Shown here: positions 1-16,831 of the stretch, piece after piece | Layout of the letters: every line of letters begins with the position of its first letter | Position numbering within the stretch: the stretch's first letter is position 1 | IMG/VR virus record: IMGVR_UViG_3300029878_000153 | Length of the DNA stretch: 16,831 nt | Origin: a virus | Taxonomy: Duplodnaviria; Heunggongvirae; Uroviricota; Caudoviricetes | Direction: 5' to 3' (one strand) | Made by a program: the position numbers and the translations under genes | Notes under the pieces: generated by a model | Seen by the model: only the letters and a program-made list of their open reading frames with translations | The model's database searches: none | Told to the model about the DNA's origin: nothing

Positions 1-74
1 GTGGCGGCCTCAGTCCGGAACAATTTGAAAACAAGAACCTCGCTTAGGCCTGTGTCCATATTACGTGGGTAGGA

Positions 75-1547
75 TCACGGCGTCGATGCTGCGGCGTTGG
101 CAAAATAACTCAGTGGCCCCGGGTTTGCCGGAGAAAGAGTTACCGAACCGCTGGCAGGAATGCTGCCGCCAACTGGAACGTAATACGCTCTGCGCCCACC
201 CTGAGCAGCAGCTGTGCCAACGCTTGTGCGTGAGCTTTTGCCAAAGTTATAGGCCGTGTAGCCGGTTAGCTCCTGCAGGCGTGTCAGCATACGGGGGTTA
301 TCAACCATTGAATGGCCCCACCCGCAAATGATCGGCCTGGACATTACAGAGTGCTCAGTCAGATCATTGATATAGCAATAATACTGCCCACCCGGTGCGC
401 GATTAGTCTCCCTGTCCGATTGCCAGATAACCTTATCACCATCAACGCGTGGCAAGGTTTCATTACTGGATGTATTGGTTACACGAACCTGCTGACCTGT
501 ATCGCGATCAAACAGGAAAATCTGCTCATAGCCTTCTTTCTCTTCGCTAAATGCAATGTAATCAGGCTGACCTGAATTTGTCAGGTCCGATGATTTCAGC
601 GACTCGATAACAACCAGGTTTTCAGATGTGGATGCAGAAATGTATCCACTATCTGCATACTCATCAGGTGAGAGAAACGTTACTGACTCTGGAAGAGGTG
701 ATAATGCGTCAGTAACACCCTTTACCTCTGTAAAATCGCTTCCTTCAATTACCGCATCGTCAACAACAATTTTGCTAAAATAAATGGTGGTGCCTTTAAT
801 GCCAACAATAATTCTATTGTTTTCAGAAAAAGTTGCTGAGTCATACCCTGAATCCGAAAATTCAGATATATCGACAAAAGTCGAAGCCTGTAAAAAAGGA
901 ACGATTCCAAGAAGGCTCTGCCCGGAAATTAAAATGTCGTTTCCTGAAAGGATTTCAGCAGCGAATTGATCTGCGCTGATTTCCCCCGCTCTGATTTTTT
1001 GGAAAAACCACTCGACACCTTTCCTGGATAGTAGTATTTTTTTATTTTCATCTAGTATAGCCTCTTCCACCCCAGAATCTTTATATTCATCAGGAGGAAA
1101 GAACTCTGACGCCTGTGTTATATTTAACAAAGGAGAGTAGGGATCAATAGCATCATCTACATACTTCTTAGATGGCATTTTTCTACCGGTGGGCTCAAGA
1201 GTGCCACCATTGTTAATTACTTCAATAGCCAGCGCGCTATCGTCAGGGCTGCGGTAATACGTGGTAGAACCCACCGGGATATTCGCTATATCCGCCTGCG
1301 CCGCTGCCAGCGTCATGTATTGCCGGCTGAGAGGGATCAGGTTTTGGCGGGCTTCATCAATAACAGCGTCGGTAGCAGCTGCCATTTTTTTAGTAGCCCC
1401 AATTATCGTATCCCGGGCGTTACCAAAACGATCTATAAAAGTATCGCTTTCGCTGTTCAGGAAATCATCGTACGCCATGGCGTTATCATTCAGATCCTTC
1501 ATGCTATTTGAAGGTCTTGGATTGCCGGTATTATATCTTTTGTCCAT
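75..1547 (-). CDS. Hypothetical prophage cargo protein (about 490 aa) with three tandem ~70-aa internal repeats; function unknown
   Basis: Long open frame 75..1616. Start preferred at the ATG at 1545-1547 (MDKRY...), which has AGGA 6 nt upstream; in-frame alternative starts at 1565 and 1616. Repeats FPPDEYKDSGVEEAILDEN / ISEFSDSGYDSATFSENN / LSPDEYADSGYISASTSEN at ORF residues about 172-333. No signal peptide or TM segment apparent. Product not recognised. Confidence 0.55.
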   Translation of the reverse strand: MDKRYNTGNPRPSNSMKDLNDNAMAYDDFLNSESDTFIDRFGNARDTIIGATKKMAAATDAVIDEARQNLIPLSRQYMTLAAAQADIANIPVGSTTYYRSPDDSALAIEVINNGGTLEPTGRKMPSKKYVDDAIDPYSPLLNITQASEFFPPDEYKDSGVEEAILDENKKILLSRKGVEWFFQKIRAGEISADQFAAEILSGNDILISGQSLLGIVPFLQASTFVDISEFSDSGYDSATFSENNRIIVGIKGTTIYFSKIVVDDAVIEGSDFTEVKGVTDALSPLPESVTFLSPDEYADSGYISASTSENLVVIESLKSSDLTNSGQPDYIAFSEEKEGYEQIFLFDRDTGQQVRVTNTSSNETLPRVDGDKVIWQSDRETNRAPGGQYYCYINDLTEHSVMSRPIICGWGHSMVDNPRMLTRLQELTGYTAYNFGKSSRTSVGTAAAQGGRRAYYVPVGGSIPASGSVTLSPANPGPLSYFANAAASTP

Positions 1548-1587
1548 ACCTGTTCCTGTCTTCATCTTTTCAATGAAGCAATTAAGA

Positions 1588-1616
1588 TTGACGACCCGCC
1601 CCTTCAGGGCTAACAT
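1588..1616 (+). promoter_or_regulatory. Candidate sigma70 promoter for the HTH-acyltransferase operon (TTGACG -35, 17-nt spacer, TAACAT -10)
   Basis: TTGACG at 1588-1593 and TAACAT at 1611-1616 with a 17-nt spacer, read directly from the sequence; not verified. Confidence 0.3.
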
Positions 1617-1648
1617 CGCCTTACGTGTTTAAACGGTTAAGTAAGAGA

Positions 1649-1912
1649 ATGATTTTAATAAATAAATACACTCCTCCAACGCAGGAAGATTTAGCCAGAC
1701 TGAAATCCGCAATAAACTACTCCGGAAACCAAATGGCAGGGCTCGCAGGTGTAGCCAGCGATAGCCAATGGCGGAAATACACTGGCGGAGAGAGCCCCAG
1801 GGTAATGTCAAGACACATACTGTTTTATATTGCAGCTCAGCTTGTTCTGTCTGATGAGCAACTTAACAATGTAATAAATAAAATGCGCGATATTGGCGCG
1901 GAGATAAAATAA
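1649..1912 (+). CDS. Small Cro/YdaS-like helix-turn-helix DNA-binding protein (87 aa from ATG 1649; 95 aa if GTG 1625 is used)
   Basis: Segment GNQMAGLAGVASDSQWRKYTGG matches the helix-turn-helix pattern of Cro/YdaS-type regulators (G-x-Q-x-x-A-x-L-x-G-V-S...W). Stop TAA (1910-1912) overlaps the ATG of the downstream gene (TAATG). AT-rich. Confidence 0.5.
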   Translation: MILINKYTPPTQEDLARLKSAINYSGNQMAGLAGVASDSQWRKYTGGESPRVMSRHILFYIAAQLVLSDEQLNNVINKMRDIGAEIK

Positions 1913-3003
1913 TGCTTGGCCTAATAAGGTTTTTTTTGGCATCGTGCGTCATTGCTTTTCACTTAACGGCTCGCATACCTGCACTTGGCAACTTTGCAGT
2001 GAATTGCTTCTATGTTATCAGTGGTTTTTTAATAACATACATTTTGCATGAAACATACAAGTTCAACTTCTCTATGTTTTGGAAAAATAGAATACTGAGG
2101 TTATTCCCGGCATATATATTTTTTCTCGTCATGGGCTTTCTTATTATAAAATTAATTCCATCCGCAAAGGAATTCCACTCAAACTGGACAGGCAATTTCT
2201 TACCTGGAGATTTATTAGGAAACCTCTTAATCTTCCCCTGGGCTTTCCTTTCTGATAATGCTGTAGCAAATCCATTCGGTGCCTTTTCATCCATTTATCA
2301 CTTTGCTATTGATGGTAATAGATTCAGAATAGTCACATCATCATGGTCAGTGGGTGTTGAGATAACATGTTATTTTTTATTGTGGCTTTTCATAGCCCGA
2401 AATAAATTTACAGCCATTACGTCGATTCTGCTTTCACTGCTTTATCATGCTTACGTATATGTAGTACACCATTCTTTTGATATGGCGTATTTCCCATTCC
2501 TTGCTGCAACACTTCCTTTTAGCATGGGTTCTCTGGGTTATTTTGCCCATAGAAAGTTCAAAGCTATGTATCTTTCTCCACACAAAGCTTTTTTAATAAC
2601 ATTTATTTGCATCGGGATTTTTATTACCAATTGGTATTTATATACAATTAATGCATTAGGTCAGTACAACATAATACTTTACTACACCAATAATGTAATA
2701 GCATTGTTTACAACCCTGGTATTATTAAAAATAAAGACAAACATACATCTTGAGAAAATACTCAAGTGGTTTGGTGACCTGGCCTATCCAATTTTTCTTT
2801 GTCAATATTTTGGTGGATTTCTAGCATGGCTTGCTATTGGTGGTGAAAATCGTGGCTTATCCATCTTTTTATTAGGCTACCCAATATCAATTGCACTTGG
2901 GATCGTTTGTGTAATATTAATAGACAAGCCACTAATTAAAATTAGAGCAAAAATAAGGGCGGACGCTCAAAGCAAAAATAATCAGGAAAACTCTTCAAGG
3001 TAA
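1912..3003 (+). CDS. Acyltransferase family 3 (AT3) integral membrane acyltransferase, Oac/OafA-like; candidate O-antigen/LPS acetylase
   Basis: 363 aa, highly hydrophobic with multiple predicted TM segments. N-terminal R-x10-H motif (R6...H17 in MLGLIRFFLASCVIAFH) and FYVISGFLI motif typical of AT3 proteins. GGAGA Shine-Dalgarno 7 nt upstream of the ATG. Very AT-rich compared with neighbouring phage genes. Confidence 0.8.
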   Translation: MLGLIRFFLASCVIAFHLTARIPALGNFAVNCFYVISGFLITYILHETYKFNFSMFWKNRILRLFPAYIFFLVMGFLIIKLIPSAKEFHSNWTGNFLPGDLLGNLLIFPWAFLSDNAVANPFGAFSSIYHFAIDGNRFRIVTSSWSVGVEITCYFLLWLFIARNKFTAITSILLSLLYHAYVYVVHHSFDMAYFPFLAATLPFSMGSLGYFAHRKFKAMYLSPHKAFLITFICIGIFITNWYLYTINALGQYNIILYYTNNVIALFTTLVLLKIKTNIHLEKILKWFGDLAYPIFLCQYFGGFLAWLAIGGENRGLSIFLLGYPISIALGIVCVILIDKPLIKIRAKIRADAQSKNNQENSSR

Positions 3004-3767
3004 ACTAAACCATTCGCTCCTTTTCCTGATGAATAGTTACCATTCCCCCCGGCACCACCTGAGCCGGGGAAACCGCCATCATCGCCAGAACTACCGAAGT
3101 GGCCATTGCCACCCGTTGATGAAAATGCAGATCCTCCAGCCCCGCCAATAAAAGCATCAGAACCATAATACAGACCACCTTGAGATATTCCGCCAGTAAT
3201 ATTTAAAATGTTCCCGCCACTTCCGATACCTCCAGCAGGAACTGTAGCCCCGCCACCACTCCCTCCAGTAGCTGAGATTAAACTCCCGAACCTTGTATCA
3301 CCACCATTCCCACCTTTAGACGAGACACCAGCAGCAACAGCACTGCCACCAGTACCTATCGTCACAGATATAGTTTCGTTATCAGAAATATTAAATAACC
3401 CTTCCGAAAATCCACCAGCACAACCTCCAGATGCGCCCACACTAACTGGAGCATTCTGGCCACCTCCCCCCGCTCCCCAAACTTTCACCCGCACTCTTTT
3501 CGTCCCTTTAGTTGGAGTGTAAGTCCCTGACTTAGTAAAGGTGACAATATTAAGCAGGCGACCGCCACCAATCGCTTTAAGAACCTGTGAATCATCATCA
3601 GGATCAAGCTCAAGCCCCGCGCCCTCAACAACGTTTACCAGCTCACGCTGAAAGGTATTCATCATCTCAGCATTAATTATTGTCGGTGAAATACCATTAG
3701 CGACATTACCATTAGTGTATTCACCATTAGCATCAGCGGTGTCAGTTGTACTGCCAACTTTTCTCAT
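2982..3767 (-). CDS. Phage tail fiber protein, short (261 aa), with a glycine-rich C-terminal region
   Basis: Sits directly after the baseplate genes on the same strand with an AAGAAGG Shine-Dalgarno. N-terminal segment MMNTFQRELVNVVEGAGLELDPDDDSQVLKAI resembles the baseplate-attachment region of tail fibers; the C-terminal two thirds are GGxGG-rich low complexity. The last 7 codons overlap the 3' end of the convergent AT3 gene. Confidence 0.65.
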   Translation of the reverse strand: MRKVGSTTDTADANGEYTNGNVANGISPTIINAEMMNTFQRELVNVVEGAGLELDPDDDSQVLKAIGGGRLLNIVTFTKSGTYTPTKGTKRVRVKVWGAGGGGQNAPVSVGASGGCAGGFSEGLFNISDNETISVTIGTGGSAVAAGVSSKGGNGGDTRFGSLISATGGSGGGATVPAGGIGSGGNILNITGGISQGGLYYGSDAFIGGAGGSAFSSTGGNGHFGSSGDDGGFPGSGGAGGNGNYSSGKGANGLVYLEEFS

Positions 3768-3793
3768 ATAAACCTTCTTTTTAAATGTCTGAA

Positions 3794-4468
3794 TTAAACG
3801 TAACCAGAAGCGATATCAAATATTTTGGCAAACTCAGGCGTGACTTCGTAAACCCCCTCATCGTTAAAACCGAAATAGATATAGCCGAATTTGACCAGGG
3901 TGTATGAGGGGGCGAGGGCATTAATCCGGCATTCAAGCTGACGATTACCCCAGGAACGTAATGGATCGCCACAATAACTCAGACCTGCACGGGCATAAGT
4001 TATCGTTGTGTCTTCCGCCTCTACCAGCCAGACAAATGGCCAGTCATCCCCATTTAGCCCGTCACCACATACCGATAAGCCAGCACGCGCCTGCCGGTAT
4101 TCCTTAATCGAAATCGTATAACCCATTGCTGCGGCAATACTGATGAAATAGCTCTTTGACTGCCCGCCGGTACTGATGAGTTTCGATACAATGGCAGACT
4201 GACGCTTCGCAATCGTATCCACTTCGCCAATCGAGCAATCATCAGGTAAGCCGAGTGTTTTTTCCCACTCGGTGAGCATAATCGTCGCAGTTTTTGGAAA
4301 GGCACCGCGCAGCAATGCAAGTGCGTCGTTATCACTACGCTGGAAACTGGCCGCAATGGCCCGCAGCACAGCAGCCTGAACAGCTTTTGGATCCCGTGTC
4401 CACGCTCGGCCGGTGGGGATAAGCGCCTGCAGTGCCTTCTGATAATCGTCTGTTGAGAAAAGGCTCAT
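3794..4468 (-). CDS. Phage baseplate/tail protein, Mu gp48 / YmfQ-like (DUF2313-type)
   Basis: 224 aa; ATGA start/stop overlap with the upstream baseplate J gene; position and sequence character match the Mu-type wedge protein that precedes the fiber. Confidence 0.7.
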   Translation of the reverse strand: MSLFSTDDYQKALQALIPTGRAWTRDPKAVQAAVLRAIAASFQRSDNDALALLRGAFPKTATIMLTEWEKTLGLPDDCSIGEVDTIAKRQSAIVSKLISTGGQSKSYFISIAAAMGYTISIKEYRQARAGLSVCGDGLNGDDWPFVWLVEAEDTTITYARAGLSYCGDPLRSWGNRQLECRINALAPSYTLVKFGYIYFGFNDEGVYEVTPEFAKIFDIASGYV

Positions 4469-5613
4469 GTGTAGTTCACCTCGCCACGAACAGCCAGCTC
4501 CCCAACTCCCGGCTCAATATTCGCAGAAGGCGACACAAGGATATAACCTGAAGTACCGGCAACATCCCCTATCGCGCGGTTGAGATCTGAAAGGTAAATT
4601 TTCCCTGTGCCGAGCGGGTTAGCAGATTCAAACAATACCCCGTCAATCGCATCAGCAATGGCCGCAGTCGTTGCGCTGTCGGCATCAGATATCCCGCTTA
4701 TTTCAAAATCGATAACGCGTTCGATGGGAGAGCAGACATAGTTAAGGGAGGTAACCGGCGCAAGCGGATACATATAATCGGCAACTCTCCCCTGATCCCC
4801 GGTGGCTTTTACAGCCCCCCACTCTTCCAGTTGAGAGACACCGTCAGTTCCTGCAGGGAATCCATGATTGGTTTTATCATCGCCGTCGCACATGATGTAA
4901 ATCACCACGGTACCCGGCCCCATCCCCCGGCGCCGTATCCATGCCCTGGTGATCCCCGACACGGATAAAGCCCAGCTTTTATAATCAGTGTCACTCCCGC
5001 CCTGCGGGGGATTCTGATACGCCAGCAGACCACGTAATCGGAAATCCTCTTCACTTTCAATGTTGGCGCCGCCGGTGGCGGGCTCAATCAGCGTAACCGA
5101 GCTGTCTATGCCGGGGGCATTAGCATCCAGTGTAAGAATGGTGCCAGCATCGGCATTTCCGGAAGCGCCTCCTCCTGTCACATCGTCTGTGATATCCGGC
5201 AAAACCGCTGTTACAGCAACCGACGCACTGCCAGCAGTGTTTATCGTTATGGCATCATCGGTTGTGTACTGGTAACCATCATCACGGTTTAACACCGCCC
5301 CTTTTGACAGTGTTTTCCCCGGCGTTCCGGTAACGGTCGCCGCCGGAGAGCGTGCTGCCGTTGCGGCTTTTCGGTAAATCTGCTTTAGCGCCATCCATCC
5401 GGCAAGCCACTCATCGGTAGAGGTGAAAGGCGTGCTCTGACGGGCAATATAATCCAGGTAGGCGTAGTGCAGATGGGCCATGCCCGCATCCATATCAGCG
5501 AGCACCTTAAGGTTGCCAAACCGTAACAACGCGCCAACACTTTCAAGCTCTGCCTGCATAAACTGGCGATTCTCCTGCCGGAGCTCGCTCAGTGTTTTCC
5601 GCTTAAATGGCAT
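4465..5613 (-). CDS. Baseplate J-like protein (Mu gp47 / P2 gpJ family)
   Basis: 382 aa; order V - gp46 - J - gp48 - fiber conserved; translationally coupled to its neighbours. Confidence 0.8.
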   Translation of the reverse strand: MPFKRKTLSELRQENRQFMQAELESVGALLRFGNLKVLADMDAGMAHLHYAYLDYIARQSTPFTSTDEWLAGWMALKQIYRKAATAARSPAATVTGTPGKTLSKGAVLNRDDGYQYTTDDAITINTAGSASVAVTAVLPDITDDVTGGGASGNADAGTILTLDANAPGIDSSVTLIEPATGGANIESEEDFRLRGLLAYQNPPQGGSDTDYKSWALSVSGITRAWIRRRGMGPGTVVIYIMCDGDDKTNHGFPAGTDGVSQLEEWGAVKATGDQGRVADYMYPLAPVTSLNYVCSPIERVIDFEISGISDADSATTAAIADAIDGVLFESANPLGTGKIYLSDLNRAIGDVAGTSGYILVSPSANIEPGVGELAVRGEVNYT

Positions 5614-6052
5614 TATTCAGTTGCTCCCATAGCCAGAAGAATTTGAACTCCTGCCAGTCCCCCGTCGGCGGCAAATACCGGATGATGAGGTTCAGCCTGT
5701 TCGGGAAAACAATCTCTGACTGAGCCTCTATCGCTGCTGCAATACCATCCGACTTCATCCAGGCCAGAGCCTCTTCGGCGTAATCTTCAGCTCTCATCGC
5801 CACTTCGCGCGTCAGTTTTTCACGCCGCAGTAGCCACAGCCTTGAGCCAATATTCCGGTCGTTGTCCAGATCCCCCCACCAGCCGCGGCGGTCAGTTCCT
5901 TCATAATCATCATCAGCGCGCGCCAGTCCGTCAGTAAACAAACTGATAATAATGGCCGTGTGCATATCATTCTCAGATGTCAGTACGCCGTTACCGGTTT
6001 GCCAGTCAGCATGAATGGCATCCACATCCCAGAATGAGGAAATATCACTCAT
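5603..6052 (-). CDS. Baseplate wedge protein, Mu gp46 / T4 gp25-like (GPW/gp25 family)
   Basis: 149 aa; ATGA overlap with the upstream spike gene; characteristic size and position. Confidence 0.75.
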   Translation of the reverse strand: MSDISSFWDVDAIHADWQTGNGVLTSENDMHTAIIISLFTDGLARADDDYEGTDRRGWWGDLDNDRNIGSRLWLLRREKLTREVAMRAEDYAEEALAWMKSDGIAAAIEAQSEIVFPNRLNLIIRYLPPTGDWQEFKFFWLWEQLNNAI

Positions 6053-6630
6053 ACCTGACTCTCTGTTTTTTCGCTTGTGATCGTGCTATCGCCGGACTGA
6101 ACTTCTTTAACGTCATGGTCATGATCGTTGTGAGCATCCCGCAGCGCTTTGAGCGTTGAATTGTTCGTCTCGCAGTTATCGATGATGTCACCCGTCACCA
6201 GGAGTTTGGGGGTAACCAGCTTTACCTGTTCCGTTGCCGTCGCGGTGATGTTTCGGGCATTGTTGATCTCTACATCTTTGCCTTTCGCATCAATGAAAAT
6301 TCCCGCCTCAGTCAGATGAATATTCATCCCCTGCTGGTTATAGACCACCGTTTCGCCTGGCTTAAGCCCGGTATGCCGGTAGCTTTGATGGTTAGAGGCA
6401 ATGACGACGGGACTGGAGCGGTCCCCGCCGAGAAAGGCAATAAGCACATCCGATCCCGCCGGCAACCCCGATGAAAAACCAAAATCAGAGAGCCGTGGGG
6501 CGCTGGCCACTTCCAGCGGAGTCTGGTACTGGATTTCCTGCACAACCCCGCTATCTTTCTGCGTGGTAATACGGCCAATTCCCAGCATGCCGGCGATGCG
6601 CGTGGCCGATTTCTTTAAATTTTGATTCAT
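6049..6630 (-). CDS. Baseplate spike / assembly protein V (Mu gp45 / P2 gpV-like)
   Basis: 193 aa; C-terminal HNDHDHD His-rich apex motif as in gpV/gp5-type spikes; gene order. Confidence 0.8.
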   Translation of the reverse strand: MNQNLKKSATRIAGMLGIGRITTQKDSGVVQEIQYQTPLEVASAPRLSDFGFSSGLPAGSDVLIAFLGGDRSSPVVIASNHQSYRHTGLKPGETVVYNQQGMNIHLTEAGIFIDAKGKDVEINNARNITATATEQVKLVTPKLLVTGDIIDNCETNNSTLKALRDAHNDHDHDVKEVQSGDSTITSEKTESQV

Positions 6631-7340
6631 TGGTTTAGTCCGGGTATTTGCTGGTAGAAAGCATAAGGCTGGACAGCGAAAGCCTCCGGGGGCATCAGAT
6701 AAAGGCGCGCATGGGTGCCGTCACTGTCTCTGATATAAGTCACCTCTGCGATAAGCAATTCGGTGTCAGGCAGCTGCAGACTCGGGATGTTGACCGGGAT
6801 AAGCGTATTCGGCTCCCATAATCTCCCGGATTTATCGCGCCAGGAATCAATCGTCACCGTTAACTGACGGGAACGGCCGTATCGGCGGTTCATCTCCCAG
6901 TCAATCGCTCGCTGAGCCTGTTGTGAAGCCATCAGTGTACTTTCAACAATAATGATCCGTTTTCGGTAACGCATACTGGCTGCCTCAGGATCGCGGGCCG
7001 TAGCCAGCGTCACCGAATCATAAGCCGTATCTGGCGAGAATCCTGCAATCGGCGAAATGCTCATCGATACGCCGACGTAATCAGAAAAGCGGTCAGCCAT
7101 CGAACGGCGGTAATAAGCCTGTTCGATATTTACCCCTTCTGCGATACCACTGGCCGCGCGCTTTGTCCCCACCCGGGTCAGAAATAAGTTACCGTCAGGC
7201 TGATCGTAATAAAGCAATGCCGACCAGCGGGAGACACGATCAAGTATTTCCTGTGGCGATTCCCCCCAGTTCAGGGAAAATTGCGGGACTTTCACCAGAT
7301 CATCAACGTCTGTACTTACGCCAATGTTGTAATGGGATGC
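6627..7340 (-). pseudogene. Baseplate hub protein (P2 gpD / Mu gp44 family), 5'-truncated fragment
   Basis: The C-terminal part of the 7487..6627 ORF shows gpD-family character (QQAQRAIDWEMNRRYGRSRQLTVTIDSW...). The first ~50 codons of the ORF are low-complexity read-through into integrase DNA on the opposite strand. The gpD homology and the roughly 140 missing N-terminal residues rest on a recalled P2 gpD sequence, not an alignment. The upper coordinate is approximate. Confidence 0.6.
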
Positions 7341-7420
7341 GAGGCGGGAGGCTAGACGGGATGGAAAACCGCCGCCATCGCCTGAACTGGGAAATGAGCC
7401 GGGACAGGTGTTTGCGGCTT

Positions 7421-8194
7421 GGCAAGCCAGTGCCGGAGTATAAACCAAAGCTGGCAAGCAAAGGAACGAAGACGCGGCATCTGGCAATACTTCGCGCTAT
7501 TCTCAATATGGCTGTTGAATGGGGATGGCTTGACAGGCCTCCCAAAATATCAACACCACGCGTTAAGAATGGACGCATTAGATGGCTTACAGAAGAGGAA
7601 TCGAAGCGCCTGTTTGCAGAAATAGCTCCTCATTTCTTCCCTGTGGTCATGTTCGCAATAACTACAGGCCTTCGCCGTTCCAACGTTACAGACCTTGAGT
7701 GGTCACAGGTCGATCTGGATAAGAAAATGGCATGGATGCACCCTGATGAAACAAAAGCTGGCAATGCGATCGGAGTTCCTCTTAACGAAACCGCATGCCA
7801 GATATTAAGAAAACAGCAGGGTCTCCATAAGAGATGGGTGTTTGTCCACACCAAACCTGCCTACCGAAGCGACGGAACAAAAACAGCAGCGGTAAGGAAG
7901 ATGAGAACCGACAGCAACAAAGCATGGAAGGGAGCGTTAAAGCGGGCAGGCATTAGCAACTTCCGCTTCCATGACCTGAGGCATACCTGGGCAAGCTGGC
8001 TGGTTCAGTCCGGTGTCTCTCTTCTTGCACTTAAAGAGATGGGAGGATGGGAAACTCTCGAAATGGTTCAAAGATACGCCCACCTTTCAGCCGGGCATCT
8101 CACCGAGCACGCAAGCAAAATCGATGCGATTATAAGTCGCAATGGCACAAATACGGCACAAGAGGAGAACGTGGTTTACTTAAATGCTAGGTAA
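7421..8194 (+). pseudogene. Tyrosine recombinase (phage integrase), 5'-truncated; catalytic domain retained
   Basis: Catalytic signatures present: TGLRRS (Arg), HDLRHT (H-x-x-R), RYAHL (Tyr). Only about 85 residues precede the catalytic Arg, versus about 210 in lambda Int, so the N-terminal arm-binding domain is missing. The ORF-track extension back to 7163 is antisense read-through of the hub gene. Stop TAA at 8192-8194, 15 bp from the tRNA 3' end. Start coordinate approximate. Confidence 0.75.
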
Positions 8195-8225
8195 CTTATT
8201 GATTTAAATGGTGCCGATAATAGGA
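8195..8225. other. Predicted attL region (3' end of thrW plus the spacer to the integrase stop)
   Basis: Position only: the integrase ends 15 bp from the tRNA CCA end. The exact core cannot be defined without the attR copy, which is outside the window. Confidence 0.4.
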
Positions 8226-8284
8226 GTCGAACCTACGACCTTCGCATTACGAATGCGCTGCTCTACCAACTGAGCTATATCGGC
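8209..8284 (-). tRNA. thrW: tRNA-Thr (anticodon CGU)
   Basis: Reverse complement reads GCCGATATAGCTCAGTTGGTAGAGCAGCGCATTCGTAATGCGAAGGTCGTAGGTTCGACTCCTATTATCGGCACCA: 76 nt cloverleaf with 7-bp acceptor stem, GTTCGA T-loop, encoded CCA, anticodon CGT. Confidence 0.95.
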
Positions 8285-8335
8285 CCTGAAAGGACATGTT
8301 CACGAACGTGAATCACGGTGGACAAGGTTAAAACT

Positions 8336-8394
8336 AACCGGGCGATGCGTCAATGGCCTTGTGAATCAAATGGCTACTTTTGCATCACCCGGTT
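8336..8394 (-). terminator. Long inverted repeat immediately after the proA stop, followed by a U-run; candidate terminator/attenuator before thrW
   Basis: 12-bp arms AACCGGGCGATG (8336-8347) and CATCACCCGGTT (8383-8394), one G-U position, separated by about 35 nt; on the minus-strand transcript the stem is followed by AGUUUUAACC. The loop is unusually large, so confidence is low. Confidence 0.3.
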
Positions 8395-8398
8395 TTAT

Positions 8399-9652
8399 TT
8401 ACGCACGAATGGTGTAATCACCAATGCCGATCCACTTGTAAGTGGTCAGTGCTTCCAGCCCCATTGGGCCACGCGCGTGGAGTTTTTGTGTGCTTACCGC
8501 CACTTCCGCACCCAGACCAAACTGGCCGCCGTCGGTAAAACGCGTAGAGGCGTTAACGTAAACAGCGGACGAATCCACTTCGTTAACAAAACGCTGGGCG
8601 TTGCGCATATCGCGGGTCAGGATCGCATCGGAGTGTTGTGTGCCGTGTTCACGAATATGGGCGATGGCATCGTCAAGATCGCTGACGATTTTGACGTTCA
8701 AATCTAATGACAGAAACTCATCGTCATACTCTTCGGCTTTAACAGCAACCACCTTCGCAGGGCCTGCCTGCAACTGCGCCAGTGCAGCTGCATCTGCGTG
8801 TAATGTCACGCCGCTTTCCGCCATTTGTTTGCTTAATGCGGGCAGGAAGCTATCGGCGATGTTTTTATTCACCAGCAACGTTTCAACCGTATTACATGTG
8901 CTCGGACGCTGAGTTTTCGCGTTGACGATCACTTTTAATGCTTCAGCGATCTCTACACTTTCATCAACGTAAATATGGCATACGCCTATACCACCTGTGA
9001 TCACCGGGATTGTCGACTGTTCACGGCACAGTTTATGCAAACCAGCGCCACCACGCGGGATCAGCATGTCGATGTATTTATCCATACGCAGCATTTCACT
9101 GACCAGCGCACGGTCAGGATTATCAATCGCCTGCACGGCACCCGCCGGTAAGCCGCAGGATTTCAGGGCGTCCTGAATCACCGCCACCGTTGCAGCGTTA
9201 GTGCGACACGTTTCTTTGCCACCGCGCAGGATCACCGCATTACCGGTTTTCAGGCACAGCGAAGCGACATCAACCGTCACGTTCGGGCGCGCTTCATAAA
9301 TCACGCCAATAACCCCCAGCGGTACGCGACGACGCTCAAGACGCAGGCCGCTGTCCAGTACGCCGCCATCGATTACCTGCCCCACCGGATCGGCGAGGTT
9401 ACACACCTGGCGCACATCGTCGGCAATGCCTTTCAGCCGTGCGGGCGTCAGTGCCAGACGGTCAAGCATCGCTTCGCTAAGGCCGTTGGCACGCGCGTCA
9501 GCAACATCCTGCGCGTTAGCGTTGAGGATGATTTCGCTTTGTGCTTCCAGTTCATCGGCTATTTTTTCCAGTACGCGATTTTTTTCGCGGCTGGAGAGTT
9601 GCGCTAATTTATACGAGGCTTGCTTCGCGGCAATGCCCATTTGTTCCAGCAT
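8399..9652 (-). CDS. proA: Gamma-glutamyl phosphate reductase
   Basis: 417-aa ORF recognised as ProA ([20 protein letters not shown]...), aldehyde dehydrogenase-like; conserved synteny downstream of proB. Confidence 0.96.
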
Positions 9653-9663
9653 CAGCCTGCTCC

Positions 9664-10767
9664 TTAACGGGTAATCATGTCATCACGGTGAACGGCAACC
9701 GGGCCGTATTCATATCCCAGTATTGCATCAATTTCTTGCGAGTGGTGTCCGGCAATACGGCGTAATGCATCGCTGTTGTAACGACTGACACCGTGGGCGA
9801 TATCGCGGCCTTCGAGGTTGCAAATGCGGATGACTTCACCACGCGAGAAGTTGCCAGTCACGCTTTTAATGCCTTTCGGCAACAGGGAGCTGCCGCGTTC
9901 CAGAATGGCGGCAGTTGCCCCTTCATCTACCGTGATTTCCCCCGCAGGCGGCGCACCGAAAATCCAGCGTTTACGGTTTTCAAGCGGAGTCGCCTGGGCA
10001 TGGAACAGCGTACCGACGGAAATGCCTTCCATCACATCACCAATAACGCCCGGCTTGCTGCCCGCGGCAATAATGGTGTCGATACCCGCACGGCAAGCCA
10101 CGTCAGCGGCCTGCAATTTGGTACTCATGCCGCCAGTTCCGAGGCCTGAAACGCTGTCACCGGCAATCGCGCGCAGTGCGTCATCAATGCCGTAAACATC
10201 TTTAATCAGTTCTGCCTGCGGATTGCTGCGCGGATCAGCGGTATACAAACCTTTTTGATCGGTCAGCAGCAACAGTTTATCGGCACCCGCCAGAATCGCC
10301 GCCAGCGCAGAAAGGTTATCGTTATCGCCGACCTTAATCTCTGCCGTAGCGACAGCATCGTTCTCATTGATTACCGGAACGATATTGTTATCGAGCAACG
10401 CACGCAGGGTGTCGCGGGCGTTCAGGAAGCGTTCTCGGTCTTCCATATCAGCACGGGTCAGCAGCATTTGCCCGACGTGAATGCCATAAATCGAAAACAG
10501 CTGTTCCCACAGTTGAATCAGTCGACTCTGCCCTACCGCCGCCAGCAGTTGTTTCGAGGCGATAGTCGCTGGCAGTTCCGGGTAACCCAGGTGCTCACGT
10601 CCGGCGGCGATCGCGCCCGACGTCACAATAACAATCCGATGCCCGGCGGCATGTAACTGCGCGCACTGGCGAACAAGTTCAACGATATGGGCACGGTTCA
10701 GACGGCGCGATCCGCCTGTTAGCACACTGGTGCCGAGTTTTACCACCAGCGTCTGGCTGTCACTCAT
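9664..10767 (-). CDS. proB: Glutamate 5-kinase
   Basis: Recognised as ProB beginning [16 protein letters not shown] (ATG at 10765-10767); the ORF-track start at 10854 is an upstream in-frame extension. 11-nt gap to proA. Confidence 0.96.
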
Positions 10768-10955
10768 GATTCTCTGCCATTCAATTTTAGGAAAAATGAT
10801 ATCAAACGAACGTTTTAGCAGGACTGTCGTCGGTTGCCAACCATCTGCGAGCAAAGCATGGCGTTTTGTTGCGCGGGATCAGCAAGCCTAGCGGCAGTTG
10901 TTTACGCTTTTATTACAGATTTACTAAATTACCACATTTTAAGAATATTATTAAT

Positions 10956-10973
10956 CTGTAATATATCTTTAAC
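10956..10973 (+). promoter_or_regulatory. Pho box (PhoB binding site) in the phoE promoter
   Basis: CTGTAATATATCTTTAAC matches the 7-4-7 pho box consensus CTGTCAT-A(A/T)A(T/A)-CTGTCA(C/T); it lies about 80 bp upstream of the phoE start. phoE is a known Pho regulon member. Confidence 0.6.
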
Positions 10974-11054
10974 AATCTCAGGTTAAAAACTTTCCTGTTT
11001 TCAACGGGACTCTCCCGCTGAATATTCGCGCGTTAATTAAAATCAGGAATGAAA

Positions 11055-12110
11055 ATGAAAAAGAGCACTCTGGCATTAGTGGTGATGGGCATTGTGGCAT
11101 CTGCATCCGTACAGGCCGCAGAAATATATAACAAAGACGGTAATAAACTGGATGTCTATGGCAAAGTTAAAGCCATGCATTATATGAGTGATAACGACAG
11201 TAAAGATGGCGACCAGAGTTATATCCGTTTTGGTTTTAAAGGCGAAACACAAATTAACGATCAACTGACTGGCTATGGTCGTTGGGAAGCGGAGTTTGCC
11301 GGTAATAAAGCAGAGAGTGATACTGCACAGCAAAAAACGCGTCTCGCTTTTGCCGGGTTGAAATATAAAGATTTGGGTTCTTTCGATTATGGTCGTAACC
11401 TGGGCGCGTTGTATGACGTGGAAGCCTGGACCGATATGTTCCCGGAATTTGGTGGCGACTCCTCGGCGCAGACCGACAACTTTATGACCAAACGCGCCAG
11501 CGGTCTGGCGACGTATCGGAACACCGACTTCTTCGGCGTTATCGATGGCCTGAACTTAACCCTGCAATATCAAGGGAAAAACGAAAACCGCGACGTTAAA
11601 AAGCAAAACGGCGATGGCTTCGGCACGTCATTGACATATGACTTTGGCGGCAGCGATTTCGCCATTAGTGGGGCCTATACCAACTCAGATCGCACCAACG
11701 AGCAGAACCTGCAAAGCCGTGGCACAGGCAAGCGTGCAGAAGCATGGGCTACAGGTCTGAAATACGATGCCAATAATATTTATCTGGCAACTTTTTATTC
11801 TGAAACACGCAAAATGACGCCAATAACTGGCGGCTTTGCCAATAAGACACAGAACTTTGAAGCGGTCGCTCAATACCAGTTTGACTTTGGTCTGCGTCCA
11901 TCGCTGGGTTATGTCTTATCGAAAGGGAAAGATATTGAAGGTATCGGTGATGAAGATCTGGTCAATTATATCGATGTCGGGGCTACGTATTATTTCAACA
12001 AAAATATGTCAGCGTTTGTTGATTATAAAATCAACCAACTGGATAGCGATAACAAATTGAATATTAATAATGATGATATTGTCGCGGTTGGCATGACCTA
12101 TCAGTTTTAA
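11055..12110 (+). CDS. phoE: Outer membrane phosphoporin PhoE
   Basis: Recognised PhoE sequence with signal peptide [21 protein letters not shown] and C-terminal aromatic residue (...TYQF); AGGA 6 nt upstream of the ATG at 11055. The ORF-track start at 11049 is 2 codons upstream. Confidence 0.95.
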
Positions 12111-12118
12111 TGGATATT

Positions 12119-12139
12119 GCCGGATGTGATACATCCGGC
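12119..12139. terminator. Perfect 9-bp stem hairpin between convergent phoE and crl; candidate bidirectional terminator or REP-like element
   Basis: GCCGGATGT-GAT-ACATCCGGC; no strong U-tract on either side, so terminator function is uncertain. Confidence 0.4.
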
Positions 12140-12148
12140 ACATTTCAC

Positions 12149-12607
<459 letters not shown>

Positions 12608-13852
12608 TTAACACAAACGTTTTTCGATCCAGTCTGTGATTTCCTGAAGACCTTTGTCAAAATTCCGATACACCGGGTTAAATGGGATCTCTAATAATTT
12701 ACCGTCAGCAGATGATGAGGTGATTAAGCGTGAGTCCTCTTCCGGGCTGAACGGATCGTTCTTCCAGTAGCCTGATAACATTGGCGTTGGGCAGCGACGT
12801 CCCAGCAATCCTTGCACTTTTAATGAATAGCGATTCAGCTCCACGCGCAACGCTTCATCGGAAGCATCATGCATCCCCAAACGACTGGCCAGAACGTCAA
12901 GATACATTTCCGGCACCTGTTGCTGGCACTTAAAATCACTCAACAGGGTATGAACTACCGGACCAAGACAGGCAACCGCTTTCAGACGCGGCGATTCAAG
13001 ATATGCCAGACGCACGGCAACGTTAGCGCCGAAACGGAAACCAAAGGCCGCGACGCGAGTGTGATCCACCCACGGTACGTTAGGCAGCGCCTTTAAGACG
13101 TGCTGATGCAACAGGCTGGAGTCCTGGGTGAGCTTCCATTTTGAAGAAAAGCCCACCGATGGCATATCAATAGTCAGCATCGCAATGCCGCGCGGCGCAA
13201 AATAACGTTCATACAGGCTGTAATAGTCCGTCTGCATCGCATCCAGACCACCACACATTAATACTGTCGGGAACGGGCCATCGCCTTTCGGCATATGCAA
13301 AAAGCCGGTGATGGGCGCACCGCCGGGTACGGTAAACTCCATCTGCCGCATCGTGCCCGGCAGACGCTGGGCGGCCTCTTCATAGGCGCGGTTTGATAAA
13401 GCCTGCGCTTGCTCGGCCAGGTCATCTCCTTTCAGATGAGGATAGGCGGCAATGTTGTACAACGTAGCCGCATGCAGCCAGTGTCGACCACTGAGTTGCG
13501 GATCTTCTTCCGCACAGGCTTTTTGTTGCCACACCATCGCCTGGGTGGCCCACTCATAAATCCAGTTGCCACCACGGTAGCCAATCACAGTATCGTATAA
13601 ATCATCGTCGGTACGTTCAGCATCGCTCATCACAATACGTGCCTGGACGTCGAGGATTTCACGTGGGTCAATACCGCGCCAGATCCACATCAGACGGTTA
13701 ATCATGCGATACCAGTGAGGGATGGTTTTACCATCAAGAGCCGACTGCACAGGCGGTTGTGCGCCGTGATTAAAGCGGCGGACTAGCGTCGAGGTTTCAG
13801 GATGTTTAAAGCGGGGTTTGAACAGGGTTTCGCTCAGGTTTGCCTGTGTCAT
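12608..13852 (-). CDS. frsA: Fermentation/respiration switch protein FrsA (alpha/beta hydrolase fold esterase)
   Basis: 414-aa ORF recognised as FrsA ([27 protein letters not shown]...); conserved position between gpt and crl. Confidence 0.95.
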
Positions 13853-13902
13853 GGATGCAGCCTCCAGAATACTTACTGGAAACTATTGTAACCTGCCTGA
13901 AG

Positions 13903-13935
13903 TTAAAAAGAACAACGCCCGGCAGTGCCAGGCGT
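13903..13935 (-). terminator. Rho-independent terminator downstream of gpt
   Basis: On the minus-strand transcript: stem AACGCCUGGCA / UGCCGGGCGUU with loop CUG, followed by GUUCUUUUUAAC; begins 9 nt after the gpt stop. Confidence 0.55.
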
Positions 13936-13943
13936 TGAAAAGA

Positions 13944-14402
13944 TTAGCGACCGGAGATTGGCGGGACGAATACGACGCCCATATCCCACGGCTGTTCGAT
14001 CCAGGTATCTTGCGGGATATCAACAACATAGTCATCAACCAGCGGACGACCAGCCGGTTTTGCGAAGATGGTGACAAAGTGCGCTTTTGGATACATTTCA
14101 CGAATCGCAACCGCAGTACCACCGGTATCCACCAGGTCATCAATAACGATGAAGCCTTCGCCATCGCCTTCTGCGCGTTTCAGCACTTTAAGCTCGCGCT
14201 GGTTGTCGTGATCGTAGCTGGAAATACAAACGGTATCGACATGACGAATACCCAGTTCACGCGCCAGTAACGCACCCGGTACCAGACCGCCACGGCTTAC
14301 GGCAATAATGCCTTTCCATTGTTCAGAAGGCATCAGTCGGCTTGCGAGTTTACGTGCATGGATCTGCAACATGTCCCAGGTGACGATGTATTTTTCGCTC
14401 AT
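13944..14402 (-). CDS. gpt: Xanthine-guanine phosphoribosyltransferase
   Basis: 152-aa ORF recognised as Gpt ([23 protein letters not shown]...), with PRPP-binding motif [11 protein letters not shown]. Confidence 0.96.
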
Positions 14403-14662
14403 GTGAAGTGTCCCAGCCTGTTTATCTACGGCTTAAAAAGTGTTCGAGGGGAAAATAGGTTGCGCGAGATTATAGAGATCTGGCGCACTAAAAACCAGTA
14501 TTTCACATGAGTCCGCGTCTTTTTACGCACTGCCTCTCCCTGACGCGGGATAAAGTGGTATTCTCAAACATATCTCGCAAGCCTGTCTTGTGTTGACAAC
14601 ATTTTCTGCTAACCCTGTGACCTGCAATACTGTTTTGCGGGTGATCGACAAGGAGACTTAAC

Positions 14663-16120
14663 GTGTCTGAACTGTCTCAATTATCTCCACAGCCGCTGTG
14701 GGATATTTTTGCCAAAATCTGTTCTATTCCTCACCCGTCCTATCATGAAGAGCAACTCGCTGAATACATTGTTGGTTGGGCAAAAGAGAAAGGTTTCCAT
14801 GTCGAACGCGATCAGGTAGGTAATATCCTGATTCGTAAACCTGCCACCGCAGGTATGGAAAATCGTAAACCGGTCGTCTTGCAGGCCCACCTCGATATGG
14901 TGCCGCAGAAAAATAACGACACCGTGCATGACTTCACGAAAGATCCTATCCAGCCTTATATTGATGGTGAATGGGTTAAAGCGCGCGGCACCACGCTGGG
15001 TGCAGATAACGGCATTGGTATGGCGTCTGCGCTGGCGGTTCTGGCTGACGAAAACGTGGTTCACGGCCCGCTGGAAGTGCTGCTGACCATGACCGAAGAA
15101 GCCGGTATGGACGGTGCGTTCGGCTTACAGAGCAACTGGTTGCAGGCTGATATTCTGATTAACACCGACTCCGAAGAAGAAGGTGAAATCTACATGGGTT
15201 GCGCGGGGGGTATCGACTTCACCTCCAACCTGCATTTGGATCGTGAAGCGGTTCCAGCTGGCTTTGAAACCTTCAAGTTAACCTTAAAAGGTCTAAAAGG
15301 CGGTCACTCCGGCGGTGAAATCCACGTTGGCCTGGGTAATGCCAACAAACTGCTGGTGCGCTTCCTGGCGGGTCATGCGGAAGAGCTGGACCTGCGCCTT
15401 ATCGATTTCAACGGTGGCACACTGCGTAACGCCATCCCGCGTGAAGCCTTTGCGACCATTGCTGTCGCAGCTGATAAAGTCGACGCCCTGAAATCTCTGG
15501 TGAATACCTATCAGGAGATCCTGAAAAACGAGCTGGCAGAAAAAGAGAAAAATCTGGCCTTGTTGCTGGACTCTGTAGCGAACGATAAAGCTGCCCTGAT
15601 TGCGAAATCTCGCGATACCTTTATTCGTCTGCTGAACGCCACCCCGAACGGTGTGATCCGCAACTCCGACGTGGCAAAAGGTGTGGTCGAAACCTCCCTG
15701 AACGTCGGTGTGGTGACCATGACTGACAATAACGTAGAAATTCACTGTCTGATCCGTTCTCTGATCGACAGCGGTAAAGACTACGTGGTGAGCATGCTGG
15801 ATTCGCTGGGTAAACTGGCTGGCGCGAAAACCGAAGCGAAAGGCGCATATCCTGGCTGGCAGCCGGACGCTAATTCTCCGGTGATGCATCTGGTACGTGA
15901 AACCTATCAGCGCCTGTTCAACAAGACGCCGAACATCCAGATTATCCACGCGGGCCTGGAATGTGGTCTGTTCAAAAAACCGTATCCGGAAATGGACATG
16001 GTTTCTATCGGGCCAACAATCACCGGTCCACACTCTCCGGATGAGCAAGTTCACATCGAAAGCGTTGGTCATTACTGGACACTGCTGACTGAACTGCTGA
16101 AAGAAATTCCGGCGAAGTAA
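14663..16120 (+). CDS. pepD: Cytosol non-specific dipeptidase (aminoacyl-histidine dipeptidase, M20 family)
   Basis: 485-aa ORF recognised as PepD (MSELSQLSPQPLWDIFAKICSIPHPSYHEE...); GTG start at 14663 with AGGAG 8 nt upstream. Confidence 0.96.
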   Translation: MSELSQLSPQPLWDIFAKICSIPHPSYHEEQLAEYIVGWAKEKGFHVERDQVGNILIRKPATAGMENRKPVVLQAHLDMVPQKNNDTVHDFTKDPIQPYIDGEWVKARGTTLGADNGIGMASALAVLADENVVHGPLEVLLTMTEEAGMDGAFGLQSNWLQADILINTDSEEEGEIYMGCAGGIDFTSNLHLDREAVPAGFETFKLTLKGLKGGHSGGEIHVGLGNANKLLVRFLAGHAEELDLRLIDFNGGTLRNAIPREAFATIAVAADKVDALKSLVNTYQEILKNELAEKEKNLALLLDSVANDKAALIAKSRDTFIRLLNATPNGVIRNSDVAKGVVETSLNVGVVTMTDNNVEIHCLIRSLIDSGKDYVVSMLDSLGKLAGAKTEAKGAYPGWQPDANSPVMHLVRETYQRLFNKTPNIQIIHAGLECGLFKKPYPEMDMVSIGPTITGPHSPDEQVHIESVGHYWTLLTELLKEIPAK

Positions 16121-16132
16121 TTATTTGATTTG

Positions 16133-16170
16133 CTGCCGGATGGCGTTTAATCGCCTTCCGGCAGTTTCAT
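16133..16170 (+). terminator. Hairpin terminator after pepD (also separates the convergent prfH remnant)
   Basis: Arms CTGCCGGATGGCG / CGCCTTCCGGCAG with one mismatch, loop TTTAAT, followed by TTTCATCCTTCATTAT; starts 13 nt after the pepD stop. Confidence 0.5.
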
Positions 16171-16176
16171 CCTTCA

Positions 16177-16696
16177 TTATCCTTCGATAAAAGCCATCCC
16201 TGTAAATGTCCGTCGCGGGTTGCCACGTTCAATCTGGTGATGGAACATTCGCCGCTGCGATTTCAGCGCCGCGCTATTTTCCTGTTGCTGCTGCTCCAGC
16301 TTCCAGGCAATCAGCAATCGCGCCAGCCGTTTGTTAGCATGCTGGCTGCGCTCTGACTGAACCTTCACGCTAATACCGGATGCCAGATGCGTGGCGCGTA
16401 CCGCCGAGTCGGTTTTATTGACATGTTGACCGCCCGGCCCCGACGAACGCAGCGTCTCATAACGGATTGCATCCGATTGTTCCTTCTCATCAGCGGTAAA
16501 ACGCCCAATGCCCAGAAACCAGTTTTTGCGCCCATGATGAGGCCGATACGGACTCGGACAAATCCACTGAATAGTGCCACACCAGCTTTCGCTTAATGCC
16601 CATGCGTTATCGCCATCCAGAGAAACCAGCGCCGAACGCAGCGTGTCAGAGTAGCGGCCCGTTTCTGTTTCCAGCACCGTTACAGCGACGTCTTGT
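16177..16696 (-). pseudogene. prfH: Peptide chain release factor homolog RF-H, N-terminally truncated remnant
   Basis: Contains the GGQ motif ([11 protein letters not shown]) of class I release factors. The first ~12 codons of the ORF-track frame ([11 protein letters not shown]) are rtcB-like DNA read in another frame, so the real N-terminus is missing. Same pepD-adjacent position as the prfH pseudogene recalled from E. coli K-12. Confidence 0.6.
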
Positions 16697-16831
16697 CGGG
16701 TAAAAACGACCAACAGAGAAGAACGCTGCGCCAATCGGGTAGCCGCGTCCGGGGTGTAAATCTGGCATCCCCACTACGCGCTGCATGTTGGGTAAATTTG
16801 CCGTGGTGTGTAATTGTTGGATCGCTAAACT
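16697..16831 (-). pseudogene. RtcB-like RNA ligase gene fragment entering from the right edge, disrupted at about 16697 (ykfJ-like)
   Basis: The minus-strand frame open from the window edge reads ...[45 protein letters not shown], matching the conserved RtcB MPD(L/V)HxGxGxxIG motif region, then loses frame and terminates shortly after. Confidence 0.5.

Follow-up and report, generated by a model that had tools for sequence, protein, structure and literature searches.

Our study describes a two-gene cassette that lies intact in an IS3-disrupted E. coli prophage remnant at thrW and joins the gene for a small helix-turn-helix (HTH) protein to that for an AT3-type membrane acyltransferase. Comparison of related loci indicates that the small gene and its promoter form a conserved backbone platform that is widely reused, while the enzyme encoded downstream is exchangeable cargo. 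The cassette is best read as an ordinary lysogenic-conversion moron, a familiar kind of prophage gene; enzymes of this class, and what they generally do, are already well known. By analogy, it most likely acetylates a cell-surface sugar and so changes the recognition of the cell by phages. We favor, with moderate confidence, the complete reading in which a self-damped HTH-AT3 moron of a defective prophage acylates a surface glycan and alters serotype or adsorption. The window referred to below is the whole stretch of DNA that was analysed, 16,831 nucleotides of IMG/VR virus record IMGVR_UViG_3300029878_000153; its features are collected in Table 1.

Table 1. Features of the window, with the evidence for each.
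Feature	Position	Strand	Basis
End of IS3 element interrupting the tail-spike gene	1..76		100% match to 'IS3-like element' ends
Truncated tail-spike gene, divergent from the cassette	75..1547	-	phrog_19652, tail-fibre PHROGs, TolB/PD40 repeats
Sigma-70-type promoter TTGACG-17-TAACAT, palindrome core GCCCCTTCAGGGCTA (1598-1612) in the spacer	1588..1616	+	Scan; 22-locus alignment
Predicted 87-aa Aca-like XRE-type HTH protein (p25 family), first gene of the operon	1649..1912	+	phrog_20491, E 9e-30
GGAGA Shine-Dalgarno sequence for the AT3 gene	1900..1904	+	Sequence; stop/start overlap 1910-1914
363-aa AT3-only membrane acyltransferase, cargo gene	1912..3003	+	PF01757; phrog_3333 O-acetyltransferase
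Glycine-rich tail-fibre gene, convergent with the AT3 gene	2982..3767	-	PF21722 Gly_rich_2, phrog_863
Mu-like baseplate genes gp48, gp47, gp46, gp45 and truncated gp44-like	3794..7346	-	PF10076 Phage_Mu_Gp48; identical genes annotated in locus L002
Deletion junction with truncated integrase gene	from 7347		Ahead of thrW
tRNA-Thr thrW	8212-8284	-	Rfam
Core chromosome, proA to pepD, prfH	after 8284 to 16831		Follows thrW

An intact cassette in a prophage remnant

The end of the IS3 element has 100% matches at 12770 places in E. coli genomes, and the window departs from the intact related locus L001 exactly at position 77. What is left of the tail spike runs from an N-terminal anchor through beta-propeller repeats into the first part of a C-terminal esterase-type domain. 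In the intact 703-aa tail spike of L001 the C-terminal domain matches PDB 9sij/9sim, 'tail spike protein' (E 3e-46), and the tail spike of E. coli HS has a SASA acetylesterase variant instead (PF03629); esterase tail spikes often adjoin the cassette in related loci. The prophage is found at three or more different chromosomal sites. As the prophage in the window is a remnant, any exclusion benefit goes to the host only.

Read from the sequence, the cassette is an 87-aa reading frame followed by a 363-aa frame on the same strand. The stop codon of the small gene (TAA, 1910-1912) gives its last A to the start codon of the AT3 gene (ATG, 1912-1914), and the GGAGA lies inside the 3' end of the small gene, 7 nt from that ATG; the two-gene layout of the initial annotation, with its TAATG overlap, separate GGAGA and 363-aa second frame, is thus confirmed. 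The small gene starts at ATG 1649 and not at GTG1625, since its homologues begin MRLI.., and in related loci the start codons of the cargo genes fall from -19 to +10 nt relative to the stop of the small gene. The block had also been described as AT-rich, which is true of the AT3 gene (GC 0.352, GC3 0.33) but not of the small ORF, whose composition is only intermediate (0.428) between this and the tail genes (0.46-0.53); the AT-rich block is therefore the AT3 gene alone. In common with other morons, the cassette has its own conserved promoter, a GC content of 0.35 against about 0.5, and a strand opposite to the flanking tail genes. A scan after 3003 for a terminator of its own found no terminator-like site between the AT3 gene and the convergent tail-fibre gene, which the 3' end of the AT3 gene overlaps by 22 nt. 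Rfam, run in E-value mode on window positions 1-8400 and three related loci, returned only thrW and nothing in or near the cassette, and neither protein matched PADLOC defence-system profiles at E <= 0.1.

The arrangement had been thought not to be described; in fact Bujak et al. 2020 (PMC7556043) reported an HTH-AT3 cluster opposite the tail genes of the Serratia phage vB_SspM_BZS1 and noted its recurrence, assigning no function. This cluster, phiBZS1_p26-p25-p24, encodes a small HTH protein of the same family (66% identity), has a palindrome-bearing promoter as in the window, and is likewise placed on the opposite strand between Mu-gp48-type baseplate/tail-fibre genes and an esterase-bearing tail fibre. 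Between its promoter and HTH gene lie a further gene, p26, for a small membrane protein and a terminator-like hairpin, neither of which the window has, and its AT3 belongs to a different subfamily (tblastn with the window AT3 does not find BZS1). Furthermore, the BZS1 phage is intact and can be induced, in contrast to the disrupted remnant in the window.

An AT3-only acyltransferase as cargo

By its sequence, the second gene clearly encodes an AT3 acyltransferase with all catalytic hallmarks. The protein matches PF01757 at 57.9 bits (cutoff 31), with residues 4-336 aligned to profile positions 6-323 of 326. An alignment of 30 sequences shows both signatures named in the initial annotation to be present and invariant: R6-X10-H17, the R/K-X10-H motif of the first transmembrane helix, and, in FYVISGFLI, residues F33, S37 and G38 of the FFxISG-type motif F33-Y-V-I-S37-G38 of helix 2. 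Also invariant are R60 and R63 of the RxxR motif (R60-I-L-R63) and the further AT3 residues P66, E150, Y154 and Y292. Residues of the R/K-X10-H, FxxxSG and RxxR types have been shown to be essential in OafA and Oac (PMC7448272). The hydropathy profile, with eight segments at KD>=1.5 over 19 residues plus weaker ones, is consistent with a polytopic protein; proteins of the AT3 family typically have about 10 transmembrane helices. The Salmonella proteins OafA and OafB, in which AT3 and SGNH domains are fused, share the AT3 hallmarks; unlike them, the window protein has only 363 aa and apparently no 11th helix, and a Pfam profile search for an SGNH domain gave no match.

The description of the enzyme as Oac-like stands at the level of the superfamily and fails as a statement of close relationship, as BLASTP to Sf6 Oac aligns 36% over 44 aa and hhalign (probability 97.4%) covers the N-terminal 142 columns only. 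The likeness to Sf6 Oac lies in architecture and setting. Sf6 Oac has the R/K-X10-H, FFxISG-type and RxxR motifs of the window protein and, with OacB, OacD and the phiV10 Oac of E. coli O157, is AT3-only and of about 330-360 aa. According to the Sf6 annotation, its gene is prophage-borne, lies beside the tail-spike gene, has its own promoter and runs opposite to the structural genes, and the presumed role of both enzymes is serotype conversion and exclusion. In contrast to the window, Sf6 oac has no upstream HTH gene and does have an annotated terminator, and Sf6 is a P22-like podovirus whereas the window backbone is that of a myovirus with a Mu-like baseplate. For an AT3-only enzyme encoded among prophage tail-fibre genes, on the strand opposite to them and with foreign base composition, the conversion or exclusion role first proposed is the best reading.

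The module gave no megablast match in 50,697 phage records, and the sole matches to the AT3 protein by tblastn against the same records were a Vibrio phage, at 28% identity, and two gut contigs, with no Shigella phage among them; we conclude that no sequenced phage among these records carries this AT3.

Host association and acceptor glycan

Among 5426 complete E. coli genomes, the AT3 gene is at least 99% identical in 27 and 98.9% identical in 5, and these 32 carriers are apparently all or nearly all of O9 type. The O9 cluster is common to every sampled module-bearing genome, and 8 of 41 sampled O9-cluster genomes have the module, against about 0.24 expected. This association makes the O antigen a plausible acceptor; it could also reflect phage host range or clonal inheritance and not the substrate of the enzyme.

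The acceptor may instead be some other surface or periplasmic glycan, such as the group 1 K antigen/K-LPS, colanic acid, enterobacterial common antigen, peptidoglycan or osmoregulated glucans, under the same operon logic, a reading that we consider possible but rather unlikely. To our knowledge, published O9 structures are mannans without acetylation, which speaks for another acceptor, as do the Klebsiella-like group 1 capsule locus beside the O9 cluster of E. coli HS and the 98.5% identity of the baseplate-region backbone to a K. pneumoniae prophage. In Klebsiella prophages, capsule type can be predicted from SGNH receptor-binding proteins and acetyltransferases (PMC13123978), and AT3 proteins have many different acceptors (PMC9558356). 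Capsule type nevertheless fails as the common denominator of the carriers: of the 14 genomes with the variable region of the HS K-locus, just the 4 HS records have the module, while the O9 cluster is in all sampled carriers.

Prophage acetyltransferases alter serotype, vaccine epitopes and phage susceptibility. Because the AT3 gene is carried by these few, apparently O9-type genomes and has Klebsiella relatives, it could point to an O-acetylated form, so far unrecognised, of the O9/O3 polymannan or of a glycan found alongside it; such a form would matter to O-antigen-based typing, immunotherapy and phage therapy.

A conserved promoter palindrome and a putative Aca-like regulator

The scan finds a promoter at 1588-1616, made up of the -35 element TTGACG, a spacer of 17 nt and the -10 element TAACAT; a transcript would be expected to start near 1623. 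Judged by consensus alone the site does not exceed chance, with 3 promoter-like sites counted in 1400-3200 against 6.1 expected in shuffles. The -35/-10 pair is, however, kept in the same register across 22 related loci from two proteobacterial classes, and for this reason the promoter put forward in the initial annotation is very probably real. The aligned loci share the pattern TTGACA-N2-3-TAGCMCC-N3-GGGGCTA-(-10), of which the palindrome core is the most conserved part. It occurs once in the window, as a degenerate copy with 4 of 7 arm pairs, and the complete BZS1 genome likewise contains it a single time. Of 65 exact pattern matches in the viral contigs scanned, 46 are followed within 71-308 nt by a small-gene homologue, and 19 have none in the available contig DNA. 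One class of these precedes a DnaQ-like exonuclease gene, and one locus, L110, has two divergent copies of the palindrome. The palindrome may thus be bound by some other protein.

The GC-rich spacer stem was also considered as a remnant of the hairpin between p26 and p25, a view set aside when the alignment showed it to be a promoter-spacer palindrome; phase variation of the Gtr type (Dam/OxyR) was rejected, with no GATC in the regulatory region 1548-1648. For the leader conserved among related loci, RNAalifold predicted no more than 3 pairs, none of them backed by a compensatory change.

The small protein is confidently modelled as a five-helix XRE-type HTH protein with a helix 2-turn-helix 3 unit. 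The AF2 model built from a 72-sequence alignment (pLDDT 94.1) has helices at residues 12-21, 26-33, 38-45, 55-66 and 69-82, in a soluble fold without a membrane segment. Its best Foldseek matches are the HTH domain of AcrIF24 (prob 1.0, TMq 0.60, 26% identity), Aca10, Aca1 and Aca2, the closest solved folds, and the top matches are XRE-type HTH proteins throughout. A profile search gave weak matches to AcrIF24 and Aca3 (E 0.26-0.5, not significant alone). The recognition-helix motif QWRKYTGG is nearly invariant across the family, which comprises 1227 homologous clusters in Gamma- and Betaproteobacterial prophages; no Pfam domain was found among the best 120 of these clusters. The window protein itself reached only HTH_31 (E 0.24) and WXG100 (E 0.047) in Pfam, both below threshold, and RstR in NCBIfam at E 0.065. 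The HTH that had been suspected in the small ORF is therefore borne out by the model as XRE-type, but the label 'Cro/YdaS-like' is not: no YdaS, Cro or HTH_3 match was obtained from Pfam, and the nearest structures are Aca-type autorepressors. A role as Cro at an immunity switch was likewise rejected, as the small gene sits between tail-fibre genes and not opposite a CI repressor; in BZS1, CI and Cro are at 35-36 kb, 15 kb from its homologue. With a shallower alignment of 34 sequences, AF2 gave a pLDDT of 63 and the Foldseek E-values were uninformative.

Aca proteins, like the small protein, are small phage HTH proteins whose genes share an operon with an accessory gene. They damp acr operons via a palindrome-bearing near-consensus promoter, and a near-consensus promoter with a palindrome is also what the window has. 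The differences lie in the partner, which is an anti-CRISPR gene in Aca operons and an AT3, SGNH, hexapeptide acetyltransferase or other gene, none anti-CRISPR, in the window and its relatives, and in gene order, with the HTH gene first in the window and last in Aca operons.

An alternative is that the small protein belongs to the phage backbone as a regulator whose main task lies elsewhere, in divergent tail-spike control, in lysis-lysogeny or excision, or as an antitoxin-like protein, and that the cargo merely hitch-hikes on its transcript; we regard this as improbable. The small gene and the tail-spike gene do share a 100-bp divergent intergenic region, but most members of the family have a small membrane-protein gene and a hairpin between the promoter and the tail-spike side. 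HigA antitoxins and phage 186 regulators appear in the Foldseek list, yet the toxin-antitoxin reading was rejected for want of a conserved toxin-like partner, and BZS1 has its own CI, Cro, excisionase and Q genes. In many loci the small gene is the last prophage gene, beside an integrase gene or host DNA and without cargo, which would suit another function, as would the palindromes at promoters that lack the small gene; against this, the palindrome lies inside the promoter spacer of the small gene itself and is single in the BZS1 genome. Autoregulation of the cassette by the small protein remains our preferred reading.

Exchange of cargo behind the small gene

The search for homologous two-gene pairs showed that the HTH-acyltransferase pairing recurs in many prophages, and the HTH gene immediately precedes an AT3 gene in E. 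coli, Klebsiella, Serratia and Lonsdalea as well as in 14 viral contigs. The initial annotation had called the regulator dedicated, and its distribution contradicts this. The cargo at 46 viral loci includes AT3 (14), SGNH (8) and hexapeptide acetyltransferase genes (7), other downstream neighbors being Wzy-like and GH43-like genes, integrases and host genes, or there is no cargo. A Klebsiella prophage encodes a small protein 98-99% identical to that of E. coli beside an AT3 that is only 49% identical, and AT3 homologues of Pantoea and Sodalis prophages (53% and 45% identity) occur without the small gene. A dedicated AT3 partner, be it a specific regulator or a subunit required for activity, might have been read from the translational coupling via TAATG, the recurrent pairing, and the 'cooperation or dependent components' suggested by Bujak et al. 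(PMC7556043), but this is very unlikely, being largely refuted by the distribution and at odds with a soluble HTH fold.

Model of the cassette

These comparisons suggest a model in which the sigma-70 promoter drives a two-gene operon opposite to the tail genes, and the small HTH protein, as a dimer, most likely binds the palindrome between the -35 and -10 elements of its own promoter and so damps the operon. The AT3 gene would be translationally coupled to the small gene, and its product, a predicted AT3-only inner-membrane acyltransferase, would take an acyl group, probably acetyl, from acyl-CoA in the cytoplasm and pass it to a glycan in the periplasm or at the surface, by analogy with characterised AT3 proteins. 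The likeliest acceptor is the surface polysaccharide recognised by the tail spikes of this phage lineage, in E. coli probably the O9-type polymannose O antigen or an accompanying glycan. The expected outcome is a changed serotype and altered adsorption of related phages with acetyl-esterase tail spikes. The unit of promoter, palindrome and HTH gene may serve as a model for keeping morons at a tolerable level of expression, and TTGAC-N2-3-TAGCNCC-N3-GGGGCTA together with the small gene provides a sequence handle for glycan-modifying prophage cargo.

A broader proposal, which we offer tentatively and consider doubtful, is that, in myovirus-type prophages of Gamma- and Betaproteobacteria, interchangeable enzymes for the O-acetylation of surface glycans, belonging to three unrelated folds (AT3, left-handed beta-helix and SGNH), are expressed from a portable self-repressing platform. 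Matched to the adjacent acetyl-esterase tail spikes, these would constitute a widespread 'lock and key' of acetylation and de-acetylation that serves superinfection exclusion and the evolution of host range. In E. coli it would operate on O9-type strains and, if true, would imply an undescribed O-acetylated O9/Klebsiella O3 mannan. That an esterase tail spike and an acetyltransferase together serve exclusion is not self-evident. Both fused and split versions of the enzymes are found behind the small gene, with a fused AT3-SGNH protein (PF01757+PF19040) at locus L008 and separate SGNH and AT3 genes at PE067, L057 and L065.

A conserved platform with exchangeable cargo

The pairing of the small HTH gene with the AT3 gene is real, and it is not a dedicated one. 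The two-gene pair recurs in other prophages, which bears out one part of the proposal in the initial annotation; the notion of a dedicated partner fell, as the cargo behind the small gene varies and AT3 homologues occur without it. We located the small gene in 80 gamma- and betaproteobacterial genomes and 18 sequenced phages; it always sits past the tail-fibre genes, on the other strand and close to the prophage end. Its cargo may be AT3, a fused AT3-SGNH protein, SGNH alone, SGNH with AT3, a hexapeptide acetyltransferase, or a Wzy-like or GH43-like protein; at loci without cargo the next gene is an integrase or a host gene. Among 46 viral contigs with the small gene, AT3 is present in 14, SGNH in 8 (one with AT3 too) and a hexapeptide acetyltransferase in 7; acetyl-transfer chemistry, in three unrelated folds, occurs in 28 of the 46. 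Cargo start codons fall between -19 and +10 nt relative to the small-gene stop.

Comparison of the window with a Klebsiella pneumoniae prophage shows small proteins 98-99% identical and baseplate genes 98.5% identical, against 49% for the AT3 proteins; the divergent block comprises AT3 together with the C-terminal portion of the glycine-rich fibre and the distal tail spike. Pantoea and Sodalis prophages carry AT3 homologues (53% and 45% identity) adjoining tail-fibre genes without the small gene. Taken together, the swap in Klebsiella and these unaccompanied AT3 genes indicate that the small gene belongs to the phage backbone and that the enzyme is cargo, exchanged modularly behind a conserved platform of small gene and promoter. 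The cargo enzyme co-varies with the receptor-binding modules.

The arrangement, not recognised as a described one in the initial annotation, was published in 2020, in silico, as the p26-p25-p24 cluster of Serratia phage BZS1 (PMC7556043); that paper reports its recurrence next to acetyltransferases and speculates on a deacetylase-fibre/acetylase pair. Prophage AT3 acetyltransferases beside tail-spike genes are classic, Sf6 Oac being such a case (AT3 review, PMC9558356), and a 2026 study of Klebsiella prophages draws attention to a layer of specificity that has been under-appreciated, made up of SGNH receptor-binding proteins and acetyltransferases (PMC13123978). In the literature we found no description of five points: that the small protein has an Aca-like fold, that its conserved promoter bears a palindrome, that the platform extends over two proteobacterial classes, that it strongly favours acetyl-transfer cargo of three folds, and that the module is associated with O9.

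Features of the window and of related loci (positions without a handle refer to the window; L numbers denote related loci and viral contigs)
Feature	Position	Remark
IS3 element end	1-76	Interrupts esterase-type C-terminal domain of tail-spike gene
Prophage tail end	77-7346	Mu-like baseplate gp45-gp48, glycine-rich tail fibre, tail spike
AT3 gene	1912-3003	+ strand, 363 aa
E. coli core chromosome and truncated integrase gene	7347-16831	proA, proB, phoE, crl, frsA, gpt, pepD, prfH
thrW	8212-8284	Within core-chromosome part
Intact counterpart of window 75-1547, C-terminal 287 aa	L001:15937-16800	PDB 9sij/9sim 'tail spike protein', E 3e-46
Conserved leader GGTAGCG(G/A/C)-N4-6-CGCAGCCC-N3-5-CCCGAAAGGA	L003:4745-4790 and 17 other loci (alignment A6)	5' of small membrane-protein gene
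p26-type gene and hairpin	L003:4781-5000; equivalents in L008-L012, L014, L016-L023, L036	Between promoter and HTH gene
DnaQ-like class contigs	L107, L112, L116, L120, L122, L125, L130, L132-L136, L143, L144, L152	Palindrome promoter
Two divergent promoter-palindrome copies	L110:10227-10629	Without small-gene homologue in DNA examined

The AT3 acyltransferase

The AT3-only acyltransferase gene is intact, with the full set of catalytic hallmarks. Its product matches PF01757 over the entire domain at 57.9 bits (cutoff 31) and PHROG 3333 'O-acetyltransferase'. The R6-X10-H17 and FYVISG hallmarks recognised in the initial annotation are present, together with R60-I-L-R63. In an alignment of 30 homologues, with identity down to 16%, residues R6, H17, F33, S37, G38, R60, R63, P66, E150, Y154 and Y292 are invariant; these include all three motifs (R/K-X10-H, FFxISG and RxxR) that are diagnostic of functional AT3 carbohydrate acetyltransferases and indispensable to OafA and Oac (PMC7448272). 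As it has no SGNH domain, the protein is AT3-only, like Oac. The label 'Oac-like' is apt for this architecture but not for orthology, since the BLASTP match to Sf6 Oac covers 44 residues only, and profile comparison of the two (97.4% probability) is limited to the N-terminal 142 columns. No close relative was found among sequenced phages; the 85 database homologues come from Enterobacterales, Pseudomonas and Legionella, and none is a characterised protein. The supposed AT-rich block is confined to the AT3 gene (GC 0.352, GC3 0.33, against 0.46-0.53 for the tail genes); the small ORF is intermediate (0.428).

The small HTH protein

The HTH gene lies upstream of the AT3 gene and is translationally coupled to it: it starts at ATG 1649 and ends in TAA at 1910-1912, whose final base also opens the ATG at 1912, and the AT3 gene has a GGAGA Shine-Dalgarno sequence at 1900-1904. 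All homologues start MRLI.., aligned with MILI.. in the window, which places the start at ATG1649 (87 aa) and not at the upstream GTG1625. The protein matches no Pfam or NCBIfam model at threshold, and PHROG 20491, of which it is a member, carries no function label. NCBI names members of its family (1227 clusters at 90% identity) 'XRE family' or 'helix-turn-helix'; no Pfam domain was found among the best 120 of the 1227 clusters.

Structure prediction was poor with a shallow alignment; the final model, built from 72 diverse sequences, has five helices, with pLDDT 94.1 and pTM 0.80. The nearest solved structure is the HTH domain of AcrIF24 (probability 1.0, TM 0.60, 26% identity), followed by Aca10, Aca1 and Aca2 and, further down, by phage 186 regulators, HigA antitoxins and restriction-modification controller proteins. 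AcrIF24 and Aca3 rank first in a sequence-profile search as well, not significantly. The small protein is therefore an XRE-type HTH protein, most like the anti-CRISPR-associated autorepressors; its earlier assignment as Cro/YdaS-like has no support. In the related phage BZS1 the CI/Cro switch is 15 kb away from the homologue of the small gene. A QWRKYTGG segment in the presumed recognition helix is nearly invariant in the family.

A palindrome within the promoter spacer

The promoter first proposed from its hexamers (TTGACG-17-TAACAT, 1588-1616) is now well supported, being orthologous to a near-consensus element conserved in 22 aligned loci (TTGACA, 17 nt, TATTAT or a variant). It is the sole promoter-like plus-strand site near the operon in a scan that overall did not exceed chance (3 sites against 6.1 expected). 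The spacer holds a palindrome, TAGCMCC-N3-GGGGCTA, and across the 22 loci nothing in the region is better conserved than its core; the window promoter, TTGACG-ACCCGCCCCTTCAGGGC-TAACAT, retains the core GCCC...GGGC. It is followed by CTTACGTG, common to the window and BZS1. This stretch is also the left part of CTTACGTGTTTAAACGGTTAAG, an imperfect 22-bp palindrome (1620-1641) just 3' of the -10 element, at about the expected transcription start; it may represent either a second operator or a scar left by a deletion.

In most family members the order is promoter, conserved leader, p26-type gene, GC-rich hairpin and HTH gene. The p26-type gene encodes 55-60 aa with a C-terminal membrane segment and the motif AELEKIHAEIAKLMAET..NRE..WYP; the hairpin, AGCCCC-(GNRA/UUCG)-GGGGC followed by a T run, has arms resembling those of the promoter palindrome. 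The leader spans Gamma- and Betaproteobacteria; it matched no Rfam family, and RNAalifold returned a 3-pair stem only, with no compensatory changes. The E. coli and Klebsiella variant, the one in the window included, has lost both p26-type gene and hairpin, which leaves the HTH gene directly under the promoter; viral contigs L124 and L157 share this short layout.

In 2.9 million viral contigs, an exact-pattern scan gave 65 matches to the palindrome promoter, with the small gene 71-308 nt downstream in 46. The entire BZS1 genome has a single copy of the palindrome, as has the window. These results and the near-invariant QWRKYTGG segment fit an Aca-like autorepressor at an operator in its own promoter, and we infer that the HTH protein represses its own transcription in this way. 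At the remaining 19 matches the contig DNA examined contains no small gene, and the palindrome binder could therefore be another protein; 16 of them form one class, from another phage group, in which the promoter (TTGACG-N2-TAGCCCCGCTGGGGCTA) lies 5' of a DnaQ-like exonuclease gene.

Esterase tail spikes and O9 hosts

Divergent from the cassette lies the tail-spike gene, and esterase tail spikes neighbour the cassette. The E. coli HS spike has a SASA acetyl-esterase domain (PF03629), and the central part of the intact spike of L001, a related locus, has TolB/PD40-type beta-propeller repeats, with ...DEY.DSG...SEN... occurring three times. An esterase domain has reportedly been found on the epsilon15 tail spike in a 2026 preprint, which we guess to be the source of PDB 9sij. 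In BZS1 the same esterase family was detected by HHpred (PMC7556043). Esterase-type fibres accompany AT3 or hexapeptide cargo at 11 further loci. A Klebsiella prophage (L092:1151-4705) has an 876-aa tail spike and, after it, a protein of 304 aa that bears a catalytic domain of the arabinofuranosidase type (PF09206); the two stand where E. coli has esterase spikes.

O9 hosts are enriched for the module. Of 5426 E. coli genomes, 202 have the O9-family O-antigen cluster, and 8 of 41 sampled from these 202 at even steps carry the module, against ~0.24 expected under independence, an association that ignores phylogeny. The sampled module-bearing E. coli genomes are all of the O9 family, with different module sites in L001, L002 and the window. 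The mannans of E. coli O9a and K. pneumoniae O3 are identical (PMC7685785), in keeping with the near-identity of the phage backbones found in these species. By this association, an O9-type surface may be both the phage target and the probable acceptor of the enzyme. We propose that the enzyme would O-acetylate a surface glycan, most likely the O9 mannan, and that this modification would change adsorption by related phages. In HS (L160:13117-47935) the O9 polymannose cluster adjoins a Klebsiella-like group 1 capsule locus; this capsule-locus type was considered as a common factor of module hosts and is not common to them.

A defective prophage remnant

The tail-spike ORF of the window stops at 75-77, in a codon formed by the IS3 junction; the intact gene in L001 runs 213 codons beyond the point of interruption. 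At 7347-8284 a baseplate gene fragment abuts the truncated integrase gene, beside thrW, and the prophage thus lacks everything between its baseplate genes and the integrase. Deletion against the integrase on one side and IS3 on the other have left the cassette in a defective remnant. Of 5426 complete E. coli genomes, 32 carry the cassette (identity ≥99% in 27 and 98.9% in 5), which sits at no fewer than three different chromosomal sites. At thrW of strain 22F46, integrase and baseplate fragment meet in a similar junction, beyond which the DNA differs.

Follow-up and report, generated by a model that had tools for sequence, protein, structure and literature searches.

The window, that is, the whole 16,831-nucleotide stretch analysed here, comprised phage DNA in its left half, starting with the terminal 76 bp of an IS3-family element, and ordinary Escherichia coli chromosome in its right half (8209-16831), which had 99% identity to E. 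coli HS. Phage genes were assigned from open reading frames (ORFs), Pfam matches, and the annotation of relatives, the junction from a three-way alignment of the window with an intact hub gene and an intact integrase gene, and the tRNA gene with ARAGORN and Rfam. The features are as follows.

Window start, 76 bp: end of an IS3-family element; similarity to uninterrupted relatives ends at base 77
75-1616, minus strand: TolB-like beta-propeller tailspike or fibre gene, its 3′ end cut by the IS3
1912-3003, plus strand: Acyl_transf_3 acyltransferase
2982-3767, minus strand: glycine-rich fibre protein
3794-4468, minus strand: gp48/YmfQ
4465-5613, minus strand: baseplate J/gp47
5603-6052, minus strand: GP46
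6049-6630, minus strand: gp45-like spike
6627-7354, minus strand: baseplate hub remnant of the Mu gp44/gpP type, codons 121-361 and stop
7163-7352, plus strand: 63 spurious codons at the 5′ end of the integrase ORF, antisense to the hub gene
7353-7354, no strand: TA, very probably a deletion breakpoint
7355-7487, minus strand: 44 spurious codons at the 5′ end of the hub ORF, antisense to the integrase gene
7355-8194, plus strand: tyrosine integrase remnant, codons 107-386 and stop
8209-8284, minus strand: thrW, tRNA-Thr(CGU) gene
8209-16831: chromosomal genes thrW, proA, proB, phoE, crl, frsA, gpt, and pepD

Between the IS3 sequence and thrW, only a baseplate and fibre block, the acyltransferase gene, and two gene stumps were left. 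The gene order and strands, with the acyltransferase on the plus strand, the tail genes on the minus strand, the integrase on the plus strand, and the tRNA on the minus strand, were those of a prophage with a lambda layout, and the region from 1912 to 6630 is its surviving distal block. The tailspike or fibre gene encoded 513 aa in the window, compared with an uninterrupted coding sequence of 2,112 bases (approximately 703 aa) in strain 22F46, and an IS3 transposase adjoined the same gene in two of the related records described below (L023 and L015).

The thrW integration site and its 46-bp core have been described previously (PMC3636060, PMC3630932), and the core is used by SfI, SfII, SfV, and SfX (PMC3636060). 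Window positions 8209-8254 were exactly this 46-bp att core, which together with the remainder of thrW (8209-8284) was located beside the integrase gene; the xis-like gene was deleted in the window. A 63-bp copy, corresponding to window positions 8192-8254, recurred at the far end of an intact prophage in JNQH497. In thrW prophages, the integrase and an O-antigen modification gene are located at opposite ends (PMC3630932), and the layout of the window fits this arrangement. The same 46-bp core is also given for P22-type phages.

Two ORFs on opposite strands, at 6627-7487 on the minus strand (286 aa) and at 7163-8194 on the plus strand (343 aa), were both open across 7163-7487, as the earlier note on this DNA had reported. 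When the window was aligned to the intact hub gene of E. coli EC20 (361 aa) and to the intact integrase gene of the E. coli HS thrW prophage, hub-derived bases matched up to 7354 and integrase-derived bases matched from 7353. The TA at 7353-7354 comprised the only bases common to both parental sequences, a 2-bp microhomology of the kind that the earlier note had proposed to look for, and a GGAGGC just upstream of it was imperfectly shared. The low-complexity sequence that had been read into both frames beyond about 7340-7420 was not present; rather, hub and integrase sequences abutted at 7353/7354, and the bases from 7355 to 7420 were real integrase sequence, found verbatim in the intact HS integrase. 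Accordingly, the hub start formerly set near 7340 was roughly placed, but the true start is A121 (ASRLASHYNIGV), four residues earlier, and the integrase start formerly set at 7421 gives way to D107 (DGMENRRHRLNWEMSRDRCLRLGKPVPEYK), 22 residues (66 nt) earlier. The central observation, two 5′-truncated genes that abut one another, was borne out, with residues 121-361 of 361 remaining in the hub and residues 107-386 of 386 in the integrase.

No IS element, gene, or RNA was located between the remnants, consistent with the previous view that no genuine gene intervenes. The only ORFs found at the junction were alternative-frame ORFs internal to the integrase gene, and an Rfam search returned the tRNA as its sole match, with no RNA family at the junction. 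Additionally, a promoter scan of 6600-8400 revealed no sigma-70-like site, and a new promoter created by the fusion is therefore unsupported.

Up to base 7354, the hub remnant had 99.8% identity to its 361-aa counterpart in E. coli EC20; it had lost its N-terminal third, and codon 120 was a hybrid at the junction (Ile to Leu). In Pfam, the intact EC20 hub matched GpP-like_1st, Gp44-like_2nd, and GpP_4th, together with a Phage_GPD match; the remnant matched Gp44-like_2nd from profile position 25 onwards and GpP_4th, and GpP-like_1st was absent. The domain search thus bore out the predicted loss of the hub N-terminus, since all of GpP-like_1st and positions 1-24 of the second domain were gone. 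The intact relative matched Mu gp44 (PDB 1WRU, 4e-42) and MuSo2 (3CDD, 3.5e-51), and it aligned to the Mu gp44 (gpP) hub over residues 9-347 with the same Pfam domains. In contrast to Mu gp44/gpP, the window copy was without residues 1-120, comprising domain 1 and part of domain 2, and hence did not carry the full Mu gp44/gpP domain set over approximately 360 aa. The closest cultured phage for the hub, based on a protein search, was Citrobacter phage phiNP, with 83% amino-acid identity. Because it has neither a start codon nor a promoter of its own, the window hub is a pseudogene.

The integrase remnant had 99.2% identity to the integrase encoded by the thrW prophage of E. coli HS and approximately 98% identity to those of phages HK542, mEpX2, HK75, and SfX. 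Its catalytic domain was complete (PF00589, E = 5e-35, covering 2-170 of 172 positions), and the R, H-x-x-R, and Y motifs were readable in the translation as TGLRRSN, HDLRHTW, and QRYAHL. In these respects, and in the position of its gene beside a tRNA att site, it resembled the lambda-family integrases of the four phages above, from which it differed in having neither the N-terminal 106 residues nor a xis. Specifically, the locus had lost those residues together with the start codon, the promoter, and the upstream xis-like helix-turn-helix gene (HTH_17), which overlaps the 5′ end of intact integrase copies. The true start in HS is ATG-TCA-ATC (MSIKLRGG), and a 386-aa gene was called in two related records (L025 and L026); a full-length lambda-type Int with its N-terminal region and own start codon is not what the window encodes. 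The proposal that an N-terminal arm-binding domain is missing stood insofar as the first 106 of 386 residues were gone, but the arm-binding identity of that region was unmatched in Pfam: at E-values up to 10, the lost N-terminus returned only a sub-threshold DUF6538 and no known arm-binding domain. A PDB sequence search likewise matched catalytic domains only. By analogy with lambda Int, the lost residues would probably correspond to the arm-binding domain plus the beginning of the core-binding domain.

A GGAGG motif was present 9 nt before an in-frame ATG at 7361, and because of this placement gene callers give a 277-aa product. We rejected an expressed, N-terminally truncated Int starting at this ATG, the GGAGG motif being present in intact integrase genes as well.

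Within the window, antisense stop-free runs of at least 44 codons occurred at 20% of positions inside genes, and those of at least 63 codons at 11%. Because antisense runs of such length are common here, it is unremarkable that the two frames read through each other for 44 and 63 codons at the junction. A new chimeric gene arising from this read-through was also considered and rejected, given how common such runs are and that the extensions are without homologues. The length of the two ORFs (286 and 343 aa) and the fact that both are open across the junction would be in keeping with two intact genes that use unusual start codons and have suffered no truncation. This reading has a negligible probability, because the upstream parts of each ORF are the antisense of the other gene, and both the comparison with intact homologues and the domain searches reveal missing N-termini.

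Exact look-ups of the window proteins recovered further records that carry the junction. An identical 41-mer across it was present in five of them (L015 to L019), and two more, the complete chromosome CP043739.1 (L023) and L029, aligned collinearly with the window through the junction, differing by 3 SNPs over 16.6 kb. The junction was base-identical in at least seven independent public records, which included isolate genomes and metagenomes from different projects. Among 5,426 complete RefSeq E. coli genomes neither this junction nor that of the related record L020 was found, and the exact junction was absent from one-genome-per-species representatives. In L017, the remnant, thrW, and proA were base-identical to the window, but 37 SNPs were present from proB onwards.

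Prophages are classic sites of misassembly, and the window begins inside an IS element, as draft contigs often do; both points would suit an assembly chimera in which reads from two prophages had been mis-joined. Such an origin is nevertheless extremely improbable, as only 2 bp are common to the two sides at the join, leaving no repeat to mislead an assembler, and the junction recurred in seven or more records produced by different projects and assemblers, one of them a finished chromosome. The junction is real and not an assembly artefact.

In intact relatives, head, terminase, lysis, Q/nin, replication, and early genes are located between the hub and integrase genes, in agreement with the premise of the earlier note that integrase and late tail genes are normally separated. 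A look-up of gp45 identified related deletion states, that is, near-identical prophages at proA-thrW with 99.98-100% identity to the window and other internal deletions. The tail block of the window was present in L025, L026, L027, L028, and L020, with 0-1 SNP in 6.7-7.3 kb. All of these apart from L027 also carried the integrase and a match to the thrW att core, and joined the integrase and tail halves via differing internal deletions; the proA flank was additionally seen in L025 and L028. From the integrase inwards, their contents are as follows.

L025: integrase, early genes to a cI-like repressor, junction, tail-completion, sheath, and tube genes, junction, hub
L026: integrase, early genes (erf, kil, and cIII among them), junction immediately upstream of the hub
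L028 and L020: integrase minus its ATG, sheath fragment, TAC fragment, tape-measure C-terminus, DNA-circularisation gene, hub

In L020 and L028, three junctions were present, with overlaps of 4, 6, and 2 bp. L027 was almost intact from terminase through tail, and the 7.3 kb that it shares with the window were 100% identical. The window state is carried by the assemblies GCA_009767345.1, GCA_964007095.1, GCA_013352005.1, and GCA_004281435.2, the L028 state by GCA_030892285.1, the L025 and L026 states by GCA_018578325.1 and GCA_012992765.1, and the L027 state by GCA_014683585.1. Two of the deletion states were mutually non-nested, in that L025 has the sheath and tube genes, which L026 is without, and L026 has erf, kil, and cIII, which L025 is without; these two records also share a private SNP (2130T). 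Their non-nested contents therefore call for a common, more complete ancestor in which the integrase and the tail were already linked. Moreover, the far end of L025 had a 98.3% match to the 300 bp beside attL of the intact 45-kb thrW prophage in JNQH497, which encodes the same integrase protein as the prophage studied here and is bounded by the 63-bp thrW direct repeat.

Other look-ups were less specific to the locus. The acyltransferase returned only the common prophages at yecD and the yciI site, and the IS3-truncated tailspike protein returned short contigs only. At other sites in E. coli, namely at yecD, in the kch-yciI interval, and at serU, prophages commonly carry the tail block. This integrase and this tail were not recovered together in a single intact copy.

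The frequency of the tail block at other loci would be expected if the two halves had come from two prophages at different loci, with a lambdoid prophage at thrW contributing the integrase and a Mu-tailed prophage at yecD, yciI, or serU contributing the tail. In E. coli HS, the best integrase match is indeed at thrW and the best hub match is located 1.8 Mb away at serU, and a yecD gene fragment accompanies the tail end at the yciI site. The halves would then have been joined by an inter-prophage rearrangement, for example, an inversion or a large deletion, and rearrangements between prophages are known in E. coli. We consider the dual origin very unlikely, and the rearrangement that it entails every bit as unlikely. 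At least four different non-homologous junctions tie the same integrase region to the same tail in the same orientation, and two of those junctions are mutually non-nested; repeated independent illegitimate joins between loci are very improbable, and deletions within one element explain all of the junctions. Additionally, the far end of the tail-bearing element is the attL-proximal sequence of a thrW phage, and the strand layout is that of a single lambda-type prophage. Both the derivation from two prophages and the assembly chimera are effectively ruled out.

We conclude that 7353/7354 is very probably the scar of an internal deletion in one temperate prophage integrated at thrW beside proA. 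The intact phage would have carried, in this order, attL, the tailspike, the acyltransferase, a Mu-like contractile tail, a lambda-like head, terminase, lysis genes, Q/nin, replication genes, cro/cI, P22-like early genes, xis, int, and attR/thrW. An illegitimate, homology-independent joining at TA would have removed everything from hub codon 120 to integrase codon 106. The other junctions in the deletion series had overlaps of 2, 4, 6, and 9 bp and no IS element, and these short overlaps without an IS therefore point to RecA-independent illegitimate recombination. From the anatomy of the junction, the mechanism would probably belong to the class of replication slippage or microhomology end-joining.

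The previous proposal of a single deletion that removed the central prophage was supported as to an internal deletion within one prophage, but it need not have taken place as a single event. If it started from an intact element, the deletion would amount to roughly 30-35 kb, an estimate from two relatives (an integrase-to-hub distance of approximately 31 kb in 23CRST046, and an att-to-att distance of 45.6 kb in JNQH497 versus 8.1 kb remaining); from an L028-like intermediate, it would amount to only 3.3 kb. It is quite possible, if short of probable, that the scar is the last of several nested deletions, in which an intermediate like L020 and L028 lost a further 3.3 kb. These two records are at the same site and 1 SNP from the window in 6.7-7.3 kb, and the three internal deletions that they already carry are all enclosed by the interval lost from the window. 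As a rule, this element evidently decays in steps, with two or more scars each in L025 and L027. However, L020 and L028 have a private derived SNP (5078 G to C) that neither the window state nor any outgroup shows. This makes the L028 lineage, as sampled, a sister rather than an ancestor of the window state; the two histories require the same number of events. An earlier L028-like ancestor of the window state may have existed. Any earlier scars within the lost interval would be erased.

The losses listed by the earlier note (xis, here a xis-like gene, regulators, head, sheath, and tube) were confirmed, and they extended to the immunity, replication, and lysis genes. At the other end, the IS3 insertion cuts the element off further from its attL; the attL end itself is outside the window. 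Beyond the IS3, L023 carries a nin-region AAA-ATPase cassette as in a DLP12-like prophage in place of the element's own distal genes, and this foreign cassette therefore implies at least one further rearrangement at the far end. Because the integrase is truncated, xis is absent, and the far end is disrupted by IS3, neither excision nor induction would be expected, and judging from its gene content the remnant would be unable to excise, replicate, lyse, or build particles. We infer, on sound grounds, that the deletion would have locked the remnant in place, as was proposed earlier. With phage genes retained at an att site and the excision, regulatory, replication, lysis, and head genes missing, it fits the concept of the "grounded" prophage (PMC6379469).

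The leftover baseplate genes would be without their late promoter, and the acyltransferase, on the opposite strand, would plausibly be the only gene that is still useful. If retained for function, the acyltransferase may O-acetylate the O-antigen and thereby block superinfection. It is unlikely, though conceivable, that the distal block of baseplate wedge, fibre genes, and acyltransferase has been kept by selection, with several independent deletion histories at thrW converging on it, and that the remnant has spread between lineages by homologous recombination, to which the SNPs of L017 from proB onwards would point.

The remnant is of the same kind as the known defective lambdoid prophages, such as CP4-6 at thrW in K-12, DLP12, Rac, Qin, and the SfII/SfX thrW remnants of Shigella flexneri. 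It shares with these cryptic prophages its location at a tRNA att site, a probable inactivation of excision, the deletion of lytic and most structural genes, an IS at one end, and the retention of cargo of an O-antigen-modification type, which here is putative. It differs from CP4-6 and the Sf remnants in carrying a Mu-type baseplate block and Acyl_transf_3 rather than gtrABC or CP4-6 genes. Like the serotype-converting Shigella phages of the SfV/SfI type, it has the same att core, an integrase beside att, lambdoid control, and a Mu-like tail, beyond which a putative O-antigen-modifying gene is located at the prophage end opposite the integrase. The window integrase was 98.3% identical in DNA to that of SfX. 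In contrast, the structural genes were distant from those of SfV, with a hub only 29% identical to SfV orf16, so that close relatedness to SfV/SfI was not borne out in these genes, and the cargo is a predicted acyltransferase in place of gtrABC. A megablast of the tail block against cultured phages returned no match, and the block was placed by protein-level search only.

The junction is thus a new instance of a well-known feature, the scar that a deletion leaves in defective lambdoid prophages next to tRNA att sites, and the finding is textbook prophage decay ("grounding"), with little significance beyond correct annotation. For annotation, the ORFs across 7163-7487 should be treated as pseudogene stumps and not as 286-aa and 343-aa proteins, and the element itself should be marked as a remnant that is probably non-inducible. 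As a side result, the records provide a modest natural series of near-identical prophage copies at one site that bear partly independent microhomology deletions, and this series could be used to time or order the deletion events, or to probe selection on the acyltransferase end.

The remnant, together with thrW and proA, is base-identical between the window and L017, a public record carrying the same junction, and 37 SNPs then separate the two from inside proB (10105) to the end of the compared sequence (window 10105-16684). This onset marks a recombination boundary in proB, and the remnant is thus present on two different chromosomal backgrounds. In phoE, two positions only 18 bp apart, 11273 and 11291, are C and G in the window, whereas the other five records with sequence here (L015, L016, L017, L023, and L029) all have T and A.

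Around the junction, where the hub remnant meets the integrase (int) remnant, an in-frame ATG at 7361 is preceded by GGAGG, 9 nt upstream (window 7347-7363). This codon is Met-109 of Int, numbered from the MSIKLRGG start, and the GGAGG motif before it is also found in intact int genes. The motif explains why even full-length copies, for instance the one in record L021, are called as 277-aa integrases. Additionally, the junction is flanked by a perfect 11-nt inverted repeat, CCCAGTTCAGG and CCTGAACTGGG, at 7265-7275 and 7381-7391, with one arm from hub-derived DNA and the other from int-derived DNA; by rough estimate, about 0.06 such pairs would be expected by chance in 700 bp.

At the other end of the remnant, two features adjoin (window coordinates):
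1-76, end of an IS3-family element
75-1616, TolB-like tailspike gene, its 3′ end interrupted by the IS3-family element

The interrupted tailspike comprises 513 aa, versus an intact CDS of 2,112 bases in 22F46. In the finished chromosome CP043739.1 (L023), the IS3 is followed by a cassette of an AAA-ATPase and a hypothetical gene (L023 16555-20582), and in strain TW10828 the same cassette belongs to a DLP12-like prophage, where it occupies the nin region. This suggests that two prophages were joined through an IS3-mediated deletion or inversion.

The acyltransferase and the tail block are conserved among strains, whereas the gene directly upstream of the acyltransferase differs strongly (L031-L040, about 7000-9636), its types being SGNH/GDSL hydrolase, SASA sialate esterase, and TolB-like propeller, of 591-854 aa. 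This variable gene appears to be an exchangeable cassette for receptor binding or depolymerase activity. The acyltransferase (plus strand) and the glycine-rich fibre gene (minus strand) are convergent, and their 3′ ends share 22 bp (window 2982-3003), an overlap kept in all relatives. In yciI-site prophages with the window's tail block, the tail end bears a 3′ fragment of yecD, an isochorismatase gene (L004 7808-8041; L005 16193-16426). Elsewhere, sister prophages are inserted at yecD itself. The fragment is a hint that prophages at the yciI and yecD loci have recombined in the past.

The sister prophage at serU in E. coli HS has its own head-to-head scar (L003 20769-21889), where an N-terminally truncated integrase beside tRNA-Ser is butted against an N-terminally truncated hypothetical gene; the decay is of the same kind as in the window but at a different site.

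Finally, in L018 (5815 onward), which shares the window's junction, and L026 (1-1437), the same prophage with a different internal deletion, thrW is represented after the int stop codon solely by its 3′ part, the att core. Beyond this core lies a further integrative element, represented in L018 by a 441-aa integrase bearing Arm-DNA-bind_3 and in L026 by an EcoRII-N gene. These arrangements are tandem insertions at thrW, which was therefore still used after the prophage had decayed.

Follow-up and report, generated by a model that had tools for sequence, protein, structure and literature searches.

A viral contig (IMG/VR record IMGVR_UViG_3300029878_000153) in which a phage integrase gene runs up to the bacterial tRNA gene thrW raises the question of which phage was integrated at this site and how it was reduced to its present state. 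The window, i.e., the entire analyzed stretch of 16,831 nucleotides, contains a prophage remnant with the integrase gene (int) abutting the tRNA 3' end, as recognized in the initial annotation, an arrangement that is also found in the Shigella converting phages that integrate at thrW (PMC3306764, PMC3636060). The initial annotation further derived the remnant from the lineage of the Shigella phages SfII, SfV and SfX, with an acetylase-type rather than a gtrABC-type conversion cassette, an interpretation that stands only in part. The features of the locus (Table 1) are best compatible, with a probability of about 85%, with an origin from a phage resembling Serratia phage vB_SspM_BZS1 (BZS1, MT843275) that carried an SfX-type integrase, integrated into thrW and underwent a single internal deletion.

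Table 1. Features of the prophage remnant and of the adjoining chromosome, with positions in the window
Feature	Position	Strand	Supporting evidence
IS3 element end, cuts off the tail-spike gene	1-76		matches the IS3-like region annotated in E. coli S1-INA-02-B
Tail spike/fibre gene ("TolB family" beta-propeller type), first 490 of 703 codons	75-1547	-	99.6% identity to the 703-aa protein of E. coli 22F46
Small ORF of 59 aa, immediately preceding the acyltransferase gene	1733-1912	+	gene call in three independent assemblies
AT3-family membrane acyltransferase, 363 aa	1912-3003	+	PF01757, E=1.2e-15; PHROG 3333 "O-acetyltransferase", E=1.2e-21
Glycine-rich tail-fibre protein, 261 aa	2982-3767	-	Pfam Gly_rich_2; PHROG tail-fibre families
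Mu gp48-like baseplate wedge protein (YmfQ family)	3794-4468	-	Pfam PF10076, E=5e-31; identity to BZS1 83%, to SfV 34%
Baseplate J / Mu gp47-like protein	4465-5613	-	Pfam PF04865, E=3e-53
Mu gp46-like baseplate protein	5603-6052	-	Pfam PF07409, E=2.6e-32
Mu gp45-like baseplate spike/assembly protein	6049-6630	-	Pfam PF06890; 60-68% identity to BZS1/phiNP
Mu gp44 (P)-like baseplate hub gene without the first ~120 codons	6627-7352	-	Pfam Gp44-like_2nd, GpP_4th
Deletion junction, dinucleotide TA common to both parental sequences	7353-7354		alignment with intact gp44 and int
Tyrosine integrase gene of P22/SfX type, 3' fragment	7353-8194	+	protein 99.3% identical to SfX Int (280 aa compared); PF00589, E=9e-35
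Phage-derived spacer of 14 bp separating int stop and att core	8195-8208		same in SfV, SfII and HK phages
att core, 3' part of thrW, 46 bp	8209-8254		phage identity stops at 8254
thrW, intact tRNA-Thr gene, anticodon CGT (CGU)	8209-8284	-	ARAGORN
proA, first chromosomal gene past the tRNA, 417 aa	8399-9652	-	ORF

The anatomy of the integration site is clear. The int reading frame ends with a TAA codon at 8192-8194, and the CCA end of thrW lies at position 8209 because the tRNA gene, the only one that ARAGORN identifies in the 16,831-nt window, is on the minus strand; the close spacing reported in the initial annotation is thus confirmed, with a distance of 14 bp instead of 15 bp. The crossover between phage and chromosome is located within the 46-bp core, given that homology to phages ends inside the tRNA gene and that other copies of the core, those without thrW behind it, diverge directly past position 8254. 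The core is identical to the attP of SfV, SfII, SfX and the HK-type coliphages, and the 64 bp from 8191 to 8254 (int stop, 14-bp spacer and core) match the int-attP junction of SfV and SfII at 100%. The 46-mer occurs once in the window, with a chance expectation of 0, and the arrangement of int, spacer and tRNA is evidently not accidental. No second core and no other repeats were found in the window; the matching draft contigs, like the window itself, all terminate in IS3, as became apparent when reading past this element was attempted via the assemblies that encode the truncated spike. In the related strain E. coli 22F46, a second att core is located 13.8 kb from thrW.

The chromosomal side begins with proA directly past the tRNA gene, as initially annotated, followed by proB, phoE, crl, frsA, gpt and pepD. 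The entire flank (8300-16831) is 100% identical to the sequences of E. coli strains in which proA, proB, phoE, frsA, pepD and other genes are annotated. This identity shows that the host is E. coli rather than Shigella.

The integrase gene is represented by 281 codons, corresponding to codons ~105-384 of the intact gene. Homology to phage int genes begins at about 7347-7353, and the break falls at nt 313/314 of the 1155-nt intact sequence. A complete module would consist of an int gene of about 384-387 codons, including the N-terminal domain, and an adjacent xis; here, the arm-binding N-terminal region of Int and xis are deleted, and antisense gp44 sequence lies upstream. The coordinates in the initial annotation gave no hint that the integrase is a 3' fragment only. 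Over the range 7347-8254, the DNA is ~98% identical to SfX, HK75, HK542, mEpX2, mEp213 and mEp043, with the same 46-bp core and 14-bp spacer, and the SfX integrase module is also present in HK446. The HK and mEp coliphages that share the SfX integrase have HK97-like non-contractile tails, and none of these phages, SfX included, is known to possess a Mu-like baseplate. In E. coli EC12, an intact SfX-type int resides next to thrW-proA, likewise with a 14-bp spacer. In all copies of the truncated gene, a frame of 277 codons is open; selection on the truncated Int was considered, but the variation seems to be inherited from intact alleles and makes no case for it.

The junction between int and gp44 can be read at nucleotide resolution. 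The intact gp44 of E. coli HS runs across the corresponding point as ...GGGAGGCTATATC..., and the intact int of EC12 and SfX as ...GGAGGCGGTAGACGGG..., with the dinucleotide TA in common. Homology with intact copies of gp44 ends at 7352-7354, and what remains of gp44 corresponds, with 99.6% identity, to residues ~121-361 of the E. coli HS protein, which has 361 aa when intact. A single deletion links codon ~105 of int to codon ~121 of gp44.

The tail genes point to a source distinct from the one suggested by the integrase. Their Pfam order, Gp44-like, Gp45, GP46, Baseplate_J and Gp48, is the Mu gp44-48 synteny of the SfV group, but the encoded proteins are only 29-41% identical to those of SfV, SfII, SfI and SfIV (the structural proteins of SfI and SfV are reported to be identical), compared with 54-83% identity to BZS1 and Citrobacter phage phiNP (OR565852). 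For example, the gp47-like protein is 65% identical to its counterpart in BZS1, 62% to that in phiNP and 33% to those in the SfV group. By these comparisons, the baseplate genes group with BZS1 and phiNP, a lambda-head/Mu-tail lineage different from that of SfV and SfII. The gene order of BZS1 is also the one observed here: gp44-48, a fibre with a conserved N-terminus, an AT3 gene in opposite orientation, a large spike, an attP of 46 bp that derives from a tRNA gene, and int (PMC7556043). The first 66 amino acids of the glycine-rich fibre are 77% identical to BZS1 p23, and the P22-family integrase of BZS1 is 56% identical to the one in the window. The two differ in that BZS1 integrates into tRNA-Lys(CTT) rather than thrW and in that about 80% of the genome is missing from the remnant. 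In addition, neither the AT3 protein of BZS1 (p24) nor the distal portion of its spike shows detectable similarity to the counterparts in the window.

Even closer relatives of the tail module are found in E. coli chromosomes. The genes for gp44-48, the glycine-rich fibre and AT3 are ~99% identical in the prophages of E. coli HS (serU-mtfA), 22F46 and 23CRST046 (both yciI-kch), which have other integrases and att sites and which, like the remnant, are mostly products of deletion; the closest copies of the tail module (99.9%) are located at yciI-kch, with a different integrase. The presence of these copies at serU and yciI-kch, together with other integrases, implies that the tail/AT3 module is not tied to thrW phages. 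The spikes of these prophages differ in their distal domains (SGNH "sialate O-acetylesterase" as opposed to a TolB-like propeller). The E. coli relatives of the BZS1 type with the ~99% identical tail module encode a lambda-type head and cos packaging functions, e.g., the apparently complete prophage of E. coli 23CRST046, where the ~99% identity extends to the DNA of the tail module and the lambda-type head genes (terminase, portal, protease, decoration and capsid) are present along with those for sheath and tube; in the remnant, the head, sheath and tube genes are deleted. A chromosomal inversion between the yciI-kch prophage and thrW was tried as an explanation of the locus and rejected since a simple inversion gives the opposite gene orientation.

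The acyltransferase gene is the candidate conversion gene of the remnant. The Acyl_transf_3 domain (PF01757) spans residues 4-336 of the protein, and the gene, which is flanked by the fibre and spike genes and does not adjoin the att site, is oriented opposite to the tail genes. Its GC content amounts to 33-35%, while the baseplate genes have about 53%; copies with 99-100% identity occupy the same slot in the serU and yciI-kch prophages. The gene resembles oacD, the AT3 gene of SfII named in the initial annotation, in family, strand and location downstream of a fibre gene (PMC8973906). The details are different: the protein shows no detectable similarity to SfII OacD (BLASTP E=2.3) and has no match with E<=1e-5 in Sf6 or any Shigella phage, and a spike gene lies beyond it, whereas the conversion genes of SfV, SfII, SfI and SfIV are placed between the tail fibres and attP (PMC3636060, PMC8973906). 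A search for characterized close homologs found none, and the homologs bear only generic names; a promoter/terminator scan around the gene gave no signal above chance, and the 59-aa ORF upstream has no Pfam match. The gene is accessory (a moron), and its product is a candidate O-acetyltransferase of surface polysaccharide; judging by family and position, AT3 most likely serves in lysogenic conversion. The gtrABC genes of the SfV group were not detected in the visible part of the prophage: no ORF of at least 100 aa between IS3 and thrW matches the Gtr families, a cutoff that only marginally covers the ~120-aa GtrA, and the att-distal end, where gtr would be expected, lies beyond IS3.

The spike gene has lost its 3' end to IS3, leaving 490 amino acids; matches to the intact gene begin at base 77. 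In one assembly of the locus (L005), a fragment of an rve_2 transposase abuts the IS3 boundary point at which the draft contigs stop. The spike protein matches PHROG tail-fibre families and contains weak TolB/beta-propeller repeats, and it shares its N-terminal ~130 aa, at 87% identity, with the spike encoded by the E. coli HS prophage, a "sialate O-acetylesterase". Neither the fibre nor the spike matches any structural protein of the SfV group.

Under the preferred reading, the parent would have been a temperate phage that combined a lambda-like head with a contractile tail of the Mu type, from the lineage of BZS1, phiNP and several E. coli prophages, that carried a P22/SfX-type integrase module and an attP consisting of the last 46 bp of thrW. 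When it entered thrW of a commensal-type E. coli, the tRNA 3' end would have been regenerated at a distance of 14 bp from the 3' end of int, the late genes being directed away from it. A single deletion of an estimated 30-35 kb, or roughly four fifths of the genome, would have fused int nt 313/314 to gp44 codon ~121 at the common TA. Lost in this event would have been xis, the N-terminus of int and the genes for immunity, replication, lysis, head and tail shaft. What is left is the truncated gp44 through gp48, the glycine-rich fibre gene, the opposite-strand AT3 gene and the spike gene that was later cut by IS3, a remnant no longer able to excise or to form particles. The AT3 protein might modify the surface polysaccharide recognized by the phage's own spike and so block superinfection. 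An internal deletion in one prophage would yield exactly the gene order and orientation seen in the window. Because no genome with both the tail module and an intact SfX-type int was found, either among complete E. coli genomes or among IMG/VR contigs (the metagenome, GTDB and IMG/VR loci contain only remnant copies), we infer this single parent rather than observe it.

The same lack of an intact phage joining the two modules would be accounted for by a composite origin, in which a proximal prophage with the SfX-type int and a distal BZS1-like prophage were integrated in tandem at thrW and a larger deletion fused int to the distal gp44. SfI and SfX are documented examples of tandem integration at thrW (PMC3306764), and other thrW islands of E. 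coli are layered, with a second att core and additional remnants. Such a scenario, however, requires a deletion about twice as long. It further presupposes that a BZS1-like phage integrated at thrW and hence already possessed a thrW-type integrase, and the simpler single-phage model explains the order and orientation of the genes equally well. The composite origin thus appears unlikely.

Descent from the serotype-converting Shigella lineage of SfII, SfV and SfX, with an oacD-type acetylase replacing gtrABC, would explain the shared att site and the int-attP junction identical to that of SfV and SfII, the near-identity of Int to SfX Int, the Mu-type baseplate order of SfV and, by analogy with SfII (PMC8973906), the AT3 gene on the opposite strand downstream of the fibres. 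The SfV group also resembles the presumed parent in the lambdoid genome. However, SfII, SfV and SfX do not constitute one lineage, given that SfX is a short-tailed pac phage (PMC3636060) and that the Int proteins of SfV and SfII are only 54-55% identical to the SfX-type Int in the window. In the protein comparison, Int sides with SfX but the tail proteins side with BZS1 and phiNP. The AT3 protein unrelated to OacD, the E. coli flank and the presence of the same tail/AT3 module at serU and yciI-kch likewise stand against this origin, which is quite improbable and, at the level of the lineage, largely refuted.

An assembly artefact or chimera at the int-gp44 junction, for which the absence of this junction from all 5,426 complete E. 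coli genomes could be cited, has a negligible probability and is refuted by the identical junction in five other assemblies (L005, L006, L007, L035 and L104; two NCBI drafts, a Logan assembly and a contig each from IMG/VR and an ENA metagenome), with 99.98-100% identity over 7.6-11.5 kb. Genomes with this junction include GCA_009767345.1 and GCA_013352005.1.

The locus thrW is a classic hot spot of prophage integration where degraded prophages are routine, and the remnant is an ordinary leftover of a temperate thrW phage, in itself of little importance. Its one unusual aspect is the recurrence of the int breakpoint. The site between ...GGAGGCGG and TAGACGGGATGG... of the SfX-type int (nt 313/314, window position 7353) is joined, at the same nucleotide and in different genomes, to five unrelated partners, namely gp44 (the present case), another gp45-like gene, a head scaffold-like gene, an unidentified region and rusA. 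Of the 143 E. coli genomes with the SfX-type int, 120 have the gene unbroken across this point. The rusA partner runs in the same direction as int, an orientation that would not result if a prophage with the standard lambdoid layout simply underwent an internal deletion. The native sequence of the partner is known in two cases, and TA is found at the crossover in both. It is possible, if on balance doubtful, that nt 313/314 is a site of sequence- or structure-specific breakage or recombination rather than a product of random decay; the candidates are a pseudo-site for a recombinase, a local hairpin cleaved at its 5' stem-loop boundary, and a sequence that mimics the left end of IS2. Short palindromes at the five int junctions give a weak signal (per-junction p of 0.04-1.0) and for that reason were dropped as evidence. 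The SfV-type int, used as a control for the spread of breakpoints, is uninformative because its partial matches are allele mosaics. If the recurrence is mechanistic, it would represent a defined route by which thrW prophages are repeatedly crippled, with a bearing on how prophages become fixed.

The locus also shows that the integrase/att module and the virion module assort independently, with an SfX integrase on a BZS1-like myovirus and the tail/AT3 module at three att sites; a match of the integrase or the att site, therefore, is no proof of phage lineage. Across this prophage family in E. coli, AT3 and the adjoining fibre and spike genes are the part most often retained, which makes AT3 a reasonable candidate for an uncharacterized determinant of surface acetylation, with a possible role in serotype or phage resistance.

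The only tRNA gene that ARAGORN finds in the window is tRNA-Thr (anticodon CGT), with its CCA end at 8209, and the integrase frame closes just short of it. The initial annotation described the 3' end of the integrase gene as abutting thrW at a distance of 15 bp, with proA beyond the tRNA; this arrangement is present, except that the spacer is 14 bp, as it is also in E. coli EC12, where an intact copy of the same integrase gene adjoins thrW-proA. A megablast search with positions 1-8300 against 50,697 phage records shows ~98% identity from 7347 to 8254 to SfX, HK75, HK542, HK446, mEpX2, mEp213 and mEp043 (several of the matching records of this type carry the annotation "attP; similar to thrW"), and, at the int-attP junction, 100% identity of 8191-8254 to SfV and SfII. 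The match to phage DNA reaches 46 bp into the tRNA and stops at 8254, and copies with phage DNA instead of thrW beyond the core diverge exactly there; thus, 8209-8254 is the att core, and the 3' part of the tRNA is phage-derived. SfI, SfII, SfIV, SfV and SfX integrate into tRNA-thrW beside proA through the same core as P22, with int at one prophage end and the O-antigen genes at the other (PMC3306764, PMC3636060). The initial annotation was right about the integration module and the overall architecture, the att layout being that of thrW-integrating phages and the 64-bp junction identical to that of SfV and SfII. The chromosomal flank, 8300-16831, matches several E. coli chromosomes at 100% identity (ST540 strains, 22F46 and others), which makes the host E. 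coli rather than Shigella.

Features of the thrW remnant, from the chromosome leftwards; remnant genes were assigned from Pfam and PHROGs
Feature	Position	Strand	Remark
proA	8399-9652	-	beyond thrW; then proB, phoE, crl, frsA, gpt, pepD
tRNA-Thr (thrW)	8209-8284	-
att core	8209-8254		46 bp
Spacer	8195-8208		14 bp
Integrase stop	8192-8194		TAA
int' (3' integrase fragment)			first gene from thrW
Open frame across junction	7163-8194		343 codons
int'::gp44' junction	7353-7354		TA
gp44', gp45, gp46, gp47, gp48			gp44', Mu P-like hub; gp47, Baseplate J
Glycine-rich fibre
AT3 acyltransferase	1912-3003	+	opposite strand
Spike gene	75-1547		TolB-like propeller; 490 of 703 codons left
IS3 end	1-76		cuts spike gene after codon 490 of 703

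The int' protein is 99.3% identical to SfX Int and 54-55% identical to the integrases of SfV and SfII. The proposed derivation from the SfII/SfV/SfX lineage does not hold for the virion genes: identity of the baseplate proteins to those of SfV and SfII is only 29-41%, compared with 54-83% for gp44-48 against Serratia phage vB_SspM_BZS1 and Citrobacter phage phiNP. In a tblastn search of all phage records, the best matches of Baseplate J are BZS1 (65%) and phiNP (62%), and the identity to SfI, SfII, SfIV and SfV is ~33%. The remnant shares its organisation throughout with BZS1, which has a lambda-type head with cos and Mu genes 38-48 (PMC7556043), including a common fibre N-terminus and an opposite-strand AT3 gene followed by a large spike; BZS1 also has a 46-bp attP of tRNA origin, but the tRNA is tRNA-Lys, and its P22-family integrase is 56% identical to that of the remnant. 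Among the thrW phages, SfX is a short-tailed pac phage, whereas SfV, SfII and SfI have contractile tails (PMC3636060). Modules of gp44-48, fibre and AT3 that are ~99% identical to that of the remnant reside at serU-mtfA in E. coli HS and between yciI and kch in 22F46, 23CRST046 and others, where they are accompanied by other integrases. Given the combination of an SfX-type integrase with a BZS1-like tail, and of the same tail module with other integrases, the integrase/att and virion modules assort independently. An apparently complete prophage in 23CRST046 encodes terminase, gpW, portal, S49 protease, decoration and capsid proteins along with sheath, tube, tape measure and gp43-48. The description that best fits these comparisons is a BZS1/phiNP-like myovirus that once carried an SfX-type thrW integrase. 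As a degraded prophage in a tRNA gene well known as an integration hot spot, the remnant is a newly described but ordinary representative of known kinds.

Homology to intact int begins at ~7347-7353, and the antisense strand of the baseplate gene lies upstream. When the window is aligned with intact int from EC12 and SfX and with intact gp44 from E. coli HS, the junction falls at a TA common to both parents (tail side, GGGAGGC-TA-TATC; integrase side, GGAGGCGG-TA-GACGGG). The breakpoint falls at nt 313/314 of the 1155-nt intact gene; int' lacks ~104 codons, xis is also missing, and the gp44-like gene has lost ~120 codons from its start. The junction recurs at 99.98-100% identity in two NCBI drafts, one Logan assembly, one ENA metagenome contig and one IMG/VR contig, which rejects an assembly error; none of the 5,426 complete E. 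coli genomes searched contains it. The remnant-bearing draft, metagenome and viral contigs (L005-L007, L035, L104) end at the IS3 point or within ~100 bp of it. The frame that crosses the junction is antisense gp44 sequence on one side and int on the other; gene callers report a 277-aa int' from the ATG at 7361 and an overlapping opposite-strand gp44' of 273-286 aa, both of which are artefacts of the fusion.

Compared with the SfV map, the genes have exactly the order and orientation expected of one lambdoid prophage after an internal deletion, with int reading towards att and the late genes reading away from it. We infer rather than observe this single-phage parent because no intact phage with both the SfX-type int and the tail module was found among complete E. 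coli genomes and IMG/VR contigs. The junction could possibly have originated in a tandem lysogen, tandem insertions at thrW having been described (PMC3306764). If the segment between the yciI-kch prophage and thrW had been inverted, the genes would point the other way, and this origin is rejected; a deletion between them would remove ~1 Mb.

The breakpoint itself is recurrent. We surveyed every sequence with the 28-mer that adjoins the junction on its right, in complete E. coli genomes, 25 metagenome contigs, 3 GTDB contigs and 65 IMG/VR contigs. The integrase gene is intact across this region in 120 of the 143 complete E. coli genomes with an SfX-type int, and 89 intact copies (28 + 61) are present in the collections tallied. 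All non-IS truncations occur at one nucleotide, immediately before TAGACGGG (context also written TAGACGGGATGG; window 7353; same breakpoint at L015:29484, L016:6006, L018:3231, L021:512 and L058:11600 of the comparison loci), with five unrelated left partners: gp44 in the window remnant; a different gp45-like gene in E. coli 22F46, also at thrW; a head scaffold-like gene in L058, at thrW; a region without a gene name in L021, at thrW on a contig whose chromosome is only ~93% identical; and rusA in FDAARGOS_1077, FORC_031 and others. Because rusA is co-oriented with int, rusA::int is not a simple deletion. No non-IS breakpoint was detected elsewhere in SfX-type int among the sequences surveyed, the other disruptions being IS2 and IS66 insertions only. 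The native partner sequence is known for rusA and gp44, and both have TA at the crossover. In single-stranded form, intact int can form an imperfect 10/11 hairpin (ATGGAGGCGGT / ACCGCCGCCAT, 14-nt loop, z = -3.1), and the breakpoint is its 5' stem-loop boundary; in addition, TAGACGGG matches the IS2 left terminus at 7 of 8 bases. Candidate causes are a recombinase pseudo-site, hairpin cleavage, IS2-end mimicry or another cause. The 277-codon frame is open in all truncated copies, and the variation among them looks inherited from intact alleles.

The AT3 protein (363 aa) consists of the AT3 domain (PF01757, E=1.2e-15) and matches PHROG 3333, "O-acetyltransferase" (E=1.2e-21); the GC content of its gene is 33-35% versus ~53% in the baseplate genes. 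It occupies the slot of BZS1 p24, to which its sole similarity is short and weak (~50 residues, 31% identity, E=0.018), and a position analogous to that of oacD in SfII (PMC8973906). The suggested oacD-type cassette finds no support, the protein having no detectable similarity to SfII OacD. The best phage match is a Vibrio phage (28% identity), and homologues with generic names only, 40-65% identical, are found in Pantoea, Lonsdalea, Sodalis, Serratia and Klebsiella. Among AT3-bearing IMG/VR and E. coli copies of the tail module, AT3 is 98.6-100% identical in all but one (L124, with a 49% variant; L123 lacks AT3), regardless of att site and distal spike domain. Judging by family and position, this protein is most likely a lysogenic-conversion O-acetyltransferase. 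The authors of the BZS1 study proposed an acetylase/deacetylase pairing with the spike (PMC7556043). The same AT3 and adjoining fibre and spike genes are kept at thrW, serU and yciI-kch (L001, L002, L003, L004, L014, L112-L122), and several strains retain almost only AT3 and the spike; retention at three att sites may reflect selection for the acyltransferase. The spike is modular, with the N-terminal ~130 aa conserved at 87% (window 75-1547; L001:18326-20320; L012:20926-23307) and a variable distal domain, a TolB-like propeller in the window and 22F46 versus an SGNH "sialate O-acetylesterase" in E. coli HS, while AT3 is constant; in BZS1, a putative deacetylase fibre occupies the position of the spike.

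The thrW island of 22F46 (L015:16434-30414), whose 8.5-kb thrW-flanking chromosome is identical to that of the window, is layered: from thrW, it comprises int' broken at the recurrent nucleotide, gp45-like and gp46-like fragments, lambda J', lom, stf, tfa and an Avs2 defence gene, followed by a second att core and, with it, 69 bp from a different int allele (89.6% identical). In FORC_031, a rusA'::int'-core unit adjoins the same Avs2. IS2 inserted independently in the SfX-type int of SfX (L010, record U82084) and of E. coli ETEC1703 (L017:4689-5917), in the latter 35 bp upstream of the recurrent breakpoint, where it generated a 5-bp duplication, CTCTG.
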